Shown here: positions 1-49,300 of the stretch, one piece after another
Layout of the letters: every line of letters begins with the position of its first letter
Numbering within the stretch: position 1 is the stretch's first letter
Assembly: GCA_001825155.1 (NCBI GenBank)
Contig: MHVH01000006.1
Location: 70,939-120,238 of the forward strand
DNA length: 49,300 nt
DNA from: Candidatus Zambryskibacteria bacterium RIFCSPHIGHO2_01_FULL_46_25
GTDB lineage: Bacteria; Patescibacteriota; Minisyncoccia; Phycocordibacterales; Zambryskibacteraceae
Direction of reading: 5' to 3'
Position numbers and translations under genes: made by a program
The notes under the pieces: model-generated
What the model saw: the letters and a program-made list of their open reading frames with translations, nothing else
Database searches by the model: none
Told to the model about the DNA's origin: nothing

Positions 1-1
1 C

Positions 2-2533
2 AGTAATACCGGCGATGGCTCCATTGCCGTTGACCCTGGAACTGTTTTAGATTTTACAGTTTATACCTTTGCTGAACCAAGTTCTCCGAATGGAATTATT
101 TATCCTTATCAGAACCAGCAGTTATACCCTGGTCCCAATCACAATGGACGGTATTACCCAGCAACCGATGCAATTACCAGCAATACCAACGTCAATGTTT
201 GGGTTAGCCAGAATTGCGCGCCAAATACCATTGATAATGTGTATTATGTTCAACCCGAGGCTTCCTTGGACGTTTTGATCAATTTGAATCAACCGGCCAC
301 CATAAATGTCACATCCAACATCTCCACCACTTGGTCTATTACCGGACAACAGAACTTCGGCCCCACTACAGGCACTTCGGCGTCCTATTCCGGCTCCGCG
401 GGCAGTTACACCATTAGCGCGAGCGACAAAACCTGTTACAGCAAAGCCGTTTCTCCGTCTGCCACCCAGAGCGTCGGCGCGGGGAGCTCAATTACTTTCA
501 ACATCGCTTACACTTATAATTGCGAACCGCCTCCATCGCCCGCGACCATAAACGTTCAATCCAATATCTATACTTCCTGGACGATTGTTGGACCATCCAA
601 CTTCTCCGGTAGCGGCACAAGCGCAAGTTACAGCGGCCCCGCCGGCAGTTACACTATTACCGCCGACAACCTCGCCAATTACACCAAGAGCGTTACTCCT
701 TCCGTGAGTCAAAGCGTTAGCGCCGACGGGGCTATTACCTTTACCATCACTTATGTCTCCAGCGCTTCTCCACCGGTTTCTTGCAGTCCTGCTTCTCAGA
801 CGGTGAATAAAAACGCGACGGCCAGCATCTCGGGAGTGGGTGGCTCGGGTTCTTTCTCCTGGTCGGCATCGGGCGGCAGTCCTTCCTCCGGCTCGGGTAG
901 CAGCTTCTCCGTTTCGTATAGCACGACCGGCACCAAGACAGTAACCGTTACCAGTGGTGGCGTTTCCGCCAATTGTTACGTGGAGGTATCGCCCGGACAA
1001 CCTCAAGAGCCACAAGCGCCGACATGCACCAGTTCCGCGCCGCAAAGCGCCGTTACCAGCGACACTTCCGGCACTTTCTACCTGTATGCTTACGGAGTAG
1101 AAAACGCCACTTCCGTTTATTTCCCAACCTGGTCCAATGTTAACGGTCAGGATGACATTGTGTGGTATCCGGGCACCTTCATCGGCAATAATACATGGCG
1201 GGGGGGCGTCAATCTCGCTTCTCACCGCAGTGGCAATCCGGATTACGGTCTTTTCAACGGTCACGTCTACATGAATAATGAGACTTACGCTAATACATAC
1301 TGCGGCGCGGCTTACTTTACCAGAGAGACGTCGGGCGCTACCGCGCCAATCGGGTATCTCGACGCGGCTAATTGCTCCATTATCGGCGGTTGGACATTCG
1401 ACTCAGACACCCCAAACAGCGAGATACAAGTGGATATTTACTATGACGGACCGGCAGACAGTGGCACCTTCCTCACCAACATGTCCACGTCAGGCTTGCG
1501 TCCGGACGTCAACGCGGCCTTTGGTATCTCCGGCAATCACGGATTCACCTTAAGCACATACAGTTATCCCGAGCTTATCGACAATGACCCGCACACCATA
1601 TATGCCTACGGCATCAATAACAACGGTACGGGTCCGCACACACTACTTACCAACTCCGGCACCTCTGGCACTACGGTGCAATGCGCTCCGTCCGCGCCTT
1701 CCGCCGATATCAAAGCGGGCGGACTGGACGCCATAACAATAGGATATGGCACGGGCACGACAATCAGCTGGGGTTCGGAAAATGTCTCAGACTGTACGGT
1801 AACTCCCGGCGGCTGGACAGGCACTTCGGGCAGTCAGCCGAGCGGCAATCTGTTTTCACCCGTTACGTATTCTTTGAACTGCACCGGACAATGGGGGACG
1901 GCGTCAGATAGCGTGGTCGTGAGCATCTCATCATCCTTCAACTACAGTCTTTCAAATTCCGGCAACTTGAGCGTGACCAAAGCGGGTGGCGATGTCTACG
2001 CTCAGAACACGATTACCAAGACCCTCATTTCCGGCACGACACAGCCCGTAACTCTCTCCCTCTCTGGCGTACCCTCTGGCACCTCTTACTCCATATCGAA
2101 CAGCTCATGCTCTCCAACTTGCTCCCCCTCCCCGGTAATCACCTTCACTATTACTCCTTCTACTCCGGCGGGCACGCATCCTATTATCGTAACGGGCTCT
2201 CCTCTCGGTAAGACCACGAGCTTCAACCTCATTGTTTACGCTAATCCGGTTGGTAACGTCTCCTGCGTGGCTTCACCGCAACCGGTGCTTCTGGGTCAGA
2301 CCGTAACTTGGACAGCGAGCGTCTCCGGTGGCACTCCGCCATACACTTATTCCTGGAGCGGCACCAATATTCCCACCTCTCCGGCGCCTACTTCCAATCC
2401 TTACACCAAGATTTACAGCACCATAGGACAGAAGAGCGCCCAAGCTACCGTCCGCGACAGCGACGGCCTCCAATCCACTTGCCCGGTAGGGACAGTTCAG
2501 GTCAATTTCAATCCCGAGTTTGAGGAGTTTTGA
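2..2533 (+). CDS. Large Ser/Thr/Gly/Pro-rich cell-surface protein, 5'-partial, with tandem beta-rich repeats, a GBS Bsp-like repeat and PKD/Ig-like C-terminal domains
   Basis: The frame of ORF 239..2533 is open back to base 2. Two copies of PATINVxSNIxTxWxIxG...SASYSGxAGSYTIxA; VYFPTWSNVNGQDDIVWY resembles the Bsp-like repeat; VTWTASVSGGTPPYTYSWSG is PKD-like. Confidence 0.75.
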   Translation, partial: SNTGDGSIAVDPGTVLDFTVYTFAEPSSPNGIIYPYQNQQLYPGPNHNGRYYPATDAITSNTNVNVWVSQNCAPNTIDNVYYVQPEASLDVLINLNQPATINVTSNISTTWSITGQQNFGPTTGTSASYSGSAGSYTISASDKTCYSKAVSPSATQSVGAGSSITFNIAYTYNCEPPPSPATINVQSNIYTSWTIVGPSNFSGSGTSASYSGPAGSYTITADNLANYTKSVTPSVSQSVSADGAITFTITYVSSASPPVSCSPASQTVNKNATASISGVGGSGSFSWSASGGSPSSGSGSSFSVSYSTTGTKTVTVTSGGVSANCYVEVSPGQPQEPQAPTCTSSAPQSAVTSDTSGTFYLYAYGVENATSVYFPTWSNVNGQDDIVWYPGTFIGNNTWRGGVNLASHRSGNPDYGLFNGHVYMNNETYANTYCGAAYFTRETSGATAPIGYLDAANCSIIGGWTFDSDTPNSEIQVDIYYDGPADSGTFLTNMSTSGLRPDVNAAFGISGNHGFTLSTYSYPELIDNDPHTIYAYGINNNGTGPHTLLTNSGTSGTTVQCAPSAPSADIKAGGLDAITIGYGTGTTISWGSENVSDCTVTPGGWTGTSGSQPSGNLFSPVTYSLNCTGQWGTASDSVVVSISSSFNYSLSNSGNLSVTKAGGDVYAQNTITKTLISGTTQPVTLSLSGVPSGTSYSISNSSCSPTCSPSPVITFTITPSTPAGTHPIIVTGSPLGKTTSFNLIVYANPVGNVSCVASPQPVLLGQTVTWTASVSGGTPPYTYSWSGTNIPTSPAPTSNPYTKIYSTIGQKSAQATVRDSDGLQSTCPVGTVQVNFNPEFEEF

Positions 2534-2598
2534 TTTCAGCAAAAGGCGAAATAAATTGTTTTATTTGATGGTTTGAGGCATCATATTGAGCAAGAATA

Positions 2599-3480
2599 AT
2601 GGCTCAACACAAAGAAAATAATGCACTCCAAACCGTGTTAAATGATCGTTTCGGCGAAGAAATTTCCAGACTTCTGCAGGGAGTCATCCCGTTGTCGAAA
2701 CATTTCGATAAGCTCAAATATGAAATACCTTACATTCTCCAACTAAAATCAGATAAACAAAAGTTTATCTACTTTGGAATGGATCATTCGAAAGAGCCTA
2801 GTCTCGAAGAGCTCAATATGATGGAGAATCTTTTTGAAGAATTCATCAGCAATTCAAATAAAAATGGTTCGGTACTTGCCTTGGAATTTTTGAAAAAATA
2901 TGAGGCAGATAAAACTGGAGAAGATAAAGAGATGCGTGGACAAAAAAAAATTTTAAACTTAGCAAAAAATAGTGGCATGGAAGTCATATGCCCGGAAATG
3001 CACGGTGATGATATAAGCTCGGCTGTATTAAAAAGCAAGAAATTCACGCCAGTGCAAGTAGCTTCATGGATTTTCATTAACTCCCTTTGGGGAATCTTGC
3101 TGGCGGGAATCAGTAAGGATGCTATTCAGAAGGTCGAGGCCTTACTAAGTCAACTGAAGGAAGATTTCGACATAATTTCCATAGACGAAATAAATCAAGA
3201 ACTTTCACGGTCAACCGATCTGAATATCCGAATACCTATGAAAGCAGGCCAAATAGAATTGGAAGATATTAATAAAGAAATATTACGCAAAGCGCAAAGT
3301 CCGTTTCAAAATCATGGGAGGATGAATGAAATAGGCGTTGAAATGAATTATGTAAGGGAATTATTCATCACGGCGAATATATTAAAAGTCTTGTTGGAGG
3401 GGAAAAACCTTTTTGCCGTTTACGGGGCGAATCACGTTGTTTCTCAAGAGCCAGTATTTAGGAGATATTTTAGCAAATAA
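2599..3480 (+). CDS. Hypothetical protein, AT-rich
   Basis: 293-aa ORF; the C-terminal FAVYGANHV is only weakly reminiscent of TraB/GumN-type motifs. Confidence 0.6.
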   Translation: MAQHKENNALQTVLNDRFGEEISRLLQGVIPLSKHFDKLKYEIPYILQLKSDKQKFIYFGMDHSKEPSLEELNMMENLFEEFISNSNKNGSVLALEFLKKYEADKTGEDKEMRGQKKILNLAKNSGMEVICPEMHGDDISSAVLKSKKFTPVQVASWIFINSLWGILLAGISKDAIQKVEALLSQLKEDFDIISIDEINQELSRSTDLNIRIPMKAGQIELEDINKEILRKAQSPFQNHGRMNEIGVEMNYVRELFITANILKVLLEGKNLFAVYGANHVVSQEPVFRRYFSK

Positions 3481-3484
3481 TAAA

Positions 3485-3512
3485 AGCGGTCACCTGTCCG
3501 TAGGTGACCGCT
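3485..3512 (-). terminator. Intrinsic terminator downstream of the graspetide precursor
   Basis: AGCGGTCACCT/AGGTGACCGCT 11-bp inverted repeat followed on the minus strand by TTTATTATTT. Confidence 0.75.
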
Positions 3513-3534
3513 GACGACGGCGAGGCTCTGTAAC

Positions 3535-3708
3535 CTAGTCGTCGTCCGAAGTGTACTCAGTCTTGCTGGTCCACGTGATGGTGTCGCGCGACCGGACACC
3601 CTCTTCGAACACCAAGTTCTGCGGGACCTCCCGCGCGAGGCTGAGCGGAAGAGGAAGTTCAAGGGTTTCCGTAGCATTCTGGACCTGTGTCGACGCCTGG
3701 TTCTGCAT
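3535..3708 (-). CDS. Putative graspetide (ATP-grasp RiPP) precursor peptide, 57 aa
   Basis: ATG at 3708 preceded by AGGAGAAAAGGAGAGG. Sequence MQNQASTQVQNATETLELPLPLSLAREVPQNLVFEEGVRSRDTITWTSKTEYTSDDD, with a C-terminal core rich in Thr/Ser/Lys and Glu/Asp. Directly downstream of the ATP-grasp gene. Confidence 0.75.
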   Translation of the reverse strand: MQNQASTQVQNATETLELPLPLSLAREVPQNLVFEEGVRSRDTITWTSKTEYTSDDD

Positions 3709-3755
3709 CTTGGACCTCTCCTTTTCTCCTGGTGTACTGGGGAACGAATTACTTT

Positions 3756-4760
3756 TTAGCATTTTTCCACCCATTCTGCAAGGTACCTCGCGAATGCCAT
3801 GGAAATTGAAATGCCAGTCGCTTCCTCCAACCAGCCCCACTGACCATTAGGATTATCTTCCAGGAAAATAATCCTATCGTCCTTAGCCACGATAAGGTCT
3901 ATTGCACTGAAGGCAAGGCCGAAGCTTTTCGTGTAAGCGACAAGTGCATCGTTTACTTTTCGACCTAAATCGATACCCTCGTGTCTGAGTTTTTCTCCAA
4001 ATATCGCCGCTGTTCTAAAATCTGTTTTGCCCCTTTCAGTTTCCTGAGAGTGGATGGCAAATGAGAACACTTCGTTTCCTACTACTATCGACCTCACGTC
4101 GTACTTCTTCTCGATATGGTTCTGAAGAAGCAGGGGAGCCACTTTAGTGCACTGCATACTGTCGATATTTATCAGTCCCTTCGGAATTACCGAAGTATGC
4201 AGCAGTAAGCGTCGTCCATCCTTGAGTGTTACCAAACCTTTTCTGATTTTCTTCAGAATGAACAACATGTTCTGCTCACCGACTGTGCAGAAATCAAGGG
4301 CTGATTCTGGTTGGTTTGTCAGACAAGTTCTCGGGACCTCGAACCCCATTTCTGAAGCGCGTCTCATCTGGACTAGTTTGTTGAACTTTATCCTCTCATT
4401 ATTCTCAAACGGGTTTACGATCGGGGCGTCTATTAGAGTAAAAGAGTTGTAGAGCGCATACCTAGTTTCCTGCAGCGCCCAATCGCGAATTTCTGGATCA
4501 GCGAATGTTTCCTGCAGGCTAGGGTCCTTCACTCTTCTATTCCAGACAACCCCGACGTCGACAAAATCGAGGTCCCCATCGGGGAAGTGGTAGTGACCTT
4601 GTAACTTCCCTCGACTGTCCATATATATAGACAGTGTGATTGTTTTTTGGAACTGGTCAGTGTTGAATCTCTTGTGGCTGACCCCCATGTTTTTTAGGTG
4701 TCGGATAACCATACCCGCGGTGTCGTCTTCTGAATGGGTAAGAATCAATATAGTCGACAT
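3756..4760 (-). CDS. ATP-grasp peptide ligase, MvdC/MvdD (graspetide synthetase)-like
   Basis: Motifs ILILTHSEDDTA, VWNRR, NKLVQMRRASEMGFEVPRTCLTN, QNHIEKKYDVRSIVVG, FSAIDLI, FLEDNPNGQWGWLE; strong SD GAGGAGG. Confidence 0.9.
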   Translation of the reverse strand: MSTILILTHSEDDTAGMVIRHLKNMGVSHKRFNTDQFQKTITLSIYMDSRGKLQGHYHFPDGDLDFVDVGVVWNRRVKDPSLQETFADPEIRDWALQETRYALYNSFTLIDAPIVNPFENNERIKFNKLVQMRRASEMGFEVPRTCLTNQPESALDFCTVGEQNMLFILKKIRKGLVTLKDGRRLLLHTSVIPKGLINIDSMQCTKVAPLLLQNHIEKKYDVRSIVVGNEVFSFAIHSQETERGKTDFRTAAIFGEKLRHEGIDLGRKVNDALVAYTKSFGLAFSAIDLIVAKDDRIIFLEDNPNGQWGWLEEATGISISMAFARYLAEWVEKC

Positions 4761-4955
4761 TTGATACCTCCTCTTTCAATTTTCAATGATCTTTTTGGCT
4801 TGGGCCGTCTCGATGCATAATACATAAAATATGTAGTCTTGTCAATAAATCGTAAATATTTCCAGGTACAGTCCAGGTCATCTTCGACCCGCAGTTTGAA
4901 GAGTTCTAGAATCCGTAAGATTGACATATATACTTCGTTTATATACTATATAACT

Positions 4956-5192
4956 ATGGTAGAACAAGTAATATTCAAAATTGACAAGAAACTCAAGGAT
5001 CAGGCGATGAAGAAAGCCAAGCGCGACGGGCTTTCTTTTTCAGCTGTCCTTAAGCGTGCCACTCAAGCATATGTAGAAGATCAGTTTGAGATTGGCCTAG
5101 TTTATAATCCCAAACTTATTAGAGCTGTGCGACGCGCGGAAAGGGAGCCAACCATTAGAGGAAATTTGCGCAAGCTTCTTAAAGCACAATAA
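4956..5192 (+). CDS. RelB/DinJ-like ribbon-helix-helix antitoxin
   Basis: VIFKIDKKLKDQAMKKAKRDGLSFSAVLK fits an RHH pattern; TTGACA(4921)-17-TACTAT just upstream of ATG 4956; followed by a toxin remnant. Confidence 0.65.
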   Translation: MVEQVIFKIDKKLKDQAMKKAKRDGLSFSAVLKRATQAYVEDQFEIGLVYNPKLIRAVRRAEREPTIRGNLRKLLKAQ

Positions 5193-5197
5193 GCTTT

Positions 5198-5310
5198 ATG
5201 TATAGAATCTCTTTCAAGCCCTCTTTTATCAGACAGGTGAGGCATCTTGAAAAGAATCTTCTCGAAGAAGTTCTTGAAAAATAGGAGAACATGATATTTA
5301 TAAAAGGTGA
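5198..5310 (+). pseudogene. RelE/YafQ-type toxin remnant with internal deletion and frameshift
   Basis: MYRISFKPSFIRQVRHLEKNLLEEVLEK* (5198-5284) abuts, in the -1 frame, IGEHDIYKR* (5281-5310), which resembles the RelE-family C-terminal GxH motif; the middle is missing. Confidence 0.65.
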
Positions 5311-5345
5311 AAATGCCATTATCGATAATATTGTTCGTATTTTGC

Positions 5346-5374
5346 TTGACAGATAGAATTGAAAGTGCTATAAT
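5346..5374 (+). promoter_or_regulatory. Consensus sigma70 promoter
   Basis: TTGACA (5346) with 17-nt spacing to TATAAT (5369), plus extended -10 TG. Confidence 0.8.
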
Positions 5375-5457
5375 TAACATCAGATCGTGAATATACGGCT
5401 CATTTCAAGCAGAAATGGGGTATCTCACGAGTTTTATCTTTGACAGGAGCACAAGAA

Positions 5458-6351
5458 ATGAAGACTCCCCGATTCGTCGTGGTGTTGACCGTCCTGATGG
5501 TCATCGCCTTCGCAACGTCAGCATCGGCACAAGGCGCCTCACGCCCCGGAATGGTCATCAGTGGAAGTGGTGGCGGTGGTGGTGGTGGAACTTCTGTTCC
5601 TCCCATGCCGATCAAGCCGACTGGTCTCGAAGTGCAGGTCATGTCGTACTACGGGATGCCGATCAGTGGCGCGACCGTCACGATTTCCCTCGTCCACCAG
5701 GACGCAGGAACCGGCGAATGGTTCGCCGACCACAGCACATCGAAGAAGTTCGGCAAGTGCGAAGCCGCCAAGGTGGTGGACTGCATCCGTAAGGATGGCA
5801 GGGGTACCATCTCGAACCCATCTCTCCCGCCGTCTGACAACCCGTACGACTCTTGGCGGGTTCTCGACGTTCGCGCAGAAGCCAACGGCTTCGTCCACCA
5901 CCTGACCAGCGTGGTCTGGGTGGGTACGGACGGCGACATGATCGTCACAGCACCGACGATTTACATGTACGAGAGTGGCTTCGCTACAAGCGACGCCTAC
6001 GCCTGGTACACAAGCGACCGCATCATCGCGGTCGGGTTGTGGGCTCGTCAGAATTGGGACGAGAATGTCATCGTTGATTTCTCATTCAAGGGTAGCTCCT
6101 GGACGAAGGTCCAGGTTGACTACGGGACGACCTACTCCACTTCGGAGCAAGTCGGACCGAACGGCGTCTGGATCATCCAAGAATTCTGGGCACCGCAGAA
6201 TGCGACCGCCAGCTATGGTGGATCAGTCTGCGGAACAATTCAGGTTCGCTCGGCCTACGAGGCCGAGTCGGTCAAGGCGCAGACGAAAGAAGTCTGCGTC
6301 AAGCTCCGCCGGCCGAGTGTCGTCCCGGTGCCGGTGGGAAAGGGTTTCTAA
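5458..6351 (+). CDS. Secreted hypothetical protein (GC-rich)
   Basis: SD AGGAG then ATG 5458; signal peptide MKTPRFVVVLTVLMVIAFATSASA followed by a Gly-rich linker. Confidence 0.75.
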   Translation: MKTPRFVVVLTVLMVIAFATSASAQGASRPGMVISGSGGGGGGGTSVPPMPIKPTGLEVQVMSYYGMPISGATVTISLVHQDAGTGEWFADHSTSKKFGKCEAAKVVDCIRKDGRGTISNPSLPPSDNPYDSWRVLDVRAEANGFVHHLTSVVWVGTDGDMIVTAPTIYMYESGFATSDAYAWYTSDRIIAVGLWARQNWDENVIVDFSFKGSSWTKVQVDYGTTYSTSEQVGPNGVWIIQEFWAPQNATASYGGSVCGTIQVRSAYEAESVKAQTKEVCVKLRRPSVVPVPVGKGF

Positions 6352-6381
6352 CCCTCCGCCGACACCTCCTCGTCCTTTCGG

Positions 6382-6417
6382 AAGGCCAGCCCCTAACAGG
6401 ACTGGCCTTTTCTTTTT
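6382..6417 (+). terminator. Intrinsic terminator
   Basis: AAGGCCAG...CTGGCCTT stem followed by TTCTTTTT. Confidence 0.7.
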
Positions 6418-6431
6418 GCTATAATGAGCTA

Positions 6432-6473
6432 ATGTCAAAACCGATATTGGTGGCAAATTGGAAGAATCATCCT
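6432..6473 (+). pseudogene. Duplicated 5' fragment of tpiA
   Basis: Encodes MSKPILVANWKNHP versus MAKPILVANWKNHP at 11032; same TTTTGCTATAAT upstream; similarity is lost after codon 14. Confidence 0.85.
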
Positions 6474-6520
6474 GGTTTTGTTTGTAACCTTATTCATCTC
6501 CCACCACTAACAAACTTTTA

Positions 6521-7747
6521 ATGAATTTTGTTTTAGTAAAGAAAGATTTTGACAGTTTGCCTTATGAATTTGTGGAAAGAAAAGGCAAGGGCCACCCCGA
6601 CACCCTATCGGATGGACTTGCAGAGTATTTATCAGCACAATATTCTATGTATACAAAACAGAACTATGGGGCAGTGCTTCATCATAATTTTGACAAGGTA
6701 GGGTTATTGGGGGGTGCGTCAGATGTAAGATTTGGGGATGGTAAATTAACGAAGCCGATACGGGTACTTCTAAACGGTCGCGCCTCTACTAAATTTGGCA
6801 ATCATGATATTGATGTGAAAACACTTTTAATTGATTGGTCAAAGACCTTTCTTGCTAGTCAACTTCCTTTTAAAAATATTGAAAAAGAATTGGAATTTCA
6901 CTACAACTTAAGTACTCAAAGTAGTCCAGGTACAATTGGAGAAAAAGAAAACATACAAAAAAGCTCAAGGAAATATTGGTTTGAACCAAGAAATTTGGAT
7001 GACGTGCCAGAACTCAAGAGGCTTTTTGCAAACGATACTTCTATGGGAGTGGGTTTCGCACCGTATTCCTCACTAGAAAACCTAATATTCTCAATCGACC
7101 AGTCGTTAACTTGTGAACAGTTTATATCCATGAATCCTTGGATTGGAAGCGATATAAAAATAATGGGTTTTAGACATAAAAATGAATATAAAATAACAAT
7201 ATGTATTCCACAAATTGCAGACCAAGTTTCGTCAATTGAAATTTATAAGGAAAACATACACGCGGTGCAAAAGGAAATTTACACCATTTTCCAAAAATTA
7301 GGTATAGAGGAGTATGAATTAAATATAAATACCAGAGATAATTACGACAAATCAGAACTTTATTTAACAGCTATCGGATCATCTATTGAAAGTGGTGACG
7401 AGGGGCTTGTTGGACGTGGAAACCGAGTTCAAGGAATAATATCACCGATGCGCCCAATGAGTATGGAAGGAGCAGCGGGCAAAAATCCTGTCTATCATAT
7501 AGGCAAGATATATTATGTTGCTGCTCAAAAGATTAGCGAAGCTATTTATAAAAAATTTAACATACAAAACGAGGTTGTTCTGGTAAGTCAAAGCGGTCGT
7601 GGCTTGCTAGATCCCTGGATAGTTTTTGTTCATGTGCCAAATGACTTTCTTATGTCCGACGATCTCGAATATCTGGTAAAAAAAGAAATAAAAAATATAC
7701 CTCTTTTGACTGATGATCTTATAAAATTGAAAATTCCGATTTCTTAG
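6521..7747 (+). CDS. mat: Archaeal-type S-adenosylmethionine synthetase
   Basis: Motifs EFVERKGKGHPDTLSD, LHHNFDK, ANDTSMGVGFAP, GDEGLVGRGNR, MEGAAGKNPVYHIGKIY. Confidence 0.9.
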   Translation: MNFVLVKKDFDSLPYEFVERKGKGHPDTLSDGLAEYLSAQYSMYTKQNYGAVLHHNFDKVGLLGGASDVRFGDGKLTKPIRVLLNGRASTKFGNHDIDVKTLLIDWSKTFLASQLPFKNIEKELEFHYNLSTQSSPGTIGEKENIQKSSRKYWFEPRNLDDVPELKRLFANDTSMGVGFAPYSSLENLIFSIDQSLTCEQFISMNPWIGSDIKIMGFRHKNEYKITICIPQIADQVSSIEIYKENIHAVQKEIYTIFQKLGIEEYELNINTRDNYDKSELYLTAIGSSIESGDEGLVGRGNRVQGIISPMRPMSMEGAAGKNPVYHIGKIYYVAAQKISEAIYKKFNIQNEVVLVSQSGRGLLDPWIVFVHVPNDFLMSDDLEYLVKKEIKNIPLLTDDLIKLKIPIS

Positions 7748-7754
7748 CCACTCA

Positions 7755-8456
7755 ATGTCTAGTAATATTTATCTTTCTGGTGGAGGTTCTGTTAAGGACA
7801 GTTATCAACTAGATGACTTGTTTCTTAGGGCAGCTGGAGAGAAGATACTTTATTTACCAGTTGGATTGAAAAGAACTTTTACAGGATATGATGAGTGTGT
7901 GACCTGGTTTACAGATATGATTTCTTTGCATAATTTATCAAAACGAGTATCGGTTTGGATCGATATAAAAAATAAGTCACACGCATTAAACCGGAATAAT
8001 TTTGATGCCATATATATAGGAGGAGCCAGCGACACATCTCGATTGCACGACTTGTTGCAGAGAAATAATTTTTATCCACAATTTAAAATCTTTATAAAAG
8101 AAAAGGGTTTGATATATGGAGGTAGTGGAGGAGCATCAATTTTGGGTAAATCTATAAACTATGATCAAATTGAAAAATCATTGCCAAAAATCAATGAGAG
8201 TGCGGCAGATTTGTGTGGAAATTATTCTGTATTTGGTCATTTGGATGAAGAAAATAAAAATATAATCGAAGGGTTTTCGGAGGGGGATGTTATAGGGATT
8301 CCGGAAGGAGGAGGTTGCTTGTTAGATACTTTTCAACAACTCATAACATATATTGGTATTCCTGACGGCATGATAATTAATCAATTTGGCATCCGGATAT
8401 TGAAAAACATACAATCTATACAATATGGTACTATAGGAAATAATAATGAAAGTTAA
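7755..8456 (+). CDS. Peptidase S51 (dipeptidase E)-like, class I glutamine amidotransferase fold
   Basis: IYLSGGG, AIYIGG, nucleophile elbow YGGSGGASILG, later His and IGIPEG. Confidence 0.7.
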   Translation: MSSNIYLSGGGSVKDSYQLDDLFLRAAGEKILYLPVGLKRTFTGYDECVTWFTDMISLHNLSKRVSVWIDIKNKSHALNRNNFDAIYIGGASDTSRLHDLLQRNNFYPQFKIFIKEKGLIYGGSGGASILGKSINYDQIEKSLPKINESAADLCGNYSVFGHLDEENKNIIEGFSEGDVIGIPEGGGCLLDTFQQLITYIGIPDGMIINQFGIRILKNIQSIQYGTIGNNNES

Positions 8457-9909
8457 TGAAAAAATGGCAGCTGGAGAGGTTAAGATTACTCCTCGAGATG
8501 AGGACTATTCTCAGTGGTATTTGGATGTCATCTTCGGGGCAGATCTAGCTGAGTACGGGCCAACAAAAGGCTCTATGATTATTAAACCATCTGGGTATGC
8601 ATTATGGGAGAAAATCCAAAACTTTCTAGATAAAAGTTTCAAAGATATGTCTGTACAGAATGTTTATTTTCCAATGCTTATTCCAGAGAGGCTGTTAAAA
8701 AAAGAGGAGAATCACGTTGAAGGTTTTTCTCCAGAAGTTGCCGTAGTTACTTATGCTGGTGGAGAAAAGTTGGAAGAAGCATTAATTGTAAGACCCACTT
8801 CAGAAACAATAATGTACGAAACATTTTCAAGATGGATCCAGTCTCATCGCGATCTTCCGTTGCTCATCAATCAATGGGTCAATGTGGTTCGTTGGGAACT
8901 TCGTCCCCGTCTTTTCTTAAGAACAACGGAATTTCTTTGGCAAGAAGGTCATACTGCTCATTCAAACCATGAAGAAGCAGATTTATTTGCCAGAAAGATA
9001 CTCGATCTTTATGCTACATTTGCGAAAGATATTATGGCTATTCCAGTTATACTTGGTATTAAGACGGAAAATGAGAAGTTTGCCGGAGCTTCCAAAACTT
9101 ATTGCGTTGAGGCCATGATGCAAGATGGCAAAGCATTACAATTTGCCACTTCTCATAATCTTGGGCAAAATTTTGCTAAGGCTTTCAATATACAATTCAC
9201 AAACGAGAACAACCAGGGGTCTTTTGTTTGGCAGACGAGCTGGGGCTTGAGTACTCGAACTATTGGTGGCCTTATAATGGTACATAGTGATGATAAGGGT
9301 TTAGTGCTTCCACCCAATATTGCTCCAATAAAAATTGTTATAATTCCAATCTGGAACTCGGAAGAGAGTAAAAATCTTGTGTTAAAACATGCTCTAGGGT
9401 TGCATGATGAGTTAATTTCTGAGTACGGAAACACTGTCGTAATTATTGATGACAGGGATATGAGATCTGGGCAAAAGCATTATCAATGGGAGAAAAAAGG
9501 TATACCAGTTCGAATTGAAATCGGCCCCCGAGACATAAGTGGTGGTACTGTGGTTGCTGTGCGAAGAGATACTTCCAAAAAGATTGTTTTACCAGCTTTA
9601 GAATTGTCGCGGTCACTCAGAGAACTTTTTACTGATATACAAAACAGTCTTTATTCAAAAGCTCTTGCGCTAAGAGATCTAAAAACTGTTGATGTTGAGA
9701 ATTGGAATGATTTTCTTGAAAATATTGAAGCTGGAAATTTCATCCAAGCCTATTGGGATGGCTCATCCGAAACTGAAAAGAAAATTAAAGAAGAAACAAA
9801 GGCAACAATTCGTTGCATTCCGTTTACTCTTGAAAAGGTGCCAGAAGGAAAATGTATATATAGCGGTAACCCAACTGCTATAAAAGTAATTTTTGCTCGG
9901 AGTTACTAA
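8446..9909 (+). CDS. proS: Proline--tRNA ligase, archaeal/eukaryote-like type
   Basis: Motifs RPTSET, NQWVNVVRWE, FLRTTEFLWQEGHT, QFATSHNLGQNF, SWGLSTR; C-terminus IFARSY. Confidence 0.95.
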   Translation: MKVNEKMAAGEVKITPRDEDYSQWYLDVIFGADLAEYGPTKGSMIIKPSGYALWEKIQNFLDKSFKDMSVQNVYFPMLIPERLLKKEENHVEGFSPEVAVVTYAGGEKLEEALIVRPTSETIMYETFSRWIQSHRDLPLLINQWVNVVRWELRPRLFLRTTEFLWQEGHTAHSNHEEADLFARKILDLYATFAKDIMAIPVILGIKTENEKFAGASKTYCVEAMMQDGKALQFATSHNLGQNFAKAFNIQFTNENNQGSFVWQTSWGLSTRTIGGLIMVHSDDKGLVLPPNIAPIKIVIIPIWNSEESKNLVLKHALGLHDELISEYGNTVVIIDDRDMRSGQKHYQWEKKGIPVRIEIGPRDISGGTVVAVRRDTSKKIVLPALELSRSLRELFTDIQNSLYSKALALRDLKTVDVENWNDFLENIEAGNFIQAYWDGSSETEKKIKEETKATIRCIPFTLEKVPEGKCIYSGNPTAIKVIFARSY

Positions 9910-10945
9910 TTTCAAGTATTTTTCTGTATAAATCTATATGTTTCTTCATAATTGAGTTCATCTCTAATTTCCTGTTATTTGGTTGTGGTGAAAGTAGAGG
10001 TAAACTCTTCGCTTGAATAAGAGATTTAATTAAATTATCGGTAAAAATTGAAATATCGTTATCATAATCAAAACTTATTACTTCGTCATCTTGTTCTTTA
10101 TAGAATCCAACATTGGATATAACAGAATAGCATCCACAATCTTTTGCTAATTCAACCTGACCACTGTGCGTTCCCCATAGGTAAGGGAGCATACATACAT
10201 GCTGTTCACAAAAAATCTCAGTGAGGTAATCGTTTGAAATTTCAGGTTGAGAGATAAGATTTATCCGTCGTGATGAATGGATAGCTTTAAAAAATCTAGC
10301 CGTTCTCCCATCTCTATTGATAGAGTTTTCGATTAATGGCTTAGTTATGATTGTGAGCGTACAGTCTGATAGCTGGGGGCATTTTAAAAAGCGTTCGACA
10401 GAATGATTAATTTCCTTGTTTTGTCGCATATCACCAACTAGGTAAATAAAATTACTCTTTTTCTTTAAATTTAGAGCCATGTGACTTGATAGCACAGCAT
10501 CAGGATTAGCCATATACCCCAAAGGAATCACTTCTATGTGTTTATTATTTCCATATGTATTTATAATCCAATTTTTACAACCATGCGTAGGTGTAATTAA
10601 TACATTTGAATAAAGGTGAAGCATTTTTTGAAACTCACCATTTCCTAAACCTTTTTCTCTCAAACTTTCTCTACTGTGGCACGTCCAGACAATAGGTTTG
10701 CCAATCATTTTAAAATAATCTAATAAGCTTTTTAATTCCAAAACTGTAAGTTTATCAAAAGAAAAGTGAATATGAACTAAATCATAAGAGTCTGGTTGGT
10801 GTCTGTTTTGGATGAATTCTGGAGTAGGGTTACCCCCAATACGGTTAAAATAGTCAGTTTCTGGGTTAACAAAAACTATCTCTCCAGATTTCTGGAATTT
10901 CGATGTATACGGGTGTCTTGAAGGTAGGCTGAGTATCCTTATCAC
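9878..10945 (-). CDS. Glycosyltransferase (GT-B, family 4-like)
   Basis: YDLVHIHF, VWTCH, EVIPLG, GDMRQNK, CMLPYLWGTHSGQVELAKDCG. Confidence 0.75.
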   Translation of the reverse strand: MIRILSLPSRHPYTSKFQKSGEIVFVNPETDYFNRIGGNPTPEFIQNRHQPDSYDLVHIHFSFDKLTVLELKSLLDYFKMIGKPIVWTCHSRESLREKGLGNGEFQKMLHLYSNVLITPTHGCKNWIINTYGNNKHIEVIPLGYMANPDAVLSSHMALNLKKKSNFIYLVGDMRQNKEINHSVERFLKCPQLSDCTLTIITKPLIENSINRDGRTARFFKAIHSSRRINLISQPEISNDYLTEIFCEQHVCMLPYLWGTHSGQVELAKDCGCYSVISNVGFYKEQDDEVISFDYDNDISIFTDNLIKSLIQAKSLPLLSPQPNNRKLEMNSIMKKHIDLYRKILEISNSEQKLLL

Positions 10946-11031
10946 AAATCGTATTGTACAAGAGAACCCTTATTTTTAGTACACTTTTCGAGGAAAAATT
11001 GCTCGGTACGTTCTTTTGCTATAATACAAAC

Positions 11032-11793
11032 ATGGCAAAGCCCATACTTGTTGCGAACTGGAAGAATCATCCGGCATCTCTTGAAGAAGCCAAGAGTCTT
11101 ATAAGGGAATTATCGAAAGCAAAACTTGTTCTCAAGAAAACGCGCCTCTTCATCGCGCCACCCTTGCCTTACTTCGAGCTTGTCTCCTCTGGCGCGAGAA
11201 GCTTCGCCGGCCTCGCTTCCCAGAACATGTTCGCGCATATGAAGGGGTCTTATACCGGTGGCATAACTCCGGGAATCCTCAAGAGCTTCGGTGTGAGGCT
11301 CGCCATAGTAGGACACAGCGAGAGGCGAGCGCAGGGAGAATCTTCCGAGGCGGTATCTCTGAAGGTCAAAGCCGCTCTGAAGGCGGGCATCGCGCCTCTG
11401 GTCTGTGTCGGCGAGCCCTCAAGAGACGCGGATGGCGAATATTTCGAAGTTTTGCGCGATGAGATTAAGGCGTCTCTCGCCGGCTTGAGCAAAAGTAATG
11501 TCTCATCGGTTATCATTGCCTACGAGCCGGTTTGGGCCATAGGCAAGAGCGCGAAGGAGTCGCTTGCTCCAGCGGAGCTCGCGGAGTCGGTCATATTTAT
11601 AAGAAAGGTTCTAAGCGACCTCTTCGGCAGGAAGGCGGCCGAGAGCGTGCATATCCTCTACGGCGGCTCGGTCGAGTATGCCAATGCGGGCACCCTTGCG
11701 CGCGAGAGCGGGATAAGCGGTTTCCTCGTCGGTCACGCATCACTCAATGCCAAACAATTTGTGGCTATCGCTAAATCTCTTACAGGAAAATGA
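11032..11793 (+). CDS. tpiA: Triosephosphate isomerase
   Basis: ANWK, IVGHSERR, AYEPVWAIG, LYGGSV, GFLVGHASL; start ATG 11032 six nt after TATAAT. Confidence 0.97.
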   Translation: MAKPILVANWKNHPASLEEAKSLIRELSKAKLVLKKTRLFIAPPLPYFELVSSGARSFAGLASQNMFAHMKGSYTGGITPGILKSFGVRLAIVGHSERRAQGESSEAVSLKVKAALKAGIAPLVCVGEPSRDADGEYFEVLRDEIKASLAGLSKSNVSSVIIAYEPVWAIGKSAKESLAPAELAESVIFIRKVLSDLFGRKAAESVHILYGGSVEYANAGTLARESGISGFLVGHASLNAKQFVAIAKSLTGK

Positions 11794-11889
11794 TTATGGA
11801 AATTTTTCTCTATTTACACACCCTTTTATTTATTGTCTAAATGTGGTATAAATAAAATAGAATCTGGTCTTTAGAAAAGAGGCAAAGGC

Positions 11890-13107
11890 ATGACAAAAAA
11901 CGAGTACGTGAGACTCGCAAATACCGAGCCGCTGGTCCAGCTACACGGAAACATCTCAGGTAAGGATTTTGTTGTCCGAGAGTACACTTACGGAGTACTT
12001 GTTCCTGACTACAACCATCCGCTGTCGTGCGTAAGTGTGGCTAACAGTTCGCTTTCCATCGACCTGTGGGTTGGCTGCAAATGGCAGTGTGCCTATTGTC
12101 AGGTTCAGGGAAGCAAACAGGATTTAGCAAATCAGGGTACGATGCCCCTGAATCCCCAGAGGAGAAACCAGGCTACCATCGAGGAAATTGTGGATGCCCT
12201 CGTCGATCATCCATTTTTTCTCCCCAATGAGACCGTGATCAGCATTGGCACGGCTAGCACCGAGCCGCTCGCTCCAGGCGCCGTGACCGACAGTACGTTC
12301 GCGCTCATGGACTACTTCGTCAAGAAGGGACTCAAAAATCCGTTTTAGATCGTCACCAAAGGCGGAGTTCCCAGAAGCCATAAGCTTGATTTCGCACGTA
12401 TCGCTAATGCAACACAAGGAGTGATGCTCTCCCTGTGTTGGGCGGACAACCCTCCTCACATAGAGCCGATACGTAACAACCGTTTCCTTAACATTGAAGA
12501 GATCAAGGAAGCGGGTGTGGCAATCGCCTGGTACATGCGCCCCATTACTCCCGAATGGAGCGGGACACGCGAACGCGTTGAGATGATGATGTTGTGGGTA
12601 AAGCAACATTACGCACCATACATCAGTTGCATCGTTCCTGGTGGTCTTCGCTGGACTGAGGGAATTGAGCGTGGCCTCGTCGAGGTTCATAGAGTTAGCA
12701 TGCCCGACATTCCCAAGATGGAAAATGAAAAGGATCTTCCATATGAACTGGCTCAAACCATCCTAGAGCTCGCTGGGGAACATTTCCCGGACACACCAGT
12801 CTACTTCAAGTCTTCTTGCGCCATCACGCACATGCTGAAGATCCCCAGCATTTCTTCAGTGCAGGTGCTGTCCCGTCCCGAATGTGAAGCATCCCTCTGC
12901 CCGTTTGCCCAAAGGCAAATCTGTGGACAGGGGTCGATCTACTCGATAACGAGTGCCGATGCCCAAAGAGTCATTGATAGGCTCGGCATTCCCACTGCCG
13001 TAAAAAGCTGGGATCCCATAAACGGGCTCATTACTGACCCGCCACTCAAGAGTTTCACCTACGCTCTCCAGCAGATTGTGCTCAATCAGCTCGGGCGCGG
13101 ACGGTAA
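11890..13107 (+). pseudogene. Radical SAM protein (spore-photoproduct-lyase-like) interrupted by one in-frame TAG
   Basis: CxxxCxxC motif GCKWQCAYC. ORFs 11890..12348 and 12421..13107 share a frame and the gap is open except TAG at 12346-12348 (NPF*IVTK). Confidence 0.8.
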
Positions 13108-13145
13108 AGCAACACAACAGGTGCCACTCTTTGGCACCTGTTTCT

Positions 13146-13700
13146 TTATTCAAACCTACTGAAAGTAAACCACCGCATTTTTCCTATAGGTATATTGTAT
13201 TTTTTTTCTATAACACTCTTGGCATCGTCAAAAACAGCAGAGCCCCAGCTAAATCCTAATGATGCTGAAATTTGTTGTAACTCATCTTCAGATTTTCCTT
13301 CAAGCTCAACATAAGGCGGGATGTTAGGCCAGGTATCAATGTCGATGGCAGTATCGCCCAGTAAAAAACTGTGGCGCTTTTTTTCCTGACGACGATATGC
13401 TATCAAACCAACATTCTCAAGAAGTTTGGTCATTTTTTCTGGATTATCGACAATAGACTCTACTTCATGGGCACTATCAATTGTCTGGCCCCTATTTTCC
13501 TTATAGGTCAAAGTTGTAACATTGCCAATTGTACGCAATCTGACAAATCTTTTTTCTTCGAGCCAAGAGAGATCTGAGTCGTAAAAGATAGTTTCATTTA
13601 GAATGTTTTCTCCCTTATCCTTTGCTCCGAGTTTAATGAGCTTCTCTGCCAACTCATTTTTATTTATCTCCAAAAAACGAACCTCTATCTCTTTGTTCAT
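13146..13700 (-). CDS. CYTH-domain protein (class IV adenylate cyclase/triphosphatase fold)
   Basis: N-terminal EIEVRF, VRLR, LTYK, EVE, QEKKR, IDIDTWP, YVELEG. Confidence 0.85.
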   Translation of the reverse strand: MNKEIEVRFLEINKNELAEKLIKLGAKDKGENILNETIFYDSDLSWLEEKRFVRLRTIGNVTTLTYKENRGQTIDSAHEVESIVDNPEKMTKLLENVGLIAYRRQEKKRHSFLLGDTAIDIDTWPNIPPYVELEGKSEDELQQISASLGFSWGSAVFDDAKSVIEKKYNIPIGKMRWFTFSRFE

Positions 13701-13783
13701 AGTTTTTCTACTGCCTTACTATTATATATCAAAAACCTTATTTTTTATGAAAAGGCCCGGGCGTTGTTGCGCTCGGGCCTGTG

Positions 13784-14203
13784 TTACAGTTGGTGGAAAA
13801 GCCGAACATCGTTCTCGGCTTCCTGTTGGTTTTTGGGACGGTGAATTGCATTGGCGTAGTATCTTACCTCGCCAATAATGAACGGGTTCTTCTGGCCGAA
13901 TCGGATCCTTATACTTTCAGGCTCGCAATCGCCAGGAGCAGTAGCGGTCCCCGAAAGGCGGAAAAGGGTTGCTACCGCATTTTCGCCAATCACCAATCCG
14001 GCCTCTGCCAATGAAGCAAAGGCGAGGCATGTAGCGCTCCAGAGATCTTCGGAAAGATCCGGATACAGCTTTTTCAGCGCCCACTTAGGCATGACAAGAA
14101 CTTTGGTGTCTATGATGATAAGCCCAGCTTTTTCGATGATTGTCCTGATTTCACCAGAGTATGCCATGGCCTCGGGCTTGATAACGTACAAGCTCGTTTC
14201 CAA
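13784..14203 (-). CDS. ndk: Nucleoside diphosphate kinase
   Basis: VIKPEA, GTATAP...SIRIRFG, NAIH with catalytic His; TTG start. Confidence 0.85.
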   Translation of the reverse strand: METSLYVIKPEAMAYSGEIRTIIEKAGLIIIDTKVLVMPKWALKKLYPDLSEDLWSATCLAFASLAEAGLVIGENAVATLFRLSGTATAPGDCEPESIRIRFGQKNPFIIGEVRYYANAIHRPKNQQEAENDVRLFHQL

Positions 14204-14340
14204 TCATCACCCCATTTCTTTAGTAGTTATTAGTGGCAGGAACAGTCTTGATTGAACTACAAGTAACATACAGATTTTCTATCCCTAAGTCAACCACTTG
14301 TAATGGAGAATTCTGATTCTGTTTTGCTATAATTCATCTG

Positions 14341-15246
14341 ATGAAATCAGTCACCGAAGCTGGGGATTTGCAGGGCAAGCGCGTCTTGGTGCGCGTGGAT
14401 TGGAGTATTCCTGATTTAAAAAACGATTTTCAGATCAGAGCAACGCTTCCTACATTGGAGTATTTGGAGAAGATGGGAGCCAAAATTATTGTAGCCACAC
14501 ATTTGGAAAACGAGACCATCGAAGATTTAAAGAGATACCTGCCCGAAGGCGCGGAACTCTTACCGAATTTGCGCGATAATCCGGGCGAAGAAGCGAACTC
14601 CGAGGAGTTCGCGAAAGAATTGGCAAACAAAGCAGACATTTACGTCAACGAGGCCTTCTCTGTCTCGCATAGAGAACACGCGTCTATAGTTGGGGTGCCG
14701 AAATTTCTGCCAAGTTATGCCGGCATCGAGTTTATGGAAGAAATAGCTGCGCTTTCGAAAGCCTTCCACCCGCCCCATCCGTTTATTCTTCTCTTGGGCG
14801 GAGCAAAATTCGATACAAAACTGCCTCTTGTCCAGAAATTCGCCCAAATTGCGGACAAGGTCTTTATCGCCGGAGCCATGGCGGCGAAAGTGCCGGAAGT
14901 CATGACCCAAAATCCGAAAGTGGTATTGCCCGTGGGCGACATCGCGGCACTTGATGCCGACGACAACGTCATCAATCAGATTTCCGGAATAATTGCCGAT
15001 GCAAAATTTATTTTGTGGAACGGACCTCTGGGCAAATATGAGAAAGGCTATACGGAAGGGACGCTGAAGCTCGCGCGCCTTCTCGCCGAGAGCGGCAAAG
15101 AGGTGATAGTCGGCGGCGCGAATACTCTGGCGGCGATTAAAGAATTGAATATTTACGATAAATTCACTTTCGTCTCCACCGCCGGCGGCGCTATGCTCGA
15201 ATTCTTAGCCACGGAGACTCTGCCCGGCATTCAAGCTTTGGAATAA
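14341..15246 (+). CDS. pgk: Phosphoglycerate kinase (compact, 301 aa)
   Basis: GKRVLVRVD, LLPNLR, YVNEAFSVSHREHAS, LGGAK, WNGPLG, STAGGAMLEFL. Confidence 0.95.
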   Translation: MKSVTEAGDLQGKRVLVRVDWSIPDLKNDFQIRATLPTLEYLEKMGAKIIVATHLENETIEDLKRYLPEGAELLPNLRDNPGEEANSEEFAKELANKADIYVNEAFSVSHREHASIVGVPKFLPSYAGIEFMEEIAALSKAFHPPHPFILLLGGAKFDTKLPLVQKFAQIADKVFIAGAMAAKVPEVMTQNPKVVLPVGDIAALDADDNVINQISGIIADAKFILWNGPLGKYEKGYTEGTLKLARLLAESGKEVIVGGANTLAAIKELNIYDKFTFVSTAGGAMLEFLATETLPGIQALE

Positions 15247-15335
15247 AGTAATTTGAAAAATCGCGCTAGCATTTTCTGTTGAAAATGCACGCTCCACTCG
15301 CGCCGTCGCGCTCCGTGACGATTTTTCCTCTTACT

Positions 15336-15725
15336 TTATTCCAGCGCGGCACGAATCTTGTTCGCGTTTGTATCAAAATCTTTCGGATCGCCTGAAGCGT
15401 CATTTGGCCAGACCCAGATGTGGGCGTGGGGGACTTCGTCACCGAAGATTTGTGAGCGAATCATCTCTGTATTGAAAGCTTTTTGCTGCGCTAACGCAAC
15501 TTTTCTCACTACTTCGAAATACGCTCCAATCGATCCTTGCCCTCCCCCGGAGGGCAAGTCCCATACCCAGCGATAATGTTCCTTCGGAATAACTTGCACG
15601 TGGCCCACTCCGTGGGGATTAATATCCAAAAAGGCGAGGAAATTCTCATCTTCATACACTTTGTACGAAGGAATTTCGCCTTTTGCTATTTTGCAGAAAA
15701 TGCAATTCGTTTCATTCGTACTCAT
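15336..15725 (-). CDS. HIT family hydrolase
   Basis: CIFCKI, AFLDINP, GHVQVIPK, VPHAHIW (third His replaced by Trp). Confidence 0.9.
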   Translation of the reverse strand: MSTNETNCIFCKIAKGEIPSYKVYEDENFLAFLDINPHGVGHVQVIPKEHYRWVWDLPSGGGQGSIGAYFEVVRKVALAQQKAFNTEMIRSQIFGDEVPHAHIWVWPNDASGDPKDFDTNANKIRAALE

Positions 15726-15743
15726 TCGTATATTAGTATCGTG

Positions 15744-16637
15744 TTAGTAATTCTCGTAATCTACCAACTGCCCGTTCGTGTTATAAAGCTCAATCGTTTC
15801 ATACTTATCCGCCCACATCTCCCAACCTCGGCCGAGGAAGATTCTCCAGTTCTTGCTCTCGAATCCCTTGTCAGAGCTGTGATAAGCGAGACAGCCCCGG
15901 TAGCTGTAATGCTCTTTGATAAAGGCTCTGCAAACGCCGGAGAGACGCTTGCCGTCAATGCAGTCGTCACATCGTTCGCCGAATTTATCCTTGCCGCCGA
16001 AGACGGGAGTCTGGCAGGAAGGCATATAGGAGAGGAAGTCACGACACTCCCGATCCAGGTTCTCTACGCCCGGTTCATCGGATGGTCTGGGGCAGTTTCG
16101 CGAGAGAGAGGGGGTGAAGGCGTAATCCGGCAGAGCCTCGATATAGCCCGTGCATATATTCTCTTTGAAATTGGTAATCTTGTAAGGAGTTTGCACTCCG
16201 ACTGAACCGGTGGTGATGACAGCTCTACCGCCCGCCTCGAGGACGAAGGCTGGCAAGACTGCCACGTCTGCCGAGAAGCGTTGGAGGATATTGCCGCTAT
16301 AGTATGGACGCTCGTCCTTGCCATTCCTTAGCTGCCAGCCGGAGAGATTTACTGCGGAGCTGCCTGTGTTGTCTATAGTGATGTATTCCTCATACGATTG
16401 ATACGCGTAAGCCGCGTTGCCGGAGCCAATGGATATATATTGCGCTTGCGCGGCCGTGCGCGAAGAATCGGATGAAGGCGCATACAATAACCCCGAGGAT
16501 GAGAAAGGGCTTCCGTTCGGGTTGATGGAGCCGAGTTTGCGGTCGCCTGAGGAGGTGGAGAATACGATGACGAGAAGCACGGCAAGCACGACAATGCCCT
16601 GTATTACCCCTTGGCCGGTTTGTAGGTTTTTTCTCAT
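15744..16637 (-). CDS. Membrane-anchored lamin-tail-domain-like protein
   Basis: N-terminal TM; EYITIDNTGSSAVNLSGWQL and ETIELYNTNGQLVD are LTD-like motifs. Confidence 0.65.
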   Translation of the reverse strand: MRKNLQTGQGVIQGIVVLAVLLVIVFSTSSGDRKLGSINPNGSPFSSSGLLYAPSSDSSRTAAQAQYISIGSGNAAYAYQSYEEYITIDNTGSSAVNLSGWQLRNGKDERPYYSGNILQRFSADVAVLPAFVLEAGGRAVITTGSVGVQTPYKITNFKENICTGYIEALPDYAFTPSLSRNCPRPSDEPGVENLDRECRDFLSYMPSCQTPVFGGKDKFGERCDDCIDGKRLSGVCRAFIKEHYSYRGCLAYHSSDKGFESKNWRIFLGRGWEMWADKYETIELYNTNGQLVDYENY

Positions 16638-16667
16638 AAATCTATCTTACCATGCTAAAATACTCGA

Positions 16668-18305
16668 ATGCATTTCCCCGAACTCTTGGAAATTCTCCTA
16701 AAACAGAGAGGTATCTCGCCTGAAGAAAAGGAAAACTTTTTCAATCCGGACTATAATCGACTGCATGACGCGCTTTTGCTCCCAGACATGGAGAAGGCTC
16801 GCGATAGGGTGATAAGAGCGATGAAGGAAGATGAACATATTGTGGTTTTCTCGGACTACGATGCCGACGGCATACCGGGAGCGGTAGTGCTCTCGGACTT
16901 TTTTAACAGAGCGGGGTATAAAAATATTTCTTTCTACATTCCTCACAGGCACGACGAGGGCTTCGGCTTGAATGAGGACGCGATTGAAGAATGCGCGAAG
17001 AAGGGAGCCAATCTTATAATCACCGTGGATTGCGGTACGGCGGACGCAGAGGAATTGGCGCTTGCGAAAAAACTTGGCATGGATGTAATCGTGACGGACC
17101 ACCACGAGTCATCCGAATTGCCAAAAGCGTTTGCCATAGTGAATCCAAAACTCAAAGACTCCAAATATCCCTTCCGGGATATTTGTGGCGCGGCTATCGC
17201 CTTCAAACTGGTGCAGGCGATATTGGCGAAAGAAAAATCCGCCAGCTGGCGGATCGGCATCAAGGAGGGTATGGAGAAGTGGTCTCTCGACATGGTGGGC
17301 ATCGCCACTCTCTCGGACATGGTGCCGCTGGTGGGGGAGAACAGGATTTTCGCGCGCTTCGGCCTCGATGTATTGAGAAAGTCTCCGAGGCCGGGGCTCG
17401 CGGCGCTCTTTAACAAGCTTAATCTGGATAGGAAAACGCTTACAGAAGACGATGTCACCTTCATGATTACGCCAAGGATCAATGCCGCTTCCCGTATGGG
17501 CGTGCCGTATGACGCCTTCAAACTTCTTTCGACGAACGACCCCGAGGAAGCGGAAAAGCTGGTAGTTCATCTCGAGAAAATCAACAATGAACGCAAGGGG
17601 ATGGTGGCAAGCATGGTAAAAGAAGCGAAGAATCATCTCGAAAAGCGGGAAAGGGTCGGAGAAGTGATTGTGGTCGGCAATCCGGAGTGGAAGCCGTCTC
17701 TTGTGGGTCTTGTTTGCAACTCTTTGGTAGAGGCGTATGCAAAACCAGCTTTTGTGTGGGGTCGGGACGGAGATGGGGTGATTAAGGGTTCGTGCCGGTC
17801 GTACAACGGTTACAACTTATTTAAATTGATGGAGAGCGCGAAGGATTCCTTCATAGAATTTGGTGGGCACACGGGCGCGGGCGGATTCTCGGTCACTTTG
17901 GAAAATCTGGCAACACTGGAGGAGAAACTCTCAGATGCGCTTCAGGCGGTTTCTCCGCCACTTGGCGGTGAAACCGCCAAGTCCCTCGCGGTCACTCTTC
18001 CCGATATTTGCGAGGATCTTTGGAAAGTTGTTGCGCAATTCGCCCCGTTTGGAATTGGCAACGAGAAACCGGTTTTCAAAATCGCCAATGCGCCGATAAA
18101 ATCGCTTCGCCAGTTCGGCAAAGAGAATAATCACATGGAACTCGGCCTCGGCAATGGGCTCAAGGCCATCTCTTTCTTCTCTTCTCCTTCTTCTTACTCC
18201 ATACTTCCTACTGCTACCCAATGCACCCTCTACGCCCACATTGAAAAATCCTATTTCAGAAATCGCCCGGAGATACGTCTGAGGATAGTTGATATAGAAA
18301 GTTAA
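16668..18305 (+). CDS. recJ: Single-stranded-DNA exonuclease RecJ
   Basis: SDYDADG, ITVDCG, TDHH, PRINAASR, GSCRS, GGHTGAGG, APFGIGNEKP. Confidence 0.97.
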   Translation: MHFPELLEILLKQRGISPEEKENFFNPDYNRLHDALLLPDMEKARDRVIRAMKEDEHIVVFSDYDADGIPGAVVLSDFFNRAGYKNISFYIPHRHDEGFGLNEDAIEECAKKGANLIITVDCGTADAEELALAKKLGMDVIVTDHHESSELPKAFAIVNPKLKDSKYPFRDICGAAIAFKLVQAILAKEKSASWRIGIKEGMEKWSLDMVGIATLSDMVPLVGENRIFARFGLDVLRKSPRPGLAALFNKLNLDRKTLTEDDVTFMITPRINAASRMGVPYDAFKLLSTNDPEEAEKLVVHLEKINNERKGMVASMVKEAKNHLEKRERVGEVIVVGNPEWKPSLVGLVCNSLVEAYAKPAFVWGRDGDGVIKGSCRSYNGYNLFKLMESAKDSFIEFGGHTGAGGFSVTLENLATLEEKLSDALQAVSPPLGGETAKSLAVTLPDICEDLWKVVAQFAPFGIGNEKPVFKIANAPIKSLRQFGKENNHMELGLGNGLKAISFFSSPSSYSILPTATQCTLYAHIEKSYFRNRPEIRLRIVDIES

Positions 18306-18307
18306 AC

Positions 18308-18769
18308 TTAATTTAAATAATCTTCAATCTCTTTTATTCTTTTTAAATCGTCTTGTTCTTTTTTCTCTTTCCTAAGTTTTCCTTGAAGGCCGATTTCATA
18401 AATCTTTAAATGCTGATCGGGGGAGATATTGAAAAAATTGGCATTCTTTAACGAAGCCGGTTCTAATTTAAGCGGTTCTCCTATTAATGTTTCAATATCT
18501 TTCTTGTCTATGAATGAGACATAAACATCACTTCTGATTAATTCTCTTTCATGATCCGGATCAGTTCTAAATCCGTTTTTTAACAAAACTTCTTTGCATG
18601 TTAAAAAGTCCTCAGGCTTATTTATGATAAAGTCGATGTCATTGACGTCATTTTTACTATTCAACGCCAAATATAATCCCAAAGAACCATAAACAATCGG
18701 GCGGATACTCTCTTTGTTGAGTTTTTCTGTTATCTCTACGAAAGTATTCACTAATTGGGAATCAGACAT
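18308..18769 (-). CDS. Nucleotidyltransferase-superfamily hypothetical protein
   Basis: YGSLG ... DIDF (GS plus DxD); AT-rich. Confidence 0.55.
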   Translation of the reverse strand: MSDSQLVNTFVEITEKLNKESIRPIVYGSLGLYLALNSKNDVNDIDFIINKPEDFLTCKEVLLKNGFRTDPDHERELIRSDVYVSFIDKKDIETLIGEPLKLEPASLKNANFFNISPDQHLKIYEIGLQGKLRKEKKEQDDLKRIKEIEDYLN

Positions 18770-18832
18770 ATCCCTACTTTAGCTCATATTTCATAAAAAA
18801 TCCTTTAACTTGCCTATGCTAGACTTTAAGTA

Positions 18833-19309
18833 ATGATTACTATTTATACAGACGGAGCATCGAGAGGGAATCCCGGTCCGGGAGGCTGGGGCGCTATTAT
18901 CATAAACACCGTGAGGGTGGCGGAGCTTGGTGGCAGGGAAGAACATACGACCAACAACAGGATGGAACTCGTGGCCGCCATTAAGGCATTGGGCTTCGCC
19001 GGTAAACTCGACGATACTCCGATGGAAGTGCATACCGACTCCGAATACGTGATGAAAGGCATGACTTCCTGGATTACAGGCTGGCAGAAGAGGAACTGGC
19101 GTACCACTTCGAAAAAGCCTGTGTTAAATCAGGATTTGTGGAAAGAACTCTTGAGGGTGGCTGAAGGCAAGGCGATAGAATGGAAGCACGTTGCCGGCCA
19201 CTCTGGTCACAAGCCGAACGACCGATGCGATGAGATAGCAACTTCTTACGCGGACGATATTTCTACGCCTCTCTACAATGGACCGCGCGATTTTTACAAG
19301 CATCTTTAG
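18833..19309 (+). CDS. rnhA: Ribonuclease HI
   Basis: YTDGASRGNPGPGGWG, TTNNRMEL, TDSEYV, NQDLW, HVAGHSG, NDRCD. Confidence 0.97.
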   Translation: MITIYTDGASRGNPGPGGWGAIIINTVRVAELGGREEHTTNNRMELVAAIKALGFAGKLDDTPMEVHTDSEYVMKGMTSWITGWQKRNWRTTSKKPVLNQDLWKELLRVAEGKAIEWKHVAGHSGHKPNDRCDEIATSYADDISTPLYNGPRDFYKHL

Positions 19310-20729
19310 CTTCGCTTCGGGCATTCTCGTGGCGTCTTTTGTTTTCATCTCGCCTATTGTAAGCATTTTTCTCATTCTCGTCGCGTTTGCGGTACTTCTC
19401 GCGGAGAAAATTTATCAAAATCATATCGGCAAAGAAGTTTTGCTTGTCACTTTTGCTCTGATTGCTTTCGGATTGGGCACATTGCGCTACGCGGTGAAAG
19501 ATTTTCACGAGCTTGTCACGCCTTCGGGCGAGGGAATTGTCGTAAGCGAGCCAGAACAGCGGGATAACGCGACCCGGTTTGTACTGCGCGCGGACAATGG
19601 GGAAAAAGTTCTGGTGAGCGCCGGGTTATACGAAGAAATTTTATACGGAGACAGAGTGAGAATAGAAGGGAAGCTCGAAAGGCCCGGCATGTTAGAGGAT
19701 TTCGACTACGCGGCGTATCTGTCGAAAGACGATATCTACTGGACCATGGGCTTCGCCAAGACGGAGGTTGTCTTGAGCGGTCATGGCCAGCCTATAAAAG
19801 CAGGTCTGCTTAAAATTAAGAAAAGTTTCGTAAACAAGATTAGAGAAACCTTCGCCGAGCCATACGCGTCTCTGCTCGCGGGGCTCATTGTCGCCGGTCG
19901 TGACGCCATGCCGAAGAATATTCTTGAAGAATTCCGCCGCGCGGGCATTATTCATATCGTGGTGCTCTCGGGCTACAACATTACCATTATCGCCGATTTC
20001 CTGCGGAGAATGTTCGAGAAACTCTTCTTGCTTTCTTCGAGAACCGCCGTGCCGCAGCTTGCTTCGGGGGCGTCGATTGCAGGGATTCTACTTTTCGTCA
20101 TCATGACCGGAGCGGAAGCGACGGTGGTGCGAGCGGCTATCATGGTGCTTACGGTCATCGCGGCAAAAATGTTGGGGAGGAAGTACTCCGCGCCCCGCGC
20201 CTTGCTTCTGGCCGGCACGGTAATGCTCATTCATAATCCGAAAATACTTGTATTCGACGCTTCGTTCCAGCTATCTTTCCTCGCCACCCTCGCTCTTATC
20301 TATGTCGTGCCTGTTGTCGAAAAATATTTGGAATTTATAACCGAGAGATGGGAGTTGCGCATGACGGTCACGACAACTATAGCTACGCAAGTGACGGTGC
20401 TGCCACTCCTTGTCTACTCGGTAGGGGATTTCTCTCTCGTTTCACTGCCGGCAAACGTTCTGGTGCTCCTCATTATCCCTTACACCATGCTTCTCGGCTT
20501 TCTCGCCGCCGTCTCTGCTTATATTGGCGCGCTTGTCGCTATGCCTCTCTCGTATCTCGCGTATATTCTCCTCTGGTGGATACTCGGTGTCTCAAGCTTT
20601 CTCGGTAATCTGCCCTTCGCCACTATCGCGGTTCCGCACGTTTCCGCGTGGATGGTTATTTTGGTTTACTTGGTTCTAATTACTTTCGTGTGGCGCTGGC
20701 GAAGTTTTCCTCGCAAGATTGCCAGTTGA
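19278..20729 (+). CDS. comEC: ComEC competence protein, OB plus membrane (Competence) domain
   Basis: FRRAGIIHIVVLSGYNI, GAEATVVRAAIM, DASFQLSFLAT; multiple TM helices. Confidence 0.93.
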   Translation: MDRAIFTSIFSFASGILVASFVFISPIVSIFLILVAFAVLLAEKIYQNHIGKEVLLVTFALIAFGLGTLRYAVKDFHELVTPSGEGIVVSEPEQRDNATRFVLRADNGEKVLVSAGLYEEILYGDRVRIEGKLERPGMLEDFDYAAYLSKDDIYWTMGFAKTEVVLSGHGQPIKAGLLKIKKSFVNKIRETFAEPYASLLAGLIVAGRDAMPKNILEEFRRAGIIHIVVLSGYNITIIADFLRRMFEKLFLLSSRTAVPQLASGASIAGILLFVIMTGAEATVVRAAIMVLTVIAAKMLGRKYSAPRALLLAGTVMLIHNPKILVFDASFQLSFLATLALIYVVPVVEKYLEFITERWELRMTVTTTIATQVTVLPLLVYSVGDFSLVSLPANVLVLLIIPYTMLLGFLAAVSAYIGALVAMPLSYLAYILLWWILGVSSFLGNLPFATIAVPHVSAWMVILVYLVLITFVWRWRSFPRKIAS

Positions 20730-21303
20730 GATTCTCGAAGAAGTCTTCGACATATTGCTTCTTGCCGGAAGGCTGATAATCGGCGACGAAGGAGTGTTCC
20801 CACATGTCGAGAGCGAGTATGGGAGCAAGGCCTGTGAGATGACCCAAGTGCTGTTCATCTATCCAAGCGTTTAGAAGTCTCTGAGATTGCGGGTCATAGT
20901 AGAGCATTGCCCAGCCGATGCCGCGCGTAGTGGCGAGCGTCTTGAATCTCTTGAGCCATCTGTCGAACGTGCCCCATTCACCCTCAATTGCTTTCATCAA
21001 AGAGCCGTCCGCGGTGAGCGTAGTCGAACCACCTTCTAGGTGTGAAAAATAATATTCGTGATTCCTCATGCCATCGAACTCGAAGCCGAAGCGTCTGCCA
21101 ATCTCGCCTAAAGCATAGGCGTGTTCCTCGCCCGCTCCGACAAGTGGGCTCGAATCTTCAGAATATTCGTCAATCTTCGCTAATATGATATTGGTGTTCT
21201 TGACGTAGCCGGCATAGAGCTTGAGATGCTCCTCGACAGTTTTCTCCGAAATGCCTTTGAGCTTGGGGATATTGAATTTCTTTTCTTCGAATTGTTTCGC
21301 CAT
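20680..21303 (-). CDS. sod: Fe/Mn superoxide dismutase family protein
   Basis: EEHLKLYAGYV, NHEYYF, GIGWAML, LALDMWEHSF. Confidence 0.9.
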   Translation of the reverse strand: MAKQFEEKKFNIPKLKGISEKTVEEHLKLYAGYVKNTNIILAKIDEYSEDSSPLVGAGEEHAYALGEIGRRFGFEFDGMRNHEYYFSHLEGGSTTLTADGSLMKAIEGEWGTFDRWLKRFKTLATTRGIGWAMLYYDPQSQRLLNAWIDEQHLGHLTGLAPILALDMWEHSFVADYQPSGKKQYVEDFFENLNWQSCEENFASATRK

Positions 21304-21321
21304 ATATCGATTATATACTTA

Positions 21322-22194
21322 ATGACGATGGAATACATGCAAACCTTCCGTGCCAGATGGAAAGAGTGGCTGGCGGGGCTTCTCCTCCTGGCAAACATCC
21401 TTGTCTGGGCCGCTGTTCTGGGCAGAAGGGCGGATGGCAATCTCCGTGTCTATTTCCTCGATGTTGGACAGGGCGATGCCATACTCATAGACTCGCCTTC
21501 GCATGGCAGGGTGCTCATAGACGGTGGCAGGAATAGGACTGTGCTCTCGCAGTTGGGTAAAATTCTGCCTTTCGCTGACAAAAGAATTGACGCCATTATC
21601 GCCACGCATCCGGACGCGGATCACATAGGCGGTTTGCCAGAAGTGGTAAGGCGCTATGATGTCGGGCTTATCATCGAACCGGGCGTCGAGAGCGACAACG
21701 ATATAGATGACGAGCTCGCGAAAAGAGTAGATGAAAAAAATATTGAAACCGTGCTCGCGAGAAGGGGACAGGTTATAAACTTCGGTGATGGAGTAAGACT
21801 TACCATCCTTTTTCCGGACCGGGATGTCTCAAACTGGGAGACGAACGACGCTTCGGTGGTGGCAAGGCTCGAGTATGGGGAGTCGTCGTTCCTCTTCACC
21901 GGCGATTCGCCGATTCGTATTGAAAATATTCTGCTTGGATTAAATAAACAAATTCTCGATACGGATGTTCTGAAAGCTGGGCACCACGGCTCGCGCACAT
22001 CCACCTCGCTTACCTTCGCCGAAGCTGTTTCTCCGGAATATGCCGTAATCTCCGCCGGCAAGGACAATACTTACGGCCATCCGCACAAAGAAGTTTTGAA
22101 TATTTTAGAAAAAGTCGGGGCAAAAATTCTATCGACGATAGATTCCGGCACCATCGAATTCGAAACGGATGGCAAAACTTTAAAAATTAAATGA
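21322..22194 (+). CDS. ComEC/Rec2 metallo-beta-lactamase domain protein (stand-alone)
   Basis: FLDVGQGDA, THPDADHIGG, LFTGD, KAGHHGS, NTYGHPH; start taken at ATG 21322. Confidence 0.92.
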   Translation: MTMEYMQTFRARWKEWLAGLLLLANILVWAAVLGRRADGNLRVYFLDVGQGDAILIDSPSHGRVLIDGGRNRTVLSQLGKILPFADKRIDAIIATHPDADHIGGLPEVVRRYDVGLIIEPGVESDNDIDDELAKRVDEKNIETVLARRGQVINFGDGVRLTILFPDRDVSNWETNDASVVARLEYGESSFLFTGDSPIRIENILLGLNKQILDTDVLKAGHHGSRTSTSLTFAEAVSPEYAVISAGKDNTYGHPHKEVLNILEKVGAKILSTIDSGTIEFETDGKTLKIK

Positions 22195-22235
22195 GGAAGG
22201 CGCTGCCGCGTACGCGGCAGCGCCCAGGTTCTGCA

Positions 22236-22589
22236 TCACGGCTTGTGCTCCGCGACACCATTGTCCGGGTGGCGCTTGATCCAGAGGATGAAGTGGATTA
22301 ATCGGAGTCTCGAGCAGCGGCGAAGCAATGCCCCGCGCACCATTCCCGCGTAGACATCGTCGACACTGATTTCTGGGCAAGTGCCGAGATCGATGATGAA
22401 CACGAGAGGTACGAGGTTCACCGAGAGTTCGACTTCCTCGCGCGTGAGAATCTTGGCTTCGAGCAGGATGTCATCAGGCTTGTATGGACTGAACTCGGCC
22501 AGGATACGGACGATGTCTTCCTTGTGAACCTTGAGCGCCTCGCGTTCAGCGAAGGCGTTGAACGGCAGAGTGGCGTGAATGTGAGGCAT
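22236..22589 (-). CDS. Hypothetical protein (begins Met-Pro; tautomerase-like fold possible)
   Basis: SD AAGGAG before ATG 22589 (MPHIHATLP); perfect palindrome 22199-22224 downstream. Confidence 0.6.
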   Translation of the reverse strand: MPHIHATLPFNAFAEREALKVHKEDIVRILAEFSPYKPDDILLEAKILTREEVELSVNLVPLVFIIDLGTCPEISVDDVYAGMVRGALLRRCSRLRLIHFILWIKRHPDNGVAEHKP

Positions 22590-22649
22590 GAATTCTCCTT
22601 TCTGTCTGTTTTCTGCCGCCCAAATTACCACTTCCACCTCACCGCGTCA

Positions 22650-22687
22650 AATTCGAAACGGATGGGAAGGTCCTCCAGGTAAAATAG
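22650..22687 (+). pseudogene. Duplicated 3' end of the ComEC-MBL gene
   Basis: Encodes FETDGKVLQVK* versus FETDGKTLKIK* at the end of 21322..22194; AATTCGAAACGGATGG is identical at 22157 and 22650. Confidence 0.8.
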
Positions 22688-22718
22688 TCCACAGCTAATA
22701 ATGATTGGTATTCATACA

Positions 22719-22754
22719 TACGTTATAATTTCACTGTGGTGAGCTAATAACGTA
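22719..22754. repeat. 36-bp palindromic direct repeat A1 (left flank of PaaX-like gene 1)
   Basis: TACGTTATAA-TTTCACTGTGGTGAGC-TAATAACGTA; 32/36 identical to 23349-23384. Confidence 0.9.
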
Positions 22755-23320
22755 TGGGTAAACTGGAGCAACAAAGCAGAAAAAGAAGCAAGAGGAAACA
22801 TTTGCAGCAAATTATTTTAGCTACGGTAGCCGGTGCCGGTATTTTGGGTATTGGCCTCCTGGCTCCAAACGTGTTAGGGGCTATGGCGAAACTCGGTATT
22901 ATTCCAAATAGGAGGCAAAAAGAATATGTTAGTTCTTCCGCGAGCAAGATGGTTAAGAAGGGTCTTATGAGATTTAATGGAAAATTTTATGAACTTACCA
23001 TGGCCGGCCAAGAAAGGCTTCGCAGATGGGAATTTAATCAATTCAAATTCGAAAGACCGAAAAAATGGGATAAAAAATGGCGAGTGATTATTTTCGACAT
23101 ACCAGATAAAAAGAGAAAGGAGCGCGATCAGATAAGAACCCTTTTTAAGTCCGCCGGGTTTTATCTGTTACAAGAAAGTGTTTGGGTCTATCCTTATGAC
23201 TGCGAAGATATCATTGCACTATTGAAAACTGATTTCGGGGTCGGGAAAAATCTTCTCTATTTAATTGTTGAAGAGTTGGAAAACGATCGATATCTTAGAG
23301 ACGAATTCGACCTTGTCTGA
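22754..23320 (+). CDS. PaaX-like protein (winged helix plus Cas2-like domain)
   Basis: YELTMAG, KKWDKKWRVIIFDIPDKKRKERDQIR, GFYLLQESVWVYPYDC. Confidence 0.85.
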   Translation: MGKLEQQSRKRSKRKHLQQIILATVAGAGILGIGLLAPNVLGAMAKLGIIPNRRQKEYVSSSASKMVKKGLMRFNGKFYELTMAGQERLRRWEFNQFKFERPKKWDKKWRVIIFDIPDKKRKERDQIRTLFKSAGFYLLQESVWVYPYDCEDIIALLKTDFGVGKNLLYLIVEELENDRYLRDEFDLV

Positions 23321-23348
23321 AATTTCTTCTACTATATAAATTATTGTG

Positions 23349-23384
23349 TACGTTATTATCTCACTGTGGTGAGTTTATAACGTA
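23349..23384. repeat. 36-bp palindromic direct repeat A2 (right flank of PaaX-like gene 1)
   Basis: TACGTTATTA-TCTCACTGTGGTGAGT-TTATAACGTA. Confidence 0.9.
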
Positions 23385-23432
23385 TTAGAAATATATGGTC
23401 GCGGAGCCGGAACGTTCCGGCTCTTCTTTTTA

Positions 23433-23675
23433 TTAAATAACCCCTGTTTTCTTTAAGACAGAATGCGCGCCGCGCTTGGCGATAGTCTTCCAGCCCTTGG
23501 TTGAGAGGGTGAGGACGAGAGTTTTCTTGAGTTCCGGTACGTAAAGGCGCTTCTTCTGGAGGTTGGGGTACTTGCGTACCATGCCGGTGGGGTTGAATTG
23601 GGTAGCACGAGTCCTGTTGGAGTAGCCGCCTCCAATTCTTGAGCCCTTCTTGGTTACCGCGCAAATTCTTGCCAT
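23433..23675 (-). CDS. rpmB: 50S ribosomal protein bL28
   Basis: MARICAVTKK ... RKYPNLQKKRLYVPEL ... LSTKGWKTI. Confidence 0.9.
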   Translation of the reverse strand: MARICAVTKKGSRIGGGYSNRTRATQFNPTGMVRKYPNLQKKRLYVPELKKTLVLTLSTKGWKTIAKRGAHSVLKKTGVI

Positions 23676-23720
23676 TAGGGCATTAGACTAACATACTTGC
23701 TATAATTCGTCTAATTGAAC

Positions 23721-24338
23721 ATGGACCTTCCTTTCCAAATCGCCATTCTCATCATGTCGGTCGTCATTCACGAGGTCTCGCATGGCTATGCCGCAAGCTA
23801 CCTGGGCGACGATACCGCCCGTTGGCAGGGAAGGCTGACCCTAAACCCCTTTAAGCATCTCGACCTTGTGGGTTCTTTCCTCGTGCCGGTTGTGGCCTAC
23901 ATGACGGCCGGATTCATCTTCGGCTGGGCGAAGCCTGTGCCGTATAACCCTTACAACTTGCGCCCTGGTCGGTGGTCCGAGGCCATAGTCGCCGGAGCCG
24001 GGCCTGTATCCAACATATTCCTCGCTATCGTCTTCGGACTCATACTGCGTGCGGCTACCGCCAGCGGGGCAAGCTGGGCGAACGAATCCTTCGTATCCAT
24101 TACGGCCATAATCGTCTTCATCAACATTGTTTTGGCAATCTTCAACCTCGTACCCATACCGCCGCTTGATGGGTCGAAGCTCCTTTTCGCCATCTTTCCC
24201 GAGAATTCGCTCCGGCTCAGACAGTTTTTTGAAAAGTATGGGCTTATACTGGTGCTCTTCTTCATCTTCTTCCTGTGGCAGTACCTCTTCCCTTTAATTG
24301 TCCTTATTTTCAAGCTTATTACGGGAATCTCGTTTTAA
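23721..24338 (+). CDS. Site-2 protease family (peptidase M50)
   Basis: HEVSH, GRLTLNP, GWAKPVP, AGPVSN, FNLVPIPPLDGSK. Confidence 0.93.
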   Translation: MDLPFQIAILIMSVVIHEVSHGYAASYLGDDTARWQGRLTLNPFKHLDLVGSFLVPVVAYMTAGFIFGWAKPVPYNPYNLRPGRWSEAIVAGAGPVSNIFLAIVFGLILRAATASGASWANESFVSITAIIVFINIVLAIFNLVPIPPLDGSKLLFAIFPENSLRLRQFFEKYGLILVLFFIFFLWQYLFPLIVLIFKLITGISF

Positions 24339-24342
24339 AGTA

Positions 24343-24379
24343 TTGACAAACTCGACCATTGGGTGTATGATATAAAAAG
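24343..24379 (+). promoter_or_regulatory. sigma70 promoter, shared TTGGGTGTATGATA module
   Basis: TTGACA-17-TATGAT; 24359-24379 is identical to 47661-47681. Confidence 0.8.
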
Positions 24380-24388
24380 AGGTATCCC

Positions 24389-24496
24389 ATGATACACTGG
24401 ACAGAGGGCTGGGATGAGTCTTTCTGGTACTGGGTTGCCGGCACGGTCGCGGTTCTCATTGTTTTCATACTCGTGTGCCGGCATTTCGTACCGTAA
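24389..24496 (+). CDS. Small single-TM protein, 35 aa (not in the ORF track)
   Basis: SD GAGG; [35 protein letters not shown]; lies between its own promoter and a hairpin at 24501-24531 followed by a T-rich tract. Confidence 0.65.
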
Positions 24497-24587
24497 TACC
24501 CTGGGCCCCTCGCAACGCGCGGTGGGTCCAGTTTGCTTTTTATGGCTTCATTTAGTACAGTATTTGTCTCCAAAGGGAGAGTTTTTA

Positions 24588-25004
24588 ATGTCTACAATCA
24601 ACCAGCTGGTCAAGAGAAAAAGGAAGAAGCTCCGCCGCAAGTCGAAGTCGGTTGCTTTGACGCGCGCTTTCAATACCCTTAAAAACAGGCCGGTCTACTT
24701 CAACTCCCCGTTCAAGCGAGGCGTGGCTACCAAGGTTACAACCAAGACTCCTAGGAAGCCGAACTCCGCCGTTCGCAAGATTGCTCGTGTTCGTCTGACC
24801 AATGGCATGGAGGTGACTGCATATATCCCGGGTATTGGCCACAACCTGCAAGAGCACTCGGTGGTACTTATCCGCGGAGGACTGGTGAGAGATGTTGGTC
24901 TCCGCTACTCTGTCGTACGAGGCGTTCTTGACGCAACCGGCGTAGAAAGCCGAAGACAAGCCAGAAGCCAGTATGGAGCGAAGAAGCCAAAAAAAGTTAA
25001 ATAA
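24588..25004 (+). CDS. rpsL: 30S ribosomal protein uS12
   Basis: [39 protein letters not shown]. Confidence 0.98.
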
Positions 25005-25030
25005 GTTGTATAAGTTGAATAAGCAAGAAA

Positions 25031-25501
25031 ATGCGACGCAAACTCAAGACTAAGCCGAAAATAGAACCCGATTACCTCTACGAATCCGAGAGGGTGACTA
25101 AATTTGTAAATTACGTCATGGAAGAGGGGAAGAAGAATACCGCGCGCAAAGTCGTGTACCAGGCACTCGATTTGATAAAAGAAAAGACGAAGAATGCCAA
25201 CCCGCTTGAAGTGTTCGAAACTGCTTTGAAGAACACCGGCCCCTTGATGGAAGTGCGCAGCCGCCGAGTCGGAGGCGCGAACTACCAGGTGCCGAGAGAG
25301 GTGCGTCCCGAACGTCGCCAGTTTCTCTCCATGAAGTGGATTATAAATGCCGCCCGCAATAAAAAAGGCAAAGCTATGCACGAAAAATTGGCGGAAGAGA
25401 TTATCGCCGCGTCAAACAACGAAGGAGAGGCCATAAAGAAGAGAGAAACCATGCATAAGATGGCTGAAGCCAACAAGGCCTTCGCGCATTTTGCCTGGTA
25501 G
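25031..25501 (+). CDS. rpsG: 30S ribosomal protein uS7
   Basis: EVRSRRVGGANYQVP, HKMAEANKAFAHF. Confidence 0.98.
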   Translation: MRRKLKTKPKIEPDYLYESERVTKFVNYVMEEGKKNTARKVVYQALDLIKEKTKNANPLEVFETALKNTGPLMEVRSRRVGGANYQVPREVRPERRQFLSMKWIINAARNKKGKAMHEKLAEEIIAASNNEGEAIKKRETMHKMAEANKAFAHFAW

Positions 25502-25593
25502 ATACCAATTTACAAATGATCCAAATTATACAAATGGCAACGAATTATTCGCAGGCATTAGCAGATTGGTGTAATTCGTAGATTAGTACTTAT

Positions 25594-27783
25594 ATGCAAA
25601 GAGACTATCCATTGGAGAAGGTGCGCAACTTTGGAATCATAGCGCACATTGACGCGGGGAAGACCACCACTTCCGAACGCGTGCTTTTCTATACCGGTTC
25701 GCAACATAAAATCGGCGAAGTGCACGAGGGAGACACTACCACCGACTGGATGGAGCAGGAGCGCGAGCGCGGCATCACCATTACCGCGGCGGCTATCACT
25801 TGCTTCTGGCAACCGACATATAAAGGCCCGGCCTTAAGTACTGATTCCCAAGGCCGGGCCTTGGATGCGGACAAATACCGCTTCAATATTATCGACACGC
25901 CGGGACACATCGACTTCACCGTGGAGGTGAAGAGGTCACTCCGAGTGCTCGACGGCGCGGTAGTTGTCTTCGACGGTGTGGCGGGAGTAGAGCCACAAAG
26001 CGAGACTAATTGGCGTTACGCGGAAGAAGCACTTGTGCCGAGAATCTGTTTCGTGAACAAGCTCGACCGCACGGGGGCATCTTTCGAGCGCTCGTACCAA
26101 TCTATTTTGAGTCGGCTTTCGAAGAAGGCGGTGCGCATGCAAATTCCCATCGGCGAAGAAGAGAAACACGAAGGGGTCGTCGACCTTTTGAAGATGAAGG
26201 CCTTCTACTTCGAAGGCGAGATGGGCAACAAGGTTATCGAGAAAGAAATTCCCGAGAATCTCAAAGCCGATGCCACGAAGTATCGCGCCGAACTTGTCGA
26301 GCGCATTGTTGAGAATGATGAAACTTTGATGAACGATTATCTCGAGGGTAAGCAGGCATCGCTTACAGATTTGAAGCGTGTCATGAGGAAGGCGGTGATA
26401 GAGAACAAAATTTTCCCGGTTCTCGCTGGTTCCGCGCTTAAGAACAAGGGCGTCCAGCTTGTGCTCGACGCGGTGGTTGATTACTTGCCTTCACCTCTCG
26501 ACATCCCACCGATTAAAGGTACTCACCCTGTAACGGGCGAAGAAGTGGTGCGTCATGCTTCAGACGAAGAGCCCTTCGCGGCACTCGCCTTCAAACTCCA
26601 GGCGGACCCATTCGTGGGCCAGCTGACATTCTTCCGCGTATACTCCGGCACTATCGAGAGCGGCACTTATATTTATAATTCCACTACCGGCACCAAGGAA
26701 CGCCTCGGCCGTATCGTGCGCCTGCAGGCGGACAAGAGAGAAGAGGTGAAAAAAGTTTTTGCCGGAGAAATTGCCGCCGCCGTGGGTCTCAGGGACGCGA
26801 AAACTTCACACACTTTCTGCGATGAAGAGAACCCCATTGCTCTCGACCAGATTAAATTCCCCGAACCGGTCATATCTCTGCGTATCGAACCTAAGACCAA
26901 GGCAGACCAAGAGAAGATGGGCATGGCTCTTAAGCGCCTCTCGGATGAGGACCCGACATTCAAAATTAAATCCGACCAGGAAACTGGCGAGACCGTTATC
27001 ATGGGCATGGGTGAACTTCACCTGGAAATTATCGTGGACAGAATGAAGAGAGAATTCGGTGTCGAAGCAAATGTCGGCAAGCCGCAAGTTTCTTACAAAG
27101 AGACTATTCAGGGCGAAGCGGAAGTGGAGAACAAATATATCAAGCAGACCGGAGGCAAGGGACAATATGGGCACGTGAAGATTAAGATTAAGCCTCTGCC
27201 GGCTTATGACCCGGAGGAGAAGGTGCCGAAGAACGCGCATAGGGAACCCGGATTCGAATTCGTCGACGCCATCAAGGGAGGCGTTATCCCGCAGGAATTT
27301 ATCCCCGCCGTGGAGAAGGGCGTGCGCGAGGCTATGGACCGTGGCATTCTCGCCGGCTACAAGATGACAGACATTTCCTGCGAGCTCAACTACGGCTCCT
27401 ACCACGACGTTGACTCATCGGAAATTGCCTACAAGATTGCCGCTTCGCAAGCTTTCCAGGAAGCGGCAAAGAAGGCGAAGCCTGTGCTCCTCGAGCCTAT
27501 TATGAAAGTGGAAGTAGTGGTACCGGAGAAATTCATGGGCGACATTACCGGCAATTTGAGTGGCAAGCGCGGCCAGATAGAAGCAATGGAAGACCGCGGT
27601 GATCTCAAGGTAGTGAAGGCGAAAGTGCCTCTCTCCGAGATGTTCGGCTATGTGACCAATCTTCGCTCAATGACCGAGGGCCGAGGTTCCTCGACCATGG
27701 AGTTCGACCACTACGCTGTGGTGCCGCAGAATGTGGCGGCTACCATCATCGAAGCGAGAACCGGCTCGATGGCGAGGGTTTAG
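25594..27783 (+). CDS. fusA: Elongation factor G
   Basis: AHIDAGKTT, ERGITI, DTPGH, NKLD, GMGELHLEI, SYHDVDSS. Confidence 0.99.
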   Translation: MQRDYPLEKVRNFGIIAHIDAGKTTTSERVLFYTGSQHKIGEVHEGDTTTDWMEQERERGITITAAAITCFWQPTYKGPALSTDSQGRALDADKYRFNIIDTPGHIDFTVEVKRSLRVLDGAVVVFDGVAGVEPQSETNWRYAEEALVPRICFVNKLDRTGASFERSYQSILSRLSKKAVRMQIPIGEEEKHEGVVDLLKMKAFYFEGEMGNKVIEKEIPENLKADATKYRAELVERIVENDETLMNDYLEGKQASLTDLKRVMRKAVIENKIFPVLAGSALKNKGVQLVLDAVVDYLPSPLDIPPIKGTHPVTGEEVVRHASDEEPFAALAFKLQADPFVGQLTFFRVYSGTIESGTYIYNSTTGTKERLGRIVRLQADKREEVKKVFAGEIAAAVGLRDAKTSHTFCDEENPIALDQIKFPEPVISLRIEPKTKADQEKMGMALKRLSDEDPTFKIKSDQETGETVIMGMGELHLEIIVDRMKREFGVEANVGKPQVSYKETIQGEAEVENKYIKQTGGKGQYGHVKIKIKPLPAYDPEEKVPKNAHREPGFEFVDAIKGGVIPQEFIPAVEKGVREAMDRGILAGYKMTDISCELNYGSYHDVDSSEIAYKIAASQAFQEAAKKAKPVLLEPIMKVEVVVPEKFMGDITGNLSGKRGQIEAMEDRGDLKVVKAKVPLSEMFGYVTNLRSMTEGRGSSTMEFDHYAVVPQNVAATIIEARTGSMARV
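25823..25862. repeat. In-frame palindromic element inside fusA
   Basis: AAGGCCCGGCCTT-AAGTACTGATTCCC-AAGGCCGGGCCTT (perfect 13-bp stem, 14-nt loop). Confidence 0.8.
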
Positions 27784-27855
27784 TATTGCCTTTTTATAAA
27801 AATTGGTTCATAGTGCGGCAGGACACGGGCGAGAGCCCTTACAAGGAGCAGTTCA

Positions 27856-28257
27856 GTGAAAAGACTTCTCATGTTTTTCGTCGTCTACTCTATAACAGCG
27901 ACCGTCATCGGCGTGCATTTCGTCCGTAAGAACCATGCATGGCAACAGTCAGCAGAGGTCACGGTGGACCTCTTCCAGAACGCGAGGCTGGGGCGCATCG
28001 AGAAGATGGAGGTTACGCCGGAAGTTTTCCGGTCCGAACTGATTACCGCTCGGATCTGGTCGCGCAGACTCCAAAACGAGCTCGAGATGGCCAAGAAGGA
28101 GAACGAGGCGTATCGGCTTCTGGCGAAGCAGTTCGCCACGACCGTAATGCCACCGCCATCACGAGGGCTCCTCGTGATGGAACCGATTTCGGACGCCGAG
28201 TATGAGCCCAGCGGGCTCAAGTTCTACATGGAGGAATGTCTGGGACGCAAGTTCTAG
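27856..28257 (+). CDS. Hypothetical membrane-anchored protein
   Basis: SD AAGGAG plus GTG; N-terminal TM and coiled-coil-like segment; hairpin at 28276-28303 downstream. Confidence 0.65.
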   Translation: MKRLLMFFVVYSITATVIGVHFVRKNHAWQQSAEVTVDLFQNARLGRIEKMEVTPEVFRSELITARIWSRRLQNELEMAKKENEAYRLLAKQFATTVMPPPSRGLLVMEPISDAEYEPSGLKFYMEECLGRKF

Positions 28258-28347
28258 GCGCTCCGGCGCTTCACAAAGGGCGTCCCACCGCAGGGACGCC
28301 CTTGACTTTTTAATGGTTTGGGTGTATAGTAGAGATTGGAGGGTTCG

Positions 28348-28524
28348 ATGCCACAGTATCAGCTGTTTTTCACCGCCGCGTCGGACTTCGCGGCGCGGCA
28401 GATCGTCGGCGAGGTCGAAGGGATTGGCGGGGTCGTTCACATGGAGAGGGTGGCCGACAGGCCCCTGACTCTCCTGGAGATCGAAGAGATCATCCAGAAG
28501 CAGCGGGAGGAGGTCGCGAAGTAA
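28348..28524 (+). CDS. Small hypothetical protein, 58 aa
   Basis: TTGACT(28302)-17-TATAGT promoter, SD GGAGG, ATG 28348, hairpin plus T-rich tract downstream. Confidence 0.6.
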   Translation: MPQYQLFFTAASDFAARQIVGEVEGIGGVVHMERVADRPLTLLEIEEIIQKQREEVAK

Positions 28525-28764
28525 CCTCGCGGGCGGGAGGAGGAGGCGTCCAAGTGACGCCCCTTTACTTTTATACAGGGGTTGTATAATATGGCGCTTA
28601 CGTCTATAGGTGCCATGCTCTTTGATCCGCCAGCTGGCGGACTCTCAATAAGGTATAGCACTTTTATGACGCGCTTATGAATCAAAGAAGGCAATGGTTC
28701 TCGCGCGCTTTCTTTTTTTCAGAAGAAGTTACTAACTACTATCTACTAATAACTAATTACTAAT

Positions 28765-29955
<1,191 letters not shown>

Positions 29956-30062
29956 TAATTTTGGAAGCACCAAATCCTAAACCCTAAACTCTAAATAATT
30001 TTCTAAATTTAAAATTTGGAATTTGTTTAGGATTTAGAAATTAGGATTTAGAAATTACTCGA

Positions 30063-30431
30063 ATGGCAACAAAAGTACCTAAAAAAACAAAAACGTCATC
30101 GAAAGCCAAGGCGGCTGAAGAAGCGACTGCCAAGTTGCGCATTCGAGTCATGGCGTACGAGTCGAAGATACTCGACCTCTCGGTCAAGCAGATAATCGAC
30201 ACCGCTCTCCGCTATGACGCGAAAATCCAAGGCCCGATTCCTTTGCCGACAGAGATAAAGAAATATACGGTGAACCGCGCGGCGTTCGTATACAAGAATG
30301 CGCGAGAACAGTTCGAGATGCGAATACACAAGCGGCTCATCGATATTCTGAATCCCAGCGCCAAGGTCATAGAAGCTCTGACTAACATGTCGCTTCCTTC
30401 TGGCGTGAACATAGATGTGAAAATGATATAG
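30063..30431 (+). CDS. rpsJ: 30S ribosomal protein uS10
   Basis: LRIRV, GPIPLPT, REQFEMRIHKRLIDI. Confidence 0.97.
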   Translation: MATKVPKKTKTSSKAKAAEEATAKLRIRVMAYESKILDLSVKQIIDTALRYDAKIQGPIPLPTEIKKYTVNRAAFVYKNAREQFEMRIHKRLIDILNPSAKVIEALTNMSLPSGVNIDVKMI

Positions 30432-30439
30432 AAATAGAA

Positions 30440-30889
30440 ATGAAAGCCAAGAAAGTAAACATGACGCAAATATTCGACGAATCAGGGGAAGTTTTCCCCG
30501 TGACTATCGTCGTGTTACAGAACCAAGGGGAGGGCTTAGATGCCGATTCCCAAGCCCTCCCCTTGGCTGTAGGAGACATGATTACTGTTTCCGGCATTTC
30601 TAAAGGCAAGGGTTTCCAGGGGGTGGTCAAACGCCACAAGTTCGAGGGAGGCCGTCGCTCCCACGGCCAAAAGCATTCCGAGCGCGAGGCCGGCTCCATT
30701 GGCGGAGGCGGACGAGCGGGAGGACGCGTAGCCAAAGGTATGCGCATGGCCGGTCGGATGGGCGGAGAAAAAGTTACGATAAAGAACCTAAGAGTAATAA
30801 GAGTCGAGCCGGAAACTAGGGAAATCTTCATCCGGGGAGCTATTCCCGGCAGACGTGGAACGAAAGTAGAAGTAAGAAGTATGAAGTAA
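30440..30889 (+). CDS. rplC: 50S ribosomal protein uL3 (short, 149 aa)
   Basis: MTQIFD, PVT, SKGKGFQGVVKRH, GMRMAGRMG, GAIPG. Confidence 0.93.
   Translation: MKAKKVNMTQIFDESGEVFPVTIVVLQNQGEGLDADSQALPLAVGDMITVSGISKGKGFQGVVKRHKFEGGRRSHGQKHSEREAGSIGGGGRAGGRVAKGMRMAGRMGGEKVTIKNLRVIRVEPETREIFIRGAIPGRRGTKVEVRSMK
30523..30566. repeat. In-frame palindromic element inside rplC
   Basis: CCAAGGGGAGGGCTT-AGATGCCGATTCCC-AAGCCCTCCCCTTGG (perfect 15-bp stem, 14-nt loop). Confidence 0.8.
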
Positions 30890-30896
30890 GAAGAAT

Positions 30897-31577
30897 ATGG
30901 AAACCCCAGTCTACAACCAAACAGGCAAGGTGATTGGAAGGTTCGCGCTTCCCGAGAGTATTTTTGGTTTGCGCTGGAACGCGGACTTGGTAAAACAAAT
31001 TACCGACTCTATTCTTTCCTCGAGGAGAAAGAACGTTGCCCATACGAAAAATAGAGGCGAAGTAAGAGGAGGAGGCAAGAAACCTTGGCAACAGAAGGGA
31101 ACGGGTAGAGCCCGTCACGGCTCAACACGAAGTCCTATCTGGGTCGGTGGTGGTGTCACTCACGGTCCGAGAAACGAAAAGAATTATGCCCGCACGATTT
31201 CGAAGAGCATGAGAGTAAAAGCTCTTCACACCATCCTCGCCGAGAAATATCGCGATGGGGAGATACTCTTCGTCGATTCTCTCGCGCTCGCTGAGCCGAA
31301 GACGAAGTTTGCGGTGCAAGCTCTTGGCGGACTCTCGGAAGTGAAGGGTTTTGAAAAGATGTATTCCAAGAGGAAGAGCTCAGCGGCCATCGCGCTTGGA
31401 AGCAAGAACAAGGAGACTGAGAGAGCCTTCAAGAATCTCGGCAATGTTGAAGTGCTTGAAGCGAGGAACCTTGACCCCATAACACTTCTTCAGTACAAGT
31501 ATCTGGTTATCGAGAATCCGGAAGTTGCGTTCAAGGCTATTCCCAAAACTAAGAAAGCCAAGAAGCCGACAAACTAG
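30897..31577 (+). CDS. rplD: 50S ribosomal protein uL4
   Basis: TKNRGEVRGGGKKPWQQKGTGRARHGS. Confidence 0.98.
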   Translation: METPVYNQTGKVIGRFALPESIFGLRWNADLVKQITDSILSSRRKNVAHTKNRGEVRGGGKKPWQQKGTGRARHGSTRSPIWVGGGVTHGPRNEKNYARTISKSMRVKALHTILAEKYRDGEILFVDSLALAEPKTKFAVQALGGLSEVKGFEKMYSKRKSSAAIALGSKNKETERAFKNLGNVEVLEARNLDPITLLQYKYLVIENPEVAFKAIPKTKKAKKPTN

Positions 31578-31578
31578 C

Positions 31579-31872
31579 ATGCAGAAGCTAAATATAAAAC
31601 CGAATAATGTTCTCAAGGGACCTCGTATTACCGAGAAGGCCGCCATTTCCGCCGACAAGCACAATGTCTACGTTTTCGAGGTGGAGAAATTTGCTACTAA
31701 GGCATCTATCATCGCTTCCATCAGAGATGCTTACAAGGTAGTTCCGACAGATGTTCGCGTGGTAAACATTCCGGCGAGAAAAGTTATTGTTAGAGGCAAG
31801 AGAGGCGTGAAAAGTGCGGTTAAGAAAGCGTATGTCGCGCTCAAAAAAGGCGATAAGATAGAACTTCTATAA
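31579..31872 (+). CDS. rplW: 50S ribosomal protein uL23
   Basis: PRITEKA, YVFEV, KKAYVAL; start ATG 31579. Confidence 0.95.
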   Translation: MQKLNIKPNNVLKGPRITEKAAISADKHNVYVFEVEKFATKASIIASIRDAYKVVPTDVRVVNIPARKVIVRGKRGVKSAVKKAYVALKKGDKIELL

Positions 31873-32711
31873 TGAAACACTACAAGCCCACAACAAAATC
31901 CCGCCGCAACACCTCCGGCATCGATTATCGGAAGATTGTTACAACGAGCGAGCCGCATAAAGCTCTGACCAAGGGCTTCCACCGGGGCACAGGCAGGAAT
32001 AATACCGGACGCATCACCACTCGCCACAAGGGAGGCGGGCATAAGAGATTGCACCGGGATGTTGATTTCCTTTTCGACAAGTTCGACGTGCCATTTGTCA
32101 TAAATACGGTTGAGTATGATCCGAGCCGCTCGGGCTTCATCGGTCTCGTGACGTACAAAGATGGCGAGAAAAGATACACCCTTTTGCACAACAGCGCCAA
32201 GGTGGGAGATGAGAATGTTGTCTCCGAGAAAGCGCCCATAATCCCAGGCAACCGCATGCCTCTAGGCAATATGCTCGTGGGCACATTCGTTTACAACGTG
32301 GAGCTCAAGCATCGGGGTGGCGCCAAGCTTGCTCGTTCGGGCGGAAACTACGTGGAAATTCTCGCCAAGGACGGCGGTTACGTGGATGTGAAGCTTCCTT
32401 CAAGCGAAGTGAGGAAAGTGCCCGCCAACGCGTGGGCAACCATAGGCGAAGTTTCCAATAACGAAAACAGGCTCGTGAAGCTCGGTAAGGCCGGACGTTC
32501 ACGCTGGCTCGGCATCCGTCCGACCACCCGCGGCACAGCCATGAACCCTGTTGATCATCCGCACGGCGGAGGTGAAGGTAGACAGGGTCGCGGTCGCCGA
32601 CGCGCCATCTCTATCTACGGCAAGCCTACTGGCAAGGGTCAGAAGTCCCGCCGAGCCAAGAAATATTCAAACAAGTTTATTGTTAGTCGCAGAAGGGTAG
32701 GAAAACGCTAG
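31872..32711 (+). CDS. rplB: 50S ribosomal protein uL2
   Basis: GRNNTGRITTRHKGGGHKR, EYDPSRS, RGTAMNPVDHPHGGGEG. Confidence 0.99.
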   Translation: MKHYKPTTKSRRNTSGIDYRKIVTTSEPHKALTKGFHRGTGRNNTGRITTRHKGGGHKRLHRDVDFLFDKFDVPFVINTVEYDPSRSGFIGLVTYKDGEKRYTLLHNSAKVGDENVVSEKAPIIPGNRMPLGNMLVGTFVYNVELKHRGGAKLARSGGNYVEILAKDGGYVDVKLPSSEVRKVPANAWATIGEVSNNENRLVKLGKAGRSRWLGIRPTTRGTAMNPVDHPHGGGEGRQGRGRRRAISIYGKPTGKGQKSRRAKKYSNKFIVSRRRVGKR

Positions 32712-32822
32712 TAAATAATAAGTAGTAAATAGAAGTAACAAAGTTCCCATTAGGGGATTTTGTTTTGTCAGAAATCACTACTCACATCGTCTCTTGCGTA
32801 TGTAGATACAATGTATATACTT

Positions 32823-33062
32823 ATGCCAATGACTACTAAAATACGCAAATGGGGCAACAGCGCTGCGGTGCGCATACCCAAAATAGCTATGCGTAAGGGC
32901 GGATTTCGCTATGGGAGTGAGGTAGAAATAACTCTCAAGCCTATCTACAATAAATACAATTTAGATGAGCTCATAGCTAGTATCAATCCAAAAAATCGAC
33001 ATCCGGAAACAGATTGGGGTCCTGACGTTGGTAAGGAAATTCTACCAGAATGGGGAGAGTAA
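32823..33062 (+). CDS. mazE: MazE/AbrB-family antitoxin
   Basis: TKIRKWGNSAAVRIP, LDELIASI, ETDWGPDVGKE. Confidence 0.9.
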   Translation: MPMTTKIRKWGNSAAVRIPKIAMRKGGFRYGSEVEITLKPIYNKYNLDELIASINPKNRHPETDWGPDVGKEILPEWGE

Positions 33063-33391
33063 ACTATATACCAGAGCGAGGGGATATCGTGTACACATCG
33101 TTTAGTCCCACAAAAGGTCACGAGCAAAGAGGTCGCCGTCCTGCATTAATATTGTCTACGCATGCCTACAATCTCCGTAGCCAACTGGCTATAATGTGTC
33201 CCGTCACCTCAACCATTAGAAATTCACTTTTCGAAGTGATCATCGAAACTCCAAAAGTTAAAGGAGTAATCTTAAGCGATCATGTCAGGTCAATGTCCTG
33301 GAAAATCAGAGGAGTGAAGTTTGTTTCCAAGTGTCCGGCAGATATTTTGCATGAAGTATCAGGTAAACTTGTAGTATTAATTCAAGGATAA
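33050..33391 (+). CDS. mazF: MazF/PemK endoribonuclease toxin
   Basis: PERGDIV, GHEQRGRRPALILS, YN, CPVTS, DHVRS. Confidence 0.92.
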   Translation: MGRVNYIPERGDIVYTSFSPTKGHEQRGRRPALILSTHAYNLRSQLAIMCPVTSTIRNSLFEVIIETPKVKGVILSDHVRSMSWKIRGVKFVSKCPADILHEVSGKLVVLIQG

Positions 33392-33478
33392 TAACTGGAA
33401 TAATTTGACTGTCGCGCTCGGGTCTAATATTATCTGGAAGGACTTTGTATAAACGCAATATTTTACGTTGGGGGGTAT

Positions 33479-33817
33479 ATGGAAAAATCGGAATTCCTGC
33501 GTGGGCTCATGAATGCCAAGGAAGCGTATCACAGAGATCGGATGACGGGCGTTCGGGCGGCGAGTGCTGCCGCGTGTGCGAAACAGTTCGGCATTTTGCC
33601 GAAGAGGGCGCACGAACGAAGTCCGATTCCGGCGGCGATCCGCAAGCTTCAAGCTCCCCGGAACTGCGGGAAGCTTACGATCGATGAGTATCTGATGATC
33701 GAAACGTGTTGGGAAGAGTTCCTGGCACAGACGATCTTCTGGCGGCGGGTTGCCCGCTGGCTGAGAATGCTCTTCTATCGGACTCCAGCGTCGGTGACTG
33801 TGAACATCCAGTCTTGA
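33479..33817 (+). CDS. Hypothetical protein (GC-rich cassette)
   Basis: 112-aa ORF with TTGACT-17-TATTAT upstream and a GCGGCGCCAC/GTGGCGCCGC hairpin plus T-tract downstream. Confidence 0.55.
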   Translation: MEKSEFLRGLMNAKEAYHRDRMTGVRAASAAACAKQFGILPKRAHERSPIPAAIRKLQAPRNCGKLTIDEYLMIETCWEEFLAQTIFWRRVARWLRMLFYRTPASVTVNIQS

Positions 33818-33884
33818 ATTCGGGCGGCGCCACACCGTGGCGCCGCCGTTGCTTTTTATAATATTTCCTGTAATGTATTCCTCG

Positions 33885-33945
33885 TAAGGTCAAAGATAGC
33901 TGGCATTCCATAAGTCCGGCCGAGATCAGAAACTCCTTTGCCTTA
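33885..33945 (+). promoter_or_regulatory. Putative L10 leader (autoregulatory RNA of rplJ-rplL)
   Basis: TAAGG-CAAAG/CTTTG-CCTTA closing stem enclosing AGATAGCTGG...CCGGCCGAG, resembling the L10-leader core; directly upstream of rplJ. Confidence 0.6.
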
Positions 33946-33976
33946 TACGTGCGATTAACAGCTTTAGCTATTTTGA

Positions 33977-34465
33977 ATGGCTATAACAAAGCAGAAGAAA
34001 GAGGAGATAGTCGATAAGCTCAAGAGCGCTTTCAAGAGCGCCACTTCGGTTATCTTCGTGAACTTCAAAGGGCTCTCTGTCAGCAACACCACAAACCTGC
34101 GCCGCACTCTCAAAGAAGGAGGCGTATCTTATACTGTGGTCAAGAAGACTTTGACAGACAGAGCGCTCGACGCGGAGAAGTTTGAAGGTGACAAGCCTGA
34201 ATTACCGGGTGAACTCGCGCTCGCTTGGGGCGATGACCTCATCGCTCCCGCCCGCGAGGTGTACGACTTCATGAAGAAGTTTCCGGAGAATCTCAAGATT
34301 CTCGGAGGTATCTTCAAGGGCAAGTATGTCGCCGCGGAGGAAGTGCTTGAGATGGCGAAGATTCCGACGCTCGATGTGCTTCGGGGTAAGTTCGTGAACA
34401 TTGTGAACTCGCCAATTCAGCGATTTGCTATCGCACTGAATGAAATCGCTAAATTGCGCTCGTAA
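33977..34465 (+). CDS. rplJ: 50S ribosomal protein uL10
   Basis: MAITKQKKEEIV, FKGLSV, VVKKTL, ILGGIF, IPTLDVLRGK. Confidence 0.95.
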   Translation: MAITKQKKEEIVDKLKSAFKSATSVIFVNFKGLSVSNTTNLRRTLKEGGVSYTVVKKTLTDRALDAEKFEGDKPELPGELALAWGDDLIAPAREVYDFMKKFPENLKILGGIFKGKYVAAEEVLEMAKIPTLDVLRGKFVNIVNSPIQRFAIALNEIAKLRS

Positions 34466-34567
34466 TTATCAATTTACAATTCTCAATTTTCATTGAATTT
34501 CCAATGACCATTGAAAATTAAAAATTGATTGAAAATTCTAAATTAAAAATTGAAAATTAATAATCCC

Positions 34568-34936
34568 ATGTCAGACAAATTACAAAAAATTCTTACTGAA
34601 GTTGAAGGTCTCACTGTTCTTGAATTGAATGAACTGGTGAAGGCCTTCGAAGAGAAGTTCGGCGTCTCCGCCACGGCGGTAGCAGCTGGTCCGGCAGTAG
34701 CCGCGGGTCCCGCGGAGGAAGAGAAGTCGACAGCCGATGTCGAGCTCACCGATGGTGGTGCCAATAAGATTGCCGTCATCAAGGTGGTCAAGGAAGTGCT
34801 TGCTCTCGGTCTCAAGGAAGCCAAAGACCTTGTCGATGCCGTTCCCTCTATGCTCAAAGCGGGTATGAAGAAAGAAGAAGCCGCCGAATTGAAGAAGAGA
34901 ATAGAAGAAGCGGGTGGAAAGGTAACATTGAAATAA
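34568..34936 (+). CDS. rplL: 50S ribosomal protein bL12
   Basis: [39 protein letters not shown]. Confidence 0.98.
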
Positions 34937-34959
34937 CACACAGGATTTTCCTGTATAGA

Positions 34960-34991
34960 GAAAAGCACTACGATATATCGTAGTGCTTTTC
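34960..34991. terminator. Bidirectional terminator-like hairpin
   Basis: GAAAAGCACTACGAT/ATCGTAGTGCTTTTC perfect inverted repeat between convergent genes. Confidence 0.75.
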
Positions 34992-34999
34992 AACTTCAT

Positions 35000-35395
35000 T
35001 TAAGAGTGGTCCTTAACTATGGCTAGACGTTCAGCCAAGTCTTCGAGAAAAGTCAGTAGCAACTCGCTTGCTGTAAAAGTTGTACCAGCTGGCACGTAAT
35101 TTCTATCGAAAGATAATCGTGATAGAACAACCTCGTAATCTTGTTTGAAATTACGTGGGCCAGGAATTTTTAAGCAGAATTTTTTGTCACCCCTTTCACC
35201 TCTGTTCGATAATTCGATCATTTCTTGACCTCCTGCAAGACCGAGCAAGTTTTTGGCAAGCAATTTCTCCAGTTCGCTCAGCTCATCTAAATTCAGATTG
35301 AGGCCTTTTAGAGTTTGGTGAATCATTTTCTTCTCCAGCAAAGCAAAACCGCCGATATGGCGGTTTTGCGAATTAGGCTTCCACCTCCACATCAT
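35000..35395 (-). CDS. Hypothetical protein (start uncertain: 35395 or 35326)
   Basis: 131-aa ORF; both candidate ATGs have GGAG-type SD sequences. Confidence 0.55.
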   Translation of the reverse strand: MMWRWKPNSQNRHIGGFALLEKKMIHQTLKGLNLNLDELSELEKLLAKNLLGLAGGQEMIELSNRGERGDKKFCLKIPGPRNFKQDYEVVLSRLSFDRNYVPAGTTFTASELLLTFLEDLAERLAIVKDHS

Positions 35396-35526
35396 CTCTC
35401 CTCGGGTCCACCTTTGCTAAAGCTTCGGCGGGACAAGGCTGAATGGAGCACCCAACTCAATGGGTTGCTGGAGCGTCACAGGGTCAGTACCCTCGGCTCA
35501 CTCTTGATAATATGAAATTGTGAAAG
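35378..35526 (-). ncRNA. Candidate structured RNA or leader
   Basis: Long closing stem UUUCAC-AA-UUUCAUAUUAUC / GAUGAUGUGGAG-GUGGAA that pairs only on the minus strand (G-U wobbles); three internal hairpins; upstream TTGACA...TACTAT; downstream hairpin 35343-35369. Confidence 0.5.
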
Positions 35527-35605
35527 AACAACACTACTATAGTAGCTGACGTAATAGGATTGTCAATTCGTCATAAGACTTGACATGTCATGGTACAATA
35601 GCAAC

Positions 35606-35935
35606 ATGAACATACAACAGGCTAAGGCCAACCTGGAAAAATTCCTGGGGGATAGGATGTTAACTTTCTCTATCATGAAGTATCAAAATGGTGAGTGGGT
35701 GGCTGAATGCAACGAGCTTCCAGCCATTATGACCGGAGGTATGGGGGACGACGTTGCTGAAATGGACAGAATGATAAGAGACGCCATTCTTACAGCAGCA
35801 GGAATCGATCCAAAATATTCTCAACAGGTTCTGAGGTTTGTTGATCTAAAAAGCCCCTTCCGCTGGGGTACAAACTTGTTCTCCCATTCATCAATGAGGA
35901 CTGCCGAGCGGGAAGCGGAGTATGTCATCGCCTAA
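35606..35935 (+). CDS. HicB-like antitoxin
   Basis: GEWVAECNELPAIMTGG...MIRDAI matches the HicB partial RNase H-like motif; no obvious DNA-binding domain. Confidence 0.65.
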   Translation: MNIQQAKANLEKFLGDRMLTFSIMKYQNGEWVAECNELPAIMTGGMGDDVAEMDRMIRDAILTAAGIDPKYSQQVLRFVDLKSPFRWGTNLFSHSSMRTAEREAEYVIA

Positions 35936-36251
35936 CCTCCACTCAAGCATAAAATTAGCCGAGGGGAAATTAGTGGATAGAATTAAGGGATGTACACAAA
36001 AAGATTGGATAAAAGCTTGTGAAAGGCTCGGTCTTTGTGTGTTACCTAACGCTGGGAGAGGTTCCCATTGTGCTGTATACAAAGACAATACCTGTCCACC
36101 AGAAGATAGCAGTTGCTGTGTCGTGACCATACCTCAGAATGTTTACCCAAATTTTCAAAGAGATTTAGTAAAGAAAGTTGTTGCGTACGGATTAGCAAGC
36201 GGAAAGTATACTGAAGGAGATGTTTGGAAGGCTCTGGGGGTGAAAAAATGA
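35922..36251 (+). CDS. HicA-like toxin
   Basis: KDWIKACERLGL...GRGSH...VVTIP fits the HicA dsRBD-like pattern. Confidence 0.7.
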   Translation: MSSPNLHSSIKLAEGKLVDRIKGCTQKDWIKACERLGLCVLPNAGRGSHCAVYKDNTCPPEDSSCCVVTIPQNVYPNFQRDLVKKVVAYGLASGKYTEGDVWKALGVKK

Positions 36252-36308
36252 ATCAAAAACCGCGCATTGCGCGGTTTTTGTTTGGGGGTACAATACGGGC
36301 ATAACAAC

Positions 36309-36884
36309 ATGAAGTCAGTTTCCTTAATTTTCGGCGGGGAGGCGAAGGTAAAAATTATGAGACTCTTCATATTCAACCCCGGATTGACTCTCTCGGCATC
36401 CGAGGTTTCCCACAGAGCCAAGGAGCGGTCCGAAACGGCCAGGCGCGAACTCAATAATTTGTCTAAAGCGGGTCTTATCAAAAGGCGAGCCAGAGGCTAC
36501 GTTCTCAACCCTACGTATATCTATCTTCCGGCTATCGGGAACTTCCTAGTTGACGCCACCCCCATGTCGGAGAAGGAGATAGTGAAGAAACTTAGCCGAG
36601 CGGGTAACATAAAACTCGTTCTTATTTCCGGAGTCTTTCTCCATGACCCGGACTCTAGGGTGGATATGCTTGTGGTAGGAGATGACATTAGCCAAGCGAG
36701 ACTAAATCACGTCATTGGTTCTATAGAAGCGGAACTTGGTAAGGAATTGCGCTACGCCGCCTTTGAAACAGCTGACTTCCAGTACCGCATGGGTGTGTAC
36801 GATAAGCTCATACGCGACATCCTAGATGCCCGCCACAGACTTATTCTCAACAAACTAGGGCTAGAAATCGCAAAGAAGGCGTAA
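36309..36884 (+). CDS. Winged-helix protein with degenerate nucleotidyltransferase-like C-terminal domain
   Basis: KVKIMRLFIFNP...RRELNNLSKAGLI (wHTH); LISGVF...DSRVDMLVVGD. Confidence 0.7.
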   Translation: MKSVSLIFGGEAKVKIMRLFIFNPGLTLSASEVSHRAKERSETARRELNNLSKAGLIKRRARGYVLNPTYIYLPAIGNFLVDATPMSEKEIVKKLSRAGNIKLVLISGVFLHDPDSRVDMLVVGDDISQARLNHVIGSIEAELGKELRYAAFETADFQYRMGVYDKLIRDILDARHRLILNKLGLEIAKKA

Positions 36885-36988
36885 TTGTTGTCCACAGGGC
36901 TAAAATATCCTTTATTTACACGGTGTATAATATTTACATACCCCTTTTAAAGTGGTAATTAGCAGTTAAAGTCATTCCGTCTAGACAT

Positions 36989-37681
36989 ATGTTATTAAAT
37001 ACATGGAGCGAAGTTTTGCAACTCTCTTTCCAGAACCTCTGGGTGGGAGTAGTCAACTTCGTCCCGAATCTTGTAATCGCGATTGTCATTCTCGTCCTCG
37101 GCTGGCTCATAGGAGCTCTCCTCGGACGCGCTATCGCGCAGGTGTTCAAGTCTCTTAAGGTCGACGAAGGACTTCGTCGCGCCGGCCTTGAGTCATTCCT
37201 TCGTCGCGGAGGCGTGAATCTCGATTCCGGAGAATTCATCGGCGCTCTGGTAAAGTGGTTTGTGATTGTAATGTTCCTGGTTGCGGCTTTCGACATTTTG
37301 GGCCTGGTCCAGGTAAACCTCTTCCTCCAGGAAGTCGTACTTGGCTACTTGCCCCGCGTACTCGCCGCAGCCCTAGTGCTCCTGGTAGCCGGTGTTGTGG
37401 GTGATGTTACCGGCCGAGTAGTAGTTACGGCCGCCCGCACAGCAGGCGTACACTCCGCTCACTTCGCCGGCGCTATCGCCAAGTGGGCCATCTGGATCTT
37501 CGCGATCCTGGTTGCTCTCTCACAGCTCGGCATCGCAGCCGCCTTCAGCCAGACTCTCTTTACTGGCATCGTCATCGCTCTCTCGCTTGCTCTAGGCCTC
37601 TCCTTTGGTCTTGGCGGACAAGAGGCAGCCGGTCGCTTCATCGAACGCCTTAGAGGCGAGATGAGCGGCAGGAACCAATAA
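36989..37681 (+). CDS. Conserved TM-helix-repeat membrane protein (CmpX/MscS-TM-like)
   Basis: Two repeats FVPNLVIAIVIL / YLPRVLAAALVL; ALGLSFGLGG. Confidence 0.8.
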   Translation: MLLNTWSEVLQLSFQNLWVGVVNFVPNLVIAIVILVLGWLIGALLGRAIAQVFKSLKVDEGLRRAGLESFLRRGGVNLDSGEFIGALVKWFVIVMFLVAAFDILGLVQVNLFLQEVVLGYLPRVLAAALVLLVAGVVGDVTGRVVVTAARTAGVHSAHFAGAIAKWAIWIFAILVALSQLGIAAAFSQTLFTGIVIALSLALGLSFGLGGQEAAGRFIERLRGEMSGRNQ

Positions 37682-37827
37682 TCTGGTATTAATCTAGCTA
37701 GGTAATACCGAGAATAGGCAAAACCCCGCTATTGGCGGGGTTTTGCTATATTGTCCATCGCGCTAGGGGATTTTGCTGGAAATTATATATTTGATCACCC
37801 TAATTAAAAATGGGGTATAATTATTAT

Positions 37828-38304
37828 ATGGATATTTTAAAGGCAAAAGATGTAGCCAGTTTTCTTATCGACCTGTCTTTAAAAGAGGGGGCTGATAAAG
37901 GTCTGCCTACTCCTGAAGGCATAACAAATTTGAAACTACAAAAGTTGCTTTACTTTGCACAAGCTTCGCATATGGCACTTTTTAATAAACCACTTTTTAC
38001 TGAAAAGATTGAAGCTTGGAAATGGGGCCCAGTTATTCCTTCAATTTATCATCACTATTCAAGCAACAAGAATAAACCATTGCCCCTAGATAAATCTTTT
38101 AAGGGAATCGATAACGATAAAAAATCAGAGTTTATTAAGGGAGTATGGGATTTGTTCGGCAAATACTCTGCTATTGAACTTATGAAAATAACTCACAAGC
38201 ATAAACCATGGATTGAAGCTTTTCAAAAAGGTAGTGGAACTACTATTGAAAATAGTGTATTGAGAAGCTACTACAAAAATCTGTTTACGCTTGCGAATGA
38301 ATAG
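37828..38304 (+). CDS. Panacea-domain (DUF4065/SocA/GepA-like) antitoxin
   Basis: ITNLKLQKLLYFAQ, EAWKWGPVIP, YSAIELMKITH..PW. Confidence 0.9.
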   Translation: MDILKAKDVASFLIDLSLKEGADKGLPTPEGITNLKLQKLLYFAQASHMALFNKPLFTEKIEAWKWGPVIPSIYHHYSSNKNKPLPLDKSFKGIDNDKKSEFIKGVWDLFGKYSAIELMKITHKHKPWIEAFQKGSGTTIENSVLRSYYKNLFTLANE

Positions 38305-38728
38305 GAATAAACCTTATTTAAAAGGAAGTATTGGCGAGAGTAGAGAAGGCATACTTCAAGCCCAAGTTGCTCCAGCCCACTTTGAAAGTCCCATAAGGTT
38401 CAGTTTTCGTCATTGCAAAACACACAAAAATTGGTGTATTAGAAACCTTGGAAAGTCTCACTTAGAAAGGTTGTATGCCACATTGGGAAAGTTTGAGGAT
38501 ATGACTTTTAAAGATGTTATTGGCATGAGGCATGATAAAGGATTTAGTATTGAGAAAAAAGACAGTTTCAATGCAAATCTTTTTGCTGATACAGACGCAG
38601 ATTTTAGCACCTACCTCCACTTCAGAGTAAATGGTGCACCAACTATAGTTAGGGTATTTGGTGCACTAAAGGGAAGCCTCTGCTATATATTAGGAATAGA
38701 CCCCGATGGGAGTGTAAATCATGACTAA
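38291..38728 (+). CDS. Putative toxin partnered with the Panacea antitoxin
   Basis: Overlaps the antitoxin stop; C-terminal HFRV...RVFG...YILGIDP..VNH is weakly RelE-like. Confidence 0.55.
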   Translation: MRMNRNKPYLKGSIGESREGILQAQVAPAHFESPIRFSFRHCKTHKNWCIRNLGKSHLERLYATLGKFEDMTFKDVIGMRHDKGFSIEKKDSFNANLFADTDADFSTYLHFRVNGAPTIVRVFGALKGSLCYILGIDPDGSVNHD

Positions 38729-38730
38729 AA

Positions 38731-38754
38731 GTGCACTCGATAGGATTTGAACCC
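38731..38754 (-). other. tRNA 3'-end-like fragment (possible att remnant)
   Basis: Minus strand reads GGGTTCAAATCCTATCGAGTGCAC (T-arm plus acceptor 3' strand); no 5' half nearby. Confidence 0.5.
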
Positions 38755-38801
38755 ACAAATCCTATCTTTCTTTTTATGGTGTGGTAATGTAAAATGGGTA
38801 G

Positions 38802-38966
38802 ATGGAATGGATTTTGATAATTTTGGTCGGGGCCATTTTATTTGCCATCAGTGATTTGAATAAAAAGATAAATGCTCTGCATGAATTGCTAGAAGAATGG
38901 AGAAGTGGATGGGAAGATGCACATCCAGGATCTGATTTTGATGGTATAGACTTCCCCAGCGCCTAG
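38802..38966 (+). CDS. Small TM protein, 54 aa (not in the ORF track)
   Basis: MEWILIILVGAILFAISDLNKKINALHELLEEW...; TAAAAT six nt upstream of ATG. Confidence 0.55.
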   Translation: MEWILIILVGAILFAISDLNKKINALHELLEEWRSGWEDAHPGSDFDGIDFPSA

Positions 38967-39041
38967 AGGTCGGAGTAACTTTGTATATAGTTCCCGCCTT
39001 GCTTTACTTGACAAAAAAGTTGTTTGGGTGTATGATAAACA

Positions 39042-39459
39042 TAGACTAAGGAAAGGAGGCCCGGATTGAGGCGTTTCTCGACGGGATTTGTCTAAGCGGG
39101 GTTCCACAAGAAAAAACCCATCTGAAGACGGGTCCCACCGCGCTTTCGTGTTCGACCGGCTGACCCTGCCGGGGTTGTCTCCCACGACTTTGTCGTGCGG
39201 ATGACGGCCAAAAGGGTTTTGACAAAAGACCGGTGTAGACCGGTCAGCCCAGCGCCGATTGGCAACAGTGATGTTCCAGTAAGCACCTCCCGCCTTGCGC
39301 GCGAGGCATGGCATCCGAACGCCTAAGTAAGGCCAGTGGCAAACGTTCCAACGAACCGTTGACGCCCAAGAAAGGCTACGGGTTCAGCCGAAAGGTGAGG
39401 TTGGGACACCGTGTTCCACAGGTGGGGGTCGCCAAGCTTGGACCCCCACCTTTTGTTTT
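39042..39459 (+). ncRNA. Candidate large structured ncRNA (about 415 nt)
   Basis: Promoter TTGACA(39008)-17-TATGAT; consecutive stems; terminator GGTGGGGGTC/GACCCCCACC plus TTTTGTTTT; no credible sense ORF. Confidence 0.55.
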
Positions 39460-39530
39460 GTCCAATTTGACTTCAAGCCCTATTTTCTATACTATATTCC
39501 AGCTAGCTCGTACGAGCTTTTATTTTTGAA

Positions 39531-39869
39531 ATGTCGCGATCATCCACCAAAGGCCCATATGTTGACCCCCGAGTGTTGAAGAAAATCGAGGGCAAGAAGC
39601 CGACAGAAACCGGCATTATTAAGACGTGGTCGAGGGCGTGCCAGATTGCCCCCGAGATGGTGGGATTCACCTTCGGGGTCCACAACGGCAAGAATCATAT
39701 AGAAGTATTCGTCACCGAGGACATGGTTGGACACCGCCTCGGTGAATTTGCGCTTACGAGAAAGTTCGTCCGCCACGGAGGTAAGATGCAGAAGGAGCTT
39801 GAGACCAAGCAGAAGGAAGCCGAGATTACGGCTGCCAAGGCAGCTAAGGGCGCGGAAGCGAAGAAGTAA
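39531..39869 (+). CDS. rpsS: 30S ribosomal protein uS19
   Basis: [30 protein letters not shown]. Confidence 0.98.
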
Positions 39870-39874
39870 GATTT

Positions 39875-40210
39875 ATGAATGAAGCAAAAGCAATACTCAA
39901 TACTTACCGACAATCGCCCCGAAAGGTGCGGATTGTCGCAGACCTCGTCCGCGGCAAGAAGGTGAAAGACGCGCTTGAGCTTCTCTCTTTTGTACCCAAG
40001 CGAGCAGGCCTTCCTTTGCAGAAGCTTATCGCTTCCGCTCTTGCCAATGCCAAGGCTCAGAATCTTGCTTCCGAAGATATGAAGATTAAGGAACTGAAGG
40101 TGGATGCTGGCGCCACACTCTATCGCCGCCGACCCCGCTCAAGAGGCATGGCAAATCCCATAAGGAAGCGCACTTCCCACGTGACCGTGGTGCTCTCCGA
40201 GGCAAAATAA
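39875..40210 (+). CDS. rplV: 50S ribosomal protein uL22
   Basis: RQSPRKVRIVADLVRGK, IRKRTSHVTV. Confidence 0.97.
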   Translation: MNEAKAILNTYRQSPRKVRIVADLVRGKKVKDALELLSFVPKRAGLPLQKLIASALANAKAQNLASEDMKIKELKVDAGATLYRRRPRSRGMANPIRKRTSHVTVVLSEAK

Positions 40211-40213
40211 TTT

Positions 40214-40870
40214 ATGACGCACACAGTACATCCATATTCGCATCGCTTGGGAATTCTCCGCGACTGGAAATCGCGCTGGTTCTCTCCCAAAGGCAAATAC
40301 AAAATCCATTTGAAGGGCGACGTTTTGATACGTCAGTTCTTGGAGAAGAAGCTTAGCGGTTTCTATGTCGCTGATATCGAAATTGAGAGGAGCGCCAAGG
40401 CTCTACGCGTCATTGTCTCCACTTCGCGCCCGGGCATGATTATCGGCCGCCAAGGCGACGGAACGGAAACGTTGCGAAACTCAATCAGGAAGCTTCTCGA
40501 GAAACATGGTCTTCTCGATGAGAAGGTGGACCTTAAACTCGATGTGAAAGAGATTAAGAATGCTGAGGCCAACGCGGCTATCGTCGCTCAGATGGTGGTT
40601 GAAGGGCTTGAGAAGCGTTTGCCCTTCCGCCGGGTGATGAAGCAGACAGTCGAGAAAGTTATGGCGAATCGCGATGTGTTGGGAGTGAAGGTCGTGCTTG
40701 CCGGTATGATAGGCGGTGGCATGTCGAGGACGGAGACGCACAAGAAGGGACGCATCCCGCTCCAGACCTTCCGCGCCGACGTGGACTACTGTTCGTCCGT
40801 GGCGAATCTGCCTCTAGGCACCGTGGGCGTCAAGGTCTGGATATATCGCGGAGACATTTTCAATAAATAA
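40214..40870 (+). CDS. rpsC: 30S ribosomal protein uS3
   Basis: HPYSHRLGI, RPGMIIG, GRIPLQTFRADVDY, GVKVWIY. Confidence 0.97.
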   Translation: MTHTVHPYSHRLGILRDWKSRWFSPKGKYKIHLKGDVLIRQFLEKKLSGFYVADIEIERSAKALRVIVSTSRPGMIIGRQGDGTETLRNSIRKLLEKHGLLDEKVDLKLDVKEIKNAEANAAIVAQMVVEGLEKRLPFRRVMKQTVEKVMANRDVLGVKVVLAGMIGGGMSRTETHKKGRIPLQTFRADVDYCSSVANLPLGTVGVKVWIYRGDIFNK

Positions 40871-40876
40871 ACTTCC

Positions 40877-41296
40877 ATGTTATTCCCAAAGAAAGTTAAA
40901 TACAGGAAATGGCAGACGATGAGGAAGAACGTTTCCAAGCATAACAGGCCAGACACACGAGGTGTAACGGTCGCCTTCGGTTCTTTCGGGCTCAAGGCTC
41001 TGGCTGGTGCGCGCATCAGAAGTAACCAAATAGAGGCCGCGAGGAAGACTGTTTCCCGCGCCGTAGGTAAAACTGGACGTCTATGGATTAGAATTTTCCC
41101 CGATATGCCTTATACCGCGAAACCAGCGGAAGTGAAGCTCGGTAAGGGCAAGGGGGAGCTCCAGGGATATGTGGCGGCCGTTCTGCCTGGGCGCATCCTC
41201 TTCGAAGTTGACGGTATTCCGGAGCCAGCGGCTCGAGAGGCCTTGCGCAAAGCGGGGACCAAACTTCCTTTGAAGACTAAGATAGTTGCTAGATAA
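40877..41296 (+). CDS. rplP: 50S ribosomal protein uL16
   Basis: MLFPKKVKYRK, QIEAAR, WIRIFPD, GKGKG, KLP. Confidence 0.98.
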   Translation: MLFPKKVKYRKWQTMRKNVSKHNRPDTRGVTVAFGSFGLKALAGARIRSNQIEAARKTVSRAVGKTGRLWIRIFPDMPYTAKPAEVKLGKGKGELQGYVAAVLPGRILFEVDGIPEPAAREALRKAGTKLPLKTKIVAR

Positions 41297-41324
41297 AAGC
41301 ACAAAGCACAGGATACAAAGCACA

Positions 41325-41507
41325 ATGAAAAAGACAATTTACAAAGGAAAAAATGAGAAGGATCTTGCCAAGGCTCTTTATGAGCAGAGGGAAATCCTTT
41401 CGAAATTTCGCTTCGGTGCCGCTGGCTCGAGGACAAGGAATGTGAAGGAGGGTCGCGCCGCCAGAAAAGAGATAGCGAGAATCATGACTGAATTAAATAA
41501 ACAATGA
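41325..41507 (+). CDS. rpmC: 50S ribosomal protein uL29
   Basis: Position between rplP and rpsQ; FRF...RKEIARIMT. Confidence 0.88.
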
Positions 41508-41758
41508 ACAAGGAAATATTAACAAAAAAGGGAAAGGTGCTCACCGGTACCGTCGTCTCAGACAAGATGAAGGATACGGTTACCGTGCTTGTCGAGAGCT
41601 ACCAAAAGCACCCGAAGTACGGGAAATACATTAAATCCCGCAAAAAGTTCAAAGCGCATGATGCTGGCAATAGTGCCAAGATTGGTGATAAGGTACAGAT
41701 TGTTGAAACTCGCCCGATTTCGAAAGACAAGCATTTTAAGCTAGTAGCTAGAACCTAG
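41504..41758 (+). CDS. rpsQ: 30S ribosomal protein uS17
   Basis: [32 protein letters not shown]. Confidence 0.98.
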
Positions 41759-41777
41759 CCCCTAGAACCTAATCTTT

Positions 41778-42149
41778 ATGATCCAGCCGCAATCAATAGT
41801 CCAGATAGCAGATAACTCCGGAGCCAAGATTGGCAGGGTTTTCAAGGTGCTGGGCTCTTCGAAGAAGCGCTACGCTTCTATAGGCGAGATTGTGGTTCTC
41901 TCCGTGCAGAAAGCCGAGCCGAGAAAGGCGGTCAAGAAGAAGGACGTGCTCTTCGCCGTCGTGGTGAGGCAGCGAGCGCCCTTCAGAAGGAAGGATGGCA
42001 CATATGTGCGCTTCGACGAGAACGCGGTAGTTATCCTCGATAATGCCAAGAAGGAGCCTATGGCTGGGCGCGTCTTCGGCCCGGTGCCGAGAGAAATTGG
42101 AGAGAAGGGTTTCCAAAAAATCATTTCACTTGCGCCGGAAGTTGTCTAG
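41778..42149 (+). CDS. rplN: 50S ribosomal protein uL14
   Basis: ADNSGAK, RFDENAVV, RVFGPVPRE, IISLAPEV. Confidence 0.98.
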   Translation: MIQPQSIVQIADNSGAKIGRVFKVLGSSKKRYASIGEIVVLSVQKAEPRKAVKKKDVLFAVVVRQRAPFRRKDGTYVRFDENAVVILDNAKKEPMAGRVFGPVPREIGEKGFQKIISLAPEVV

Positions 42150-42239
42150 TACTAATCTACGAATTTATGCTAATCTACAAATCACTACAAATATTCGCAG
42201 ACATTCGTATCATTCGATCTAATTCGTAAAATTCGTATC

Positions 42240-42464
42240 ATGCATGTAAAGAAAGGAGACAACATCATAGTGCTCGCGGGCAAGGACAAGGGAGTTGTCG
42301 GCAAAATTTCGCGTGCCCTGCCCAAAGAGGATATGGTGCTAGTCGAGGGTGTAAATTTGAAAAAGGTTCATCAGAAATCGAAGAAAGGCAAGGGCAAGGG
42401 GGAAATAATCGAGAAAAATTTTCCGATACACGTCTCTAACGTAAAACTCCATGGCAAAACTTAA
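42240..42464 (+). CDS. rplX: 50S ribosomal protein uL24 (short)
   Basis: KKGDNIIVLAGKDKG, VEGVN, PIHVSNV. Confidence 0.95.
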   Translation: MHVKKGDNIIVLAGKDKGVVGKISRALPKEDMVLVEGVNLKKVHQKSKKGKGKGEIIEKNFPIHVSNVKLHGKT

Positions 42465-42963
42465 AGAAAAAACAAAATTAATGCCGGGCTACAAGAATCC
42501 GATGCAGATGCCGAGGATTATGAAGGTGATTGTTTCTTCCGGTGTGGGTTCTTTCAAAGACAAGGCGAAATTTAAGATTGTCGAGGACAGGCTTGCGCGC
42601 ATTACCGGGCAGAAGGCCGCTCCTCGCGGGGCAAAGGTTTCTATCGCCACTTTCAAATCTCGCACAGGCGACATTGTGGGCTACCAGGCGACACTCCGAG
42701 GCAAGAGGATGCACGACTTCCTCGAGAAGCTTATTCATATCGCTTTGCCAAGAACCAAGGACTTCCGCGGTATTTCTCCCGCGGCCGCCGATGAGATGGG
42801 GAACTATACTTTGGGTATCAAAGAGCACACCATTTTCCCGGAAACCTCCGACGAAGAGCTCAAGGACGTCTTCGGCTTCGCTATCACTATCGTTACCACC
42901 GCAAAGTCGAAGGACGAAGTCGTAAAATTCCTTGCCCATCTCGGCTTTCCCTTTAAGAAATAA
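42451..42963 (+). CDS. rplE: 50S ribosomal protein uL5
   Basis: NPMQMPRI, ITGQK, TLRGKRM, LPRTKDFRG, GNYTLGIKEHTIFPE. Confidence 0.97.
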   Translation: MAKLKEKTKLMPGYKNPMQMPRIMKVIVSSGVGSFKDKAKFKIVEDRLARITGQKAAPRGAKVSIATFKSRTGDIVGYQATLRGKRMHDFLEKLIHIALPRTKDFRGISPAAADEMGNYTLGIKEHTIFPETSDEELKDVFGFAITIVTTAKSKDEVVKFLAHLGFPFKK

Positions 42964-42996
42964 GTTGTAGTTTTAGTAAAAAGTAGTTTTTGCAGA

Positions 42997-43032
42997 TACA
43001 TAATAAGCCAGCTATAGCATTGTTATTATGTA
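42997..43032. repeat. 36-bp palindromic direct repeat B1 (flank of PaaX-like gene 2)
   Basis: TACATAATAA-GCCAGCTATAGCATTG-TTATTATGTA; 33/36 identical to 43643-43678. Confidence 0.9.
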
Positions 43033-43057
43033 TATAGTGAGGCAGTATTTTAGATTA

Positions 43058-43627
43058 TTAGATGAGGTCGAAATCCATGCGTAAAAATCGATCGTCTTCT
43101 ATCTGGTCTACAATCATATAAAGTAAATTTCTCCCGATCCCGAAATCGGTTTTCATCAGTCCTATAGCATCTTCACAGTCGTAAGGATAAACCAATACAC
43201 TGTCCTGCAACCGGCGGAAGCCTGCATTTGTAAGTATTTCTCGAATCTGCTCCCGTATTTTCTTTTTCTTTTCCGGAATGTCAAAAATTATCACCCTCCA
43301 CTTCTTGTCCCATTTTCTGGGTCGCCTGATTTTGTACCTGGAAACTTGCCAATCGTTCAAGATATCTTCTCCGGTGCGAGTCAATGAATATCGCCCGTCT
43401 TTAAACACAACTAATCCTTCATTGCTTAACCGGGTCGCCGCCGTCTTTACTATTTCGCTCTTTCTGGGGGAAGATGTCGAGAGGTCGGTGCCTAATAGCG
43501 AATCTACGACTTGTTTTATCAGCAAGTCTCCCCCTATCCTCCCGCCTGAAGCAATAGTCAAAAGAATTGCCTCTTGCATTCTTGTTTTTCTTATATTCTT
43601 CCGGTTTACTGCCTCAAGTTCTCCCAT
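43058..43627 (-). CDS. PaaX-like protein (winged helix plus Cas2-like domain), paralogue of 22754..23320
   Basis: YSLTRTG, RKWDKKWRVIIFDIPEKKKKIREQIR, GFRRLQDSVLVYPYDC. Confidence 0.85.
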   Translation of the reverse strand: MGELEAVNRKNIRKTRMQEAILLTIASGGRIGGDLLIKQVVDSLLGTDLSTSSPRKSEIVKTAATRLSNEGLVVFKDGRYSLTRTGEDILNDWQVSRYKIRRPRKWDKKWRVIIFDIPEKKKKIREQIREILTNAGFRRLQDSVLVYPYDCEDAIGLMKTDFGIGRNLLYMIVDQIEDDRFLRMDFDLI

Positions 43628-43642
43628 GTGTAAATATTCTAC

Positions 43643-43678
43643 TACATAATAAGCATGCTATAGCATTGTTATTGTGTA
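43643..43678. repeat. 36-bp palindromic direct repeat B2 (flank of PaaX-like gene 2)
   Basis: TACATAATAA-GCATGCTATAGCATTG-TTATTGTGTA. Confidence 0.9.
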
Positions 43679-43720
43679 TATTGACAGAATCATGGCTGAA
43701 TTAGTTATCCCCTTTCCTGG

Positions 43721-43908
43721 TTGCAAGCAGATTCATGGGGGCTATGATTAATACATCCGGCACGAGCTGGTAACCGTCGAATCGAGGCGAAAGTCTCGGG
43801 GAGGGTGTGCGTATGATGAAGAGGAAGTTCAGCAAACACAAGGCACCGATGAAGCGCTGAGCGCCGTCGCGCCGGTCCGGGGGGCAGCCACGGCTGCCCC
43901 CTCTTTTT
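43721..43908 (+). other. Small transcription unit: ncRNA or 15-aa basic peptide gene
   Basis: TTGCAA-16-TATGAT; CGAGGC-GAAA-GTCTCG hairpin; SD GGAGG; MMKRKFSKHKAPMKR* (43813-43860); GGGGGCAGC/GCTGCCCCC terminator. Confidence 0.5.
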
Positions 43909-44010
43909 ATTTGATATTTATAACCGAGGCTGTAGCTGGTGCCTTCTTGTATAAGAATAATTCTTATGTTAAGCTGGGTTCTGCTCGAAAGAGCCTATTT
44001 TTTCGCTTAA

Positions 44011-44196
44011 ATGGCCAAAACATCGGTAATAGCAAGGTCGAAAAAGAAGCCCAAGTTTAGCACCAGGGCCACTTCGCGTTGCTTTAAGTGCGGACGGGGA
44101 CGTGGCTTCATGAGAGACTTCGGTCTCTGTCGCATCTGTTTCCGAGAGCTTGCTAATGAGGGGAAAATTCCGGGTATCAAGAAATCATCCTGGTAA
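44011..44196 (+). CDS. rpsN: 30S ribosomal protein uS14 (zinc-binding type Z)
   Basis: [24 protein letters not shown]. Confidence 0.97.
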
Positions 44197-44201
44197 GTAA
44201 T

Positions 44202-44588
44202 ATGGATCAAATCTCAAATTTCATAATCCAAATCAAGAATGCTGGTGCTGTCGGACACGATAGCACTACTGTGCCGTATTCGAAGATCAAGCACTCCATC
44301 GCCCAGGTGTTGAAGAAGGAGGGATTCATTAAGGACGCGGGAGAGAAGACAGAGAAGGGTAAGAAGGTTCTTGCCGTCGAACTCTTGTCCGAAGGCAGGG
44401 CGACAAGAATCCAGGGTGTGGAAAGAATCTCCAAACCGTCTAAGAGGATATACAAGAAGGCCTCTGAGATGCGTCCGGTCAAGAATGGTTACGGCGCGCT
44501 CATAGTTTCCACTTCCGCCGGTGTTATGTCTGGCAAAGAAGCAAAAAAAATGAAATTGGGTGGAGAAGCATTATTTTCAATCTGGTAG
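44202..44588 (+). CDS. rpsH: 30S ribosomal protein uS8
   Basis: DQISNFIIQIKNA, LKKEGFI, RISKPSKRIY, IVSTSAGVMS, GGE. Confidence 0.97.
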   Translation: MDQISNFIIQIKNAGAVGHDSTTVPYSKIKHSIAQVLKKEGFIKDAGEKTEKGKKVLAVELLSEGRATRIQGVERISKPSKRIYKKASEMRPVKNGYGALIVSTSAGVMSGKEAKKMKLGGEALFSIW

Positions 44589-44613
44589 ATTCGACAAGCT
44601 CACTATAAATAAC

Positions 44614-45147
44614 ATGTCAAGAATAGGCAAAAAAGGAATAACGCTCCCAGAAAAAACGGAAATAAATGTTTCCGACGGGATTATTTCTGTCAAAGGTCCT
44701 TTGGGCGAACTTTCTCGCCCCCTGCATCCGGTGATAGAGGTAAAGGTTGAAGGCAATCAGGTCTCACTTACGCCGAAGAAAGAGTCTCTCGAAGCAAATG
44801 CTCTCTGGGGCACATACGCTTCGCACATCTCCAATATGGTCTCGGGAGTGAATAAGCCGTTTGAGAAGAAACTTATTCTCGAGGGCATAGGCTACAAGTC
44901 TGAAGTAAAAGGAGATAAGATAGTCTTCGCCCTTGGCTTCTCGCATCCGGTTGAGGTAGAGATACCCAAAGGACTCAAGGTAACTGCCGAGAAGAACAAC
45001 ATCACGGTCTCCGGCTCGGACAAGGAGCTTGTTGGTTCTTTCGCCGCCAGTATCCGCGCGCTAAAGAAGCCTGAACCGTACAAGGGCAAGGGCATGCGCT
45101 ATCACGACGAAGTAATAGCGAGAAAGCAGGGTAAGAAATCTGCGTAG
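44614..45147 (+). CDS. rplF: 50S ribosomal protein uL6
   Basis: MSRIGKK, VKGPLG, LGFSHP, PEPYKGKG. Confidence 0.98.
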   Translation: MSRIGKKGITLPEKTEINVSDGIISVKGPLGELSRPLHPVIEVKVEGNQVSLTPKKESLEANALWGTYASHISNMVSGVNKPFEKKLILEGIGYKSEVKGDKIVFALGFSHPVEVEIPKGLKVTAEKNNITVSGSDKELVGSFAASIRALKKPEPYKGKGMRYHDEVIARKQGKKSA

Positions 45148-45172
45148 CAGATTTCCTGCGTAAACCAATAAC

Positions 45173-45490
45173 ATGGCATTAATCAAAGCAACAGCAAGAG
45201 ATAGAAAAAGGAAGAAAATCAGAGCCAAGATAAGTGGCACCGCTCTTAGGCCGCGCCTCTCTGTTTTCAAATCCAATACGGCGATTTATGCCCAGCTTAT
45301 CGACGACGTGGCAGGCAAGACTCTCGCTTCCGCCAAAGGCAAGGACCCGAAAACTGTCGGCGCCGAAGTGGCAAAAGCCGCCCAGGCGAAGAAAGTTTCG
45401 GCGGTTGTCTTCGATCGCGGGGGATACATTTATACGGGCAAGGTTCGCGCGCTCGCCGAAGCGGCACGCGAAGCGGGGCTAAAATTCTAG
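45173..45490 (+). CDS. rplR: 50S ribosomal protein uL18
   Basis: [31 protein letters not shown]. Confidence 0.97.
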
Positions 45491-45493
45491 TTT

Positions 45494-46027
45494 ATGGAAG
45501 AAAAAAAATCTACAACAGAAAGAGGTCCGAGAAGGCAGGGTCGCCGACCACAGAGGAGAGAGGCTAGGGTGAAGCCGGAATTCGACCAAAAGATTGTTTC
45601 CATAAGGCGCGTAACTCGCGTTATGGCAGGCGGCCGCCGCTTCAGCTTCGCTGTCTCTCTGGTTGCCGGCAATCGTAAGGGTCAAGTCGGAGTGGGTCAA
45701 GGCAAGGCGACCGATACGCCGCTTGCTATCGAGAAGGCCTTTCGCGATGCCAAGAAGAATATGATTACCGTCAATATGACCAAGGACATGTCGATACCGC
45801 ACGATGTGGAAGCCAAGTACGCGGCTTCATGGGTAAAGATTCGCCCGGCCAAGGGTAAGGGAATTCTCGCCGGTTCTTCCGTCCGAACAGTCCTTGACCT
45901 CGCCGGCCTCAAAGAGGTTGGGGCCAAACTTCTCTCAAGAAGCAAAAATAGCGCCAACAACGCATACGCCGCGATCAAGGCGTTGAAGAAGCTCGAATCA
46001 ACCAAGCTCAAAAGTTGGCACAAATAG
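45494..46027 (+). CDS. rpsE: 30S ribosomal protein uS5
   Basis: RRVTRVMAGGRRFSF, GNRKGQVGVG, RPAKGKGILAG. Confidence 0.97.
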   Translation: MEEKKSTTERGPRRQGRRPQRREARVKPEFDQKIVSIRRVTRVMAGGRRFSFAVSLVAGNRKGQVGVGQGKATDTPLAIEKAFRDAKKNMITVNMTKDMSIPHDVEAKYAASWVKIRPAKGKGILAGSSVRTVLDLAGLKEVGAKLLSRSKNSANNAYAAIKALKKLESTKLKSWHK

Positions 46028-46052
46028 TTCGACTGCGCTCACCATAAATAAT

Positions 46053-46313
46053 ATGCAATTCCACACTCTCAAAAGAAAAACGCCCAACCATAAGTCCAAG
46101 CAAGTTGGACGCGGCGGTACGCGCGGCAAGACTGCCGGTCGAGGTACCAAGGGCCAGAACGCACGAGCTGGCAGGAAGAAGAGACCGGAGATTCGTGACG
46201 TTATCAAGCGCGTGCCGAAGCTTCGCGGCAGAGGCAAGTCGTCGCTTAAGTCCCGCCAATTCAAGCTCTCCGGAAGCGCTCTAAAGGAGCATCTTTCGAA
46301 GAATAAAAAATAG
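46053..46313 (+). CDS. rplO: 50S ribosomal protein uL15 (N-terminal part only, 86 aa)
   Basis: VGRGGTRGKTAGRGTKGQNARAG, RVPKLRG; position between rpsE and secY. Confidence 0.88.
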   Translation: MQFHTLKRKTPNHKSKQVGRGGTRGKTAGRGTKGQNARAGRKKRPEIRDVIKRVPKLRGRGKSSLKSRQFKLSGSALKEHLSKNKK

Positions 46314-46337
46314 TTCGATAAACTCACTACAAGTAGA

Positions 46338-47609
46338 ATGTCTAAGATAGTTGAAAAATTGGGATTAATTTTCGGAGACCAGGTTCTCCGCAGGCGCATA
46401 TGGTGGGCGCTTGGTCTTCTTGCTGTTACTCGAGTCTTCGCCGTCATTCCAATTCCTGGTATCGACGCTTTGAGGCTCCAGTCGCTCTTCTCCGGCAGTG
46501 AATTTCTGAATCTTTTAAATATTTTCTCCGGTGGCGGGCTCTCTAACCTCTCGATAGTCATGCTCGGAGTCGGTCCGTACATCACAGGCTCGATTATCAT
46601 GCAGCTTATGACTGTCATGTCACCCAAACTCAAAGCAATGTACCAGGAAGAAGGGGAGGCGGGCAGGAAGCGCTTCGCTCAATACTCAAGACTTCTTACC
46701 GTGCCTCTGGCTCTTGTGCAAGGATACGCCTTCATCAAGCTTCTGCAGGGTCAGGCGGTGCTGGGCCAACTGACTATGGGCGAGCTTGCCGTAGATTTGC
46801 TTGTGATTGTCGCAGGCTCGATGCTTCTCGTCTGGATAGGCGAGCTTATAACGGAGTTCGGCATCGGCAACGGTATTTCCCTCATCATCTTCGCCGGTAT
46901 CGTCTCCCAGCTTCCCGCGACACTCTCACAGCTTACCTTCACTTTCGATGTTTCCCAGCTTCCCGTATATGTCGCCGGGCTTGTGGTGGCGCTTCTCGTT
47001 ACCTTCGGCGTGGTGGTGGTAACGGAAGCGGAACGGCCGATACCCATTACTTATGCCAAACAGGTGCGTGGCGGGCGCTCCTTCGGTGGACTCTCCACTT
47101 ACTTGCCGCTTAGGGTAAACCAGGCGGGAGTTATACCGATAATCTTCGCTCTCTCCTTACTTCTCTTCCCTCAAATGATTTTCCAATTCCTGTCGCAATC
47201 GAGCGTTGTAGTTGTCGCCGGTCTCGCGAGCTTCTTTCTCGCTCTACTTGCCAACACTTGGTTTTATACTTCGGCCTATTTCGTGCTCGTAGTGCTCTTC
47301 ACCTACTTCTACACGGCCGTGACCTTCGACCCCGATACCATCTCAACCAATTTGCAGAAAACGGGAGCCTTCATTCCCGGCGTGCGACCAGGACTTTCAA
47401 CTGCTGACTACATTTCCCGCGTACTTACAAGGCTCACGCTTGTCGGGGCGCTCTTCCTCGGCGTAATCGCCATATTGCCTCTCATCTTGCGCTCCATTAC
47501 CGGCATACAGTCGCTCGCCATCGGTGGTACGGCACTTCTCATCGTGGTGTCAGTAGTAATTGATCTAGTAAAAAAGATAGACGCTCAAATTTCAGTGAGA
47601 GAGTATTAA
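46338..47609 (+). CDS. secY: Preprotein translocase subunit SecY
   Basis: LGVGPYITGSIIMQL, GIGNGISLIIFAGI, AGVIPIIFA, FIPGVRPG, GGTALLIVV. Confidence 0.99.
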   Translation: MSKIVEKLGLIFGDQVLRRRIWWALGLLAVTRVFAVIPIPGIDALRLQSLFSGSEFLNLLNIFSGGGLSNLSIVMLGVGPYITGSIIMQLMTVMSPKLKAMYQEEGEAGRKRFAQYSRLLTVPLALVQGYAFIKLLQGQAVLGQLTMGELAVDLLVIVAGSMLLVWIGELITEFGIGNGISLIIFAGIVSQLPATLSQLTFTFDVSQLPVYVAGLVVALLVTFGVVVVTEAERPIPITYAKQVRGGRSFGGLSTYLPLRVNQAGVIPIIFALSLLLFPQMIFQFLSQSSVVVVAGLASFFLALLANTWFYTSAYFVLVVLFTYFYTAVTFDPDTISTNLQKTGAFIPGVRPGLSTADYISRVLTRLTLVGALFLGVIAILPLILRSITGIQSLAIGGTALLIVVSVVIDLVKKIDAQISVREY

Positions 47610-47644
47610 AAACCCTTGTTTTAAGCCTTATTATATAGATTTAC

Positions 47645-47681
47645 TTGACATTTTTCCTGTTTGGGTGTATGATATAAAAAG
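47645..47681 (+). promoter_or_regulatory. Promoter of the DGR target gene (shared TTGGGTGTATGATA module)
   Basis: TTGACA-17-TATGAT. Confidence 0.8.
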
Positions 47682-47755
47682 GACAGTAAGCCAAAGGCAT
47701 TCCGCCTCGTGGCTAGAGCGACACGTTCTTAGGAACAGGTCGCGGGGAGAAGGAC

Positions 47756-48325
47756 ATGTCAATCATGACGAGTCGGCAAGCTTCGGAACTCGACTTCGCA
47801 TTCGAGCGCAACGGGTGGACGTCGGAAGACGTCAAGAGGGTGAGCGGCGGCGATTTGCTCGCCACGCTTCTCCTCGTCGTGCGCGGAGCGGCCGAGGTGG
47901 TGGTGAAGATTATCACTCGCACGGTCAAGGTCGACCGCAGCCGCACCGCGGCCGAGGTGATCGACGCCACGGGCCGGGTCAAGTGGTATATCGACCAGGA
48001 AGCCCTGGCCGAGATGCCGCTCGACGGCAAGTCGGAGGACACAGTCGAGTTCTTTGAGCTCAACTATGACCCTTCCGTCGACGAGCTCGACCGCGAGTAC
48101 GAAGCTCGCGGTCTGCGTCCCGACCCCGCGGCCGTGGCGCAAGCCATGGCCGACGACCCCGCCTTAGCCGACGAGCGCCCCGTTGGTGTTCAGTGGCGAG
48201 ACGCTCGAGATCGAGCTTGCTACGCGATCTTCCACCGCGACGTTAGCGAGCACTACGTCGTCTTCGTCAACCGGTTCGACCACAGGTGGCTTCGGCACTA
48301 CCGCTTCGCGGGCGTCCACAAGTAG
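47756..48325 (+). CDS. DGR target protein with C-terminal variable region
   Basis: SD AAGGA; 189 aa; the last 35 codons align with the TR. Confidence 0.9.
   Translation: MSIMTSRQASELDFAFERNGWTSEDVKRVSGGDLLATLLLVVRGAAEVVVKIITRTVKVDRSRTAAEVIDATGRVKWYIDQEALAEMPLDGKSEDTVEFFELNYDPSVDELDREYEARGLRPDPAAVAQAMADDPALADERPVGVQWRDARDRACYAIFHRDVSEHYVVFVNRFDHRWLRHYRFAGVHK
48218..48322 (+). repeat. DGR variable repeat (VR)
   Basis: Versus TR: 14 of 17 substitutions fall at TR adenines, plus one 3-nt insertion. Confidence 0.95.
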
Positions 48326-48331
48326 CTCCTG

Positions 48332-48367
48332 GGTCTTGGGATTCTAGTTCTTTTGGATCCCTAGACC
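48332..48367 (+). other. Imperfect hairpin just 3' of VR (candidate DGR homing hairpin)
   Basis: GGTCTTGGGATTC ... GGATCCCTAGACC, starting 6 nt after the target stop codon. Confidence 0.5.
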
Positions 48368-48377
48368 TTGGTTCTCG

Positions 48378-48416
48378 GGCCCGGCATTCAGAAATGGATG
48401 TCGGGCCTTTTGTTTT
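48378..48416 (+). terminator. Intrinsic terminator of the DGR target gene
   Basis: GGCCCGGCATTCA-GAAA-TGGATGTCGGGCC (two G-U pairs) followed by TTTTGTTTT. Confidence 0.8.
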
Positions 48417-48644
48417 GCTAAACTAATATCGGTAGTAGGCAAGTGCGGGCGATTAAGGTTCCCCGCCGCTGAATCCAGTATCCATGCATCGAGAATTTCC
48501 TAGACCAAGGTTTTGGAAAGAGTGGTGCATGCAAACTCAAAAAATGAAGATACTTGGTGCGACAAGCTAACGCATTATAATGCGGAATACGATACAGCTC
48601 TGCGAGCATTCAAAGAGCAGTGGCACAGAAGGCTTGTCGCACGA

Positions 48645-48746
48645 TGCTACGCGATCTTCAACCGCAACGACAGCAAGCGCAACGTCAACGTCAACCGGAA
48701 CGACAACAGGTGGAATCGGAACTACCGCTTCGCGGGCGTCCGCAAA
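48645..48746 (+). repeat. DGR template repeat (TR)
   Basis: 8 AAC and 1 AAT codons in the VR reading frame; invariant GC-rich 3' block TACCGCTTCGCGGGCGTCC. Confidence 0.95.
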
Positions 48747-48751
48747 CCTCT

Positions 48752-49160
48752 TCATTTCTCCTCTGCTTTGGCGGGGGAGTTTTGTTTAATCATCTGATTG
48801 AGCCAGCCACCAATCATTTTCCCAACTTCATCTAGCGGTTCTGATATCAAAATATACTTCTTATTATCTATAGACTTTATCTCCCATAGAACCATGAGCA
48901 GAATCTTCAAAACCTCAAGTTTGCGAGAAGAATTTTCTAGGTGTATAGACTGCTTTTCTCTGGGCGAAAAGGTTGCCACAGCAATGCTTTCTATAATTTC
49001 TAAAAATAACTTATCTATCTTATTGCCGAGCGTGTATCGATTTACTTGGGGTAAAATTACATGAATCTTATGCCAAGCGAGATAAACATTTTTGATTCTG
49101 CTCAAAACTCCCGGCAAAACTCGTTGGGGGGGGGCTTTTAAGAGGTTCAGTCATAGACAT
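48752..49160 (-). CDS. avd: Avd-like four-helix-bundle accessory protein; ATG-initiated N-terminus out of frame at the C9 tract
   Basis: YLAW...LPQVNRYTLGNKID...LEVLKILL...LDEVGKMIGGW. Intact frame is 48752..49117 (TTG start); with C8, ATG 49160 gives MSMTEPLKSPPQRVLPGVLSRIKNVYLAW. Confidence 0.85.
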
Positions 49161-49300
49161 GATGATATCATCTCTGTCGAAAATCTTCTCGAGGCCTGGA
49201 AAGAATTCATAAGAGGTAAGAGGGGCAAGAGAGATGTCCAAGAGTTCCAGCTTCATCTCATGGATAATATTTTTTCGTTACATGAAGATTTAAAGAATAA
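49061..49300 (+). CDS. DGR reverse transcriptase, N-terminal part (3'-partial; frameshifted at the G9 tract)
   Basis: DDIISVENLLEAWKEFIRGKRGKRDVQEFQLHLMDNIFSLHEDLKN resembles the N-terminus of DGR/group II-type RTs. Catalytic motifs lie beyond the window. Confidence 0.8.

What the first reader, a model, noticed from the sequence alone, without database searches (positions are those of the whole stretch)
22719..23384. PaaX/Cas2-like gene bracketed by 36-bp palindromic direct repeats (cassette A)
Seen: TACGTTATAA-TTTCACTGTGGTGAGC-TAATAACGTA touches the ATG, and a 32/36-identical copy lies 28 nt after the stop. The paralogue at 43058-43627 has the same architecture with related arms (consensus about TACRTWATWA-N16-TWATWRYGTA) but a different 16-bp core shared only by its own two flanks. 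Known: inverted arms around a spacer that must match between partner sites is the hallmark of tyrosine-recombinase sites (dif, loxP). Inference: a possibly undescribed single-gene mobile cassette family, or paired cognate operators that loop around the gene. Either could help explain the multiple PaaX/Cas2-like paralogues in these genomes.
Basis: partly seen in the sequence, partly recalled or inferred. Interest (0 to 1): 0.85.

Follow-up and report, generated by a model that had tools for sequence, protein, structure and literature searches.

The report
Cas2-like regulator genes bracketed by own sites
In this tiny groundwater bacterium, each copy of a small DNA-binding gene is flanked on both sides by its own private 36-letter palindrome, most likely the protein's docking site for shutting off its own gene; the same layout recurs in most members of the gene family examined in related bacteria.

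Summary
Both window genes (22754-23320 +, 43058-43627 -) are flanked by paired 36-bp palindromes. All 8 paralogues in the 582-kb genome show the pairing, as do 67 of 69 homologues from relatives. In a wider Parcubacteria set, 59 of 79 loci show it, against 0 of 79 non-cognate controls.

The whole 36-mer is two-fold symmetric, including the "core". C16, G21 and the TAC/GTA ends are invariant.

- The upstream copy carries TATAAT and usually ends on the A of the ATG.
- The downstream copy lacks TATAAT but is conserved as strongly as the upstream one (0.73 identity against 0.34-0.41 for its flanks).
- Site counts follow gene counts across 37 genomes. Genomes that lack the family still have a Xer recombinase but have only background site counts.

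The protein is a winged-helix domain plus a Cas2-like domain, a PaaX relative without PaaX's C-terminal domain.

Best reading (0.55): an autorepressor with two cognate operators bracketing its gene, plus extra sites elsewhere. Not excluded (0.25): a slow-moving mobile cassette. Supporting that, the same loci are occupied, empty or hold a single leftover site in different species. No near-identical copies in different contexts were found.

Xer/dif-type sites and RNA hairpins are unlikely.

The parts
22719..22754 (.). Cassette A upstream 36-bp palindromic site (proposed operator). Its last base is the A of the start codon.
22724..22729 (+). TATAAT (-10-like hexamer) inside the left arm of the upstream site. 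No -35 match was found by the consensus scan.
   Evidence: Read. TATAAT sits at site positions 5-12 in 36/64 upstream copies against 9/64 downstream copies. One search lists no sigma-70-type pair here.
22754..23320 (+). Gene A, 188 aa: winged helix-turn-helix (about residues 3-95) plus a Cas2-like domain (about 103-173).
23349..23384 (.). Cassette A downstream 36-bp site, 32/36 identical to the upstream copy, with TATAAT degraded to TATTAT.
23403..23434 (+). Intrinsic-terminator-like hairpin plus T run just after the downstream site, so the downstream site would lie inside the gene's transcript.
43643..43678 (.). Cassette B upstream site, 15 nt before the ATG (the gene is on the minus strand).
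43636..43641 (-). TAGAAT, a -10-like hexamer between the upstream site and the ATG of gene B.
   Evidence: Read. Inference only.
43058..43627 (-). Gene B, 189 aa, a paralogue 48% identical to A.
42997..43032 (.). Cassette B downstream site, 25 nt after the stop, 33/36 identical to its upstream copy.

Best explanation
Each cassette is a self-contained regulatory module.

The gene encodes a small DNA-binding protein: an N-terminal winged helix plus a Cas2-like domain. It is a PaaX-type repressor without PaaX's C-terminal domain. The protein binds, presumably as a symmetric dimer, to its own 36-bp two-fold symmetric site.

The upstream copy overlaps the -10 hexamer, the expected transcription start and the start codon. 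Binding there would shut off the gene's own transcription (autorepression).

The downstream copy is a second cognate operator kept by selection. Most likely it is bound together with the upstream one, closing a loop of about 0.6 kb. Alternatively it acts as a roadblock that insulates the gene from neighbouring transcription.

Inferred division of labour: the winged helix reads the conserved outer arms (TACGTTATAA or TACATAATAA types), and the Cas2-like domain sets the specificity for the variable central core.

Further copies of the sites elsewhere in the genome are of two kinds. Some are operators in front of other genes. Others are single leftover sites, remaining after the gene between the two direct repeats was deleted.

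Shown here: the anatomy, its conservation, co-occurrence with the gene family, and covariation trends. Inferred: binding, dimer state, repression and looping.
For: 1. Generality.
- All 8 paralogues of the genome have a pair with a gene-specific core.
- 64/69 homologues have a pair, and 3 more, giving 67/69.
- 59/79 loci from a wider set have their own up/down 36-mers at 28/36 identity or better, against 0/79 for non-cognate pairings. 31 of those 80 loci repeat DNA already counted.

2. Promoter overlap.
- The upstream site ends on the A of the ATG in 46/64.
- TATAAT occupies site positions 5-12 in 36/64 upstream copies against 9/64 downstream copies.

3. Selection on both copies. Among syntenic cassettes of different species, site identity is 0.78 (upstream) and 0.73 (downstream). 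The 20-nt flanks score 0.34-0.41 and the proteins 0.72 (79 pairs).

4. Cognate pairing.
- Core identity is 13.1/16 within a gene against 7.8/16 between genes.
- A gene's own downstream copy is the best match to its upstream copy in 43/64.

5. Pattern of constraint expected for a protein site.
- Positions 1-7, 13-22 and 30-36 are conserved.
- Linker positions 9-13 pair only about 50% of the time.
- Stem mismatches show no G.T over A.C bias: 48 v 38 upstream and 42 v 37 downstream, with 160 and 145 of other kinds.

6. Sites need the family. Across 37 genomes of the genus, site counts follow gene counts. The six genomes with no gene have 2-6 hits against 0-5 in the control pattern. G000 has 37 against 10.

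7. Protein.
- The model shows a wHTH plus a Cas2-like fold at pLDDT 81.
- The best fold match is E. coli PaaX, a repressor (8a39, E 9e-5).

8. Covariation.
- Tyr58 in the recognition helix goes with G at site position 4: 32 with both, 28 with neither, 4 with Tyr58 but not G, and 0 with G but not Tyr58.
- The residues that differ most between close proteins with different cores are 125, 128, 132, 136, 138 and 141, all in the Cas2-like domain.
- Two natural mosaics (L005, L006) have an N-half nearer gene A (77/74% v 62/59%) and a C-half nearer the C5:16938 paralogue (81/84% v 72/76%). They carry the core of the latter.

9. Some extra sites sit in promoters of other genes. A duplicated 58-nt site-plus-promoter module precedes two consecutive ORFs at C5:58085 and C5:58762. 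Other sites lie 40-65 nt before the FtsQ-like and HisRS-like genes and 50 nt before an MBL-fold gene. G013 has one family gene and 5 extra sites of that gene's own core type.
Against: No binding, repression or looping has been measured.
- The consensus scan finds no -35 partner for the TATAAT.
- 4 of 13 extra-site loci in G000 lie between convergent gene ends, where no promoter is expected.
- 13 of 21 extra sites stand in arrays of 2-3 different units that abut exactly (GTA|TAC). Simple operators do not explain this.
- About 8 extra sites have cores with no cognate gene in this 96%-complete genome.
- Sites upstream of rpoB are present in only 5 of 29 other genomes, and with different cores, so that one is not a conserved regulatory target.
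- Site-to-site spacing (593-690 bp) shows no helical phasing (R 0.17 or less, p 0.18 or more).
- The covariation rests on few independent events: 2-3 concordant pairs, 0-1 discordant, not significant.
- Paralogues in one genome do not significantly avoid similar cores (3.8% v 6.0%, p 0.24).
Confidence: 0.55

Rival explanations
1. Mobile (or formerly mobile) single-gene cassette. The unit site-gene-site moves or is exchanged as a block. The two palindromes are its ends or recombination sites, recognised by its own protein, whose Cas2-like domain keeps the Cas2 catalytic aspartate. Single sites are footprints or landing sites. Autorepression could hold as well.
For: - Copy number is patchy: 0-9 per genome within one genus, 18/24 genomes positive.
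- The 69 cassettes occupy about 24 different syntenic positions, always intergenic.
- On the protein tree the position changes at least 32 times.
- The cassette-B position in one relative holds a different subfamily in the opposite orientation (46% identity, while the neighbours are 65-81%).
- Cassette-A position, 30 loci: 9 hold the gene, 2 hold a single site of the same CACTGTGGTG core and no gene, 6 have the two neighbour genes abutting with no site, 9 have other content, 4 are unresolved.
- A second position, 30 loci: 6 hold the gene, 1 a single site, 19 are empty with 7-97 nt and no site, 4 are unresolved.
- Occupied states are scattered over both main clades of an rpoB tree.
- D115, at the Cas2 catalytic-Asp position, is invariant in 63/63 sequences.
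- Site counts follow gene counts.
- Abutting arrays hint at insertion next to existing units.
Against: - Among about 117 distinct cassettes, none is near-identical to another in a different context. The closest distinct pairs (85-89% nt) share homologous upstream flanks, and one pair shares both flanks. The collections hold only one genome per species.
- Syntenic cassettes have diverged about as much as their neighbours (65-81% v 61-85%).
- No recombinase or transposase domain is in the protein.
- No cassette's site abuts another site (0 of 69).
- None found in 50,697 phage records, and only one remote partial hit in IMG/VR.
- Single sites can arise by ordinary deletion between 36-bp direct repeats.
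Confidence: 0.25
2. RNA or single-strand DNA hairpins. The palindromes act as stem-loops, such as a terminator, an mRNA stabiliser, or REP-like or attC-like elements, independently of the encoded protein.
For: - Each 36-mer can fold as a long hairpin (16-nt arms 83-88% complementary).
- The downstream copy lies in the 3' UTR before a terminator.
- Several extra copies lie between convergent genes, beside other palindrome families.
- The genome does hold real REP/RAYT-like systems: 5 Y1_Tnp matches, 4 of them above the family cut-off.
Against: - Positions 9-13 pair only about 50% of the time.
- Mismatches are mostly non-wobble, with no sense-strand G.U bias.
- Only 10/64 downstream copies are followed by a T-rich tail.
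- With the TATAAT in the left arm, the transcript would start near the site's centre, so the upstream copy would not be transcribed whole (inference).
- Sites are at background level in genomes without the protein family.
- No Rfam match at E up to 1.
Confidence: 0.06
3. Sites of the host tyrosine recombinase (Xer-type), like dif or loxP: conserved inverted arms bind the recombinase, and the core is the crossover spacer that must match between partners.
For: - Conserved outer arms and a variable centre shared by the two partners.
- The genome has one Xer-type gene (C5:51725-52258).
- Single sites exist at syntenic places.
Against: - The 16-bp centre is itself palindromic, with invariant C16 and G21, which a crossover spacer does not need.
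- Its letters follow the cassette's own protein.
- All 5 genomes without the family keep a Xer-type recombinase but have only background site counts.
- The downstream copy is conserved over long vertical descent.
Confidence: 0.04

Closest known systems
PaaX, repressor of phenylacetate catabolism (E. coli; PDB 8a39)
   Same: Same two-domain start: winged helix followed by the 'PaaX_M' Cas2-like domain (PF20803 at E 1.6e-20). It is the best fold match. It is a repressor that binds palindromic operators (recalled, not from a call).
   Different: - The window protein has only 188 aa and no PaaX C-terminal domain.
- It scores 37.6 bits against the 264.55 cut-off of TIGR02277.
- Its Cas2-like part keeps Cas2's Asp and the Q-S-V motif.
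- Its sites are 36 bp and paired around the gene.
- There are 8 paralogues in a 0.58-Mb genome.
- No phenylacetate genes are implied.
Cas2 of CRISPR adaptation modules
   Same: The ferredoxin-like domain passes NCBIfam cas2 (26.4 and 28.0 bits against a 24.5 cut-off), with the Asp at the end of strand 1 invariant. Cas2 dimers lie along about 23 bp of duplex DNA in Cas1-Cas2 complexes (recalled). This resembles the central-core role proposed here.
   Different: - No Cas1 in the genome.
- The protein is fused to a winged helix.
- It falls below the Pfam Cas2 cut-off (19.9 and 22.6 v 23.8).
- The repeats bracket the gene itself, 0.6 kb apart, and are not an array with spacers.
Repressors with auxiliary operators that loop DNA (lambda CI OL/OR around cI, LacI O1/O2/O3, GalR)
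   Same: One operator lies on the promoter and a second cognate one some hundred bp away. In lambda the repressor gene lies between the two operator regions (recalled).
   Different: - Here it is a single-gene unit with one site at each end.
- The layout holds across a whole, specificity-diversified family.
- Looping is not shown, and no phasing was found.
REPtrons: RAYT (Y1 transposase) genes flanked by their own REP palindromes
   Same: Each gene copy is flanked by its own type of roughly 36-bp palindrome. Further copies are scattered in intergenic DNA, some in mosaic arrays (BIME-like). The same genome holds such RAYT-like genes.
   Different: - The protein has no HUH/Y1 domain.
- The sites are not continuous hairpins.
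- There are only about 20 extra copies.
- The upstream copy doubles as a promoter.
loxP / dif / FRT recombination sites
   Same: About 34-36 bp with inverted arms, and a centre shared by the partner sites.
   Different: - The centre is palindromic and 16 bp long.
- It tracks the cassette protein and not the Xer gene.

Membership tests
PaaX family repressor | Central PaaX_M (Cas2-like) domain | tested here: met
   PF20803 at E 1.6e-20 and 9.8e-18, above the cut-off.
PaaX family repressor | N-terminal winged-helix DNA-binding domain | tested here: inconclusive
   No Pfam PaaX N-terminal hit at E up to 0.1. The model does show helices 3-28, 33-46 and 55-68 plus a wing at 72-81. The best Foldseek match is PaaX 8a39 over 181 columns.
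PaaX family repressor | C-terminal PaaX_C domain and full-length equivalog score | tested here: not met
   The protein ends at residue 188. TIGR02277 scores 37.6 and 39.7 bits against a cut-off of 264.55. There is no PaaX_C hit.
CRISPR Cas2 | Cas2 sequence model | tested here: inconclusive
   TIGR01573 scores 26.4 and 28.0, above its 24.5 cut-off. Pfam PF09827 scores 19.9 and 22.6, below its 23.8 cut-off.
CRISPR Cas2 | Partnership with Cas1 and a CRISPR array | tested here: not met
   PF01867 finds nothing in the 96%-complete genome. The repeats stand 0.6 kb apart around the gene.
Tyrosine-recombinase core site (dif/loxP type) | Asymmetric 6-8 bp crossover spacer between inverted arms | tested here: not met
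   The centre is 16 bp, palindromic, with C16 and G21 invariant.
Tyrosine-recombinase core site (dif/loxP type) | Sites occur wherever the recombinase occurs | tested here: not met
   5 of 5 family-less genomes have a PF00589 gene but only background site counts.
REP/RAYT (REPtron) | Y1/HUH transposase encoded between the repeats | tested here: not met
   No PF01797 in the two proteins. The genome's five Y1_Tnp matches lie elsewhere.
REP/RAYT (REPtron) | Repeats are stable hairpins kept by compensatory change | tested here: not met
   The linker pairs only about 50% of the time, and mismatches are mostly non-wobble.
Autorepressor with paired operators | Operator overlaps the gene's own promoter | tested here: inconclusive
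   TATAAT lies inside 36/64 upstream sites, and the site abuts the ATG in 46/64. No -35 was found and no transcription start is available.
Autorepressor with paired operators | The protein binds both sites and represses | not testable with these tools
   Only indirect support: conservation, co-occurrence and covariation.

The most novel reading that the evidence does not exclude
These are selfish site-gene-site cassettes of a new kind. A winged-helix plus Cas2-like protein lays its Cas2-like dimer along the 16-bp core as a sequence-reading ruler. Through the invariant Cas2 aspartate it nicks or recombines DNA at its own two ends. The cassette can then leave, giving single-site footprints, and re-enter next to existing sites, giving abutting arrays. 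This would be a Cas2-based mobile element in CPR bacteria, bearing on where the Cas2/repeat partnership came from.
Probability: 0.12. Interest if true: 0.9.

Novelty: new variant of a known kind. Interest (0 to 1): 0.68.

Why it matters
CPR/Parcubacteria genomes are tiny and thought to be poor in regulators.

The fixed layout gives, for each paralogue, a ready-made protein-site pair: own site, gene, own site. With dozens of natural specificity variants, a DNA-recognition code can be read and tested directly.

If the Cas2-like domain really sets core specificity, that would be a new job for the Cas2 fold.

The three states seen at one locus (occupied, single site, empty) make gene gain and loss in uncultured bacteria traceable.

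These genes pass NCBI's cas2 model. They may therefore be annotated as 'Cas2' in genomes without CRISPR, which would mislead surveys of CRISPR in CPR.

I found no description of this layout in six full-text searches.

Tried and rejected
- Excision circles or joints in reads. The look-up of sequencing runs listed 20 DNA runs, all kept as Logan contigs, with no RNA holder listed. Laying 4 runs on window 14000-33000 showed no joint at the cassette ends. The one joint listed nearby (22098 to 23914, one contig, side 29) does not match the site boundaries. Contigs drop rare variants, so this says nothing either way.
- Homodimer prediction: no verdict (0.25 v mark 0.42). Not evidence.
- Helical phasing of the two sites: none.
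- Avoidance of similar cores within one genome: not significant.
- Independent-pairs tests of residue/site covariation: too few pairs to test.
- Near-identical cassettes in different contexts: none. The 100% pairs are the same DNA fetched twice.
- Phage records: none. IMG/VR: one remote partial match, not followed up.
- Rfam on 22500-23600: nothing.
- Sequence search of solved structures: only 3kfw, at E 0.0087.
- Literature. Searches returned 0 papers. Searches returned lists in which no title or abstract start concerned this layout. I read two passages of bioRxiv 10.1101/2024.03.08.584096; they are about missing cas1-cas2 and are not relevant. No supplements were opened.
- What I state about PaaX operators, lambda/Lac looping, Cas1-Cas2 geometry, REP/RAYT, BIMEs and loxP/dif is recalled, not taken from a call.
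- The careful tree build was killed by the sandbox. I used FastTree instead, so tree topologies are weakly supported.
- The idea that residues 20-45 form a membrane helix was dropped: the model places them in the winged-helix domain.
Full report
**What is in the window**

At 22719-22754 lies a 36-bp sequence whose last base is the A of the ATG of a 188-aa ORF (22754-23320, + strand). A copy with 32 of 36 identical bases lies at 23349-23384, 28 nt after the stop.

A second ORF (43058-43627, - strand, 189 aa, 48% identical) has the same layout. One site lies 15 nt before its ATG (43643-43678) and one 25 nt after its stop (42997-43032).

The whole 36-mer is a palindrome, core included (16-nt arms around 4 nt, 83-88% complementary).

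**The protein**

- Both ORFs match PF20803 (PaaX_M, 'Cas2-like') at E 1.6e-20 and 9.8e-18.
- They pass NCBIfam's cas2 model (26.4 and 28.0 bits v 24.5) but fall far below the PaaX equivalog cut-off (37.6 and 39.7 v 264.55).
- An AlphaFold model from 63 homologues (pLDDT 81) shows a winged helix-turn-helix: helices 3-28, 33-46 and 55-68, a wing at 72-81, and a helix at 83-95. A beta-alpha-beta-beta-alpha-beta domain follows at 109-172.
- The best Foldseek match is E. coli PaaX (8a39, E 9e-5). Cas2 chains appear further down the list.
- There is no PaaX C-terminal domain.
- D115, at the position of Cas2's catalytic Asp, is invariant in 63/63 sequences.
- The genome has no Cas1.

**How general the bracket is**

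The window is part of a 581,808-bp, 7-contig genome that is 96% complete.

- tblastn finds 8 full-length paralogues (44-69% identical) and one remote one. All 8 have an upstream and a downstream palindrome with a core of their own.
- The family was found in 25 of 41 related genomes, at 0-9 copies each.
- I collected 69 distinct full-length homologues. 64 have a flanking pair by one criterion. Three more have one copy overlapping an ORF end. That gives 67 of 69.
- In 79 usable loci from the public genome collection, 59 have their own up/down 36-mers at 28/36 identity or better. The same test gives 0 of 79 when upstream flanks are paired with another gene's downstream flank.
  - The record titles are Zambryski-, Kaiser-, Taylor-, Adler- and Ryanbacteria and Paceibacterota.
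  - At least 566 matches exist in that collection.
  - 31 of these loci repeat DNA already counted.

**Anatomy of the site (64 pairs)**

- TAC at positions 1-3, GTA at 34-36, C16 and G21 are nearly or fully invariant.
- Between a gene's two copies, identity is high at positions 1-7, 13-22 and 30-36. It is lower at 8-12 and 23-29.
- Core identity is 13.1/16 within a gene against 7.8/16 between genes.
- A gene's own downstream copy is the best match to its upstream copy in 43 of 64.
- The upstream copy ends on the A of the ATG in 46 of 64.
- TATAAT occupies positions 5-12 in 36 of 64 upstream copies, against 9 of 64 downstream copies.
- In the other subfamily (cassette B type), the site sits just before a -10-like hexamer and a very short leader.

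The upstream copy therefore looks like an operator laid over the -10 box, the start site and the start codon. The consensus scan found no -35 box.

**The downstream copy is not a decaying relic**

I compared cassettes that sit at the same syntenic position in different species (79 pairs).

| Element | Mean identity |
|---|---|
| Downstream site | 0.73 |
| Upstream site | 0.78 |
| 20 nt on either side of the sites | 0.34-0.41 |
| Proteins | 0.72 |

In cassette A a terminator-like hairpin (23403-23424 plus a T run) follows the downstream site.

**DNA site or hairpin?**

- Linker positions 9-13 pair only about half the time.
- Stem mismatches are mostly non-wobble: 160 upstream and 145 downstream.
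- There is no excess of G.T over A.C: 48 v 38 upstream and 42 v 37 downstream.
- Only 10/64 downstream copies have a T-rich tail.
- Rfam finds nothing.

This fits a symmetric double-stranded binding site better than an RNA or single-strand hairpin.

**The sites depend on the family**

I searched a loose pattern (2 mismatches or fewer) in 37 genomes of the genus. Hit counts follow gene counts.

| Genome | Hits | Control-pattern hits | Genes |
|---|---|---|---|
| G000 | 37 | 10 | 8 |
| G006 | 27 | 2 | 9 |
| G003 | 25 | 5 | 7 |

The six genomes without the gene (G002, G007, G009, G017, G022, G023) have 2-6 hits against 0-5 in the control. Five of these were tested for a Xer-type recombinase and all five have one. 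That speaks against the dif/loxP reading.

**Which part of the protein reads what (suggestive only)**

- Tyr58, in the predicted recognition helix, goes with G at site position 4. There are 32 with both, 28 with neither, 4 with Tyr58 but not G, and 0 with G but not Tyr58.
- Among close proteins, the residues that differ most when cores differ are 125, 128, 132, 136, 138 and 141. All lie in the Cas2-like domain.
- Two natural mosaics (L005, L006) have an N-half nearer gene A and a C-half nearer the paralogue at C5:16938. They carry that paralogue's core.
- Phylogenetically independent pairs are too few for a test.

My inference: the winged helix reads the arms and the Cas2-like domain sets the core.

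**Extra sites**

G000 has about 21 further sites outside the 16 that flank genes.

Some sit in promoters.
- A duplicated 58-nt 'site plus promoter' module precedes two consecutive ORFs at C5:58085 and C5:58762.
- Sites lie 40-65 nt before an FtsQ-like and a HisRS-like gene, 50 nt before an MBL-fold gene, and directly at the start of a short ORF before a SET-domain gene.

Other observations do not fit a simple operator.
- 4 of 13 loci lie between convergent gene ends.
- 13 of the 21 sites stand in arrays of two or three different units that abut exactly (GTA|TAC).
- About 8 have cores without a cognate gene in this genome.
- Sites upstream of rpoB occur in only 5 of 29 other genomes, and with different cores.

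G013 has one family gene, 5 extra sites of that gene's own type, and about 15 of other types.

**Gain and loss**

The 69 cassettes occupy about 24 syntenic positions. On a weakly supported FastTree, the position changes at least 32 times.

I examined 30 loci at each of two positions.

| State | Cassette-A position (between an MBL-fold gene and rpmB) | Position of the C5:16938 paralogue |
|---|---|---|
| Family gene present | 9 | 6 |
| Single site, no gene | 2, same CACTGTGGTG core type (L220, L222) | 1 (L232) |
| Empty, no site | 6, neighbours' stop codons abut or nearly so (gap -4 to 33 nt) | 19 (gap 7-97 nt) |
| Other content | 9 | 0 |
| Unresolved | 4 | 4 |

- On an rpoB tree the occupied states are scattered over both main clades.
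- One relative holds, at the cassette-B position, a member of another subfamily in the opposite orientation.
- No two distinct cassettes are near-identical in different contexts. The closest distinct pairs (85-89% nt) share homologous upstream flanks, and one pair shares both.
- Syntenic cassettes have diverged about as much as their neighbours.
- None was found in phage records.

Together these observations fit one picture. Cassettes are old, mostly inherited, often lost, and sometimes leave a single site behind. Loss by deletion between the two direct repeats would produce exactly such a site. How new copies reach new places together with both sites remains open.

**Verdict**

- **Best reading (0.55):** an autorepressor with two cognate operators bracketing its own gene, in a specificity-diversified family that also has sites elsewhere.
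- **Mobile-cassette reading (0.25):** remains possible and is compatible with autorepression.
- **RNA hairpins (0.06) and Xer sites (0.04):** unlikely.

Unexplained: the exactly abutting arrays, the sites between convergent genes, and the many repeat-free empty positions.

I found no description of this layout in six full-text searches. The searched library lacks most subscription journals, and I could not open supplements.

Noticed in passing
L117 (G000:C4:41851-45072), about C4:43070-43790; also L113-L116: The genome has five Y1_Tnp (RAYT/IS200-like) matches, four of them above the family cut-off. The one on C4 is flanked, and apparently interrupted, by copies of another palindrome, CACTTGGAAACTSAGTTTCCAAGTG. 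That palindrome recurs on several contigs. A third family, CACTTAGCTGTC..GACAGCTAAGTG, flanks the C3:5845 copy. These look like true REPtrons in a CPR genome.
   Followed up: partly
window 34960-34991; also C5:66923, C5:215466, C1:24537, C3:638: A further AT-centred palindrome family (..ACGATATATCGT.. / ..TTCGATATATCGAA.. / CACTATGATATATCATAGTG) recurs in intergenic DNA. At C5:66860-66990 and C5:215460-215552 it stands directly beside the 36-bp sites and a REP-like unit, in 'palindrome clusters' between convergent genes.
   Followed up: no
window 25825-25860 and 30527-30562: Palindromes of the type GGCCCGGCCTT..N..AAGGCCGGGCC / GGCAAGGCCTTGG.. recur at 8 or more places in the genome. Their function is unknown.
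   Followed up: no
window 15246-15336 (C6:86184-86274): This 90-nt spacer between two genes is the unoccupied counterpart of a position that holds a cassette in six of the relatives' loci first collected (L009, L011, L017, L038, L039, L042). No family palindrome is left here.
   Followed up: yes
window 22236-22589 (- strand): A 117-aa ORF with no Pfam match lies between the MBL-fold gene and cassette A. It was found only in this genome among the loci compared.
   Followed up: partly
L075 (G000:C5:57000-60000), C5:58115-58172 and 58841-58898: A 58-nt direct repeat (22 nt plus a 36-bp site of the C5:190904 paralogue's type, followed by a -10-like box) precedes two consecutive ORFs of 85 and 166 aa with no Pfam match. 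Two relatives have a family cassette at this same position instead.
   Followed up: partly
G000:C5:154959-155456: A remote family member (about 32-35% identity over about 95 aa, no flanking pair seen) sits where a relative (L040) has a full cassette. It may be a decayed copy.
   Followed up: no
L076 and L077 (G000:C5:215564-216121 and 117095-117664): Both CYTH-domain genes of the genome have a family site 12-25 nt after their stop codon, in convergent intergenic regions.
   Followed up: no
G000:C4:46168-46619: Four relatives (L018, L057, L058, L060) hold a cassette between two conserved genes at this position. This genome instead has a small ORF, which I recall as GxxExxY/PD-(D/E)XK-like; that identification was not tested.
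   Followed up: no
L005, L006 (relatives' cassettes at the C5:16938 position): These are mosaic proteins. The N-terminal half is closest to the gene-A clade and the C-terminal half to the clade of the resident position. This suggests recombination between paralogues or alleles.
   Followed up: partly

Follow-up and report, generated by a model that had tools for sequence, protein, structure and literature searches.

A winged-helix and Cas2-like gene bracketed by paired palindromes at the rplE-rpsN junction of a Zambryskibacteria genome

We analyzed a window of 49,300 nt (the whole stretch examined) from the 582-kb genome of Candidatus Zambryskibacteria bacterium RIFCSPHIGHO2_01_FULL_46_25, an ultra-small bacterium of groundwater. 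Here, Pfam matches to Ribosomal_L5 (42451-42963) and Ribosomal_S14 (44011-44196) flank gene B, which lies on the minus strand between them. An earlier note, made from the sequence alone, had described this gene as antisense to the ribosomal-protein row, and the Pfam matches bear this out. The features of the locus, and of a paralogous cassette in the same window, were as follows.

22719..23384, plus strand: cassette A, paralogous (palindrome 22719-22754, gene 22754-23320, palindrome 23349-23384)
42997..43035, no strand: palindrome B1, downstream copy, 25 nt past the gene B stop and 33 nt past the rplE stop
43058..43627, minus strand: gene B ("mini-PaaX"), 189 aa, winged helix plus Cas2-like domain (PaaX_M), from Pfam and NCBIfam
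43636..43641, minus strand: -10-like hexamer TAGAAT, 2 nt past B2 and 8 nt before the ATG, by sequence reading
43643..43681, no strand: palindrome B2, upstream copy of gene B, a probable operator overlapping the gene B promoter
43681..43686, plus strand: TTGACA, abutting B2 and directed away from gene B
43947..43975, plus strand: promoter-like block before rpsN (TTGTAT, 17 nt, TG-n-TAAGCT), by sequence reading
43975-43997: hairpin with a T-run after the rpsN promoter-like block

Gene B is bracketed by two 36-nt imperfect palindromes, at 42997-43032 and 43643-43678, which are identical at 33 of 36 positions and can be extended in register to 39 nt (42997-43035 and 43643-43681) with 92% identity. 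The outer arms of each palindrome are TACATAATAA and TTAT(T/G)ATGTA, the center is GCTATAGC, and the 11-nt arm pair of B1 is 100% complementary. A degenerate pattern of the repeat had exactly two matches in the window, and none of 100 dinucleotide shuffles contained any match; the repeat pair that the earlier note had reported around gene B is real.

The product of gene B matched PaaX_M (PF20803) of Pfam over residues 104-172 with an E value of 9.8e-18 (64.5 bits; cut-off, 24). Pfam CRISPR_Cas2 scored 22.6 bits, slightly below its cut-off of 23.8, and the NCBIfam cas2 model TIGR01573 scored 28.0 bits, above its cut-off of 24.5, with a match that spans residues 111-145 only. The score for the PaaX equivalog TIGR02277 was 39.7 bits, below the cut-off of 264.55. 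No Pfam wHTH family exceeded its cut-off, and no transposase domain was found with Pfam, PaaX_M and Cas2 being the only matches. The predicted structure (model pLDDT, 76.8) contains helices at residues 3-27, 33-44, and 55-69 and a hairpin at 73-82. With Foldseek, the nearest structure was PaaX (8A39; E value, 3.7e-5), and by VIA the PaaX match had a Z of 9.3 over 161 residues. Also by VIA, residues 1-99 resembled DNA-bound wHTH regulators (Z of about 10), and residues 109-184 resembled Cas2 6jhz (Z, 9.0; rmsd, 3.4 over 71 residues). A PHROGs search returned no family, a PADLOC search returned local Cas2 matches only, and an Rfam search over 42900-44100 gave only a chance match (ceN113; E value, 0.62).

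PaaX (E. coli W, 8A39; PaaX-like Rv0674, 3KFW; TIGR02277), the phenylacetyl-CoA-responsive repressor of paa genes, likewise carries a winged helix at its N terminus and, after it, a middle domain of the Cas2-like type. The gene B protein has 189 aa versus about 305 in PaaX; it ends at residue 189 and lacks PaaX_C (PF08223), which had no match anywhere in the genome and which, in excerpts of a review (PMC9493321), is the part that binds the inducer. The ferredoxin-like fold of residues 109-184 is shared with Cas2 (SSO1404 2IVY, 6JHZ, and 5ZYF), and the "Cas2-like" label of the earlier note denotes a resemblance of fold. Unlike the Cas2 of CRISPR-Cas adaptation modules, this domain is fused to a winged helix and exists in nine copies, each with a palindrome pair. 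Cas1 (PF01867) had no match in the 96%-complete genome, the control matching in 7 of 14 genomes, and no CRISPR-like array was detected (no 16-mer recurs at least three times at a spacing of 45-90 nt).

The architecture is repeated in cassette A, as the earlier note had stated: its gene (22754-23320) lies between palindromes at 22719-22754 and 23349-23384, the upstream one containing TATAAT and ending in the ATG. Proteins A and B are 48% identical. The note had further suggested a core-less relic at 23327-23350. The right 10-mer of this sequence equals the right arm of B2 and occurs six times in the genome; four of these occurrences are in family palindromes or in the proposed relic. All six A-clade relatives lack the proposed relic at the corresponding place.

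Nine such genes are present in the genome, each with a private palindrome pair (9/9). Among 80 relatives, a flanking pair was found in 59 (score of at least 18) to 67 (score of at least 15), versus 0 of 75 displaced controls, so that the replicated architecture is beyond chance, as had been proposed earlier. At least 545 family relatives occur in a one-genome-per-species collection, and cassette B is a member of a large Patescibacteria family of self-contained "site-gene-site" units. No description of a winged-helix plus Cas2-like cassette family was found in the literature outside subscription journals. That the repeat pair is coincidental or misassembled is extremely improbable, given the absence of matches in shuffled sequence, the recurrence of the layout in paralogs and relatives, and a 1032-nt contig from another run and another study that spans 42762-43793 with no differences. 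The stretch was found in 20 public runs, all as contigs and with no RNA run among them; in the contigs of four other runs (X9, X11, X15, and X19), cassette B is in place. Phage carriage is not supported: of 76 pattern matches in viral contigs, one was a partial relative, and it had no flanking repeats.

The two copies of one gene's pair share a median of 31 of 36 bases, versus 20 of 36 between different cassettes, and the best match of the upstream copy was its own downstream copy in 54 of 77 cases. Between the two copies of a pair, agreement is highest at positions 2-4, 15-22, and 30-36, and the largest differences fall at 8-14 and 23-29 (n = 78). In an exploratory analysis, protein columns tracking the arm type fell in helix 55-69, and columns tracking the core type fell in the first helix of the Cas2-like domain, which is basic (residues 119-135); in these column-versus-palindrome-type analyses, relatedness confounds and the effects are small. 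In a Mantel test of palindrome against protein distance, both halves of the protein were significant (N-terminal r, 0.35; C-terminal r, 0.44), and the winged-helix half was not singled out.

We further examined 88 cassettes for promoter elements, 75 of which have a palindrome pair. A sense TATAAT was present in the upstream copy of 47 and the downstream copy of 22 of these 75 cassettes (upstream only, 27; downstream only, 2), versus 16 and 14 for the antisense control, and 46 of the 75 have an upstream copy in contact with the ATG. For the B group, a TAnnnT hexamer starts 2-8 nt past the upstream palindrome in 7 of 10 cassettes and past the downstream palindrome in none of 10 (by eye). At gene B itself, the position of the -10-like hexamer, 8 nt before the ATG, suggests that the mRNA would be leaderless or nearly so; a convincing -35 element for the gene was looked for and not found. 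The TTGACA on the other side of B2 has no good -10 after it here, and the arrangement of palindrome then TTGACA is also found in relatives L023 and L028.

Because the upstream palindrome overlaps the promoter of the gene, autorepression is likely to be the core function of the cassette B gene, as in PaaX. In excerpts of the same review (PMC9493321), members of the PaaX family are described as repressors whose half-sites lie far apart; the operator of E. coli PaaX is given as TGATTC-N27-GAATCA, a palindrome whose half-sites are separated by about three helical turns, and PaaX is said to repress its own Px promoter via steric hindrance. Protein B would most likely bind DNA as a dimer, in which each winged-helix recognition helix reads one outer arm and the Cas2-like domains pair over the palindrome center. 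At B2, which overlaps the gene B promoter, binding would shut off the synthesis of protein B itself, as PaaX does at Px. B1 would close the unit and may serve as a second operator for looping and/or as a roadblock separating rplE read-through from the antisense transcript. Unlike the PaaX operator, the cassette palindrome has a conserved palindromic core between its arms, and the cassette gene, unlike PaaX, has its site on both sides. A further difference from PaaX is that nine paralogs with private sites, together with solo sites and arrays, are present or absent as a set among congeners.

The rplE-rpsN junction was compared in 15 relatives from the same genus in which rplE and rpsN both lie on the locus. 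None of the 15 has a gene B-type gene there, which supports the view that the gene B unit is an add-on at this site. The gap was contiguous (24-27 nt) in 4 congeners and 81-84 nt in 3, and in 8 it was 266-1362 nt and held other cargo; the junction, which the earlier note had called normally contiguous, is contiguous in 4 of 15 relatives but holds other inserts in 8. The promoter-like block before rpsN is common to relatives with a gap of at least 81 nt (a shared 3' block by blastn). Insertion between rplE and rpsN may be tolerated because rpsN has its own promoter. The segment 43680-43935 is unique in the genome and among all fetched loci (fold z, -1.14).

A single palindrome of the B arm type was found at the same offset past rplE in 2 of the 15 congeners, L023 and L028, where the gene is missing. 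The earlier note had tied its reading to single repeats of this kind at the junction, and they are there in these two relatives. The solo palindrome of L023 is of the type that flanks the B-clade gene of that same genome. In both relatives, the solo lies directly (1 nt) against a consensus promoter (TTGACA-17-TATAAT) belonging to a gene of 142-149 aa. This position would fit an ordinary regulon, in which the nine genes are plain paralogous transcription factors, the pairs serve autoregulation by looping, the solos are host operators, and gene turnover is ordinary. The same reading is helped by a solo in this genome (G000:C3:25418) that contains TATAAT and lies 17 nt before a gene start, by the overlap of upstream copies with promoters, and by the repressor nature of PaaX family members.

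The solo palindromes, by contrast, include features that a regulon does not readily explain. In addition to the cassettes, this genome has 19 further solo palindromes at 11 intergenic loci. Convergent genes, between which a promoter is not expected, flank 4 of these 11 loci; convergent spacers make up 21-24% of all spacers, and the share among the solo loci does not differ significantly from this. Six exactly abutting pairs were found, in which different palindrome types meet at zero spacing at six loci, and identical ordered pairs reappear at non-orthologous loci in other genomes. Abutting palindromes were not seen beside cassettes (0 pairs in 108 cassette loci). Furthermore, B1 is 35/36 identical to a distant solo (G000:C3:75050), variable spacer positions included, and only 33/36 identical to B2.

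Presence and absence in the genus bear on the same point. Genes per genome ranged from 0 to 8, with none in 12 of 37 genomes; 22 of the 37 have a completeness of at least 90%, and 9 of these lack the genes. The 25 gene-bearing genomes yielded 165 palindrome matches, with one or more in 22 of them, and the 12 gene-less genomes yielded 4, spread over 3 genomes; gene number correlated with palindrome number (Spearman, 0.74; n = 37 congeners, which are kin and not independent). The nine near-complete gene-less genomes had 0-2 pattern matches each, and in the five of them that were inspected no pattern match resembled a family member. The cassette system behaves as an accessory, selfish-type, REP/RAYT-like set, with genes and palindromes present or absent together within the genus. 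Since gene-less congeners are nearly devoid of sites, dozens of 36-bp sites would have been copied in rather than evolved in place. In view of these patterns, we regard the plain regulon as unlikely.

The B clade (SH-aLRT, 98 in a quick tree) has a second informative locus. Its members L050-L053 and the gene at C5:190904 of this genome sit between a ThrRS-like and a LysRS-like gene. Of 29 congeners compared at this junction, 6 carry a cassette and 3 a solo palindrome, and in 8 the junction is compact, with no insert. Because the eight empty relatives have no palindrome whatever, the unit and its two palindromes appear mostly to have been gained or lost together here. If the two copies had simply recombined, one palindrome would have remained, and the empty relatives count against this route at this junction.

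The earlier note had favored mobility of the cassette. The add-on at a site where none of the 15 congeners has the gene agrees with this, but neither a circle nor a deletion joint was detected, nor any link to a recombinase. Specifically, the contigs of the four runs contained no deletion or circle joints, and contigs cannot show rare forms. No target-site duplication outside the palindromes was found, the flanks of relatives being too diverged to define an empty site; likewise, the trmD-like/rpoB-like spacer (names by eye) was too diverged from that of a gene-less genome (G032) to give insertion boundaries. The genome encodes RecA, two serine recombinases, and a single tyrosine recombinase, which lies far from every cassette examined. 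The cassette ends are direct copies of a palindrome and hence both direct and inverted repeats. Hybrid flanking sites, as from a cut or crossover at the palindrome center, were sought with a negative result: half-site symmetries were similar, at 14.4 (inner), 13.8 (outer), 14.0 (upstream), and 14.5 (downstream) of 18 (n = 78), and the small differences fit promoter constraint on the upstream left half.

An active element is a further possibility, in which the Cas2-like domain is a nuclease that cuts at or near palindromes and moves or copies palindromes, arrays, and its own gene. Conservation is higher in the Cas2-like half (mean pairwise difference, 0.35 versus 0.55 for the N-terminal half), which has ten polar residues that are invariant in 47 of 47 sequences (D107, R111, D116, R125, Q141, S143, C151, E152, K159, and E177). 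D116, at the end of strand 1 in a local IIFDI motif resembling LIFYDI of Cas2, aligns with the Asp of that motif in SSO1404, although the match is weak (E value, 0.33). We take this Asp of Cas2 to be catalytic. The PaaX-like protein 3kfw has no Asp at the position matching D116. In addition, abutting palindromes always meet as ...GTA|TAC..., and the cassettes parallel each RAYT feature listed by Nunvar et al. in the excerpted text (PMC2817692). Against this reading, similarity to Cas2 is local and weak, neither a target-site duplication nor a cut-site signature was found, hybrid sites were lacking, copy number is low (about 20 per genome), and the host RecA, tyrosine recombinase, and two serine recombinases could act instead. 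As single strands the palindromes fold weakly (-4.6 to -8.6 kcal/mol), unlike the hairpin substrates of RAYTs. An active element, which would be a new class of palindrome-spreading element and a REP/RAYT analogue built on a Cas2-type nuclease, is doubtful, and we give it a small probability.

A close parallel in organization is with REP/RAYT "REPtrons" (Nunvar et al. 2010). RAYT genes, as described in excerpts of that work (PMC2817692), are flanked by cognate palindromes with which they co-vary, their presence is tied to palindrome abundance, and the palindromes form composite arrays. The cassette family likewise has a gene between two cognate, co-varying palindromes, and its palindromes are scattered intergenically, also in composite arrays, with an abundance that follows gene presence. 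Unlike RAYT (TnpA-REP), which is an IS200/IS605-type tyrosine Y1 (HUH) transposase, the cassette protein has a winged helix and a Cas2 fold. The cassette sites, unlike REPs, are duplex-type palindromes of 36 bp that form weak hairpins, and they number about 20 per genome versus more than 100 for REP. Several gene and site types coexist per genome, and the upstream site doubles as a promoter region, in both respects unlike REP/RAYT.

An integron gene cassette consists of one gene and an imperfectly palindromic attC site and is moved as a circle by IntI. The units described here are likewise one-gene units bounded by imperfect palindromes, in which a circle with the gene and one site could enter at a resident site. 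Unlike integron cassettes, they have a site on both sides and encode the matching protein inside, and no integron platform is involved.

On present evidence we favor a site-gene-site unit that combines an autorepressing protein, accessory selfish-type behavior, and arrival by palindrome recombination; this combined reading, drawn from sequence comparison, seems to us somewhat probable. The most economical route of arrival would be by recombination, with a same-type palindrome that was already present at rplE-rpsN serving as the site. The gene and one palindrome would enter, or in reverse leave, via host RecA or with the aid of protein B.

Several implications follow from the cassette family. 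The ribosomal row of this organism is split at rplE-rpsN by an internal promoter, and selfish-looking genes use the rplE-rpsN spacer of this genus as a landing pad. There is little spare room in a genome of 582 kb, yet about 1% of it is given to cassettes. A mini-PaaX protein passes the curated cas2 score cut-off of NCBI. If repressors and operators are matched pairs, the family would offer a natural collection of orthogonal DNA-binding modules whose code, in arms and core, can be read. If the palindromes are also spread by the cassette proteins, this would be a second, independent invention of the REP/RAYT lifestyle. An active element, if true, would bear on the roles of the Cas2 fold before or outside CRISPR, and the cassette protein would be a free-living relative of the CRISPR adaptation protein, acting on repeat-sized palindromes.

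Gene B lies between two 36-nt palindromes identified by sequence comparison, B1 downstream and B2 upstream of the gene, and domain search placed ribosomal protein genes on either side of this cassette. The features of the window are as follows:

42451-42963: rplE (Ribosomal_L5), flanking the cassette
42997-43032: palindrome B1, 36 nt
43058-43627, minus strand: gene B, an ORF of 189 aa between B1 and B2
43641-43636, minus strand: TAGAAT, the TAnnnT hexamer of gene B, 8 nt before its ATG
43643-43678: palindrome B2, 36 nt
44011-44196: rpsN (Ribosomal_S14), flanking the cassette

B1 and B2 were identical at 33 of 36 positions (36 of 39 when extended in register), and each is an imperfect palindrome consisting of 10-nt AT-rich arms, 4-nt spacers, and the 8-nt core GCTATAGC. 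A degenerate B pattern matched only B1 and B2 in the window and none of 100 shuffles. These results confirm the claim of the earlier note that a repeat pair surrounds a PaaX/Cas2-like gene splitting rplE from rpsN. The 256-nt segment 43680-43935 had no second copy in the source genome (G000; 581,808 bp, 96% complete, 7 contigs, with the window at C6:70939-120238) or in any fetched locus, and its fold was not unusual (z -1.14). A 15-codon, very basic ORF (MMKRKFSKHKAPMKR), preceded by a GGGGAGGG stretch, was seen within 43813-43912, with a strong terminator-like hairpin after it (43879-43902).

Protein B matched Pfam PaaX_M (E 9.8e-18) but remained below the cut-offs for Pfam CRISPR_Cas2 (22.6 versus 23.8 bits) and the NCBIfam PaaX equivalog (39.7 versus 264.55 bits); the match to NCBIfam cas2 (28.0 bits, cut-off 24.5) was confined to residues 111-145. 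An AlphaFold model built from 47 family sequences (pLDDT 76.8) had two parts: a winged helix, made up of helices 3-27, 33-44, and 55-69 with a hairpin at 73-82, and a domain of ferredoxin-like type spanning 110-185. The top Foldseek match was PaaX 8A39 (E 3.7e-5), followed by Rv0674 (3KFW) and then Cas2 proteins. In VIA, residues 1-99 matched DNA-bound wHTH regulators (Z ~10) and residues 109-184 matched Cas2 6jhz (Z 9.0, rmsd 3.4 over 71 residues). The Cas2-like half, with invariant polar residues, is the conserved half of the protein, and D116 falls opposite the Cas2-motif Asp in a weak alignment. Because PaaX_M and a PaaX-like fold are present, whereas PaaX_C was found neither in protein B nor in the source genome, and the latter (96% complete) had no Cas1 match and no CRISPR-like array, protein B is a short PaaX-like protein ("mini-PaaX") and not a CRISPR gene.

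Eight full-length mini-PaaX paralogs in the source genome are 46-69% identical to B, and a divergent ninth member (165 aa) also carries PaaX_M. Each of the nine is bracketed by its own two palindromic direct repeats of 34-39 nt, varying in sequence from gene to gene; one copy sits at the start codon or immediately ahead of it, and the second lies 7-41 nt past the stop (93 nt for the divergent gene). At least 545 stretches encoding relatives were found in one-genome-per-species contigs, and related contigs are labeled Zambryskibacteria or Parcubacteria. Among the best 80 of these relatives, a flanking direct repeat was detected in 59 (score ≥18) or 67 (score ≥15), versus 0 of 75 when the downstream window was displaced by 600 nt. 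The repeat-gene-repeat layout recurs far more often than chance would allow; the earlier note had judged chance unlikely. Copies within one pair shared a median of 31 of 36 bases, versus 20 of 36 across cassettes. No description of this cassette family was found in the literature searched.

We compared the two copies as promoter elements in 75 cassettes with a pair, from 88 examined including 8 of the source genome. Sense-strand TATAAT occurred in 47 upstream and 22 downstream copies (upstream only, 27; downstream only, 2), versus 16 and 14 in the antisense control. The upstream palindrome touches the ATG in 46 of the 75. B-group upstream palindromes stop 15-20 nt short of the ATG; judged by eye, a TAnnnT hexamer comes after the upstream copy in 7 of 10 cassettes and after the downstream copy in none of the 10. 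The TAGAAT located 8 nt before the ATG of gene B implies that its mRNA would be leaderless or near-leaderless. Since the upstream palindrome overlaps the promoter region, a protein bound there would occlude the gene's own promoter. According to a review, PaaX sterically blocks the Px promoter from which it is itself expressed, and its operator is TGATTC-N27-GAATCA, with half-sites about three turns apart (PMC9493321). Copies of a pair agreed most at positions 2-4, 15-22, and 30-36 and diverged most at 8-14 and 23-29 (n = 78), so outer contacts ~30 bp apart and a conserved core are predicted for the family palindromes.

In an exploratory analysis of recognition, 7 of the 14 protein columns most informative for arm type fell in helix 55-69 (56, 58, 59, 62, 63, 64, and 66), and 7 of 14 for core type fell in 119-146, which includes the lysine-/arginine-rich first helix of the Cas2-like domain. 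In close pairs (≥55% identical; not independent, with small effects), those differing in core but not arm showed excess differences of +0.086 in 119-135 but none in 55-69 (-0.005), and those differing in arm but not core showed +0.143 in 55-69. That helix 55-69 may track arm type and 119-135 core type is only a lead. Within the B clade, the arms are constant, TACA(Y)(W)ATAA, and the cores vary (GCTATAGC, CCTATAGG, GCGATCG, GCGACCGC, ACGACCGT, and GCCATGGC).

The rplE-rpsN junction was surveyed in 15 relatives from the same genus whose locus carries the two genes:

gap 24-27 nt: 4 of 15
gap 81-84 nt: 3 of 15
gap 266-1362 nt: 8 of 15

The earlier note had taken this junction as normally contiguous, which does not hold in the genus. 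None of the 15 carried a mini-PaaX gene there. The longer gaps (cargo in L021:2005-2563, L022:2094-2690, L025, L030, L027, and L031) held unrelated genes that differed between species: a RelE/HigB-like ORF with an upstream partner (23.6 bits, below the cut-off of 27), an Endonuclease VII-domain gene (33.1 bits), a small membrane-type ORF (66-68 aa), and others of no known family. The spacer is a landing pad in this genus. The earlier note had proposed looking here for zero, one, or two repeats in relatives; a single family palindrome was found in 2 of the 15 (L023 from G015 and L028 from G003), 30-40 nt past the rplE stop, the same position as B1. After 1 nt, it is followed by TTGACA-17-TATAAT and a gene of 142-149 aa; the L023 palindrome shares its arms and core with those around G015's own B-clade gene. 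Behind this promoter, ~60-110 nt past the palindrome, the 5' region was 81% identical over 78 nt between L023 and L028, which are different species with diverged coding parts, and could be a conserved leader. In the window, TTGACA (43681-43686) lies 2 nt past B2 without a good -10. Directly before rpsN (43947-43997), a promoter-like block (TTGAAT/TTGTAT, 17 nt, TG-n-TAAGCT) is accompanied by a short hairpin with a T-run; both are conserved in relatives with longer gaps (last 60-75 nt before rpsN, L021-L037) and may provide the ribosomal row with a promoter and leader of internal origin. Because these conserved elements precede rpsN, the row would already be split at this point.

In a quick ML tree, B fell in a clade of nine with L050-L055, L057, and C5:190904 of the source genome (SH-aLRT 98). 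L050-L053 and C5:190904 share one setting, with a ThrRS-like class-II synthetase on one side and a LysRS-like gene on the other (named from sequence reading and Pfam class-II domains), and B at rplE-rpsN is therefore an additional copy at a new site. This second junction was surveyed in 29 congeners, with the LysRS-like gene sought within 1.5 kb:

cassette present: 6 of 29
compact gap of 44-115 nt with neither cassette nor palindrome: 8 of 29
lone palindrome without a gene, each of another type: 3 of 29
longer gap (312 nt), no palindrome: 1 of 29
LysRS-like gene not found within 1.5 kb: 11 of 29

If a cassette simply moved in and out because its two copies recombine, a palindrome should stay behind, but most empty sites here retain none; a hybrid-site test was also negative. 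Both results count against this explanation. Contigs from four other runs had cassette B in place with no joints. The observed layout could arise, as one way, if the gene and a single palindrome enter where a palindrome of that type already resides; exit would be the reverse, with the gene and one palindrome leaving. Candidate catalysts encoded by the source genome are RecA, one tyrosine recombinase, and two serine recombinases, and the Cas2-like half of protein B is a further candidate.

Palindromes without a gene (solos) were also found. From 71 loose-scan matches, 37 family sites of the source genome were picked by eye (TAC...GTA-type ends, ≥12 of 18 palindromic pairs), 18 around the nine genes and 19 at 11 other intergenic loci. 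Four of these loci lie between convergent genes, a share no different from the 21-24% of spacers that are convergent overall, and solos are therefore not limited to promoter regions. B1 is closer to the solo C3:75050 (35/36) than to B2. Some solo types have no cognate gene in the genome. At six loci, two differing types abut with zero spacing (...GTA|TAC...):

C3:26142 and 26178 (array span C3:26142-26247)
C3:60768 and 60804 (span C3:60768-60839)
C3:75014 and 75050 (span C3:75014-75085)
C5:58137 and 58173 (span C5:58137-58208)
C5:141153 and 141189 (span C5:141153-141224)
C5:215481 and 215517 (span C5:215481-215552)

Abutting arrays run in twos or threes; another lies at L224:1428-1537, and zero-spacing pairs also occur in G003, G006, and G043. 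Identical ordered pairs recur at non-orthologous loci across genomes (G003, G010, G034, and G043), and no abutting pair was found within 2.5 kb of any of 108 cassette loci. Spacers with solos gather several repeat families: a 20-nt perfect palindrome (CACTATGATATATCATAGTG) adjoins solos at C5:66925-66951 and C5:215455-215480, and heptad (AAATCCT-type) repeats adjoin others (C3:74960-75010). An unrelated 166-aa gene of no Pfam family (C5:58262-58762, minus strand) is flanked by ~65-nt direct repeats (C5:58108-58898), each ending in the palindrome type that flanks C5:190904; this looks like a cassette with different cargo.

Finally, genes and palindromes were counted in 37 genomes of the genus. 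With an 8-paralog profile (E ≤ 1e-20), 0-8 mini-PaaX genes were found per genome, and none in 12 of the 37 (9 of the 22 genomes ≥90% complete). The arm pattern (≤2 mismatches; 0-1 per genome for the backward control) matched 165 times among the 25 genomes with genes, of which 22 had a match, and 4 times among the 12 without, of which 3 had a match. The counts correlated (Spearman 0.74; kin not independent). Five gene-less genomes, 96-99% complete, had few matches, none resembling family members. G013 (82% complete) has 15 family palindromes and, at E ≤ 1e-20, a single gene, so there can be many more solos than genes. Nunvar et al. describe REPs and RAYT genes in similar terms (PMC2817692): the genes are flanked by the repeats and co-evolve with them, repeats are abundant where the gene is present, and they form composite arrays. 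The mini-PaaX cassettes match that system in each of these respects. The simplest account suggested by these sequences is that the cassette is a self-repressing DNA-binding gene travelling with its binding site.

What the first reader, a model, noticed from the sequence alone, without database searches (positions are those of the whole stretch)
47645..49300. Diversity-generating retroelement diversifying a small unrecognised protein, with inverted avd
Seen: VR 48218-48322 versus TR 48645-48746 shows 14 of 17 substitutions at TR adenines (AAC to CAC/GAC/TAC/TTC, AAT to CTT, AAG to GAG) and an invariant GC-rich 3' block. The order is target(+), TR(+), avd(-), RT(+). Known: this is the signature of RT/Avd adenine-mutagenic retrohoming, and DGRs are common in CPR; in the Bordetella phage prototype avd, TR and RT are co-oriented. 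The 189-aa target has no evident signal peptide or TM segment and no family I recognise, so it may be a compact cytoplasmic CLec-like ligand binder (inference).
Basis: partly seen in the sequence, partly recalled or inferred. Interest (0 to 1): 0.85.

Follow-up and report, generated by a model that had tools for sequence, protein, structure and literature searches.

The report
Typical CPR diversity-generating retroelement cassette
This is a real diversity-generating retroelement that rewrites the tip of a small lectin-fold protein, but its inverted accessory gene and unrecognised, signal-less target are the normal state for such elements in tiny 'candidate phyla radiation' bacteria.

Summary
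VR 48218-48322 and TR 48645-48746 differ by 17 substitutions, 14 of them at TR adenines (Fisher p about 1e-6), plus a 3-nt insertion in the VR. The minus-strand ORF is an Avd. The ORF that runs off the window is a reverse transcriptase with YADD; it continues on contig C3, and an independent metagenome contig spans the join.

The "inverted avd" is not unusual. TR-(avd)-RT is architecture B3 of Wu et al., which covers 90% of CPR DGRs. All 72 RT relatives with an avd hit that I examined have it inverted. Targets without a signal peptide or known domain are also reported as typical for CPR.

The target belongs to a large unnamed family (1484 representatives). Its residues 52-189 model confidently as a C-type-lectin-like fold, though the structural Z scores are modest.

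New here:
- A paralogous second cassette lies on contig C1. Its VR matches the window's TR (19 of 19 differences at adenines) better than its own TR.
- A covariation-supported structured RNA of about 210 nt lies directly 5' of the TR, and an intrinsic-terminator-like hairpin lies directly 3'.
- A hypermutable repeat (G9 here) sits between avd and RT and is conserved across the lineage.

Verdict: a new member of a known kind.

The parts
47645..47673 (+). sigma-70-like promoter of the target gene (TTGACA, 17 nt, TATGAT)
   Evidence: 11 of 12 consensus matches. It is a consensus match only. The scan found 2 promoter-like sites against 1.5 expected in shuffles.
47756..48325 (+). target gene A, 189 aa: N-terminal helical module (about residues 1-50) plus C-type-lectin-like domain (about 52-189)
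   Evidence: No Pfam or NCBIfam match.
48218..48322 (+). variable repeat (VR_A), the last 35 codons of the target
   Evidence: 14 of 17 substitutions at TR adenines, plus a 3-nt insertion. An independent contig, L116, has an identical VR.
48328..48371 (.). imperfect inverted repeat just after the VR and stop codon
   Evidence: DNA fold -9.3 kcal/mol, z -2.13 (7 of 200 shuffles fold as well). Support is weak to moderate.
48377..48418 (+). terminator-like hairpin plus T tract after the target gene
   Evidence: 14 pairs (8 G-C), then TTTGTTTTGC.
48430..48644 (+). conserved structured RNA domain directly 5' of the TR (several helices and an invariant single-stranded AAAAAATGAAGATACTTGGT segment)
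   Evidence: On 38 sequences there are 53 pairs, 48 with compensatory changes. 96.4% of cells are paired, against 76.8% in shuffles and 38-48% when partners are slid. No Rfam family reaches its threshold.
48645..48749 (+). template repeat (TR_A); adenines mostly in AAC codons
   Evidence: Position 48742 is polymorphic (G in the window, A in L116).
48758..48789 (+). intrinsic-terminator-like hairpin plus TTTTGTTT, 9 nt after the TR; it overlaps the last avd codons on the other strand
   Evidence: z -3.34. A hairpin plus T run is visible at the same place in the relatives aligned, judged by eye because RNAalifold gave no pairs on that alignment.
48752..49117 (-). avd (121 aa from TTG 49117). ATG codons at 49154 and 49160 lie beyond the repeat tract in another frame.
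49126..49134 (.). G9 homopolymer (C9 on the avd strand) between the avd start and the conserved RT N-terminus
49092..49300 (+). 5' part of the reverse transcriptase gene. It runs off the window and continues on contig C3:1-899 (about 345 aa if it starts at TTG 49092).

Best explanation
The locus is a diversity-generating retroelement of the CPR (Patescibacteria) lineage, in its standard layout target-VR, TR, inverted avd, RT. It is inserted between secY and adk.

Most likely mechanism:
1. A discrete non-coding RNA of about 350 nt is made. It consists of a structured 5' domain (48430-48644), the TR (48645-48749) and a terminator hairpin (48758-48789).
2. The RT, helped by Avd, copies the TR part into cDNA and misincorporates at template adenines.
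3. The cDNA replaces the homologous VR at the 3' end of the target gene. This recodes about 18 positions of a small C-type-lectin-like binding domain.
4. The same TR also appears to have written the VR of a paralogous target on contig C1, acting in trans.

Shown here: the TR/VR pair and its adenine bias; the identity of the RT and Avd; the conserved RNA structure; the lineage-wide layout; and family-wide hypervariability at the adenine-coded positions.

Inferred: the extent of the transcript; cDNA synthesis and homing themselves; the lectin-like binding role; trans action; and whether the element is active at present.
For: TR/VR pair: 14 of 30 adenines changed against 3 of 72 other bases, p 9.5e-7.

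RT:
- It continues on C3 with YADD and an LGNLTSQ motif. That the latter marks DGR RTs is recalled, not tested.
- Pfam RVT_1 E 1.1e-24.
- The nearest NCBIfam model is the group II intron RT, 150 bits, below its cut-off of 300.
- The C6 to C3 join rests on an exact 70-nt overlap. It is spanned by an independent 5567-nt metagenome stretch with 7 mismatches and no gaps.

Avd: PF22296 E 2.9e-13; NF033474 E 2.2e-16, 60 bits, below its cut-off of 80.

Lineage:
- 8 of 29 loci with target relatives carry the same cassette, with 112 of 117 TR/VR mismatches at adenines.
- Among 80 RT-relative loci, avd is inverted in 72 of the 72 with an avd hit.
- A TR/VR pair was found in 64 of 68 loci with enough flank, 63 of them in the same order and strand. 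Mismatches are 1114 at adenines against 64 elsewhere.

Family-wide variation: entropy is 2.23 bits at 18 adenine-coded positions against 0.34 bits at 16 others.

Fold: the domain model has pLDDT 96.1. The 50 best rows of 48,161 chains are, by their titles and my reading, C-type lectin, Link, intimin/invasin or FGE-type domains. They include the DGR variable proteins TvpA (Z 4.6, 115 aligned) and Mtd (Z 4.6, 104 aligned).

RNA.

Trans templating: the VR on C1 differs from the window's TR at 19 positions, all adenines. It differs from its own TR at 17 adenines plus 6 other bases. It also carries the window TR's derived C at column 41, where its own TR and four of the five outgroup TRs that I read have G.
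Against: Signs that VR_A is not being rewritten now:
- It has a 3-nt insertion that none of the 24 same-class family members aligned shares.
- It has 3 non-adenine changes. Two of them turn Args that are conserved in the family into His.
- It is identical in an independent assembly that differs at 7 other positions.

Fold matches are all Z 5.5 or less, below the tool's own caution line of 8, and Foldseek found nothing at E <= 0.001.

No consensus promoter was found for the TR RNA, RT or avd.

RT cannot be co-transcribed with the TR unless the terminator is read through.

Trans templating assumes that contigs C1 and C6 of this metagenome-assembled genome belong to one cell. I could not test that.

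The avd and RT starts are uncertain (see the repeat tract).
Confidence: 0.88

Rival explanations
1. The cassette is a recently silenced or decaying DGR. The parts are recognisable, but VR_A is frozen and no longer diversified.
For: - VR_A carries a unique extra codon and 3 non-adenine substitutions.
- VR_A is identical in contig L116 although 7 other sites differ, 5 of them in the target body.
- In the assembled state the ATG codons upstream of the C tract are out of frame with avd.
- The paralog's RT has no canonical in-frame start.
Against: - The RT, Avd, TR and 5' RNA are all intact. RT codons in A and B differ mostly at synonymous sites, by my reading of the sequences, which points to purifying selection.
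- Wu et al. report that CPR DGRs often show several non-adenine differences, and that 3-nt indels next to AAC occur in working-looking DGRs.
- One of the 3 non-adenine mismatches disappears when the TR allele of L116 is used.
- VR_B is a clean adenine-only derivative of this TR.
Confidence: 0.3
2. VR_B on C1 was written in cis by an older version of its own TR, which then drifted. No cross-talk between the two cassettes occurred.
For: Five or six of the 8 TR_A/TR_B differences are derived in TR_B, judged against the outgroup TRs of L119 and L120. An older TR_B would therefore have resembled TR_A.
Against: At column 41, TR_B and the outgroups L119, L120, L122, L123 and L124 have G. VR_B has C, like the derived state of TR_A. 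Cis origin also needs 5-6 changes in TR_B and none at 72 non-adenine positions of VR_B.
Confidence: 0.3
3. The TR/VR similarity is an ordinary duplicated gene fragment diverging by normal mutation, next to an unrelated RT (group II intron, retron or defence RT).
For: The best NCBIfam hit of the RT is the group II intron RT model, below its cut-off. An ORF of 94 aa can be read across the TR.
Against: - The adenine bias has p about 1e-6 here, and the lineage total is 1114 against 64.
- An Avd gene is present.
- No intron RNA domains or retron families were found by Rfam.
- The 94-aa ORF lies over a covarying RNA structure.
Confidence: 0.02

Closest known systems
CPR-set DGRs of architecture B3, TR-(avd)-RT (Wu et al. 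2018, PMC5758913); DGR clade 2 of Roux et al. 2021 (PMC8144416)
   Same: Same gene order and inverted avd. Usually a single, small, C-terminally diversified target without TM, signal peptide or known domains. Frequent non-adenine differences. Host is Patescibacteria from groundwater. Wu et al. also note CPR DGRs next to ribosomal protein genes.
   Different: Nothing in the layout differs. In the passages I read, I saw no description of the 5' structured RNA, the terminator after the TR, the repeat tract between avd and RT, or templating across two cassettes.
Bordetella phage BPP-1 DGR (mtd, avd, TR, brt)
   Same: Adenine-specific TR-to-VR information flow. Avd plus RT. A GC-rich 3' block shared by TR and VR. 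An inverted repeat after the VR. A lectin-fold target diversified at its C-terminus.
   Different: In BPP-1, avd is co-oriented and lies upstream of the TR, and its 3' end is part of the DGR RNA. A spacer of about 140 nt between TR and brt primes cDNA synthesis (Handa et al., bioRxiv 10.1101/2023.10.23.563531, passages). Here the 5' flank is a dedicated structured domain of about 210 nt. The 3' flank is only a hairpin with a U tract, antisense to the end of avd. The element is chromosomal, not in a phage.
DGR variable proteins TvpA (2y3c) and Mtd (1yu0), C-type-lectin / FGE-type fold
   Same: The model of residues 52-189 aligns to both: Z 4.6, rmsd 3.4 and 3.3 A, 115 and 104 residues. The variable residues are at the C-terminal end.
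   Different: About 140 residues, much smaller than either. Sequence identity is 8%. There is no sequence-level family match. The Z scores are too low to prove homology.
DGRs with remote or multiple targets (Treponema denticola DGR; 45 of 372 DGRs in Wu et al.)
   Same: One TR serves a VR far from its own cassette.
   Different: Here the remote VR sits inside another complete cassette with its own TR, avd and RT. Wu et al. excluded targets that were part of another DGR from their remote-target screen.
Simple-sequence contingency loci of bacteria (poly-G tracts in Neisseria genes; the repeat between divergent fimbrial genes hifA/hifB of Haemophilus). Recalled, not looked up here.
   Same: A long homopolymer, or a 2- or 4-nt repeat, at the 5' junction of two divergent genes. 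No mismatch repair genes were found in the genome. One other G10 tract in this genome lies just after the start codon of a signal-peptide protein.
   Different: Length variation within a population was not shown here. The repeat controls, if anything, a mutagenesis machine rather than a surface antigen.

Membership tests
Diversity-generating retroelement | Template and variable repeats whose differences lie almost only at template adenines | tested here: met
   14 of 17 substitutions at adenines, p 9.5e-7. The remote VR_B shows 19 of 19.
Diversity-generating retroelement | Adjacent reverse transcriptase with catalytic YxDD | tested here: met
   RVT_1 E 1.1e-24 and YADD. The join of C6 and C3 is confirmed by L116.
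Diversity-generating retroelement | RT belongs to the DGR clade of reverse transcriptases | tested here: inconclusive
   No DGR-RT model was in the libraries used; the nearest is the group II intron RT, below its cut-off. Of the 80 closest RT relatives, 64 of the 68 with enough flank sit beside an adenine-biased TR/VR pair, which supports clade membership indirectly. No RT tree was built.
Diversity-generating retroelement | VR inside a protein-coding target, usually at its C-terminus, with a shared GC-rich 3' block (IMH-like) and often an inverted repeat downstream | tested here: met
   The VR is the last 35 codons. There is an invariant GC-rich block of about 20 nt. The inverted repeat is at 48328-48371, z -2.13.
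Diversity-generating retroelement | Ongoing diversification of the VR within a population | tested here: inconclusive
   Only assembled contigs were available. VR_A is identical in L116. A contig in runs X1 and X2 joins the target body to a different VR (table 5).
Avd (bAvd, PF22296; NF033474) | Sequence match to the Avd family profile | tested here: met
   PF22296: 50.7 bits, above its cut-off of 40. NF033474: 60 bits, below its equivalog cut-off of 80.
DGR architecture B3 of Wu et al. (TR-(avd)-RT) | TR and RT on one strand with avd between them on the other strand | tested here: met
   Definition taken from PMC5758913.
C-type-lectin fold DGR variable proteins | Structural similarity of the VR-bearing domain to C-type-lectin or FGE-type domains | tested here: inconclusive
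   All 50 listed rows are of this fold class by my reading of their titles, but the best Z is 5.5 (rmsd 3.3 A, 98 aligned). Foldseek found nothing at E <= 0.001.
Rfam RT-7 RNA (RF03028) | Score at or above the gathering threshold | tested here: not met
   21.5 bits against a threshold of 116.8, over only 67 nt. No hit in 9 related loci.
Phase-variable (contingency) locus | Long simple-sequence repeat at a conserved place in or beside the 5' end of a gene | tested here: met
   66 of 72 related cassettes have one: G7-12 in 58, GA repeats in 7, and a C run in 1. The background is 1 G/C run of 8 or more in 441,434 nt.
Phase-variable (contingency) locus | Repeat length varies within or between closely related populations and switches expression | tested here: inconclusive
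   Two independent assemblies of each cassette have the same length: G9 (window and L116) and G10 (C1 and L118). Contigs of X2 and X4 across the tract carry one gap whose position was not listed. Expression was not testable.

The most novel reading that the evidence does not exclude
The mutagenesis machine may itself be under a slipped-strand switch. A hypermutable repeat is wedged between the divergent avd and RT starts in nearly every member of this CPR DGR lineage. It is G9 here and G10 in the paralog; elsewhere it is G7-12, (GA)n or (CTGG)n, never a unit of three. Its length would set the reading frame, or the amount, of Avd and in some members of RT. In a genome without mismatch repair, DGR hypermutation would then be stochastically on in a minority of cells. 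In addition, the template is a self-contained RNA of about 350 nt with its own structured 5' domain and terminator. That could let one cassette's RNA serve the VR of another.
Probability: 0.35. Interest if true: 0.8.

Novelty: new member of a known kind. Interest (0 to 1): 0.5.

Why it matters
As a DGR, the locus adds one more member to a well-documented CPR lineage, so the features the reader headlined are not news.

Three lineage-wide features came out of checking it. I did not find them described in the papers I could search or read.
- A covarying 5' RNA domain abuts the TR, and a terminator directly follows it. Together they would define the DGR RNA of the most DGR-rich bacterial group, and they differ from the Bordetella model.
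- A conserved hypermutable repeat lies at the avd/RT junction. It offers a testable idea for how cells limit the cost of targeted hypermutation.
- There is a case where one cassette's TR best explains the VR of a second complete cassette.

The target family (at least 1484 sequence clusters, about 200 aa, no annotation) is a compact lectin-like scaffold that may be useful for binder engineering.

Tried and rejected
- Foldseek against the PDB gave no match at E <= 0.001 for either model. Only VIA-align gave a coherent list.
- Rfam gave nothing above threshold in the window or in 9 related loci, apart from one tRNA in L022.
- RNAalifold on the 3' flank of the TR (37 sequences, one with coordinates I had set wrongly) predicted 0 pairs because the hairpin region aligned badly. 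The terminator claim rests on the scan, the single-sequence fold and inspection by eye.
- A 17-nt exact match to the GC-rich TR block at C5:76826 lies on the opposite strand of what reads as the C-terminal end of a GyrB-like gene. I set it aside as not a VR. No further VR or TR copy exists in the 581,808-nt assembly.
- Read laying: in X1, X2 and X4 the listed near-identical contigs stop at 48106-48145 and resume at 48319; in X5 they stop at 48242 and resume at 48301. They also stop at 49133, inside the G tract. Uncovered parts prove nothing and I do not use them as evidence.
- The idea that avd always starts at an ATG beyond the tract is not supported. The nearest open ATG is in frame in only 16 of 65 cases (offsets 0, 1, 2 = 16, 20, 29), about what chance gives.
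- The idea that depletion of adenines explains the GC-rich target is rejected. The target body has A 18.8% and T 16.7%.
- I considered group II intron, retron and defence RTs and rejected them (no RNA families).
- Paul et al. 2017 (Nat Microbiol) is not held. What I say of it is recalled.
- Supplementary files of Wu et al. and Roux et al. were not opened (closed). They may list this VR class or these contigs.
Full report
**Observation.** The window ends in a cassette that reads: target gene (47756-48325, +), TR (+), a 121-aa ORF on the minus strand (48752-49117), and an ORF that runs off the end (from 49092, +). Aligning the end of the target with the downstream copy gives VR 48218-48322 and TR 48645-48746. 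They differ at 17 substituted positions, 14 of them at TR adenines. That is 14 of 30 adenines against 3 of 72 other bases (Fisher p 9.5e-7). They also differ by a 3-nt insertion in the VR, within the AACGTC AACGTC AAC stretch. The first 15 nt and a GC-rich 3' block of about 20 nt are identical. It did not state the indel.

**Components.**
- The minus-strand ORF is an Avd: Pfam bAvd PF22296, E 2.9e-13, above its cut-off; NCBIfam DivGenRetAVD, E 2.2e-16, below its cut-off.
- The window is the end of contig C6 of a 581,808-nt, 7-contig assembly (96.4% complete). Its last 70 nt equal the first 70 nt of C3.
- On C3 the ORF continues for 298 aa with YADD. It matches RVT_1 at E 1.1e-24 and is followed by adenylate kinase.
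- An independent metagenome contig (L116) runs across the join. It has 7 mismatches and no gap in 5567 nt.

**The layout is the norm for this group.** Wu et al. (PMC5758913; passages read) define architecture B3 as TR-(avd)-RT with avd on the reverse strand. They state that it accounts for 90% of their CPR set. They also report for CPR DGRs a single target, frequent non-adenine differences, and 3-nt indels next to AAC.

My own sampling agrees:
- A profile of the target family hits 79 of 401 genomes of the same order. Of the 29 loci returned for other genomes, 8 contain avd, or avd and RT, in the same order. Their TR/VR mismatches at adenines are 20/20, 19/19, 16/16, 18/18, 2/2, 11/12, 14/17 and 12/13.
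- A scan of species-representative genomes with an RT alignment found at least 588 relatives, and the best 80 were kept.
- In the 72 of those with an avd hit, avd is inverted in all 72.
- In the 68 with enough flank, 64 have a TR/VR pair, 63 in the same order and strand. Mismatches are 1114 at adenines against 64 elsewhere.

**Target.**
- The 189-aa protein has no Pfam or NCBIfam match. A word-indexed search found 41 relatives. A full profile search found 1484 cluster representatives at E <= 0.001 and 142 at E <= 1e-30, nearly all about 200 aa.
- Among 25 members with the same VR class, Shannon entropy is 2.23 bits at the 18 positions that the TR encodes with an adenine in codon position 1 or 2. 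It is 0.34 bits at the other 16 positions (Mann-Whitney p 1.3e-6) and 1.20 bits over the rest of the protein.
- AlphaFold models: the whole protein has pLDDT 85.4, with a weak N-terminal helical part. Residues 52-189, with a 91-row alignment, give pLDDT 96.1 and pTM 0.90.
- Foldseek finds nothing at E <= 0.001. VIA-align against 48,161 chains lists 50 rows that, by my reading of their titles, are all C-type lectin, Link, intimin/invasin or FGE-type domains. The best is Z 5.5 (rmsd 3.3 A, 98 aligned). TvpA scores Z 4.6 (115 aligned) and Mtd Z 4.6 (104 aligned). The tool warns that Z under 8 may be a common arrangement, so I call the fold lectin-like, not proven.
- A hydrophobic helix at residues 35-53 (Kyte-Doolittle 1.98) carries three charges and is not conserved in paralog B. 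I see no signal peptide.
- Roux et al. (PMC8144416; passage) already say that CPR targets typically lack TM or other known domains.
- The first ~55 residues of target A recur at 80-90% identity on other ~195-aa proteins with quite different, also variable-looking C-termini.

**Second cassette and cross-templating.** Contig C1 holds a paralogous cassette in the same order. Identity to the window's cassette is 64% for the target, 64% for Avd and 78% for the RT. Comparing both VRs with both TRs:

| VR | against TR_A (window) | against TR_B (C1) |
|---|---|---|
| VR_B | 19 differences, all at adenines | 17 at adenines plus 6 others |
| VR_A | 14 at adenines plus 3 others, plus the insertion | 14 at adenines plus 11 others, plus the insertion |

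Outgroup TRs of the same VR class (L119, L120; more distant ones L122-L124) polarise the 8 TR_A/TR_B differences. TR_B is derived at columns 35, 37, 65, 74 and 98. TR_A is derived at columns 27 and 41. At column 41, VR_B has the derived C of TR_A. The simplest reading is that TR_A, or an identical template, last wrote VR_B. The rival is cis writing followed by drift of TR_B; I put it at about 0.3. This assumes that the binning of C1 with C6 is right.

**Is it active now?**
- Against: VR_A has an extra codon that none of the 24 aligned same-class relatives shares. Two conserved Args have been changed to His by G-to-A transitions. VR_A is identical in L116 although 7 other sites differ.
- For: one of the three non-adenine mismatches (VR 48318) is matched by the TR allele of L116 (48742 A), so the TR is polymorphic. 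The RT, Avd, TR and RNA are intact. In runs X1 and X2 a contig joins the target body at 48199, through 18 other letters, to sequence that fits the TR better than VR_A. That is, the same gene body carries another VR there (table 5). Its 18 letters translate to the six residues that protein P0001 has at that place.

Only contigs, not reads, could be laid, so current activity stays open.

**The template RNA.** The ~210 nt before the TR are more conserved between the two cassettes than their surroundings: 82-92% against 60-74%.
- On 10 and then 38 related sequences, RNAalifold predicts the same helices. In the larger set there are 53 pairs, 48 with compensatory double changes.
- With that structure, 96.4% of cells pair, against 76.8% in column shuffles (0 of 500 reach it) and 38-48% when partners are slid by 1-3 columns. 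The covariation score is 0.694, against 0.289 in shuffles and 0.13-0.19 when slid.
- A sequence profile finds the element in 58 of the 80 RT loci and in 8 of the 17 metagenome loci. Where the TR is mapped, the element ends within -14 to +8 nt of the TR start.
- Nine nucleotides after the TR comes a hairpin with TTTTGTTT (48758-48789) that scores as terminator-like (z -3.34). It is visible at the same place in relatives (by eye).

I therefore infer a discrete RNA made of the 5' domain, the TR and the terminator. In the Bordetella model the upstream avd segment pairs with a long downstream spacer that also primes cDNA synthesis (Handa et al., bioRxiv, passages). Here the bases just 5' of the TR pair with a segment about 75 nt further upstream. 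No Rfam family covers the element. Weinberg et al.'s RT-10 motif is the Bordetella spacer.

**The repeat tract.** Between the avd start and the conserved RT N-terminus lies G9 (49126-49134). The paralog has G10.
- The 8 order-level relatives examined (which include paralog B) have G9-G11, or in L010 ten CTGG units.
- Of the 72 RT loci with enough upstream sequence, 58 have G7-12 at the same place. The lengths 7, 8, 9, 10, 11 and 12 occur 1, 10, 15, 18, 11 and 3 times. Seven have GA repeats of 12-32 nt, and one has a long C run.
- Elsewhere in those loci there is 1 G/C run of 8 or more in 441,434 nt.
- The tract starts 0-21 nt from the extrapolated avd start in 65 of 66 loci.
- RT has a canonical start after the tract in 46 of 66 loci. 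In 20, including the window's subclade, the open RT frame runs through the tract.
- For avd, 20 of 66 have an in-frame canonical start beyond the tract, 34 have one after it, and 19 have neither.
- In the window, the ATGs beyond the tract would join the avd frame at 8 or 11 repeats, not at 9. In the paralog likewise not at 10 (in-silico length change).
- Against a simple "ATG is the start" model, the frame of the nearest open ATG is spread 16/20/29.
- The own genome has only four G/C runs of 9 or more. Two are at the DGRs. One is a G10 just after the ATG of a signal-peptide protein whose body continues in another frame. One lies in a stretch where I saw no long ORF.
- No MutS or MutL domain was found (genome 96.4% complete).

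I read this as a probable slipped-strand or transcriptional-slippage control of Avd and RT. Length variation was not shown: two assemblies of each cassette agree.

**Setting.** The upstream gene is SecY and the downstream gene is Adk. In the same-genus genome G341 and in G067, secY and adk are 35 and 23 nt apart. Here they are about 2.5 kb apart. The cassette is therefore an insertion into the ribosomal-protein/secY/adk cluster. In L041 an RT relative is also followed by adk. The target body is 64.5% G+C, against 39.5% for the RT and about 47.5% for the genome. Across 59 cassettes the target body exceeds the RT in G+C in 58, by 13.7 points on average. This is unexplained.

**Verdict.** The DGR call is right. 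The locus is a new member of a known kind. The cross-cassette templating, the RNA unit and the repeat tract are the parts worth following. I found no paper describing them in three full-text searches. Those searches cover only the held library, and supplements were closed.

Noticed in passing
window 49126-49134; also G000:C1:25277-25286 and loci L007-L115: A G/C homopolymer (or a GA or CTGG repeat) is conserved between the divergent avd and RT starts in 66 of 72 related cassettes. The rest of those loci hold 1 comparable run in 441 kb. It may be a slipped-strand switch.
   Followed up: partly
window 48430-48644 and 48758-48789: A covarying structured RNA domain lies directly 5' of the TR, and a terminator-like hairpin lies directly 3'. 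Neither is in Rfam. Together they suggest a discrete DGR RNA of about 350 nt.
   Followed up: yes
G000:C1:24306-26759 (minus strand): A second complete DGR cassette with a paralogous target. Its VR fits the window's TR (19 of 19 at adenines) better than its own TR. Its RT has no canonical in-frame start at the assembled tract length.
   Followed up: yes
G000:C5:40146 (G10): A G10 tract lies 14 nt after the ATG of a protein with a signal-peptide-like N-terminus and a repetitive body that I read as beta-helix-like. The body continues in another frame in the assembly, which looks like a classical phase-variable surface gene.
   Followed up: partly
whole genome G000: No MutS (PF00488) or MutL (PF01119) domain was found in a 96.4% complete genome, which would make long homopolymers unstable.
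   Followed up: partly
window 47756-47920 (target residues 1-55): The N-terminal ~55-residue helical module recurs at 80-90% identity on other ~195-aa protein families (P0025-P0039, P0040/41). These have different C-terminal domains that also look variable, which suggests domain shuffling among DGR targets.
   Followed up: partly
window 47960-48078 versus L116: Five of the 7 differences between the window and the near-identical contig L116 cluster in 119 nt of the target body outside the VR. They are not adenine-specific. This may reflect recombination or selection.
   Followed up: no
proteins P0001 and P0005; runs X1, X2 (joint 48199 to 48645): P0001 has the gene body of target A but a C-terminal ~50 residues identical to those of the paralog-type protein P0005 (locus L119). 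The shared part includes residues upstream of the TR homology, which suggests gene conversion between paralogous targets.
   Followed up: partly
window 47610-49300 plus C3:1-908: The cassette is a ~2.5-kb insertion between secY and adk. These genes are 23-35 nt apart in G341 (same genus) and G067 (same family). L041 also has adk right after its RT.
   Followed up: yes
window 47756-48217 versus 48752-49300; loci L036-L115: The target gene body is far more G+C-rich than avd and RT (64.5% vs 38-40% here). In 58 of 59 related cassettes the target exceeds the RT, by 13.7 points on average. Unexplained.
   Followed up: partly
L012:3-518 (minus strand): The RT stretch of this relative contains one in-frame stop codon.
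   Followed up: no

What the first reader, a model, noticed from the sequence alone, without database searches (positions are those of the whole stretch)
49061..49160. One G9/C9 tract frameshifts both avd and RT: candidate phase-variable master switch for the DGR
Seen: the two genes overlap head-to-head by about 100 nt in exact codon register across G9 (49126-49134). As assembled, RT from ATG 49061/49070 stops at TAA 49139, and avd from ATG 49160/49154 leaves its frame and stops at 49068. With G8 (or G11) RT reads MNLMPSEINIFDSAQNSRQNSLGGAFKRFSHRHDDIISVENLLEAW and avd reads MSMTEPLKSPPQRVLPGVLSRIKNVYLAW. Known: homopolymer slipped-strand mispairing drives phase variation. Inference: a single slip toggles both mutagenesis proteins, so hypermutation would be on in only a subpopulation. 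I know of no description of this for DGRs. Caveats: a homopolymer sequencing error is possible, and in-frame TTG starts exist with G9 (49117 for avd, 49092 for RT).
Basis: partly seen in the sequence, partly recalled or inferred. Interest (0 to 1): 0.9.

Follow-up and report, generated by a model that had tools for sequence, protein, structure and literature searches.

The report
Repeat-tract on/off switch in a DGR
A run of nine G's lies inside the overlapping starts of the two genes that drive a targeted-mutation machine (a diversity-generating retroelement), and comparison with 76 related loci suggests it is a conserved, slippage-prone switch that can turn that machine on or off.

Summary
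G9 (49126-49134) lies where avd (minus strand) and the reverse transcriptase gene (plus strand) overlap head to head. As assembled, both ATG-started frames break at the tract; G8 or G11 joins both.

The tract is not chance and not an assembly slip. Of 73 evaluable homologous avd/RT junctions, 61 carry poly-G of 7-14 and 6 carry another simple repeat in its place.

Codon tests place both start codons beyond the tract. The RT His codon opposite the avd ATG is CAT in 31 of 31 loci. In 18 window-like loci, avd avoids the three codons that would be stops in the antisense RT frame (1 of 62 against 136 of 372).

In 29 of 29 loci with an upstream RT start, one tract length sets both genes in frame. 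Most assemblies are out of frame (avd in frame in 11 of 61). All 5 evaluable repeat-less loci are in frame.

At this locus, public contigs show G8, G9 and G10, and public gene calls hold the in-frame G8 Avd and RT. No MutS or MutL was found.

Switching within one clone and its effect on mutagenesis are not shown. In most of the class the tract lies in avd only. I found no published description.

The parts
47756..48325 (+). DGR target gene (189 aa), no Pfam family; the variable region is at its C-terminal end
   Evidence: ORF; no Pfam hit; VR placed
48218..48321 (+). Variable region (VR)
   Evidence: aligns to the TR over 101 positions with 16 mismatches, 13 of them at TR adenines
48377..48408 (+). 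G+C-rich hairpin (14 pairs) about 50 nt after the target gene's stop. It sits where DGRs are known to carry a hairpin after the VR (that comparison is recalled, not tested).
   Evidence: terminator-like scan
48645..48745 (+). Template region (TR), rich in AAC codons
48752..49125 (-). avd body in its own frame. It is listed by the ORF tool from TTG 49117 (121 aa). The frame stays open through the C-tract, which it reads as Pro-Pro.
   Evidence: Pfam bAvd 2.9e-13; NCBIfam Avd profile positions 5-103 of 104, at 60 bits, below its cut-off of 80; frame through the tract
49126..49134 (.). G9 (C9 on the minus strand) homopolymer, the proposed slippage switch. It is read as Gly codons in the RT and Pro codons in Avd.
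   Evidence: G8, G9 and G10 seen in public contigs. Conserved in 61 of 73 evaluable homologous loci.
49135..49160 (-). avd 5' segment beyond the tract. The conserved ATG is at 49154-49152, opposite an RT His codon; a second ATG is at 49160-49158. It is out of frame with the avd body at C9 and in frame at C8 or C11.
   Evidence: CAT in 31 of 31 His codons at this RT position; public protein P0001 reads through it in frame
49061..49125 (+). RT 5' segment before the tract. ATG 49061, and ATG 49070 in the conserved ATGCCA that is antisense to avd Trp-His. It is out of frame with the RT body at G9.
   Evidence: stop-avoidance test; public protein P0123 begins with these 21 residues (21 of 21 identical)
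49135..49300 (+). RT body. It runs off the window, which is the end of contig C6, and continues in contig C3 (70-nt overlap) to C3:899.
   Evidence: RVT_1 in the paralogue

Best explanation
The G9/C9 tract is a hypermutable simple repeat kept by selection inside the 5' coding part of avd. In the window's subgroup it also lies inside an N-terminal extension of the RT gene. The two genes start on opposite sides of the tract (RT at ATG 49061/49070, avd at ATG 49154) and read through it in opposite directions with aligned codons.

Gain or loss of one G:C pair by slipped-strand mispairing at replication therefore shifts both genes in or out of frame together. This is likely frequent here, because no MutS or MutL was found. 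G8 or G11 is ON for both genes. G9 (this assembly) and G10 are OFF, or at most leaky through weak internal starts.

Avd and RT together make the mutagenic cDNA (established for the Bordetella DGR; recalled). The tract would therefore make DGR hypermutation a heritable, stochastic, reversible state.

Shown: the anatomy, conservation of the tract, the position of the start codons, the shared register, length polymorphism at this locus, and the existence of in-frame alleles.

Inferred: slippage as the cause, reversibility within a lineage, loss of protein in OFF states, and the effect on VR diversification.
For: 1. Conservation. Of 77 loci examined (the window, its paralogue, and 75 relatives from 86 family genomes and 401 class genomes), 73 were evaluable. 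61 have poly-G of 7-14 at the junction and 6 have another repeat at the same place: (TTGG)10, (TTGCTGA)3, (GA)10, (GA)7, (GT)13 and (TG)10. 6 have none. By the density of such runs in this genome, about 0.002 would be expected in a search window of that size.

2. The repeat is pure C/G although Pro and Gly have synonymous codons.

3. The avd start lies beyond the tract.
- The RT His codon opposite it is CAT in 31 of 31 loci with His there, against 49% CAT genome-wide.
- 8 of 29 loci have no ATG, GTG or TTG after the tract.
- Repeat-less homologues keep the same N-terminal extension in frame.

4. The RT start lies before the tract in window-like loci.
- In 18 loci with avd Trp-His, the His codon is CAT in 18 of 18.
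- Only 1 of 62 avd Leu/Ser codons between the tract and Trp is TTA, CTA or TCA (antisense stops), against 136 of 372 in the rest of the same genes (Fisher p = 4.6e-10).
- 17 loci without Trp-His show no depletion (15 of 62 against 110 of 357).

5. Shared register. Of 31 loci lacking an RT ATG after the tract, 29 have an upstream ATG ORF reaching it. In 29 of 29 the shift needed equals that of avd. Both genes are in frame in L007 (G8), L019 (G9, with a compensating 1-nt change in the flank), L044 (G8) and L052 (G11).

6. Breaks occur only at the repeat. avd is in frame with its proximal ATG in 11 of 61 poly-G loci but in 5 of 5 evaluable repeat-less loci. The downstream ORFs are intact.

7. This locus is polymorphic. 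A G8 contig stands in runs X1, X2 and X7 (depths 14, 18.7 and 11.7). A G10 contig stands in X1 (depth 14). X3 has G9. Contigs end inside the tract at 49133 in three runs.

8. In-frame G8 products of this locus exist in public gene calls. P0001 is an Avd with 121 of 121 residues identical over the body and 38 of 40 over the extension. P0123 is an RT with 21 of 21 identical at the N-terminus and 297 of 298 identical to the part encoded on contig C3.

9. MutS_V and the MutL domain were not found in the genome, which is 96.4% complete; the same searches hit 11 of 14 control genomes.

10. A third G10 tract in this genome sits right after the ATG of a signal-peptide, beta-helix surface protein and is out of frame. 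That is a classical contingency-gene arrangement.
Against: - No read-level tract-length distribution was available. All runs were served as contigs, which hide minor variants.
- The G8 contig carries two linked SNPs (49156 G>A, 49172 C>T). G8 against G9/G10 may therefore be a difference between co-existing strains and not switching within a clone.
- In-frame states are rarer than the one third expected from random lengths: 11 of 61 for avd, and 4 of 29 for both genes together. Either OFF is favoured or expression does not need the in-frame length.
- With G9 there are in-frame TTG codons (49117 for avd, 49092 for the RT). The 121-aa TTG product covers Avd profile positions 5-103 of 104, so a functional Avd without the extension is possible.
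- L011 has a stop in the upstream RT ORF, and L072 has no upstream ATG ORF.
- No promoter-like site was found in 48300-49300, so how the two overlapping 5' ends are transcribed is unknown.
- The relatives are kin, so the p-values overstate the support.
Confidence: 0.7

Rival explanations
1. Rheostat, not switch. The tract length varies, but Avd and RT are still made in 'out-of-frame' states from internal starts (TTG 49117, TTG 49092, or near-cognate codons). The tract would only tune the level or the N-terminal form of the proteins.
For: The TTG-started Avd covers profile positions 5-103 of 104. Gene callers start 62 of 120 public Avd homologues after the tract. Out-of-frame states dominate (50 of 61 for avd), which would be odd for an essential ON state. 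Repeat-less Avds L047, L049 and L050 have only 5-6 residues before the conserved Pro-Ile-Leu motif.
Against: 8 of 18 window-like loci have no in-frame ATG, GTG or TTG for the RT as assembled. 8 of 29 loci have none for avd after the tract. The Leu codon that is TTG 49117 here is TTA or CTA in several loci. Selection keeps the far-side ATGs and the open frames. I see no Shine-Dalgarno-like motif before either TTG in the sequence.
Confidence: 0.14
2. Recoding signal. The run serves transcriptional slippage or +1/-1 ribosomal frameshifting, so that a fixed fraction of product is in frame whatever the DNA length. The DNA-level variation would then be neutral.
For: The states are not spread evenly. 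Summing my hand tallies gives 31 loci one base longer than an in-frame length, 18 one base shorter, and 11 in frame (tallied by hand: the three classes sum to 60 of the 61 poly-G loci; one locus was not placed). Runs of 9 or more are slippage-prone for RNA polymerase, and CCC-C is a known +1 site for tRNA-Pro; both points are recalled, not tested.
Against: Six loci carry di-, tetra- or heptanucleotide repeats at the same place. Those repeats are typical of replication slippage, not of polymerase or ribosome slippage. No single out-of-frame register is conserved, as it would be for programmed frameshifting: all three occur, and in the class sample they are near even at 5, 9 and 7 of 21. In-frame alleles are common in public gene calls (44 of 120 Avds read through Pro-Pro).
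Confidence: 0.07
3. Mutational decay. The tract is merely a hot spot at which DGRs are being inactivated, and the out-of-frame loci are young pseudogenes. The tract would have no adaptive role.
For: Most loci are out of frame. Small genomes without mismatch repair accumulate homopolymer indels.
Against: A deleterious hot spot would be purged by synonymous changes. Instead the pure run is kept in 61 of 73 loci down to about 50% RT identity, and it is replaced by other repeats. The ORFs beyond and after the tract stay intact and under codon-level selection. The own genome keeps two such loci.
Confidence: 0.06
4. Homopolymer sequencing or assembly error. The true length would always be in frame.
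For: Poly-G is error-prone on Illumina machines (recalled).
Against: G9 stands in two independent sets of contigs (X3; L084). Different lengths stand at depths of 11.7-18.7, close to the depth of the flanks. Non-homopolymer repeats at the same place are also out of frame: L042, L069, L071 and L083.
Confidence: 0.03

Closest known systems
Poly-G/C contingency loci of Neisseria, Campylobacter, Haemophilus and Bordetella (slipped-strand phase variation)
   Same: A homopolymer of about 8-14 G:C in the first codons of a gene. The length differs between close relatives. The frame is broken only at the tract, and the ORF is otherwise intact. Homopolymer tracts as a general switch are described in abstracts I saw only in the search listing (PMC2831843, PMC8355987, PMC5084427).
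   Different: The switched genes here are not surface or restriction genes. They are the two enzymes of a mutagenic retroelement. One tract is read on both strands by two antisense-overlapping genes. The host is an uncultured groundwater bacterium with a very small genome, named Parcubacteria/Patescibacteria by the sources.
Haemophilus influenzae hifA/hifB fimbrial switch (TA repeats in a shared divergent promoter; recalled, no call)
   Same: One simple repeat between two divergently oriented genes controls both at once.
   Different: That switch acts on promoter spacing. Here the repeat is inside both coding frames, and in most of the class inside avd only. No promoter was detectable.
Phasevarions: phase-variable DNA methyltransferases (recalled; the title of PMC6265453 appeared in the listing)
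   Same: A repeat-driven switch sits on top of a system that itself creates population heterogeneity.
   Different: The downstream effect here would be targeted sequence diversification of one protein, not an epigenetic change of many promoters.
DGRs of candidate-phyla-radiation bacteria, architecture B3 (Wu et al. 2018, PMC5758913; passages seen)
   Same: The element type and gene set are the same. [quoted passage not shown]
   Different: The text of that paper holds no occurrence of 'homopolymer', 'phase' or 'simple sequence'. Roux et al. 2021 (PMC8144416) holds none of 'frameshift', 'homopolymer' or 'phase vari'. The tract and the head-to-head coding overlap are not described there. Their supplements, and Paul et al. 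2017, could not be seen.

Membership tests
Diversity-generating retroelement (DGR) | TR/VR repeat pair whose differences fall at template adenines | tested here: met
   TR 48645-48745 against VR 48218-48321, 16 mismatches in 101 aligned positions, 13 at TR adenines
Diversity-generating retroelement (DGR) | Reverse transcriptase gene next to the TR | tested here: met
   RVT_1 at 1.2e-23 on the paralogous RT. The window's RT continues on contig C3. No DGR-specific RT model was applied; the best NCBIfam hit (group II RT) is below its cut-off.
Diversity-generating retroelement (DGR) | Accessory protein Avd | tested here: met
   PF22296 bAvd at 50.7 bits against a cut-off of 40. NF033474 scores 60 bits, below its cut-off of 80.
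Simple-repeat phase-variable (contingency) locus | Simple repeat in the 5' coding part or the promoter of the gene | tested here: met
   the tract lies between each gene's ATG and its conserved body
Simple-repeat phase-variable (contingency) locus | Repeat number differs among near-identical sequences or strains | tested here: met
   G8, G9 and G10 in contigs about 99% identical to the window; public G8 products. The G8 allele has two linked SNPs.
Simple-repeat phase-variable (contingency) locus | Frame is lost and regained only at the repeat, with the ORF otherwise intact | tested here: met
   11 of 61 repeat-bearing loci are in frame, against 5 of 5 evaluable repeat-less loci
Simple-repeat phase-variable (contingency) locus | High-frequency, reversible switching within a clonal lineage | not testable with these tools
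   Only contigs were served. There are no raw reads and no cultures.
Simple-repeat phase-variable (contingency) locus | Change in expression or phenotype with repeat number | not testable with these tools
   No RNA run holds the stretch (0 rows on record as RNA)
Programmed frameshift or transcriptional-slippage gene | The same out-of-frame register is conserved in all members | tested here: not met
   all three registers occur, and in-frame alleles are frequent

The most novel reading that the evidence does not exclude
Across a whole class of small-genome bacteria (Parcubacteria/Paceibacteria by the source names), DGR hypermutation is itself gated by a mutational coin-flip. A slippage-prone repeat has been kept for a very long time in the first codons of avd. 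It has been replaced at least six times by other repeat types. In one lineage the RT gene grew an antisense N-terminal extension across the repeat, so that one base pair toggles both enzymes. This would be a second-order evolvability device: a heritable, reversible on/off state for targeted mutagenesis. It would also explain why many environmental DGRs look 'inactive'.
Probability: 0.6. Interest if true: 0.88.

Novelty: new variant of a known kind. Interest (0 to 1): 0.82.

Why it matters
How DGRs are regulated is largely unknown, and surveys only score them as active or inactive (Roux et al. 2021, passages). A conserved repeat switch in avd, with or without the RT, would give a concrete and testable regulatory mechanism for the largest environmental DGR clade.

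- It predicts that tract state should correlate with VR diversity in metagenomes.
- It gives annotators a reason why avd and RT genes in these genomes are so often mis-started or called broken: 62 of 120 public Avd calls start after the tract.
- It offers a compact natural example of two antisense genes sharing one frameshift switch.
- It is evidence that uncultured bacteria without detectable MutS or MutL use contingency loci.

Tried and rejected
- Promoter scan of 48300-49300 found 0 sigma-70-like sites against 1.4 expected. It gives no help on how the overlapping 5' ends are transcribed.
- The metagenome pattern scan for the same locus with other tract lengths found one contig only (L084), with G9. 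It adds no new length.
- I looked for a poly-G in the only genus-level homologue of the C5 surface-protein gene. The match is internal to a larger protein and shows no tract, so it is uninformative.
- I considered that the purine-rich motif just after the tract is a ribosome-binding site for a downstream RT start. In window-like loci no in-frame start follows it, so I rejected this. In other loci an RT ATG does follow.
- I considered the G-run as part of the homing or priming signals of the DGR. It is at the avd/RT junction, not at the TR or VR ends, so I did not pursue this.
- I used read laying depth in the VR bins as a hint of VR diversity. Contig depth cannot support that, so I make no claim.
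- Paul et al. 2017 (Nature Microbiology) is not held. Supplements are closed, so architecture tables that might mention the tract were not seen.

Full report
**What is in the window.** The window is G000:C6:70939-120238 and ends at a contig end. Its last 1.6 kb is a DGR.
- A target gene lies at 47756-48325 on the plus strand, with its VR at 48218-48321.
- A G+C-rich hairpin lies at 48377-48408.
- The TR lies at 48645-48745.
- avd is on the minus strand (body 48752-49117).
- The start of the RT gene is on the plus strand and continues on contig C3 through a 70-nt overlap.
- TR and VR differ at 16 of 101 aligned positions, 13 of them at TR adenines.
- Avd matches Pfam bAvd above its cut-off. The paralogous RT matches RVT_1.
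- This gene set with reversed avd fits what Wu et al. [quoted passage not shown]

**The observation.** Nine G stand at 49126-49134. As assembled, the ATG 49061/49070 frame stops at 49139-49141. The minus-strand frame holding ATG 49160/49154 runs to 49068. G8 or G11 joins each ATG frame to its gene body, and the codons of the two strands are aligned.

**The second copy.** The same genome holds a paralogous DGR on contig C1, about 74% identical in DNA, with G10 at the same place. It also needs G8 or G11. The genome has only four G or C runs of 9 or more, and two of them are these.

**Conservation.**
- An RT search found homologues in 41 of 86 genomes of the family and 153 of 401 sampled genomes of the class.
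- I examined 77 junctions. Three were cut by contig ends and one held N, leaving 73.
- 61 carry poly-G: G7 in 1, G8 in 8, G9 in 27, G10 in 13, G11 in 7, G12 in 3, G13 in 1 and G14 in 1.
- Six carry another simple repeat at the same spot: (TTGG)10, (TTGCTGA)3, (GA)10, (GA)7, (GT)13 and (TG)10.
- Six have none within the search region. Of those six, L073 has an interrupted run, L055 has G5, and L075 has an inserted inverted-repeat element between avd and RT.
- Replacement of the homopolymer by unrelated repeat types argues that repeat instability is what is kept, not G-richness or a Pro/Gly motif.

**Where the genes start.**
- The avd frame reads through the tract as Pro-Pro(-Pro) in all loci.
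- 8 of 29 loci have no ATG, GTG or TTG after the tract.
- The Leu codon that is TTG 49117 here is TTA or CTA in some relatives.
- The RT His codon five residues before the conserved Ile-Ile-Ser is CAT in 31 of 31 loci that have His there, against 49% CAT genome-wide. That keeps an ATG on the avd strand.
- Public Avd homologues without a Pro run carry the same N-terminal extension in frame.
- All 5 evaluable repeat-less loci are in frame from that ATG.
- So avd starts beyond the tract, at 49154 in the window.

**The RT start differs between two arrangements.**
- In 30 of the 61 poly-G loci, which is most of the class sample, an in-frame ATG follows the tract by about 13-32 nt. There the tract is in avd only.
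- In the other 31 loci, including the window, no such ATG exists.
- For the 18 loci whose avd has Trp-His there, the His codon is CAT in 18 of 18, giving ATGCCA on the RT strand.
- In those 18 loci, only 1 of 62 avd Leu/Ser codons between the tract and Trp is TTA, CTA or TCA, the codons that would be stops in the aligned antisense frame. In the rest of the same genes the figure is 136 of 372 (p = 4.6e-10).
- 17 loci without Trp-His show no depletion: 15 of 62 against 110 of 357.
- The RT extension is therefore kept open by selection, and the tract lies inside the RT coding sequence in the window's group.

**One tract, both genes.** In 29 of the 31 loci an upstream ATG ORF reaches the tract. 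In all 29 the shift needed for the RT equals that for avd. L011 and L072 lack such an ORF. Both genes are in frame in L007 (G8), L019 (G9, with a compensating one-base change in the flank), L044 (G8) and L052 (G11).

**States seen.**
- avd is in frame with its proximal ATG in 6 of 40 poly-G loci in the family set and in 5 of 21 in the class set, 11 of 61 in all.
- Three more loci have an in-frame distal ATG.
- Among the non-G repeats, L035 is in frame. L042, L069, L071 and L083 are not. L031 is in frame only from a distal ATG.
- Downstream ORFs are intact.
- The shortage of in-frame states, against one third by chance, is unexplained. It may reflect selection for OFF, shared ancestry of the flanks with a modal length of 9, or leaky decoding.

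**This locus in nature.**
- Twenty public groundwater or soil runs from 11 studies hold the stretch, all as contigs.
- Four runs from four studies were laid.
- A contig with one G fewer (G8) stands in X1, X2 and X7 at depths 14, 18.7 and 11.7. In X2 and X7 it spans 49104-49300 with two other letters (49156 G>A, 49172 C>T).
- A contig with one G more (G10) stands in X1 at depth 14.
- X3 has G9.
- Contigs end at 49133 in X1, X2 and X7, as expected for a branch in the assembly graph.
- A JGI metagenome contig also has G9.
- Public gene calls hold the G8 products. P0001 (167 aa) is identical to the window's Avd in 121 of 121 residues and reads Lys-Ser-Pro-Pro-Gln across the tract. P0123 (355 aa, 11 member sequences) begins with the window's 21 codons from ATG 49061, reads Leu-Gly-Gly-Ala across the tract, and is identical in 297 of 298 residues to the RT part on C3. 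Both carry the changes expected from the two SNPs.
- G8 is therefore a real, assembled, in-frame allele. Because of the linked SNPs it may belong to a sister strain.

**Wider gene calls.**
- Of the 120 best Avd homologues, 62 start at or after the conserved Leu-Pro motif, 44 read through Pro-Pro(-Pro), 10 have the extension without Pro-Pro, and 4 could not be anchored.
- Among the 120 best RT homologues, many carry the long N-terminal extension through Gly-Gly(-Gly). One of them, P0129, reads through the tract in frame and shares its N-terminal residues with the upstream RT ORF of L009, which is out of frame with G8.

**Context that fits slippage.** MutS_V and the MutL domain were not found in this genome, which is 96.4% complete; the same searches hit 11 of 14 control genomes. 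Another G10 sits right after the ATG of a signal-peptide protein with beta-helix and surface Ig-like domains, and it is out of frame.

**Literature.**
- Searches for DGR with phase variation, homopolymer, CPR plus Avd, slipped-strand, and Patescibacteria with phase variation listed no paper describing such a switch.
- Term searches in the text of Wu 2018, Roux 2021, a 2023 review and a 2026 preprint found nothing on it.

**Verdict.** The finding is real. It generalises far beyond the window and is best read as a simple-repeat frameshift switch on the DGR machinery. The switch is dual (avd plus RT) in the window's lineage and on avd alone in most of the class. What remains open is dynamics and consequence: switching within a lineage, tightness of the OFF state, and the link to VR diversification.

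Noticed in passing
G000:C1:24306-26759 (locus L002/L006): A second, paralogous DGR in the same genome: target, TR, reversed avd and RT, about 74% identical in DNA. It has G10 at the avd/RT junction. As assembled its RT frame has no ATG, GTG or TTG start at all. The repeat between the two copies probably caused the contig break at the window's end.
   Followed up: partly
G000:C5:40146-40155 (locus L085): A G10 tract sits five codons after the ATG of a gene of about 790 aa with a signal peptide, a right-handed beta-helix and a bacterial surface Ig-like domain. It is out of frame as assembled and G9 would join it. It looks like a classical phase-variable surface protein. The one genus-level homologue matches internally and has no tract.
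   Followed up: partly
whole genome G000: No MutS (PF00488) or MutL (PF01119) domain was found in a genome that is 96.4% complete. This would raise repeat instability genome-wide.
   Followed up: partly
G000:C7:3684-3692 and G000:C3:37571-37578: Two further runs, C9 and G8, lie in what look like non-coding or poorly coding stretches. Their role is unknown.
   Followed up: no
window 48758-48779: A terminator-like hairpin lies right after the TR and on the stop codon of the converging avd. It could end both the TR transcript and the avd mRNA.
   Followed up: no
L075 (G364:C33), about 110 nt before the RT start: An inverted-repeat insertion of about 100 nt separates avd from the RT. The avd frame there reads His-Thr repeats, so a CA/TG repeat probably lies further upstream than my search region.
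   Followed up: no
L073 (G303:C12) and public Avds P0043, P0054 and P0060: In these homologues the C-run is interrupted or absent and the N-terminal extension is in frame. They look like locked-ON alleles.
   Followed up: partly
L047, L049 and L050: A 50%-identity DGR clade has no repeat. In L047 and L049 the avd and RT start codons abut and overlap in the palindrome CATG. This may be the ancestral head-to-head layout.
   Followed up: partly
window 48203-48348 in runs X1, X2 and X7: Public contigs are chopped into pieces of 114-146 nt across the VR, while the flanks assemble longer. This fits VR heterogeneity in the populations, but contigs cannot prove it.
   Followed up: no
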